In this document: positions 1 to 15,799 of the stretch, one piece after another | How positions within the stretch are numbered: the stretch's first letter is position 1 | How the letters are laid out: each line of letters opens with the position of its first letter | Source of the DNA: a bacterium | GTDB lineage: Bacteria; Babelota; Babeliae; Babelales; RVW-14 | DNA length: 15,799 nucleotides | Direction of reading: 5' to 3' | Assembly: GCA_043822925.1 (NCBI GenBank) | Contig: JBDRBF010000058.1 | Coordinates: forward strand, 1 to 15,799 | Made by a program: the position numbers and the translations under genes | Notes under the pieces: model-generated | Seen by the model: only the letters and a program-made list of their open reading frames with translations | Told to the model about the DNA's origin: nothing | Database searches by the model: none

Positions 1-47
1 GCTTGGCGAATATCAAGCACCATGGGGACCAGCTCTAGTCATGGTCT

Positions 48-866
48 TTACAGGCCACCAATAGCATTATAAATCCAGTCAGGAAGCAAATATATCAACC
101 AAGCAGCAAATTGCCAGCGCTTAGTAATATACGCAGTCTTCTTTTTCTCTTTAATCGCCTCATAAATCTGCTTGGCAGCTTCTTGAGCCGTTGCTATCCA
201 GTACGCATCCGGTGACTTATGCAGGTCTACCGCTTCAACTTCAACCCAACCAGGTATAATATCAGTAACATAAATTGGAATCTTTTTTTGAATCATCTGA
301 TTTCGAACGGCTTCAAGATAAATAGAAACAAAAGCTTTAGCCCCACTATAAACAGGATCGCGAGCGGTACCACGCAAGCCACTCGTCGAAGAAAAACCAA
401 CCAGATGTCCCGATTTTTGTTTTTCAAAAAAAGTAATTGCCGCATCTGACATAGTCCAAAAACCTATTAAATCAACCTCTATCGTTTTTTTATCAGCCTC
501 AAAGCATCGCTGCTGGTCAATTTTATCATTGGCTGCACTAATGCTAATAACCATTAAATCCAAACCGCCCATTTCAGATATCAACTCATGTAATTTTTGA
601 ATTGCTAATTCTGACTGAGTCACGTCTATCTGTTTTATATACGTTTTTGTTGGAATTTCTGCTTGCAGCGATTCAAGTAAATTTACCCGCCGCCCAGTCA
701 AACCAACGTCATAATCTTGGGCAAGCAATTTTGAAAGTTGCCTACCCATTCCAGAAGTTGCTCCGATTACGATCGCTTTTTTACGAATAATATTCTGCTC
801 AGGTTGGCAAAAACAAGACTGAAACCAAACACCCACAAATATAATTAATGCGATTAAAACACTCAT
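48..866 (-). CDS. Short-chain dehydrogenase/reductase (SDR) with N-terminal hydrophobic signal or anchor
   Basis: GATSGMG Rossmann motif, catalytic Ser region (FSSTSG) and YSGAK (YxxxK). ATG at 866 preferred over 893 because GAGGG lies just upstream. Confidence 0.9.
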   Translation of the reverse strand: MSVLIALIIFVGVWFQSCFCQPEQNIIRKKAIVIGATSGMGRQLSKLLAQDYDVGLTGRRVNLLESLQAEIPTKTYIKQIDVTQSELAIQKLHELISEMGGLDLMVISISAANDKIDQQRCFEADKKTIEVDLIGFWTMSDAAITFFEKQKSGHLVGFSSTSGLRGTARDPVYSGAKAFVSIYLEAVRNQMIQKKIPIYVTDIIPGWVEVEAVDLHKSPDAYWIATAQEAAKQIYEAIKEKKKTAYITKRWQFAAWLIYLLPDWIYNAIGGL

Positions 867-903
867 AACGCCCTCTTGCAAAAAAACAAACACAATCTAT
901 CGC

Positions 904-2187
904 TTAAAACCCTGCTTTAATTTTGCTAAAACAATTCAATAAATGGTCGACCTGTTCATCAGTATTTGCCGCAGTTAACGTAATGCGATGGCCTTCAGCC
1001 CCCTTTGCAACCATAGGATATGGGGAAACGGTTACCAGAATACCATCTTCAAACAACTGGTTAGCTGACGCTACCAAATCTGTATTGTTACCAATAACAA
1101 CATACACAATGGGAAACCCTGTTTGATTAAAAACTGTAAAACCAAAAGCTCTCAGGCCATTAATTGTTTTCTGAGTAAGATCCCACAATCTTTTGCGATA
1201 CAAATCTCCTCGTTTTTCGTTTATTTCTAACCCCTTAAGCAACGTCGCAAGTGACGCTGTTGGACAAGGGCCAGAAAGATCATACGGGGTGGCTACACCT
1301 TGGAGAAAATGACGCATCTTTTTTGAACAACCAATAAATGCAGCAAGTGACGAGTACGCTTTTGAGCACCCCCCAACATACAGAATATTTTCATAATCAA
1401 GCCCATAATGCTTCACAATACCGTTGCCCTTAAATCCAAGCGGCATCTCTTGTGTTGGTTTTTCGCCCACAATACCAAACCCGTGTGCATCGTCTATGTA
1501 CAAAATAGCGTCATACTTTTTAGCCAAATTAACCAACGTCGCAACATGAGCATAATCACCACTCATGCTATAAACACCATCAACCATAATAACTTTACGT
1601 GAATTCTCTTGATGTTTTATCAATAAAGCTTCAAGTGTTACAAAATCATCTTGCTTAAAACTTTCTAATTTAGCACCGCTATCGCGTGCAATTTTAGCCG
1701 CTTCATACATCGTCTCATGACCAGATTTATCCAACAACAAAACTCCCGTTTTTCCAACGAGCGCAGGCAAAACGCCAATAGAAATAAGCGTAACCGTTGG
1801 CAATATTAATGCGGCCTCTGTTCCAATAAGAGATGCAAGCTTTTCTTCAGCTTCTTGATAAATCAAAGGGCTGGCCACCAAACGGCACCAACTGGGGTGA
1901 ACACCCCATTTATTAATTTGGGAAGTAACATCTTCCTGCATTTCTGAGTCAAGATCGAGCCCTAAATAGTTGCACGAAGCAAAATCGTACACCCAATGCG
2001 TATCGCTCGTCCAAATCTTACGTCCCTCTATCTTGGTCGCAATCACATTATACTGAGACATCGCATTAAACATCTTAAAAATATGCGCGCGACGGCTTTC
2101 TTCTATGTTTACTTGTATAATTTTTTCTTCAGTACTCTGTACCAAGACATGTAGTGCCTGTTCTGAAAAATTTTCCTGATTTAACAT
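904..2187 (-). CDS. PLP-dependent alpha-oxoamine synthase (AONS/BioF-like, class II aminotransferase fold), SxtA4-like subfamily
   Basis: DFASCNYLGLD, DGVYSMSGD, DDAHGFG and SKAYSS (PLP lysine) motifs. AGGAGAG RBS at 2194-2200 on the minus strand. Confidence 0.92.
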   Translation of the reverse strand: MLNQENFSEQALHVLVQSTEEKIIQVNIEESRRAHIFKMFNAMSQYNVIATKIEGRKIWTSDTHWVYDFASCNYLGLDLDSEMQEDVTSQINKWGVHPSWCRLVASPLIYQEAEEKLASLIGTEAALILPTVTLISIGVLPALVGKTGVLLLDKSGHETMYEAAKIARDSGAKLESFKQDDFVTLEALLIKHQENSRKVIMVDGVYSMSGDYAHVATLVNLAKKYDAILYIDDAHGFGIVGEKPTQEMPLGFKGNGIVKHYGLDYENILYVGGCSKAYSSLAAFIGCSKKMRHFLQGVATPYDLSGPCPTASLATLLKGLEINEKRGDLYRKRLWDLTQKTINGLRAFGFTVFNQTGFPIVYVVIGNNTDLVASANQLFEDGILVTVSPYPMVAKGAEGHRITLTAANTDEQVDHLLNCFSKIKAGF

Positions 2188-2212
2188 TATTTTCTCTCCT
2201 ATTAACTTCTTA

Positions 2213-3025
2213 TTAAATATTTTTATTTTTTATAAAAAATTTTCTTTCACATAAACGCTGAAAACCTAATCGTTTAAACGTATTATTTGAATACGCATCT
2301 CGGTCACAATTTACTGCTATTTTAGAACAGCCCTGCTGCGCAGCAAATAACATACAAATTTGCCTCAGCCAGGTATAAATACCTTGTCGACGAAAGTCTG
2401 GGCTTGTCGCGCCTTCAGCAAAAAAAACCATATCTTGATTAAGCCCAATTAAGCCTATTGTTGCTGGAATATTATTATCTAAAGCTAAAGCGCATACGAA
2501 TTTAAGATCATGATAACGTGGATTCATGAGATTTTCTTTAAACTTTTCAAGCACCTGGCTATTTATGCCATTAACTTCAGCATCAAGCTTTAAAAATTGC
2601 TTTAATGCTCGCGAATTTGTCATAGGGTAAAATAAAAGACATTCCAGTTCTGGCTTTTGAGCCTGGAAAATTTTAATTTTTTCTGAAAGCTCTTGAAGTA
2701 CCTGTTTTTGAGTACAATCAAATGTATACCAATTTTCTTGCTCTTCTTTTACTTCAGCATACCCACGCATTATTAATATTTTTTCTAAATCTTGCGGGCT
2801 TTCTGGATCAAGATAAATCGCTGGATTTATCTTTTGTTTTTTAAAATAATTTTCTATATCGTCAAGAATCGCACCATCTATCGTATTTAATGCATGGGCG
2901 CAATTAAAATATAATCTATCAGCATTCTTAAGATGCGAAATTTGATACTCTTTGCTATCAACCAATTCATCATAATAAAGAGCATGCCAAAATTTGTTTG
3001 ACGCACGAAATAAATCAGACAACAT
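2213..3025 (-). CDS. GNAT-family N-acyltransferase
   Basis: C-terminal acyl-CoA-binding motif A (ATSPDFRRQGIY) and motif B (FKRLGF). ATG at 3025 has a GGGGAG RBS and overlaps the upstream gene end by 11 nt. Confidence 0.85.
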   Translation of the reverse strand: MLSDLFRASNKFWHALYYDELVDSKEYQISHLKNADRLYFNCAHALNTIDGAILDDIENYFKKQKINPAIYLDPESPQDLEKILIMRGYAEVKEEQENWYTFDCTQKQVLQELSEKIKIFQAQKPELECLLFYPMTNSRALKQFLKLDAEVNGINSQVLEKFKENLMNPRYHDLKFVCALALDNNIPATIGLIGLNQDMVFFAEGATSPDFRRQGIYTWLRQICMLFAAQQGCSKIAVNCDRDAYSNNTFKRLGFQRLCERKFFIKNKNI

Positions 3026-4622
3026 TCGAGCTCCCCTTCTGTTTAATGACATCAGCAAGCATTACCCGGTCAATCTTACCAGATGACGTCTTTGGCAACA
3101 CAGGATGCTGTAAAAAACCAAACGGAATCATATAATTTGGAATCTTTTCTTTCAAAAACTCAGTTAACTCATACGTGCTAATATCTGTATCACGTAACGC
3201 AGAATAAAAACAATAAAGCCTGTTCCCATATTTCTCATCAGGCAACGCGACAACACAAAATTCATCTATGCCTTTAAATTGCGCAAGCGCACTTTCTATC
3301 TCACCAAGCTCTATGCGATACCCACATACTTTTATCATGTGATCTTTTCGGCCCTTATAGTGCAAAACCCCCGCAAGATCGCGATATCCATAATCACCGG
3401 TGCGCCAGAATTTTGCAGAATAACTATGAAATGGGCTCTGCACAAAACATGCATCTGTTTTTTCTTGCATACCTAAGTACCCAAGCGTTACGGTTCCCCC
3501 ACGGCACCATAATTCACCATACTCATGTGGCTCACAAATCCGTGTACCATCTTCAGAAACAACAAGTATCTCTGTGTCATCAACTTCTGTCCCAAGAGGG
3601 ATCGACGTCATATCTTCAGGAATCTGCCCAATCCAATAACACGTTATAATATTTGTCTCAGTTGGCCCATAAATATTGGCGATTTTGGTATTAGGTAAAA
3701 TTTCTTGGAGCATACGCAATTGTGGGACCGGAAACGGCTCACCTGCGTACATGATTGTTCGTAAACACAATTTTTTATCGCGCAAATTGCCCTTATTCAT
3801 ACAAACGATATAGGTCGATGGCGTCGTGTATAAAATAGTTGCTCTTTGAGATTCTATAAGATCAACATATGCTTCGTGTTTTTTATCACCTTCTCGCTTA
3901 CTATTCCAATCATAACAAACAAGCTTTGCGCCCGCTTTAAACGTATTAAAAACATCAAAAACAGATAAATCAAATTTAAACGCAGCCCGTGACATCACAA
4001 CATCTGAACTCGTTAACTGAAATTCTTTGTGCATCCAATCAACAAACGTGCGCGCATTTCTGTGAGTAAGCATGATCCCCTTGGGGATACCCGTAGACCC
4101 AGAACTATGCAACACATACACTAAATCGTCACTCACCTGATTTATGAGCGCAGGCTCTGTATCATCTTCTTGTAATACTTGTTCAAATTTTATTATATTA
4201 TCAGGAACTTCACCGGCATAAGAATCTAAAAAAATTATCGTCTTCAAGCTCGAAATAAACAAAAGCTCTTTATATTTCTCATAAAATACTGGATCTATAA
4301 CAAGACAGTCCATACTTGTATTTGCAAGAATAAGCTTAAGTCGTTCGATAGGTGAATATTCATCAAGAGGGACATACGCACCGCCTATTTTAATAGCGCC
4401 CAAAATAGCCGCGATACTATTAATATGCACGGTCGATAGCACACCAACATATGGGTTTCGTCTTATATCTTGTTTATTTTTTTTAAATATTTGGGCGAAT
4501 CTATTTGATAAAGTATTAAGCTCTTCATACGTAACAGAACGCTTGTTTTCAAGATAAATAGCTTCATTCTTTGGATATTTTTTTACAGATTCTAAAAAAA
4601 CATCATGCAGTAAATATCTCAT
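3015..4622 (-). CDS. Stand-alone amino acid adenylation enzyme (NRPS A-domain; DltA/PltF/RedM-like)
   Basis: Core motifs: TYEEL (A1), GGAYVPLD (A2), YVLHSSGSTGIPKG (A3), FDLS (A4), NIYGPTE (A5), GELWCRG (A6), RTGD (A7), GRKDHMIKVCGYRIELGEIE (A8), LPKTSSGKIDR (A10). No C or PCP domain. Confidence 0.93.
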   Translation of the reverse strand: MRYLLHDVFLESVKKYPKNEAIYLENKRSVTYEELNTLSNRFAQIFKKNKQDIRRNPYVGVLSTVHINSIAAILGAIKIGGAYVPLDEYSPIERLKLILANTSMDCLVIDPVFYEKYKELLFISSLKTIIFLDSYAGEVPDNIIKFEQVLQEDDTEPALINQVSDDLVYVLHSSGSTGIPKGIMLTHRNARTFVDWMHKEFQLTSSDVVMSRAAFKFDLSVFDVFNTFKAGAKLVCYDWNSKREGDKKHEAYVDLIESQRATILYTTPSTYIVCMNKGNLRDKKLCLRTIMYAGEPFPVPQLRMLQEILPNTKIANIYGPTETNIITCYWIGQIPEDMTSIPLGTEVDDTEILVVSEDGTRICEPHEYGELWCRGGTVTLGYLGMQEKTDACFVQSPFHSYSAKFWRTGDYGYRDLAGVLHYKGRKDHMIKVCGYRIELGEIESALAQFKGIDEFCVVALPDEKYGNRLYCFYSALRDTDISTYELTEFLKEKIPNYMIPFGFLQHPVLPKTSSGKIDRVMLADVIKQKGSSNVV

Positions 4623-4684
4623 ACGCTCTCCATAGCAAAATAAAAAAATTTATATATTTCACGCGCACCGTATCATGCACAAAA

Positions 4685-5344
4685 TCAGGTGTAAACTATA
4701 ATTGTTTTTACAACTTTTCCACAAAACTGTTCTGCTCTCTTAAAAAATTTATTATTTTTGTAATCGATATCACCTGTATCAAGTAACGGCCTTCTGAATA
4801 CTTGGGCATCTTTACCGTAAACAAAATCAAAATAATTAAAAATAAGTTCTTCGTTTTCTTTTGTATTATTCCAATACGAAATAAATAAAACATCACCTTT
4901 TCTTATAACGTTATTAATAGCTACACCAAAGTCTTTGATATATGAAACCACGTTAAACGTAAAAACATATAACGAATTACCAACAGGAACTTCATGCTTT
5001 TCTAATGCTTCGAGCGGCTTATTAAAAATCTTAATTTTTTCATCATGAGCAATTAAACTTCGCATAGAATCATTTAAAAACTGATCAGCTATCGGGTCAA
5101 CAGCAACATAACGCCTTGCATGCTCATACCCCAACGATAAATGCAATAATGGGCCAGCTCCCACAACGATAAAATTCATGTCCTGCATAGAAGTATGATG
5201 CGCAACAAAATTATGTAATAATTGTTCTTCTTCTTTTAAATATTCATGAGTATACCCGACTGAATCAGGACAAAGCATTTTATAAAAAAACGAACGCTCT
5301 CTCATTTCATCATATTCTTTTAAAAGTTCTACATTCATGGTCAT
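4685..5344 (-). CDS. Putative SAM-dependent Rossmann-fold protein (methyltransferase-like)
   Basis: FIVVGAGP glycine loop followed by YVAVDP acidic strand-2 motif, then FTFNVVSYI and a KGD turn. ATG at 5344 has GGGAGG about 10 nt upstream, so it is preferred over 5422. Confidence 0.6.
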   Translation of the reverse strand: MTMNVELLKEYDEMRERSFFYKMLCPDSVGYTHEYLKEEEQLLHNFVAHHTSMQDMNFIVVGAGPLLHLSLGYEHARRYVAVDPIADQFLNDSMRSLIAHDEKIKIFNKPLEALEKHEVPVGNSLYVFTFNVVSYIKDFGVAINNVIRKGDVLFISYWNNTKENEELIFNYFDFVYGKDAQVFRRPLLDTGDIDYKNNKFFKRAEQFCGKVVKTIIVYT

Positions 5345-5615
5345 GAATATAATACCTCCCAATCCAAAAAATAAAGCTATCAATAACCGTTTTACACGAA
5401 CCAAATCATACAAAAAAAGCATTCTTTTTTTCTAGAAAACTAAATACTTCAAACAAATTATGCCATTTTAACGGGGCTTTTGAACCATAAAAAAATTCAC
5501 AATCTTTAACACACGAAAACTCCCGTTAAGCCCAATCAATACACGCTGTAACAAGCTTCGCTCGGCAACAGACTACTTGTTACTACCTGTAATCAGTTCA
5601 GCAAAAAAGCTCAAT

Positions 5616-5644
5616 TTGATTTTTATTTTTTCTATGCTTACACT
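5616..5644 (+). promoter_or_regulatory. Putative sigma70 promoter for the 5723 methyltransferase gene
   Basis: TTGATT (5616-5621), 17-nt spacer, TACACT (5639-5644). GAGGGA RBS precedes ATG 5723. Confidence 0.45.
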
Positions 5645-5722
5645 ACCCGAACCAAAGACCTGTTAACCCAATACGCATAACGCATTTAAAACTATCGTAC
5701 TTTATAAAACCGAGGGAACCCC

Positions 5723-6820
5723 ATGAAGTTTTATACCAATCTTTTTATTTTCTCATTACTCTTATTACTTAACATTCAAACACACGCAACAACCTCCATA
5801 AACAATTTGCAAAACCTATCAGAAGAACAATCAAAAACGTGTATAAATTTTTTTAATGCCTTTAAAAACACACAAGCCAAAAAGTTTGTAAAACAGATAA
5901 TACGTGAAAACTATTCTGCAGGGACCTGTAATTATCATCCCCAAAAAAACAACTTAGATTCTGATTCTATTAATTCGAAATGCGAAACCTTCGTTAACAC
6001 TCTTTTTTCAGAACTCACAACAATTCAAAATACCCCTGAAAAACTGTTCCCGCTCATGCAAAAAATGAGCCGCAAGACAATACCTCAAAATCCTATCTGG
6101 TTCAAAGAATTATCCCAAGCATATGAACATTATAAGCGCACATACAGAGCACAGATGGACAATGCCATTCTTTCTCCTTTTATTGCCCAAACATCTTCGC
6201 TCGTAGATATCGGCTGTGGTGGCGGCGACTTTGTTGCGTTATTAAAACAAACAAACACACAATTACAAAAAGTTGCTGGTATTGACATTTTAGACTGGAG
6301 AACTCCCGGGCTAGACATTGATTATCATGTTGTCGATTTTTCAAAAGAAGGCGCAAAATCACCTGCTCAGTATGATACCGGCCTACTCATAACCGTATTA
6401 CACCATGTCTCAGAAAATAGAGACAACATTAAGTTATTTTTAAATAATGCAAAAACAGCTGTCTCAAAAAGATTAATTGTTCTGGAAGATGTTATCGTTC
6501 AAGAACAAGATCTTGCCCATCCAAAAGTATCTCAGGCCCAAGCTTTAAACAAAAAACTAACACAGCCACATTTTTCAACATTTTTGAAATTTGATCAAGA
6601 AACACAAAAAGCCGTAATATCACTGATTGACCTGCTTGCTAATTCACTATCTGTTGGAATTCCAGAAATGCCTTTTCCCTTTGGCTTCAAACCAATAAGC
6701 GAATGGGTAAAAATTTTTAAAGAATGTAATTTTGAAATAGAACACATCGAAATCTTAGGTTTTATCGATAAAAAATTTAATCAAACAAGCCAAGCTATTT
6801 TTGTTTTAAATATATTGTAA
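5723..6820 (+). CDS. Class I SAM-dependent methyltransferase with N-terminal signal peptide
   Basis: LVDIGCGGGD motif I, AGIDI motif II, YDTGLLITVLHHV motif IV, LIVLED. Sec-type N-terminus MKFYTNLFIFSLLLLLNIQTHA. Confidence 0.85.
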   Translation: MKFYTNLFIFSLLLLLNIQTHATTSINNLQNLSEEQSKTCINFFNAFKNTQAKKFVKQIIRENYSAGTCNYHPQKNNLDSDSINSKCETFVNTLFSELTTIQNTPEKLFPLMQKMSRKTIPQNPIWFKELSQAYEHYKRTYRAQMDNAILSPFIAQTSSLVDIGCGGGDFVALLKQTNTQLQKVAGIDILDWRTPGLDIDYHVVDFSKEGAKSPAQYDTGLLITVLHHVSENRDNIKLFLNNAKTAVSKRLIVLEDVIVQEQDLAHPKVSQAQALNKKLTQPHFSTFLKFDQETQKAVISLIDLLANSLSVGIPEMPFPFGFKPISEWVKIFKECNFEIEHIEILGFIDKKFNQTSQAIFVLNIL

Positions 6821-6861
6821 AAACTATTTTCAAAAAAACTTAACGTAAAAATGAAAAAAAT

Positions 6862-7857
6862 TTACCTTAAAGCGGGCTTATACTCGAGCTCATAGCCCTT
6901 AAAAAAAACTAACTCTTCGGTAAATATGTGGGATAATGCATCTTTACAACCACGATTTAAGTAAATCTTTTTATTCCAGCCTTCTCCTCCCGCAATATAC
7001 ATTAAATCGTTAATTTTAAGATTATACCGAGGGGCAATGGGTAGCGCGATTTTTTTTGTATCTTTTTTTGTAAATATTGTCTCAAGCGCATGGACATAGT
7101 TGTTTAATCTTGCATTTTTTTCTTCTTTTATACCAGGAACAAGCGCAACATAAAGCACCATTATAGGTACCGGACAGGCTGGAACCGTTCCATCTGCGTT
7201 AAAATAATTATACCCACGCATATATTTTTTTGTTACCTTAAAACCAGTAATAAAATCAAATCGATCTTCTGAAAACATTTGTATAAAAATTCTGGTAACA
7301 CTATCACAATACTCAGGCTTAACTTGAATATGTATTTTATAGCGACATGCTAGCCCATCAATAATTTCCTGCCGAGCCAGTTTTTGTTGGTCCAGTGCAA
7401 GCTTTCCAAACACGTCAATCAGGCCATCAAATGTCCCTGCTATAGGCGCAAGCATTTTTAATTCGTCTGCCAATAACTCTTGAACTAACTTCTTTTGCTG
7501 AGCTGGTTCAGCAATTAACACATGATAATACGGATTACAAATACAACCAGAATAGCCCGCAAAAGAATATACGGAATCAGGAAAAAACTTAGATTTTTTA
7601 AAAGCAGGAACAAATCTATCCTCGTAAGCACCAATACGGTCAAAGTAAAACCACTTGGCTGATTCTCTATATTTAAAGCACCCCGTTTTATCTAAACATT
7701 CTTTAAATATGTTGGTCAATTTTTTCTCGCTCGTTTTCGTGCGAGATACCTCTGGCGTAATTTTAATCGCCCCACATAACGGCGCATGGCACACAAGTGC
7801 CATAACTAAAACAAAACAAAAAACTATATTTTTTATATTTTTATTTTTCACAAACAA
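6862..7857 (-). CDS. Secreted hypothetical protein with phosphothreonine-lyase-like (SpvC/OspF, LanL/LanKC lyase) motifs
   Basis: Long ORF with signal peptide and ordered motifs YKIHIQV, FSED, FKVT, VLYV. Overlaps the end of the upstream bla gene by 17 nt. The CDS is confident, the function is tentative. Confidence 0.6.
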   Translation of the reverse strand: MFVKNKNIKNIVFCFVLVMALVCHAPLCGAIKITPEVSRTKTSEKKLTNIFKECLDKTGCFKYRESAKWFYFDRIGAYEDRFVPAFKKSKFFPDSVYSFAGYSGCICNPYYHVLIAEPAQQKKLVQELLADELKMLAPIAGTFDGLIDVFGKLALDQQKLARQEIIDGLACRYKIHIQVKPEYCDSVTRIFIQMFSEDRFDFITGFKVTKKYMRGYNYFNADGTVPACPVPIMVLYVALVPGIKEEKNARLNNYVHALETIFTKKDTKKIALPIAPRYNLKINDLMYIAGGEGWNKKIYLNRGCKDALSHIFTEELVFFKGYELEYKPALR

Positions 7858-8656
7858 CTTTCAATTTATTTAAAGCAAACTCTTTGGCAAGCTGGCTATT
7901 CACCCGATTTTTATCAATATCGCCATATATCAAACAAACAAAAATAAGCGTTTTTTGTTCTTGCGTAACCCAGCCTACATACCAGGCAACAGATTTTAGC
8001 TCACCGTCAAAAATCCCAGCACCCGTTTTGCCGTATAACCTCCAGCCATTATCCAACAGACCAACAAACAAAAGCTTTTGCGTAAGCTCATAAGCTTGGC
8101 AAGATACCGGCAAATTAAAATTCAATAGTTTTGCTATAAATTCAATTTGCTCTGTGGGCGAAATTTTCAGGCTCGAGCACAACCAAGCTCTGTTCAAGCC
8201 ATTATTTTGCCCAAGCTCTCCAGAAACATCACCGTTACCGTAATTAAAATCACGCACATATTTTTCAAACTTTTGCATACCCAAACGTGCCGTTATTTCA
8301 CACGAATACCAAATACATGAATTTTTTATCCATAATTGCGGCGTATATGCCTGTCTCCAGAATTCAAACTCAGCGTTATATTCTTGCTTGTACGGCAATT
8401 CCGGCTCACGCTCGTTTTTCAATATTCCAGCATCACAACCCATTAAGCTTAATGCTATCTTAAACGTTGAACACGGGGTTTGCCGCGTATCACAATCGCC
8501 CTCTTTTGCAATTATATCTCCAGACACGATATCTTTTACGATAAAGCACATCGAGCTAGGCATTACGCTTTTTTGCGCATTATCTTGCCAAAAGCAGGCG
8601 CTCAAACAAATTAATAAACTTATACACGCACCAAATAATATAGAGCGTAAAGTCAT
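7841..8656 (-). CDS. blaOXA: Class D (OXA-type) beta-lactamase family protein, possible lipoprotein
   Basis: PCSTFK (SxxK), SCIW (SxV-like), YGN, AWLCSSLKISP, KTG and WYVGWV motifs. LSAC lipobox-like signal. Confidence 0.9.
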   Translation of the reverse strand: MTLRSILFGACISLLICLSACFWQDNAQKSVMPSSMCFIVKDIVSGDIIAKEGDCDTRQTPCSTFKIALSLMGCDAGILKNEREPELPYKQEYNAEFEFWRQAYTPQLWIKNSCIWYSCEITARLGMQKFEKYVRDFNYGNGDVSGELGQNNGLNRAWLCSSLKISPTEQIEFIAKLLNFNLPVSCQAYELTQKLLFVGLLDNGWRLYGKTGAGIFDGELKSVAWYVGWVTQEQKTLIFVCLIYGDIDKNRVNSQLAKEFALNKLKVVCEK

Positions 8657-8676
8657 AACATCACCGCTGCCCCTTT

Positions 8677-8704
8677 GTCATCCCAGACTTGATCTGGGAT
8701 CCAG
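8677..8704. repeat. REP/RPE-like palindromic element (single copy in window)
   Basis: GTC-ATCCCAGA-CTTGA-TCTGGGAT-CCAG: perfect 8-bp stem with a 5-nt loop and the GTCAT...ATCCAG flanks typical of dispersed bacterial palindromic repeats. Confidence 0.65.
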
Positions 8705-8900
8705 GTCCTTTATGAGTTTAGCCGAATAAATAAAACGTTTTGCCAGTATATTACAGAAAATAATCTTCTCAGGAAACATAAATAAACAAAAACAGACTTT
8801 TGTACCAATAAAAAAACACAAAAATAAGATTTTACTCAATTTTAACGTTTTTTATGATAGCCTACTTATATCAATCTATTTGAAATTGGGATGCAAAATT

Positions 8901-9143
8901 ATGAGTCCAACGGTTTTTAGATATAAAAAATATCGATTTTTCTTCTTTTCTCGTGAAGAAGACAGGATACACATCCATGTCGCATCACCTGACGGGGAAG
9001 CAAAATTTTGGATCGAGCCGCTTGTGGCGCTTGCAGATTATCATGGACTCTCTGAGCGTCAACTAAGAGAGCTTGAAAAGGTAGTAAAAAATCATGCCAA
9101 AGAAATCACAGAAGCCTGGAAAAAGCACGGTCACTCCAGTTGA
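8901..9143 (+). CDS. DUF4160 domain protein (putative toxin of a DUF4160/DUF2442 pair)
   Basis: MSPTVFRYKKYRFFFFSREEDRIHIHV...GEAKFWIEP...EAW signature. ATG at 8901. Confidence 0.88.
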   Translation: MSPTVFRYKKYRFFFFSREEDRIHIHVASPDGEAKFWIEPLVALADYHGLSERQLRELEKVVKNHAKEITEAWKKHGHSS

Positions 9144-9363
9144 GATAAATATTATTTCTAAAGAAGGATTTTGGATTTCTGTTCATAAACAGGAATATTT
9201 TCTTCCATTCTCAGAATATCCATGGTTTCGCAAAGCAACGATTGAACAAATCTATGAATTACAACTGCTTCATGAAAAACATCTTTATTGGCCAACATTA
9301 GATGTTGACCTTGAAGTAAGTTCTCTCAAAAACCCAGAAGCCTACCCACTAAAATTCTCATAA
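9094..9363 (+). CDS. DUF2442 domain protein (putative antitoxin)
   Basis: EYFLPFSEYPWFRKAT...LYWPTLDVDL...PEAYPL signature. Overlaps the DUF4160 gene by 50 nt. Confidence 0.88.
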   Translation: MPKKSQKPGKSTVTPVEINIISKEGFWISVHKQEYFLPFSEYPWFRKATIEQIYELQLLHEKHLYWPTLDVDLEVSSLKNPEAYPLKFS

Positions 9364-9482
9364 ATCTTAATCTCTATGCAAAAACAGGCTTTTGGGCCAT
9401 AAAAAAACCAAACGCTCCCCATAAAAGCCCAAAAAATTACCCATATTTTAAATAGCACTTTTCTCTTTGAATAAAAAACCCA

Positions 9483-9510
9483 TTGACTTTAGCGCGCAAT
9501 TTGCTAAATT
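9483..9510 (+). promoter_or_regulatory. Putative sigma70 promoter driving the tandem-attenuator leader
   Basis: TTGACT (9483-9488), 16-nt spacer, TAAATT (9505-9510) preceded by a TGn extended -10. Confidence 0.5.
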
Positions 9511-9516
9511 TATTCT

Positions 9517-9537
9517 ATCTGATAATTAATATCAGAT
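9517..9537. promoter_or_regulatory. Inverted repeat at the predicted transcription start (operator-like or 5' hairpin)
   Basis: ATCTGATA-ATTAA-TATCAGAT: perfect 8-bp arms with a 5-nt spacer. Confidence 0.45.
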
Positions 9538-9592
9538 TAAAAGTACGCAGGAACTTAGTGGGTCTATATCGTAGGAAAAACAGGAAAGAATC

Positions 9593-9742
9593 GTGAAAAC
9601 AAGCATGAACCATATATCTGGTACACACGCAAGCACAATTGCTTCGATGAACGTCGAACAATTGAATGGCTTGCTTTTTGCTTTTTTTGGATTCTTATTA
9701 CTTATGTTTTTTACATATTTACCCAGGGTTTATGCCTATTAA
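9593..9742 (+). CDS. Leader peptide 1 (Phe/Leu-rich), putative attenuator peptide
   Basis: GTG start after AGGAAAG, with in-frame ATGs at 9605 and 9647. Sequence MKTSMNHISGTHASTIASMNVEQLNGLLFAFFGFLLLMFFTYLPRVYAY*. It has 6 Phe and 7 Leu in the distal half, and its 3' end CCCAGGG (9722-9728) is complementary to the downstream terminator arm. Confidence 0.65.
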   Translation: MKTSMNHISGTHASTIASMNVEQLNGLLFAFFGFLLLMFFTYLPRVYAY

Positions 9743-9772
9743 TTTAATATTAAAATAGTTTAAAGATACACC

Positions 9773-9807
9773 AAAGCCCCTGGGAAAAAACCAGGGGCTT
9801 TTTATTT
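9773..9807 (+). terminator. Intrinsic terminator of attenuator 1
   Basis: AAAGCCCCTGG / CCAGGGGCTTT 11-bp stem, 7-nt loop, TTTTTATTT tail. Confidence 0.88.
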
Positions 9808-9851
9808 AATCAGATTTTAAAGTACTTAGATTTTAAAAACGAAAGATTTAT

Positions 9852-9932
9852 ATGATGCACTCAATAGTTTCAAATTTAGCTTTAGCCCTTTTATCTGGTT
9901 TATTAACAACCAGAGGAGACCCCGCTTTGTAG
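9852..9932 (+). CDS. Leader peptide 2 (Leu-rich), putative attenuator peptide
   Basis: MMHSIVSNLALALLSGLLTTRGDPAL*: 7 Leu plus Ile and Val in 26 aa, with GAAAG upstream. Contains a 1:2 hairpin (TCTGGTT 9894-9900 / AACCAGA 9908-9914) and antiterminator segment CCAGAGG (9910-9916). Confidence 0.78.
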   Translation: MMHSIVSNLALALLSGLLTTRGDPAL

Positions 9933-9965
9933 CTACAAAATATAAAAATATAGTAGCCCAATAGT

Positions 9966-10002
9966 AAGGCCCTCTGGATAAAACCAGGGGGCCTTTTTTT
10001 TT
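9966..10002 (+). terminator. Intrinsic terminator of attenuator 2
   Basis: AAGGCCCTCTGG / CCAGGGGGCCTT 12-bp stem (one G-U), 6-nt loop, run of 9 T (9994-10002). Confidence 0.92.
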
Positions 10003-10132
10003 ACTCTTTTTTAATTTTTAAATCGAAAGGCTTTTTATGAAGAAATAAAACGCATGAACACGTAAAGAAAACTCGTACATGTAACGTAAAAAAACAGAAC
10101 TAAATTAATGGAACTAAACTATAGGAAATAAA

Positions 10133-11275
10133 ATGAACATACAGAAAAAATACAGATTCATATTTTTGTTAAGCATGGCCCTTGGCGCCAATTGTTGGTG
10201 CATGAAAGAACAAGCATACACGGAAGAATCTGGCTATCCTGTCCAAGCAATGAAACATTATAAAAAAACATTGCCCCAAATTAATGTGCCCCAGAATGAA
10301 AGCTCACATGAAGAAATCGCAACTGAAATAGCAGAATTACTCTGTAAACTCACCGCTCAAGAGAACATATCAGGAAAAGATGTTCTTATTGATAACATTA
10401 AACAGTTTGTTCGCCAGGATAGGCGCATAAAACTTGTGCTGACAAGTTTTCCACTCAAATCATCCAACACCACGACAAAAACACTCACGGAAACTTTTGA
10501 TTTTGCTGATTATATCGGTTTGTACACGCTCAACCATATATGCAAACAAATAAAACGCATATATGACCCTGGGGCGAGAATACACATATATTCACGTGAG
10601 GTGCAAACAGACTATGCAAACAAAGTCACACAAAAATACTTTAACATAGACATATTCCCGGAAGAAGCCCGGCGGAAATATCAGCGGCGCCTGAAATTAA
10701 TTATTAAGCATTGCTTCAGTCAACACCTGGAACTTGAGACTGTTGACGAAGAAATAGCTATACAAAACTATGAGCAGGTCGCCAAGGCTTACAGTCTTGC
10801 AAGACAAGGCCAGGGCCTAAAGGATTACCTTGATAGAAAAATATTTTGGGAAGAAGATCTCTGTTGGCTTCGAGAGACCAATCCAAAAACCTACTCAAAG
10901 AGCAAAATAGAGAAGTGTGCTAAAGACATAGCCAAATGCATGATCATTGGGTCTGAAGCAATGAAGCAAACAGTAAACCAATTACTTGAGGAGAAAATGT
11001 ACATCAAGCTATCAATGCACCCGGACAACGAGGTAAACAATCACATAGGCTTTTCGCTTGTGTATGGAGCCATAGGAGCCCCTTGGCACAATGTCGTTGC
11101 TTTTGATGATGATCAACTTGTTTATGGACACCGTGATGACATAGAAAAACATGTCCAACAGAAATGTAAACTCAGCGATATGCAAGCAAAAAAAGCAACA
11201 AGCTGTTTGGTGAGAAAATGGAACCCACCAAGCTGTGAGTTTGAACTTGAATACGTAGATGTTACAAACGATTAA
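10133..11275 (+). CDS. Divergent isocyanide (isonitrile) synthase family protein (PvcA/IsnA/Dit1-like) with signal peptide
   Basis: LTSFPLKSSN (cf. LPAFPxKSPN), ICKQIKRIYDPGARIHIYS (cf. IYxPGAxIxIxSDG), IKLSMHP (cf. IRLSIHP), APWHNVV (cf. TPWHxV). AGGA RBS and hydrophobic N-terminus. Confidence 0.78.
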   Translation: MNIQKKYRFIFLLSMALGANCWCMKEQAYTEESGYPVQAMKHYKKTLPQINVPQNESSHEEIATEIAELLCKLTAQENISGKDVLIDNIKQFVRQDRRIKLVLTSFPLKSSNTTTKTLTETFDFADYIGLYTLNHICKQIKRIYDPGARIHIYSREVQTDYANKVTQKYFNIDIFPEEARRKYQRRLKLIIKHCFSQHLELETVDEEIAIQNYEQVAKAYSLARQGQGLKDYLDRKIFWEEDLCWLRETNPKTYSKSKIEKCAKDIAKCMIIGSEAMKQTVNQLLEEKMYIKLSMHPDNEVNNHIGFSLVYGAIGAPWHNVVAFDDDQLVYGHRDDIEKHVQQKCKLSDMQAKKATSCLVRKWNPPSCEFELEYVDVTND

Positions 11276-11294
11276 GCACTCTAGAAAAAAACAC

Positions 11295-11334
11295 GCCACC
11301 AGCCCCGATGTACTCCCTTTACGGGGTTGGCGGC
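11295..11334. other. GC-rich intergenic stem-loop between the isocyanide synthase homolog and brnQ
   Basis: GCCACCAGCCCCG / CGGGGTTGGCGGC with a 14-nt loop. No U-tract on the + strand, only an A-run upstream. Confidence 0.6.
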
Positions 11335-11413
11335 ACAAAAACAACAAGAAAAGCGCCTGACGTTAATATAAATTAACGAACTTATTAACTTAATTAACTA
11401 TAGAAGGGTGATT

Positions 11414-12589
11414 ATGAAAAAATCACAAATAATTTCAGTCGGAATGGCCATGTTCGCCATGCTCTTTGGCGCAGGAAACATTGTATTCCCACTTGTCCTT
11501 GGACGAGATATGGGGGACATGCTTTGGTTTGGACTTTTAGGTTTTACCATTACTGCGATTGTAGTACCAATTCTTGGCCTCGTTTCAATAATGCTCTGCG
11601 ATGGACAATATGATCTATTTTTAGGCCGTCTTGGAAAAATCCCAGGAGCTATAATTGCGACTATATGTATGATCGTTATCGGGCCTTTTGCTATCACGCC
11701 CCGCTGCATCGTCATTTCTCACGCAGGAATTAAACCATATATGCCACAATTCACACTACTCTACTTTAGTATATTTTGCGCGGCGCTTATTTATGCTTTC
11801 ACCAGAAAACAAAACTCAGTAATCGACATAATTGGTAAATTTCTGGCCCCACTTAAAATAATTTTACTTCTCGTTCTTATTGTTGTCGGCTTTATGTTTC
11901 CAGCAGCTTTTCTTACCGTGTCTATGTCCTCTGGACAAGGTTTCACTACCGGATTAACAACCGGATTCGGCACCGGAGACTTGCTTGGTACTATCTTTTT
12001 CTCAGCACTTATCTTATCTGGCATAAGAAAAAGCATAGCTGATGCTGGACACATTGCCCCAAAAACGCTCGCAATAAAAGGCCTACAATCTGGCCTTATT
12101 GGAGCTTTACTTCTTGGGTTTATGTACACCGGCTTTTGCGTTGTAGCCGCATTTCATGGAGCAAAACTCGCAGGAGTCCAAGATGGTGACATCTTTAGCA
12201 AACTTGCAAATTTGGTCTTGGGCAGTATTGGTGGCCTGATGGCAAACATCACCGTTGGGGTAGCCTGTCTGGTAACCGCCGTTGCATTAACAACAGTTTT
12301 TGCCGACTTTCTGCAACGCATAATACTAAAAGAAAAAATCAGTTATCACACCTGCTTGCTCATCACTATCGCAATTACAACCATCATGTCAAACCTGGGC
12401 TTTGCACGCATCATGCAAATTGCTGGACCAATTCTGGATATTTTATATCCAGGACTAATCGTGCTTGCTATCGTAAACATCGCTCATGTTCTATTTGGTT
12501 TCAAATGGATCAAGGCGCCTGTCTTTGCAACATTTGCTATCACGATTGTTATACAATACTGGGATACTTTTCAGGCATTAATCAAATAA
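11414..12589 (+). CDS. brnQ: Branched-chain amino acid:cation symporter (LIVCS family)
   Basis: GMAMFAMLFGAGNIVFP signature, IGPFAITPR, IDIIGKFLAP, ACLVTAVAL, ILYP and about 11-12 hydrophobic segments. ATG at 11414 (or GTG at 11408) follows AAGGG. Confidence 0.93.
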   Translation: MKKSQIISVGMAMFAMLFGAGNIVFPLVLGRDMGDMLWFGLLGFTITAIVVPILGLVSIMLCDGQYDLFLGRLGKIPGAIIATICMIVIGPFAITPRCIVISHAGIKPYMPQFTLLYFSIFCAALIYAFTRKQNSVIDIIGKFLAPLKIILLLVLIVVGFMFPAAFLTVSMSSGQGFTTGLTTGFGTGDLLGTIFFSALILSGIRKSIADAGHIAPKTLAIKGLQSGLIGALLLGFMYTGFCVVAAFHGAKLAGVQDGDIFSKLANLVLGSIGGLMANITVGVACLVTAVALTTVFADFLQRIILKEKISYHTCLLITIAITTIMSNLGFARIMQIAGPILDILYPGLIVLAIVNIAHVLFGFKWIKAPVFATFAITIVIQYWDTFQALIK

Positions 12590-12628
12590 ATTAAGTGAAT
12601 CAGGAAATTAAAAAATCTTAAAAAAAAC

Positions 12629-12666
12629 GATAGGCTCTCCCTGACGTAATAAAAGGAGAGCCTATC
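12629..12666. terminator. Stem-loop downstream of brnQ (U-tract only on the minus strand)
   Basis: GATAGGCTCTCC / GGAGAGCCTATC perfect 12-bp stem, 14-nt loop, preceded by an A-run. Confidence 0.65.
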
Positions 12667-12729
12667 ATGAGACATATAGCATATATACTGTTTTGTTGAT
12701 AATTTTGTGAAGATGATTGATAAAAAAAT

Positions 12730-12954
12730 ATGAAAACTTCAAAAATAAACACAAAAGCGGTCCGGCACGCGATGCACGCTATACCAGCTACGTCTGCTAT
12801 ACAGCGCTACTCAGAACACAAGCATCAGCAATGGGACCCAATGCCATGCAATCTATTACAAAAAACGTACCTAACGATCTTTTACTTGTATGCCCTGGGC
12901 TTGTTTATAGACGCGATTGTATTAACCGGCTGCACACTGGTGAGCCTCATCTGA
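12730..12954 (+). CDS. Small hypothetical protein with C-terminal hydrophobic segment
   Basis: 74-aa ATG ORF filling the intergenic gap, with a TM-like C-terminus. No clear RBS or family motif. Confidence 0.3.
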   Translation: MKTSKINTKAVRHAMHAIPATSAIQRYSEHKHQQWDPMPCNLLQKTYLTIFYLYALGLFIDAIVLTGCTLVSLI

Positions 12955-12990
12955 TAGATTTATAGCGCGTACACAAAACAAAAAAATTTA

Positions 12991-13413
12991 TTAGCACGAG
13001 CGACGTTTTGGCTTGCCAAAAAAGTTCGGGCTACGCGTAACCCGAGCTGAACGGCCGTGCTTTTTTAAATATTGAAAAAACGCCTGAGCCAACGATATCT
13101 TGAGTTTTTTCATCTTATTTTCGTCAATCTCTAATTGTTCAAGCAAAACCCCAAGGCATCTAGACAGCACTGTCTGCAACGATGCCTCTTCACCATCAAA
13201 GCCGAACTGCGCAGCCATAAGCTGAGTAACAAAACTTTGTAACGCTTTAGGGTTTTCAATTTTATGCTGCGCCAAAACTACTTCTGTGATTTCTTTTAAT
13301 TCAGATCTTTGTTGCGCTTTAATCAGAGAGTTGGCATTGAGGCTCATACAAAAAAGCATTACGAACAAAAACTTTAAAATAACTAATTTACGACTAAAAG
13401 AACGCACGCGCAT
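12991..13413 (-). CDS. Hypothetical secreted protein with basic C-terminal tail
   Basis: Strong AGGAGG RBS upstream, signal-peptide-like N-terminus ending SLNA, C-terminus KPKRRSC. Confidence 0.75.
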   Translation of the reverse strand: MRVRSFSRKLVILKFLFVMLFCMSLNANSLIKAQQRSELKEITEVVLAQHKIENPKALQSFVTQLMAAQFGFDGEEASLQTVLSRCLGVLLEQLEIDENKMKKLKISLAQAFFQYLKKHGRSARVTRSPNFFGKPKRRSC

Positions 13414-13645
13414 AAGATAACCTCCTATTAAATTTCTTCACCATAAATCGCAAAACAAACGTTATTTGAACAGGAAGCTTAAACCTAAAAAACAAAACTG
13501 TAACCCTTTTGCTCTATAAAAAGCCCATTTTTGAAATTTTCCCAAAAAACTTGGTAGGTTAGCGTTTTTGAGATATCCTGTATATCTACATAAAAGTGTT
13601 CTATTTTTGGGTCCCATTATTAAGAGCTTTAGCAAGGGACGTATT

Positions 13646-14926
13646 ATGAAAGTCTCATTTCTTCTCATCTAAATAATATCAGCACAAGCGGGCACTTGCC
13701 TATATGCTCATATTTTTCGATTAAAAAATAATAAAAACAAACGTGCCCTGCACGCAATCACATTTTACAGAGTGTTTCATACACCCAAAGCGTGTATACG
13801 CACGTCTAACGAAAGTACAAATATGCCTCATAAAGAAAAAATGCACCTCAGAAGAGCAACCAAGCTAAAACGTCCACAAGAACCAACACGTCCATACCCA
13901 TATCATGAAGAAGAAGTAAGCTTTGAAAATAAAACAGCAAGAATTACACTTTCTGGAACTTTAACAAAGCCAACTGGTACTGGGCCATTTCCAGCCGTTC
14001 TATTAATTGCTGGCATGGGGCCAAATGACCGCGACTACAATAACTGTAATCATAAAATATTTTTGGTACTTGCAGATCACCTGACGCGCAATAATATTGC
14101 CGTCCTGCGTTATGATAAACGGGGCACAGGCGCATCAACAGGAACATATGACACAACGATAACAAGCCAAGATTTTGCAGACGATGCACATGCTGGACTT
14201 GATTACTTAAAAACACGCCCTGACATAACACAAAATCAAATAGGCCTGATTGGACACTCTGAAGGCGGCATGATCGCATCTATGATTACTGCAAGCTCAA
14301 AAGATATTGCATTTCTCGTCATAATGGCAGGAGCAACAATAACATCTATCGATAACATCGTTGAGCAAACGGGTTTACAATTGCGCGCTGATGGTGCAAG
14401 TGATGCGCTAATTACACAAGACCGCGCGCTACGAAAACAAATTCTGACAATCGTAATACAAGAAACAAATAACGATAGCGCTCTAAAAAACATGCTTAAA
14501 ACAGTTACCAACTATTGGACAGAATTGCCTGAACCGCTCAAAAAAGAATCATCAAAACATGTATTCACTTTTACACAGGCAAGAGCTGAAACTATGATCA
14601 ATTTGTTTAATTCCCCATGGTATCGTTTTTTCCTCAATCACAATCCAATTGAAACGCTTAAAAAAATAACCATACCGGTACTTGTACTTAACGGCGACAA
14701 AGACTGGATTACGCATGCAAAAATGCTCACAACTATTAATAATACGCTCAAAGACGCTGGCAACCGTGATTATAAAACAATAGAACTACCCGATCTTAAT
14801 CATCAATTCAGAACCTGCCAAACAGGCGCAATCAAAAAATATGCTATGATCGAAGAGACGATAGCACCGGTAGTTTTAAATATAATCTCAGACTGGATCT
14901 TAGAGCGAACGATTAATAAAAAGTAA
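13646..14926 (+). pseudogene. Alpha/beta hydrolase (serine aminopeptidase/esterase-like) with an in-frame stop in the signal-peptide region. The catalytic domain ORF 13772/13822-14926 is intact.
   Basis: GHSEGG nucleophile elbow, NGDKD acid, LNH histidine, RPQEPTRPYPYHEEEV N-terminal motif. ATG 13646 (AAGGGA RBS) is in frame but interrupted by TAA at 13670-13672. Confidence 0.65.
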
Positions 14927-14939
14927 CAAAAGAAACATA

Positions 14940-14985
14940 TATGCAAGACGATGCCACAACTAAGCAAACGGCATCGTCTTGCATA
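14940..14985. other. Perfect 16-bp intergenic inverted repeat
   Basis: TATGCAAGACGATGCC / GGCATCGTCTTGCATA with a 14-nt loop and no U-tract on the + strand. Confidence 0.7.
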
Positions 14986-15007
14986 AAACCCAAATAAAGG
15001 AGAAAAC

Positions 15008-15679
15008 ATGGCATTGTTAAGGTATTTAGCTTATGGATTAAGCTTGATAACTATAATTTTTTTTATAGGAGCATGTATGAACAAATCTTCTCGATCATCT
15101 GGCACAGTGATAATAATAAACGGCCCATCTTCAGTCGGAAAATCAAGTATTATCAAAGCATTTCAAGCCAAACAAAATGCTCTGTGGCTATCAATTGGAA
15201 TAGATAATTTTTTTGTCGGTGTTTTGCCCCCAAAGTTTTATTTAGAACGTACACCAGAACATTGGCCAGTCATGCAGGGTATTGCATCAGAAGACAAAGA
15301 CGGTAAATTATTTACACTTAATATCGGCCCAGAAGGCAAAAAAGTTATTCAGGGCATGCATCGCGCAATCGCTGCATATGCACATGCCGGCAACAATGTT
15401 ATTGTTGATTACATAAAGTACGAACAAGCATGGCTACCAGATCTTCAAGATACTTTACATGATATAAACGTTATTTGGATTGGAGTTACTGCATCACTAG
15501 AAACAATACAACAACGCGAAAAAACACGTAAAACATCGCCTGAAGGGCATGCCCGCAGCCATTATCATACAGTTCACCAAGGCATAACGTATGATTTGAT
15601 GTTAAACACTGACTCTTTAACGGCTGACCAGGCTGCTGAACAAATTATTAACTTTATGACAAAACAAAAAACAAAATAA
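15008..15679 (+). CDS. Chloramphenicol phosphotransferase (CPT)-like P-loop kinase with N-terminal lipoprotein-like signal
   Basis: IIINGPSSVGKSS Walker A, GIDNF, AGNNVIVD, QREKTR lid, YDLMLNT. AGGAG RBS and FFIGAC lipobox-like motif. Confidence 0.85.
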   Translation: MALLRYLAYGLSLITIIFFIGACMNKSSRSSGTVIIINGPSSVGKSSIIKAFQAKQNALWLSIGIDNFFVGVLPPKFYLERTPEHWPVMQGIASEDKDGKLFTLNIGPEGKKVIQGMHRAIAAYAHAGNNVIVDYIKYEQAWLPDLQDTLHDINVIWIGVTASLETIQQREKTRKTSPEGHARSHYHTVHQGITYDLMLNTDSLTADQAAEQIINFMTKQKTK

Positions 15680-15693
15680 AGATAGGTACAAAT

Positions 15694-15799
15694 ATGTCAA
15701 AAGAACGTTTTAAAATAACACCGTTTTCTGCAGTAATTTTACGTAAAGATAATAAAATCTTGCTCATGAAGCGTGCCAGCTCAGCTATTAGTGGCGGCT
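15694..15799 (+). CDS. NUDIX hydrolase, 5' part (runs off the window)
   Basis: MSKERFKITPFSAVILRKDNKILLMKRASSAISGG matches typical NUDIX N-terminal strands. AGGT RBS. The NUDIX box itself is outside the window. Confidence 0.65.
   Translation, partial: MSKERFKITPFSAVILRKDNKILLMKRASSAISGG

Follow-up and report, generated by a model that had tools for sequence, protein, structure and literature searches.

The described enzymes that come closest to the first gene of the locus analysed here are the azetidine-2-carboxylate (AZE) synthases AzeJ and VioH. Their signatures are 133-PFNxxGN-139, in which Phe134 provides a cation-pi contact and Asn139 holds the carboxylate, and 172-RxxYYxxC-179, in which Tyr175 is essential and Arg172 is needed in AzeJ; AZE itself acts as a proline mimic for NRPS (PMC11794875, available in part). 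In the available part of that report, the survey of Klaubert et al. 2025, azeJ-like genes lie beside stand-alone adenylation domains (A-domains), N-acetyltransferases, DMT transporters and mobile-element genes, and Patescibacteria are among the carriers. The cassette described below resembles the uncharacterised “cluster II/IV” neighbourhoods of the survey in its stand-alone A-domain, N-acetyltransferase, DMT transporters and recombinases, and also in its sporadic occurrence, which includes candidate-phyla-radiation bacteria. It differs from them in its constant partner, an alpha-oxoamine synthase (joined here by an SDR), which goes unmentioned in the available text and Fig. 4 legend of PMC11794875. 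The best reading of the cassette is as a variant of these azeJ-like neighbourhoods that follows neither sphingolipid nor prodiginine logic.

Two further groups of described enzymes bear on the middle of the cassette. L-prolyl-AMP ligases of the PltF type (6o6e) share with the cassette A-domain a stand-alone form and a length of about 500-535 aa, and they give its best pocket-region match; unlike the PltF pathways, the cassette has neither a partner PCP nor a prolyl-PCP oxidase, and the oxoamine synthase downstream of its A-domain carries no ACP domains. In the BioW/BioF pair and the natural BioWF fusion (PMC9544090, available in part), ATP-dependent activation of an acid feeds a PLP-dependent oxoamine synthase via a diffusible CoA thioester, free of any carrier, as would be the case in the route proposed below. 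BioW, however, has a different fold and a dicarboxylic acid substrate, whereas the cassette enzyme is an NRPS-type amino-acid A-domain; the cassette oxoamine synthase reaches only about half the bioF cut-off and no biotin genes lie nearby.

The window (the whole 15,799-nt stretch of DNA analysed) comes from a small-genome intracellular bacterium whose assembly is 1.52 Mb and 92% complete. The original prediction had described five co-oriented genes with short gaps and RBS-like motifs, and the ORF listing and sequence inspection gave an identical picture: five minus-strand ORFs between 48 and 5344, encoding the SAM-fold protein (“hyp1”), adenylation enzyme, GNAT, oxoamine synthase and SDR, with intergenic spacings of 62, -11, 25 and 37 nt when homologue-supported starts are used, and a GGAGG-type motif 6-12 nt 5' of the ATG in all five. 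The gene families as first called were likewise upheld, by matches to AMP-binding, bioF/Aminotran_1_2, adh_short and Acetyltransf and by the SAM fold. The contig edge lies 47 nt past the SDR stop, and the view of the cassette's downstream side ends there. The promoter-like site 5' of the SAM-fold gene, inside a divergent intergenic region of 378 nt, is weak evidence for a promoter. Four RNA contigs of 150-208 nt with at least 99% identity, all from one metatranscriptome library, fall within the genes for the oxoamine synthase, the A-domain and a neighbouring methyltransferase; none of the four spans a gene junction, and they give only a weak hint that the cassette is expressed.

Table 1. Features of the cassette in the window.
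Feature	Coordinates	Strand	Basis
Classical SDR with N-terminal hydrophobic anchor, 272 aa	48..866	-	adh_short, motifs, hydropathy
PLP-dependent alpha-oxoamine synthase (BioF/KBL/SPT superfamily), 427 aa	904..2187	-	NCBIfam, PDB alignment
Two-lobed (tandem) GNAT acyltransferase, 270 aa	2213..3025	-	Pfam, AF2, Foldseek
Stand-alone NRPS-type adenylation enzyme without T domain, 535 aa	3015..4622	-	Pfam, NCBIfam, pocket alignment
SAM-fold protein hyp1, class I SAM-enzyme fold, 219 aa	4685..5344	-	AlphaFold2, Foldseek, profile searches
Promoter-like TTCAAA-16-CATAAT with TG	5457..5484	-	Consensus match only; in a scan, fewer such sites than in shuffled sequence

The order of the cassette's genes is found again in other genomes and contigs, so the arrangement is not due to chance. 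All nine hyp1 loci with room for it carry an A-domain gene in the same cassette, directly downstream in eight, and each of the six assessable genomes or contigs (the window, L004, L005, L060, L067 and G029) has the oxoamine synthase. The conserved core consists of the SAM enzyme, the stand-alone A-domain and the oxoamine synthase, with hyp1 most tightly tied to the A-domain; the cluster is conserved elsewhere, and this trio occurs in all six. The SDR is an accessory rather than a member of the core, as it is found in two of the six assessable cassettes, both from the window's own family, and is missing from the other four; its sole homologue in a related cassette, that of G029, is 53% identical. 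Around the cassette copies, the oxoamine synthase gene is followed by an MFS gene in L003/G029 and L060; L004 and L067 have an EamA gene, L004 also has two LuxR genes, some copies lie beside a resolvase, and L005 has an extra ordinary methyltransferase. The best explanation is an orphan, horizontally scattered cassette of the small-molecule type. The searches made turned up no characterised pathway that combines these genes; the kind of cluster is, however, partly known, since azeJ-like neighbourhoods have already been surveyed (PMC11794875, available part).

The start of hyp1 is backed by a GGGAGG motif, and the lengths of its homologues (210-226 aa) agree with it. The protein matched nothing in Pfam or NCBIfam, and in particular no methyltransferase Pfam family at E 0.01. 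Its AlphaFold2 model (pLDDT 83.6) has the class I SAM-methyltransferase (MT1) fold and, like AzeJ and VioH, a helical lid at the N-terminus, and the same fold class was assigned in the Atlas, where its neighbours are methyltransferase clusters. The best PDB match in Foldseek is AzeJ (8ryf_B, E 1.4e-7, TM 0.60), with many ordinary methyltransferases less than one order of magnitude behind. A 36-sequence profile of the family, compared with 177,635 PDB sequences, had VioH (8ryg_A, E 2.8e-4) as its sole match below 0.01. When 1.84 billion representatives were searched with a profile, no more than 121 proteins came back, and the weak tail of these includes two proteins (P0135 and P0136) with complete published AZE-synthase signatures. 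When family profiles were compared with hhalign, the hyp1 family aligned with five AZE-signature proteins at 99.2% (E 1.2e-19) and with an ordinary class I methyltransferase at 0.15%; a generic methyltransferase, P0134, aligned at 87%. Judged by these sequence and model comparisons, hyp1 appears to belong to a rare family that is a sister clade of AzeJ and VioH rather than to the generic methyltransferases. The fold originally called stands (AlphaFold2, Atlas), but hyp1 is probably not a generic methyltransferase, its nearest solved relatives being AzeJ and VioH.

Within the family the AZE-synthase signatures appear, from the alignments, to be kept in part only. In the VioH alignment the family-conserved F128, F130 and N131 fall on the PFNxxGN motif, Y171 corresponds to Tyr175 of RxxYYxxC, Y79 and D83 lie on HYIGVDP and E39 on FLEGE; hyp1 would thus share with AzeJ and VioH the F-x-F-N, Tyr175, Y-I-x-V-D and YLxEE elements around the SAM amino-acid moiety. 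The equivalents of Phe134 and Asn135 are kept in at least 90% or in 100% of the 36 members, and that of Tyr175 is invariant; the residues invariant in the hyp1 family are those that in AzeJ touch the amino-acid moiety of SAM (contacts from the available part of PMC11794875). In contrast to AzeJ and VioH, PFNxxGN reads TFNVVSY in hyp1, with Gly138 replaced by Ser and Asn139 by Tyr, and RxxYYxxC reads IFNYFDFV, with Arg172 replaced by Ile, Tyr176 by Phe and Cys179 by Val, the Arg172 position being Arg in several relatives (e.g. RKEYF in L005). The AzeJ-type GxxxG at beta1 is absent, motif I being GAGPL, i.e. GxGxx as in methyltransferases. In the profile alignment the F20-Y21 of hyp1 is shifted by about six residues from the canonical 17-FY-18 gating motif at the N-terminus, and its Tyr is variable in the family. 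The distance from AzeJ and VioH exceeds the reach of Pfam and probably that of the BLASTp survey in PMC11794875, as described in the available part.

The A-domain scores 220.8 bits with PF00501 (AMP-binding), also matches PF13193 (AMP-binding_C), and at 313 bits falls just below the cut-off of 317 for TIGR01733. Its translation, aligned to LgrA, has the alpha-amino-binding Asp in FKFDLS and the catalytic Lys in SSGKIDR. The best matches of the pocket region are the L-proline--PCP ligases 6o6e_B (1.1e-19) and 7thn_B (2.9e-19), the next match being five orders of magnitude weaker (2.6e-14). With the columns of the ten code positions taken from Stachelhaus numbering rather than computed, the pocket code would read DLFYMAIIIK as against DLLYLALVCK for PltF in the same alignment. 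Position by position (D/D, L/L, F/L, Y/Y, M/L, A/A, I/L, I/V, I/C and K) five of the ten are identical and four conservative; the L, L, L, V and C of PltF are replaced by the equal-sized or bulkier F, M, I, I and I. The code is unchanged in 109 of 119 homologue clusters. On this evidence the substrate pocket is predicted to be proline-type, closest to those of PltF and other L-proline ligases.

The oxoamine synthase is a single-domain protein (Aminotran_1_2, 99.6 bits) that reaches no curated NCBIfam subfamily cut-off, as is also true of its homologues in L005, L060 and L067. The best-scoring model is TIGR00858 bioF (223.6 bits, cut-off 426); the SPT models score 186.3 (cut-off 640), 166 (500) and 122 (670), KBL 173.8 (460) and ALAS 123.3 (338). 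Its closest PDB match is the Thermus AONS/KBL 7poa (about 5e-46), with CSKA (Schiff-base Lys), DDAHGFG (Asp-Ala-His) and SGHET (stacking His) in register, the match to the cysteate acyltransferase 28eh being weaker (8e-29). The enzyme is accordingly a superfamily member with intact catalytic residues that lies outside the curated subfamilies. The GNAT gene, whose start overlaps the A-domain gene by 11 nt, encodes a protein for which Pfam detects Acetyltransf_1/10 (about 23 bits) over residues ~183-271 only, the C-terminal third; its AF2 model (pLDDT 93.6) has as Foldseek relatives 3frm, 4ius, VipF, the clavulanate tandem GNAT and FemX/MprF, the R-x-x-G-x-Y acyl-CoA loop is kept, and its Atlas neighbours are without exception GNAT N-acetyltransferases of about 260 aa. 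The SDR (adh_short, 89.2 bits; PRK08251, 127.9 bits against a cut-off of 253) has TGxxxGxG and YxxxK motifs in its translation, and a mean hydropathy of 2.24 over residues 1-22.

The absence of a carrier protein, which pathways of this type usually require, had been noted originally and was borne out: a six-frame PF00550 search of the contig found no phosphopantetheine carrier, and the same search across all 1.52 Mb of the genome found two PP-binding domains only, both elsewhere, namely AcpP adjoining FabF (on C83) and a lipid-type AMP-binding-PP-PlsC fusion (on C13). The genome-wide search for a PCP or ACP and a PPTase turned up, besides these, a single AcpS-type PPTase and no dedicated carrier. 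The cassette holds no PCP, ketosynthase or acyl-CoA-dehydrogenase-type oxidase, and no PF00441 (Acyl-CoA_dh_1) protein was found anywhere in the genome. Neither SAM synthetase (MetK C-domain) nor CoaE was matched in this 92%-complete genome, so SAM and CoA would need to be imported. Of four cassette-carrying genomes searched for CoaE, three gave no match (G000, G061 and G063, where G063 and G029 are one genome), and in the cassette-bearing G061, for which no completeness is given, PP-binding, ACPS-type PPTase and CoaE matches all number zero.

These observations can be assembled into a route from SAM through an AZE-like imino acid, adenylation, aminoketone formation and N-acetylation to reduction, a scheme that we hold tentatively as having close to an even chance of being right. 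From its homology, the SAM enzyme would convert SAM, probably derived from the host, into a small cyclic imino acid, most simply AZE with release of methylthioadenosine, and the A-domain, given its amino-acid-type motifs and proline-like pocket, would adenylate it. The activated acyl group would then reach the oxoamine synthase with no dedicated carrier; this is the weakest step, and the most conservative route would be a CoA thioester, following BioW/BioF logic. By the chemistry of its family, the PLP enzyme would form an alpha-aminoketone by decarboxylative condensation of the acyl group with another amino acid. The two-lobed GNAT may N-acylate the amine of the product, or it may acetylate the free imino acid for self-protection, and the membrane-anchored SDR, in the family to which this organism belongs, would yield an amino alcohol by reducing the ketone. 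The best product class is still the one first proposed, an aminoketone or amino alcohol derived from an amino acid. The MFS and DMT transporters and LuxR regulators in related cassettes make a released metabolite (toxin or signal) the most likely end product, rather than a membrane lipid; the lipid head group that had also been suggested is disfavoured by these same exporters and regulators.

Alternatively, hyp1 could be an ordinary methyltransferase beside an A-domain acting on host L-proline, the product then being a methylated, N-acetylated prolyl aminoketone or amino alcohol. The GxGxx motif I, the replacements at Gly138, Asn139 and Arg172, the closeness of methyltransferases in Foldseek and in the Atlas, and a pocket nearest to those of genuine proline ligases would all fit, and the extra methyltransferase of L005 implies that methylation occurs in some versions. 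However, no methyltransferase Pfam family matches hyp1, an AZE synthase is its only significant solved sequence relative, the profile link favours AZE-signature proteins over a generic methyltransferase, the invariant residues coincide with AzeJ contacts to the SAM amino-acid moiety (PMC11794875, available part), and the tight pairing with the A-domain is typical of substrate suppliers; we consider this reading unlikely, while granting it an appreciable share of the probability. A rather improbable alternative concerns the A-domain, which may be an amide ligase: a common acyl-CoA and an amino acid would be combined by the oxoamine synthase, together with the SDR in cassettes that have one, into an aminoketone or amino alcohol, whose free amine the A-domain would acylate directly from the imino-acyl adenylate to give a GNAT-capped pseudo-dipeptide. 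Here the A-domain needs no carrier, in keeping with the carrier searches; adenylating enzymes do form amides with free amines (PMC5811625, available in part), and stand-alone A-domains by azeJ-like genes have been interpreted as ligases that build AZE into a metabolite of peptide-like nature (PMC11794875, available part). The oxoamine synthase would still require an acyl-CoA, though three of the four carrier genomes searched gave no CoaE match, and its strict co-occurrence with the A-domain fits the AZE-like route equally well.

The bacterial ceramide set consists of Spt, a GNAT-type ceramide synthase, a reductase and an acyl-ACP synthetase, and four enzyme classes of the cassette resemble it. 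A sphingolipid, ceramide or capnine-like lipid would be built by a serine or cysteate acyltransferase, a GNAT N-acyltransferase, an SDR ketoreductase and a fatty-acid-activating AMP-binding enzyme, and the hydrophobic anchor on the SDR and the 166-186 bits of SPT models would suit this. The AMP-binding enzyme, however, has the alpha-amino-binding Asp and proline-type pocket of an amino-acid A-domain rather than a fatty acyl ligase, the SPT scores are far under their cut-offs, four of six cassettes lack the SDR, transporters and LuxR regulators lie near the cassette, and G061 has the cassette with no ACP detected, leaving this reading a very slight chance. Membership of the sphingolipid, ceramide or capnine pathways was rejected on the lack of a dedicated ACP, the amino-acid-type activation, the SPT scores and the 28eh value. 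The sphinganine and capnine analogy of the original prediction does not hold: the SDR that prompted it is in two of six cassettes only, and the presence of exporters and regulators speaks against a membrane lipid. The prodiginine analogy fared better in one part, the type of A-domain, but the PCP, ketosynthase and acyl-CoA-dehydrogenase-type oxidase are all absent. A pyrrole-type pathway, prodiginine- or pyoluteorin-like, in which loaded proline is converted to pyrrolyl-2-carboxylate, extended by the oxoamine synthase and O-methylated by the SAM enzyme, has an almost negligible probability, even with a pocket nearest PltF-type ligases and the earlier analogy of A-domain, oxoamine synthase and methyltransferase in its favour, given a contig without a PCP, a genome with only AcpP and one lipid-type fusion and (at 92% completeness) no Acyl-CoA_dh_1 protein, and a cassette with no ketosynthase and no ACP domains fused to its oxoamine synthase. 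Membership of the prodiginine or pyoluteorin pathways was rejected on the lack of PF00441 and PCP and on the single-domain, 427-aa oxoamine synthase.

A more radical form of the AZE-like route dispenses with phosphopantetheine altogether: a new SAM-lyase clade would make a strained-ring imino acid from host SAM, and the A-domain would hand the adenylate directly to the oxoamine synthase. This decidedly improbable reading would be compatible with the lack of PP-binding, PPTase and CoaE matches in G061 and of CoaE and MetK matches in the window's genome. If true, it would be the first thioester-independent Claisen condensation among oxoamine synthases, and a self-contained four-gene route to a host-directed proline-mimic aminoketone in obligate intracellular and candidate-phyla-radiation bacteria.

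The alpha-hydroxyketone autoinducer synthases CqsA and LqsA resemble the cassette in that an enzyme of the oxoamine synthase family serves to make a small released ketone, and in the regulators beside some copies (LuxR in L004). They differ in sequence (102 bits with PRK07179 for the cassette enzyme, against a cut-off of 428), the cassette has no CqsS/LqsS-type sensor kinase, and its oxoamine synthase has the A-domain and SAM enzyme as obligate partners. Among Actinomycetota, the closest outside relatives adjoin PAS-GGDEF-EAL and MFS genes in all three loci checked.

The five minus-strand open reading frames that fill positions 48-5344 were identified by ORF listing, Pfam and NCBIfam, and the gene identities of the original prediction were borne out, as were, exactly, its spacings of 62, -11, 25 and 37 nt. 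Gene starts were chosen from homologue lengths and GGAGG-type motifs. The window is a complete 15.8-kb contig (C58) of a 1.52-Mb genome (86 contigs, 92% complete) from an uncultured environmental bacterium and ends 47 nt past the SDR gene; the gene set is known up to that point. No riboswitch or leader was found upstream of the operon in an Rfam E-value scan of the whole window, and no tRNA genes were found in it. The sole Rfam match was a sub-threshold Phe_leader (32 vs 55 bits), which is the only feature found in a stretch of some 1.5 kb without an ORF of at least 90 aa. Four short contigs of at least 99% identity, from one groundwater metatranscriptome library, lie inside the oxoamine synthase, the A-domain and the divergent methyltransferase genes (6099-6306 in the last), a weak hint that the cassette is transcribed. 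Parts of the operon are covered by no RNA contig, and a further RNA run gave no match; neither is weighed here. None of the four contigs bridges a gene junction, and co-transcription is predicted from the gene spacing.

Positions of the genes and other features discussed in the text
Sequence	Feature	Position	Strand	Remarks
C58	SDR, classical	48-866	-	272 aa; Pfam/NCBIfam
C58	oxoamine synthase (BioF/KBL/SPT-type PLP enzyme)	904-2187	-	427 aa; Pfam/NCBIfam
C58	GNAT	2213-3025	-	270 aa; Pfam/NCBIfam
C58	adenylation enzyme (A-domain)	3015-4622	-	535 aa; Pfam/NCBIfam
C58	SAM-fold protein (hyp1)	4685-5344	-	219 aa
C58	methyltransferase-domain protein	5723-6820	+	divergent from operon
C58	gene without family match	6862-7857		331 aa
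C58	class D beta-lactamase	7841-8656	-	OXA-type
C58	stretch without ORF of at least 90 aa	8657-10132		
C58	Phe_leader match	9690-9807		sub-threshold
C58	isonitrile-synthase homologue	10133-11275	+	DIT1/PvcA-type
C58	alpha/beta hydrolase	13772-14926	+	EstD-like
C58	kinase	15008-15679	+	chloramphenicol-phosphotransferase-like
C13 (locus L058)	AMP-binding/PP-binding/PlsC-type acyltransferase fusion	6150-8660	+	836 aa
L005	PLP enzyme in GNAT position	4922-6475	+	517 aa
L067	serine resolvase and RhuM/Fic-domain gene	8919-10528	-	adjoin cassette
L009	Actinomycetota oxoamine synthase locus	6096-13731		flanking genes read
L008	Actinomycetota oxoamine synthase locus	6202-12252		flanking genes read
L045	Actinomycetota oxoamine synthase locus	4907-9221		flanking genes read

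A hyp1 homologue was found at 11 distinct loci, two of which (L062 and L065) are on contigs that stop at hyp1. In all nine of the remainder the A-domain gene belongs to the same cassette, and in eight it is immediately downstream; the order at L067 is A-domain, GNAT, oxoamine synthase, hyp1. The oxoamine synthase is present in 6/6 assessable cassettes (the window, L004, L005, L060, L067 and the related genome G029) and a two-lobed GNAT in five of these six; L061, whose contig is too short, was left out of both counts, and the ORF following its A-domain, where the contig ends, does not resemble the GNAT family (hhalign 0.3%). The exception is L005, where a Cys/Met-metabolism-type PLP enzyme takes the GNAT position and an ordinary methyltransferase follows the oxoamine synthase. 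This replacement, with a best score of 56.9 against a cut-off of 501 and far under all curated cut-offs, adds a second PLP enzyme, of methionine-type chemistry, to a cassette whose starting point is a SAM enzyme. Among the cassettes compared, the SDR occurs only in the window and G029. G029/L003 and L060 have an MFS gene 3' of the oxoamine synthase, L004 and L067 have an EamA/DMT gene flanking the cassette (upstream in L067), and the L004 cassette lies between two LuxR-type regulators. A serine resolvase and a RhuM/Fic-domain gene directly adjoin the rearranged L067 cassette, which points to mobility. The divergent methyltransferase-domain protein, which has a signal-peptide-like N-terminus, had been put forward as a possible partner; it is without a homologue in any related locus and was dropped as a cassette member.

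The class of the window genome comprises just 261 species genomes, all small, and the A-domain gene was not found in the 260 others at E <= 1e-100, a threshold that the G029 copy, a contig-end fragment, does not reach. Among 61 genomes of relatives it is present in two, the window genome (G000) and G029, which shares its family but is of a different genus and is identical to a record labelled uncultured Pseudomonadota (L003). The G029 cassette is complete but divided between contigs C75 (hyp1 and the start of the A-domain) and C33 (GNAT tail, oxoamine synthase, MFS, SDR). Further copies are in a MAG labelled Gammaproteobacteria (L004, the same as L064), a MAG labelled Parcubacteria (L005, genome G061), the only one of 301 genomes in its phylum with the A-domain gene, and five metagenome contigs. 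More than 120 clusters of A-domain homologues were found at 58-73% identity, and the few that are named are Patescibacteria groups; near-identical DNA is also present in metagenomes of groundwater from two or more studies. From this patchy distribution, the cassette is an accessory unit scattered among reduced-genome lineages. The GC content of the operon (37.1%) equals that of the genome (37.3%); composition thus gives no hint of a recent transfer, and the cassette is taken to be no new acquisition here.

The first enzyme, hyp1, matched no Pfam or NCBIfam model, and relatives were few: five in a word-based search of 5.8 billion proteins and 121 in a profile search of 1.84 billion representatives. 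Its AlphaFold2 model (pLDDT 83.6) shows the class I methyltransferase fold, with a pair of long helices at the N-terminus. The top PDB match of the model is AzeJ, an azetidine-2-carboxylate (AZE) synthase (E 1.4e-7, TM 0.60), with ordinary methyltransferases close behind, and its Atlas neighbours are generic methyltransferases only. Among 177,635 PDB sequences, VioH, the second AZE synthase with a solved structure, was the single significant match of a 36-sequence hyp1 family profile (E 2.8e-4). Residues E39, G62, Y79, F128, F130, N131, S156 and Y171, invariant or near-invariant in the family, align to identical VioH residues; among them are the Phe and Asn of the PFNxxGN motif and, in RxxYYxxC, the first Tyr. 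These motifs and FY are the proposed AZE-synthase signatures, and Phe134 and Tyr175 keep the SAM amino group in a kinked, cyclisation-bound pose (PMC11794875). Furthermore, among the weak hits of the profile search are two proteins with full signatures (P0135, P0136) and three intermediates (P0131-P0133), and hhalign of the hyp1 family against these five gave 99.2% (E 1.2e-19, 168 columns). Two controls, the ordinary methyltransferase of L005 and a generic methyltransferase also from the weak hits, gave 0.15% and 87%, respectively. The profile, fold and hhalign matches together place hyp1 in a predicted, non-canonical sister clade of the AZE synthases. The differences from the canonical enzymes are nevertheless several: Ser/Tyr stand at the positions of Gly138/Asn139, the window protein has Ile for Arg172 (some relatives keep Arg) and Val for Cys179, GAGPL takes the place of GxxxG in motif I, and the FY pair is out of register with the canonical one. 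The enzyme may cyclise SAM, carry out another reaction of the aminocarboxypropyl group, or simply methylate.

The adenylation enzyme is an amino-acid A-domain of the NRPS type (TIGR01733, 313 bits vs a cut-off of 317); it retains the aspartate of FDxS and the lysine of GKxDR and is without a T domain. The two top PDB matches of its pocket region (residues 195-345) are L-proline--[prolyl-carrier-protein] ligases, the PltF-type 6o6e_B (1.1e-19) and 7thn_B (2.9e-19); the next is at 2.6e-14. With columns placed against the core motifs according to the Stachelhaus scheme, the ten putative specificity positions read DLFYMAIIIK, against DLLYLALVCK in 6o6e_B: five are identical, four are conservative hydrophobic swaps to side chains of equal size or bulkier, and the remaining one is Cys to Ile. 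Such a pocket would accommodate a ring of proline size or smaller. Of 119 homologue clusters, 109 share this code and the other ten differ by single changes, and this near-uniformity argues that the family would act on one substrate. AZE is described as a proline mimic for NRPS machinery (PMC11794875).

In the oxoamine synthase the Schiff-base lysine, DDAHG and GHE motifs are in register with Thermus AONS/KBL, and yet it scores about half or less of each curated subfamily cut-off, as do its cassette homologues. Its closest relatives outside the cassette (40-45% identity) are from the Actinomycetota (Solirubrobacterales, Gaiellaceae and Dactylosporangium). A PAS-GGDEF-EAL gene neighbours these at 3/3 loci examined and an MFS_3 transporter at two of the three, which hints at released small molecules as products of the wider clade; these loci may form an unrecognised signal-synthase/c-di-GMP module. 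The GNAT model (pLDDT 93.6) is two-lobed and the R-x-x-G-x-Y acyl-CoA loop is kept in the C-terminal lobe; its relatives are tandem GNATs, mostly without assigned function, with Fem/MprF-type aminoacyl transferases lower in the list, and its Atlas neighbours are acetyltransferases. The SDR carries the YxxxK and cofactor motifs, its N-terminus is hydrophobic, and it has no informative close relative.

No carrier protein is encoded on C58, as had been predicted for the operon. A six-frame search of the whole genome for PP-binding domains found only AcpP, beside FabF, and one lipid-type AMP-binding-PP-PlsC fusion, both on other contigs; the genome has a single AcpS-type PPTase. The fusion is the only carrier domain of the genome besides AcpP, and a homologous 836-aa frame exists in G029 (also entered as G063). 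In G061, a cassette-bearing genome with no completeness figure, no PP-binding domain, ACPS-type PPTase or CoaE was matched. A CoA thioester shuttle between the A-domain and the oxoamine synthase, as in BioW/BioF (PMC9544090), would be the conservative solution by analogy; direct use of the adenylate by the oxoamine synthase, or amide formation by the A-domain, may be carrier-free alternatives. A predicted complex of the two enzymes scored 0.00 against a mark of 0.32, which weighs neither way. In the 92%-complete window genome, neither the SAM synthetase C-domain (PF02773) nor CoaE (PF01121) was matched, which implies that SAM and CoA, or late precursors, are imported. SAM carriers occur in rickettsiae and chlamydiae, and by analogy the DMT/EamA genes near some cassettes could be SAM importers rather than exporters.

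In the best-supported reading, which we give a little less than an even chance, hyp1 would convert SAM to a proline-like imino acid (AZE or a relative), which would be adenylated by the A-domain and condensed by the oxoamine synthase, and the product would be acetylated, here also reduced, and then released. The main rival keeps this route, with a plain methyltransferase as the first enzyme that would act on a proline-derived product. The generic methyltransferases among the structural neighbours of hyp1 and its altered signature residues are consistent with this, while the match to VioH and the hhalign result favour the cyclase; we consider the rival clearly less likely. The expectation of an uncharacterised aminoketone-type pathway was borne out. 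Literature searches on the gene combination, on carrier-independent oxoamine synthases and on Dependentiae clusters gave no characterisation of the cassette. Of the proposed analogies, that with sphingolipids fails, and that with prodiginines stands for the type of A-domain but not for the pyrrole route, which is removed by the lack of any acyl-CoA-dehydrogenase-family enzyme (Acyl-CoA_dh_1, PF00441) in the genome. The cassette is a variant of the recently sketched azeJ-like neighbourhoods, of which clusters II and IV have the same surroundings (stand-alone A-domains, N-acetyltransferases, DMT transporters and recombinases, Patescibacteria included); the oxoamine synthase present here is unmentioned for them in the available text of that survey (PMC11794875).

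Bacteria that live in or on other cells and have genomes of 1-1.5 Mb seldom carry biosynthetic cassettes, and the recurrence of this one in unrelated reduced-genome lineages suggests that the product is important for host-associated life. Should the first enzyme be a SAM cyclase, the AZE-synthase family would gain a remote clade whose signature differs, and a toxic proline mimic would be tied for the first time to oxoamine-synthase chemistry; with a plain methyltransferase and CoA as shuttle, this would be an ordinary orphan cluster of modest interest. The consistent absence of a carrier makes the long-assumed need of NRPS-type adenylation enzymes and oxoamine synthases for a thioester carrier directly testable, with four small soluble proteins. 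The appeal of the cassette lies in its hosts, the remote SAM-enzyme clade and this testable carrier-free hand-off.

Several other genes of the contig were also of note. A class D beta-lactamase gene (NF000270, 282.5 vs a cut-off of 280 bits) is present in this small, intracellular-type genome and overlaps by 17 nt the start of the 331-aa gene, whose product has a signal-like N-terminus and no family match. The isonitrile-synthase homologue (PF05141, 117.7 bits) has a hydrophobic N-terminus and scores 62.8 against the TyIsonSynPvcA cut-off of 600; no PvcB-type partner is visible on the contig. Alpha/beta hydrolases are often found near azeJ-like genes (PMC11794875), and the EstD-like hydrolase here is 8 kb from the cassette. 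It and the chloramphenicol-phosphotransferase-like kinase (PF07931, 123 bits) have hydrophobic or extended N-termini.

Follow-up and report, generated by a model that had tools for sequence, protein, structure and literature searches.

Leader-peptide attenuation is the textbook mode of control for biosynthetic operons of Proteobacteria. In its classical forms, the trp, his, phe, leu, thr and ilv leaders of Enterobacteria, the position of the ribosome selects between a terminator and an antiterminator. A study of the Staphylococcus aureus ilv-leu genes (PMC5794164) reportedly describes a Leu-rich attenuator peptide and, in the same paper, treats BrnQ carriers; that leader controls biosynthesis genes, unlike the locus reported here. 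As far as the accessible text of PMC2965389 goes, Proteobacteria and Actinobacteria were at that time the only groups with known leader peptides, to which new cases in Firmicutes were added, and some rimP leaders carry a tandem terminator. In Firmicutes, LIVCS/BrnQ carriers are controlled by tRNA charging via T-boxes, as the available portion of PMC2494555 describes. Two attenuators in one leader are found in Salmonella mgtCBR, where mgtM and mgtP form tandem attenuators, termed 'a singular example' in the accessible sections of Lee and Groisman (2012; PMC3641672); ATP is the signal read by one ORF and proline-tRNA that read by the other, with independent, additive effects.

The locus to be compared with these systems lies on contig C58 of a 1.52-Mb assembly (86 contigs, 37% G+C), within the analysed stretch of 15,799 nt (the window), and its host lineage is not among the phyla for which the accessible text of PMC2965389 names leader peptides. 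We regard it as reasonably probable that two ribosome-read attenuators in series control a DIT1/PvcA-like gene and, probably, a promoterless brnQ paralogue at this locus. The features of leader attenuators are present, namely leader ORFs with Shine-Dalgarno-like sites, Leu/Phe codon clusters, terminators on the same strand and antiterminators exclusive of these; we infer that the ORFs are translated, that Leu or Phe supply is sensed, that brnQ is co-transcribed and that the logic is AND-like. In common with classical leaders, the locus combines a short ORF, a control-codon cluster and an intrinsic terminator whose 5' arm is overlapped by an antiterminator, and its second unit has a 1:2 hairpin. 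It differs from them in that its genes encode a transporter and a DIT1/PvcA-like protein and do not form a biosynthetic operon, in that unit 1, like the asnA-type modules described below, is two-state, and in the 49 aa of its first leader ORF. With mgtCBR, as presented in the available part of PMC3641672, it shares a leader with a pair of short ORFs, each of which controls alternative stem-loops, and the combination of two signals; unlike in mgtCBR, both units carry Leu codons, and there is no homology. Since each unit owns a complete intrinsic terminator, again unlike mgtCBR, the effects at the locus should multiply. Like the T-box brnQ genes of Firmicutes (PMC2494555, in its available portion), a branched-chain carrier would stand under a tRNA-charging sensor with a terminator/antiterminator switch; the T-box RNA itself binds the uncharged tRNA, whereas the translating ribosome is the proposed sensor here. 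The preliminary description of this DNA had stated that attenuators normally occur singly, which is right in so far as tandem attenuators are rare, but the mgtCBR leader, according to the accessible text of PMC3641672, is a precedent.

All features between 8880 and 12589 lie on the + strand. A DUF4160/DUF2442 pair ends at 9363, upstream of a 770-base gap which houses both leader units and extends to the DIT1/PvcA-like gene (10133..11275; Pfam PF05141, 8.8e-34), the first gene to be regulated, encoding 380 aa with a hydrophobic N-terminus. After a G+C-rich hairpin without a T-run (11295..11334) follows the brnQ paralogue, a LIVCS transporter (11408..12589; Pfam PF05525, 1.7e-63). The promoter which the preliminary description had placed ahead of both leaders is present as a sigma-70-like site, TTGACT-16-TAAATT with a TGn (extended -10), at 9483..9510 (scan score 9/12), from which a transcript is expected to start at about 9517. 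This is the sole site of at least 9/12 in 9363-10140; sites of 8/12 overlap the start codon of ORF2 or of the PvcA-like gene or lie 5' of T2, and the scan found no consensus-like promoter between T2 and the DIT1/PvcA-like gene. An independent promoter between 10002 and 10133, an observation that had been named in advance as speaking against the arrangement, was accordingly not seen by the scan. A weak point is that the scan returned 1 site at the locus versus 5.6 in shuffles, that is, fewer than in shuffled sequence. The PvcA-like genes of relatives show, in sequences read by eye, consensus promoters of the type TTGACT...TATAAT upstream, and the sigma-70-like consensus therefore seems applicable in the phylum. 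At the expected transcript start lies a palindrome, ATCTGATA-ATTAA-TATCAGAT (9517..9537; sequence reading and repeat search), which is a candidate either for an operator or for a 5' stem-loop; its half-site, together with AAAGTAC, was found again by the repeat search at 9808-9825, 3' of T1. No promoter of at least 8/12 was found between the PvcA-like gene and brnQ (11270-11415), and the paralogue probably shares an operon with the DIT1/PvcA-like gene. The two other brnQ copies of the genome (91% and 81% identical), located 3' of ruvB, each have a CTGACT-16-TATAAT promoter.

Unit 1 begins with the Shine-Dalgarno-like sequence AGGAAAG (9582..9588), 4 nt 5' of the GTG start of leader ORF1 (9593..9742, 49 aa). 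The 20 codons at 9662-9721 comprise 7 Leu and 6 Phe codons; such a Leu+Phe content (13/20) is equalled by 14/2515 intergenic ORFs (0.56%), and the genome-wide codon frequencies are 10.2% for Leu and 5.2% for Phe. Directly after this run, 11 nt before the stop codon, the anti-arm CCCAGGG (9722..9728, codons Pro-Arg-Val) is complementary to CCCTGGG at 9778-9784, a pairing which, by repeat search, is extendable to 10/11 nt (9718-9728/9778-9788). Its partner belongs to the intrinsic terminator T1 (9773..9807, by scan and fold; stem 9773-9801, T-run 9799-9807), which starts 30 nt after the stop codon and forms 11 pairs, 7 of them G-C, at -21.3 kcal/mol. At 49 aa, ORF1 exceeds the usual length of leader peptides, and the Leu/Phe stretch in it resembles a membrane helix.

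A weaker Shine-Dalgarno-like sequence, GAAAG (9841..9845), stands 6 nt 5' of the ATG of leader ORF2 (9852..9932, 26 aa); the motif CGAAAG is common to ORF2 and the asnA leader introduced below, being located 5' of both ATGs. Leu codons of ORF2 start at 9876, 9882, 9888, 9891, 9900, 9903 and 9927. Six Leu in 12 codons is by itself a weak feature, because 169/2515 intergenic ORFs (6.7%) reach six of one residue. The anti-arm CCAGAGG (9910..9916, codons Thr-Arg-Gly) ends 13 nt before the stop codon and pairs with CCTCTGG at 9971-9977, in the intrinsic terminator T2 (9966..10004, by scan and fold; stem 9966-9995, nine T from 9994). T2 begins 33 nt after the stop codon and has 12 pairs, 8 of them G-C, at -23.1 kcal/mol. 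Both ORFs, both terminators and both pairings are present at the positions that the preliminary description had given them, and so is its finer observation that the second pairing is Watson-Crick where the terminator has a G-U: T9973 is G-U in the T2 hairpin and A-U in the antiterminator. The protector hairpin 1:2 that it had drawn in unit 2 (9894-9900 / 9908-9914, spanning 9894..9914) is part of the minimum free energy (MFE) fold as well. Its general claim of a 1:2/2:3/3:4 geometry holds for unit 2 but not for unit 1, which, as modelled, is a simpler two-state module without a 1:2 hairpin. For unit 1 and the asnA-type modules, which both do without this hairpin, RNA that is not translated is accordingly predicted to allow read-through.

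When the 3' arm of the terminator is omitted, as in the nascent RNA, the MFE fold adopts the anti-arm pairing in both units. Folding with and without the ribosome footprint, as had been suggested beforehand, gave a clean switch for unit 2, while unit 1 models poorly. In unit 2 the anti pairing was complete (7/7) at all A-sites up to 9894, a range that spans four Leu codons, and absent (0/7) for A-sites from 9900 to the stop codon; the terminator arm was paired upstream with a probability of 1.00 early, 0.75 at 9897, 0.81 at 9900 and 0.53-0.62 from codon 9903 onwards. In unit 1 the exact anti pairing appeared in the MFE structure solely at A-sites 9698-9707, within the Leu/Phe run; the arm was paired upstream with a probability of 0.59-0.9 at any ribosome position, with other upstream partners in most states.

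These elements suggest the following mechanism. A single RNA from the promoter at 9483 would carry a 650-base leader with the two ribosome-read attenuators in series, and in the nascent RNA of each unit the 7-nt anti-arm near the end of the ORF would pair with the loop-side half of the terminator 5' arm and block the hairpin. A ribosome that reaches the stop codon would cover the anti-arm, 11-13 nt before the stop, so that the hairpin can form and transcription stops; a ribosome that stalls before that point, at the Leu/Phe codons 9662-9709 in unit 1 or the Leu codons 9876-9893 in unit 2, would leave the anti-arm free and let the polymerase read through. As both terminators must be passed, read-through would multiply, and the prediction is that the DIT1/PvcA-like gene, and probably the brnQ paralogue, are expressed at a low basal level that climbs steeply on starvation. 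Most likely the operon would be on only when leucine, and perhaps phenylalanine, is short. Leu starvation alone might open both units, because unit 1 has 7 Leu besides its 6 Phe codons. The Leu codons suit BrnQ as identified by Pfam, and the Phe codons suit it only by analogy with chlamydial BrnQ, for which Phe and Leu both compete according to the accessible text of PMC11140210 (citing Braun 2008).

That two terminator/antiterminator modules stand in series, the core of the preliminary description, gains weight from modules elsewhere in the genome. A genome-wide scan looked for T-run hairpins whose 5' arm has a G+C-rich complement of 6 nt or more, followed 4-19 nt later by a stop codon in frame; 9 of the 1165 hairpin+T-run sites fit. 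Of these, just four belong to intergenic leaders and have a hairpin at -15 kcal/mol or better, namely T1, T2 and one module each on contigs C43 and C47. In all four, the anti-arm is read in frame as part of the final codons of an ORF. The C47 module, with the promoter TTGACA-18-TAAAGT and a leader ending in ...NNSQQNNQNNNNQNIIAGCRA, precedes asnA (Pfam AsnA, 2e-106); its leader has 8 Asn in 12 codons, which is unique among the 2515 intergenic ORFs, 9 nt separate its anti-arm GCTGGG from the stop codon, and its terminator begins 28 nt after the latter. As this run of Asn codons stands before asnA, the leader codons point to the product of the gene under control. The plan that this module and the locus units have in common is a control-codon run, an anti-arm, 3-4 codons, a stop codon, about 30 nt and a terminator. 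The C43 module, in front of an AA_permease_2 gene and with an ORF of 57 aa, is ambiguous, in that this ORF contains a promoter-like site of 11/12 (TTTACA-18-TATAAT) from which an RNA could start at the anti-arm, without the leader ORF.

Among 60 relatives, asnA was located in 15, and an Asn-rich frame precedes it at 12 of the 16 other asnA loci. At nine of the 17 loci, that of the present genome included, the Asn-rich frame is accompanied by a terminator and contains, in its last 40 nt, a 6-10-nt anti-arm usually read as Ala-Gly-Val. The remaining loci with such a frame comprise one with a 5-nt anti-arm, two without a perfect 5-nt complement and one without a hairpin within 110 nt; four asnA loci do not have the frame, one of them with just 107 nt of upstream sequence. 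In L076, GCCGGGG replaces the GCTGGGG found elsewhere and both terminator arms are changed to match, a compensatory change across all three arms. The module type before asnA is, on this comparative evidence, conserved in related genera with compensatory changes. At these asnA loci, 3-15 nt separate the codon run from the anti-arm, 6-26 nt the anti-arm from the stop codon and 22-31 nt the stop codon from the terminator; for the latter two distances the locus units have 11/30 and 13/33 nt, on the same plan. The asnA attenuator differs from the locus units in being single in this genome, in its Asn codons and in its conservation across genera, as against doubled, Leu/Phe-rich and lineage-specific units.

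Judged by its sequence, the mechanism itself is classical leader-peptide attenuation, with no covariance-model membership. At gathering score, Rfam matched nothing at the locus or at the asnA and permease loci, and sub-threshold rows at the locus fit mostly the terminators: Phe_leader (RF01859) scored 32.0 bits versus the 55 needed, in an alignment that covers the terminator only, Leu_leader gave no match at E up to 10, and the T-box covariance model gave no match at the locus. The literature consulted on asnA leader peptides, brnQ leader peptides and tandem attenuators does not describe the arrangement; supplementary lists of predicted attenuators (e.g. PMC2965389) may hold more.

An orthologous leader was not found in any collection searched, nor a second copy in the genome itself. 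The 701 nt of leader DNA (9440-10140), compared with 40 relatives, matched pieces of 24-81 nt in five of them only, which were T-rich or terminator sequence. A PvcA-like gene occurs in 10 of 261 genomes of the phylum (the 260 others measure 0.8-2.1 Mb where a size is listed), with a best identity of 34%. Scans of metagenome and genome contigs for the PvcA-like protein returned 0, 0 and one distant locus (32%), an alignment of eight PvcA-like sequences being too divergent as a search query, and the scan of genome contigs for BrnQ returned one relative of 40% in another phylum. The leader module is absent from all 24 brnQ upstream regions compared in relatives, from all 14 other PvcA-like loci and from the two other brnQ copies of the genome. 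At L061, a 6-nt arm complement was rejected as outside the module geometry, with 67 nt from stop codon to arm and a position 564 nt upstream. In other public sequencing runs, DNA contigs of X2, X3 and X4 contain the leader without one substitution, the sole difference over the leader being a T-run at 9994 that is one base shorter in X2 and X3; run X6 covers 9426-9618 only. A look through the sequencing runs turned up no RNA run with the locus.

Several other readings of the locus have to be weighed. Two ordinary strong terminators, ends of small transcripts with accidental upstream complements and no regulation, are quite unlikely. Of 20,000 dinucleotide shuffles, 2.6% (T1) and 2.3% (T2) gave the arm a 7-nt complement at 15-90 nt upstream, single probabilities of about 0.025 for pairings that were chosen post hoc, and their joint chance is about 6e-4 if the two are independent. 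T1 and T2 resemble each other (1/1000 shuffles as similar in local alignment) and therefore may not be independent, which plays into the hands of chance; the remainder of the two units is not significantly alike (165/1000 shuffles), and evidence of duplication is confined to the terminators. Among the 187 terminator-like hairpins of the genome, 4 have a 7-nt arm complement (shuffle mean 2.2), T2 being one of them, and 13 a 6-nt one; T1 is counted only at k=6, since the seventh base of its pairing lies in the loop. The region 9000-10400 contains 5 terminator-like sites versus 1.2 +/- 1.1 in shuffles. Accidental complements sit badly with positions relative to the stop codons that match a conserved attenuator class, and three transcription units would need promoters of which one is seen. 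Real switches that are flipped at the anti-arm region by a protein or small RNA, with the ORFs incidental, would find a foothold in the poor Shine-Dalgarno sequence of ORF2 and in the internal promoter-like site of the C43 module, which would start an RNA at the anti-arm. Such a switch is nevertheless very unlikely, given that the anti-arm is in frame at the end of an ORF in 4/4 modules of the genome and at 9/17 asnA loci, that the asnA leader ORF carries the cognate Asn codons, and that no Rfam family, T-box and riboswitches included, appears at gathering score.

The main alternative is that ORF1 is a genuine gene for a small membrane protein, a companion of the DIT1/PvcA-like protein with T1 as its terminator; ORF2 and T2 would then be a second small gene, an sRNA or the sole true attenuator, and the downstream genes would depend for expression on leaky read-through or on a promoter that escaped recognition. 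We hold this to be unlikely, and not exclusive of attenuation, with which it is mutually compatible. In its favour, ORFs of 30-90 aa led by a Shine-Dalgarno sequence end 60-450 nt upstream at 10 of 15 PvcA-like loci versus 49 of 703 intergenic regions of the present genome, a contrast that is indicative only, because the loci are related to one another and a single genome supplies the background. Small ORFs of this kind occur at 9 of the 14 other PvcA-like loci, mostly without a terminator; the upstream ORFs share polar N-terminal and hydrophobic or aromatic C-terminal halves, and ORF1 is among just 3 of 703 of that shape by a criterion set after seeing the data. Another of the three is, we presume, akin to ATP synthase subunit c. 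ORF1 fails the first, hydropathy-based criterion, however, and it is without a homologue (0 in 1.84 billion representatives, 0 by word search, a best atlas value of 0.80), as is the small ORF of G001. The tracts upstream of the PvcA-like genes look pyrimidine-rich when read by eye, so that frames may stay open by composition, and a companion gene leaves the anti-arm at an asnA-like distance from the stop codon, as well as the missing later promoter, unexplained. In L063 and L060, the relatives with a terminator after the small ORF, no complement reaches 6 nt; the ORF of L063 may be spurious, and its terminator may serve the preceding gene. ORF1 as a type I toxin was dropped, its polar half being N-terminal and no antisense promoter being evident.

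With two serial ribosome-read attenuators as the preferred reading, leader-peptide attenuation appears to govern uptake genes in an uncultured lineage of reduced genome that depends on hosts for amino acids. Members of this lineage have small genomes, dwell in hosts and are presumably unable to make most amino acids. A broader reading, possible though doubtful, is that one home-grown family of minimal two-state attenuators acts on amino-acid acquisition genes (asnA, the permease and the brnQ paralogue), and that two of them are stacked here as a multiplicative, AND-like or ultrasensitive Leu/Phe starvation switch for a starvation-specific BrnQ together with the DIT1/PvcA-like protein. Two complete modules in series are rare and, if real, would be a natural case of multiplicative logic made from the simplest RNA switch. 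The module plan may also be of use in going from leader codons to the predicted substrate of a neighbouring transporter, and the arrangement offers a regulatory link, open to testing, of a BrnQ paralogue with a DIT1/PvcA-like protein. If this link is true, the 'isonitrile synthase' family would gain an unsuspected role in amino-acid uptake or use; in a sister genus, a DIT1/PvcA-like protein is fused to BrnQ.

Upstream of asnA on another contig of the genome that holds the window (C47, locus L069, 449-1928) lies a module composed of a leader peptide with Asn codons, an anti-arm, that is a short complement of the terminator 5' arm which is the proposed antiterminator, and a terminator. This plan is kept upstream of asnA in relatives belonging to several genera and families, with changes that are compensatory; the module matches no Rfam family at gathering score, and a literature search on asnA leader peptides found no description of it. 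The same locus encodes a second small ORF of 54 aa (L069 752-916; start MNNDGNN), which is preceded by a good Shine-Dalgarno (SD) sequence and is located downstream of the asnA terminator, where it overlaps the start codon of asnA, and which could constitute an extra layer of translational control.

Two further ORFs of this genome are possible leaders. On the minus strand of contig C43 (locus L068, 1775-2008), a 57-aa Ser/Thr/Asn-rich ORF, whose final codons contain 8 nt of sequence repeated in the 3' arm of the next terminator, is located immediately 5' of an AA_permease_2 gene, itself preceded by a paralogous permease gene; its assignment as a leader is uncertain, as a promoter-like site (11/12) falls inside the ORF. 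On contig C38 (12252-12465), an SD-led 70-aa ORF with the C-terminal sequence HRHHHHHHISH, possibly a His-sensing leader, lies between a TTGACA promoter-like site and the gene for a 343-aa protein of unknown function, which is followed by a 253-aa gene whose product, judged by its N-terminus, looks racemase-like.

As for the genes downstream of the window leaders, BrnQ (residues 11-382, Pfam) and a DIT1/PvcA domain (from residue 442) are joined in one 707-aa protein in a sister genus (L027 556-2679, G001:C35, and L011), with another PvcA-like gene after it. The proximity of brnQ and a PvcA-like gene in the window thus represents a functional association that recurs. SD-led small ORFs of 35-81 aa precede PvcA-like genes at L011, L027, L051, L057, L059, L060, L061, L063 and L065, each with a polar N-terminal half and a hydrophobic or Tyr/Phe-rich C-terminal half; two of these ORFs (G155 and G192) are strikingly Tyr/Phe-rich. 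The tracts in which they lie look pyrimidine-rich, and the ORFs may represent leader peptides, genes for small proteins or artefacts of base composition.

Two near-duplicate ruvB-brnQ loci of the window's genome (C15 2686-5164; C16 6160-8536) encode BrnQ with 91% and 81% identity to that of the window, representing either true paralogy or two strains in one bin (contamination 3.2%). Each carries its own, different G+C-rich structured insert, located just 5' of the final 35 nt ahead of brnQ, which are common to both loci.

Around the window leader, a palindrome (ATCTGATA-N5-TATCAGAT, 9517-9537) coincides with the predicted transcript start, and its half-site plus AAAGTAC recurs at 9808-9825, immediately after T1, the terminator behind leader ORF1. 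Between the PvcA-like gene and brnQ, a G+C-rich 13-bp hairpin (11295-11334) is followed by a T-run on the complementary, not the plus, strand; no converging gene is present there. Among public sequencing runs, an X4 contig shares with the window only the T1 hairpin (9773-9805), whose loop has an extra GAA in that contig, and is unlike the window on both flanks, and an X2 contig equals the window up to 9775 and diverges beyond; the explanation is either that terminators of this kind occur at other sites or that the locus has a variant form. Elsewhere, the window encodes on the minus strand a group of clustered genes for SDR, aminotransferase, GNAT and AMP-binding enzymes (48-4622) and a 271-aa protein that contains a penicillin-binding transpeptidase domain and matches class D beta-lactamases in size (7841-8656), and on the plus strand a chloramphenicol-phosphotransferase-like gene (15008-15679).
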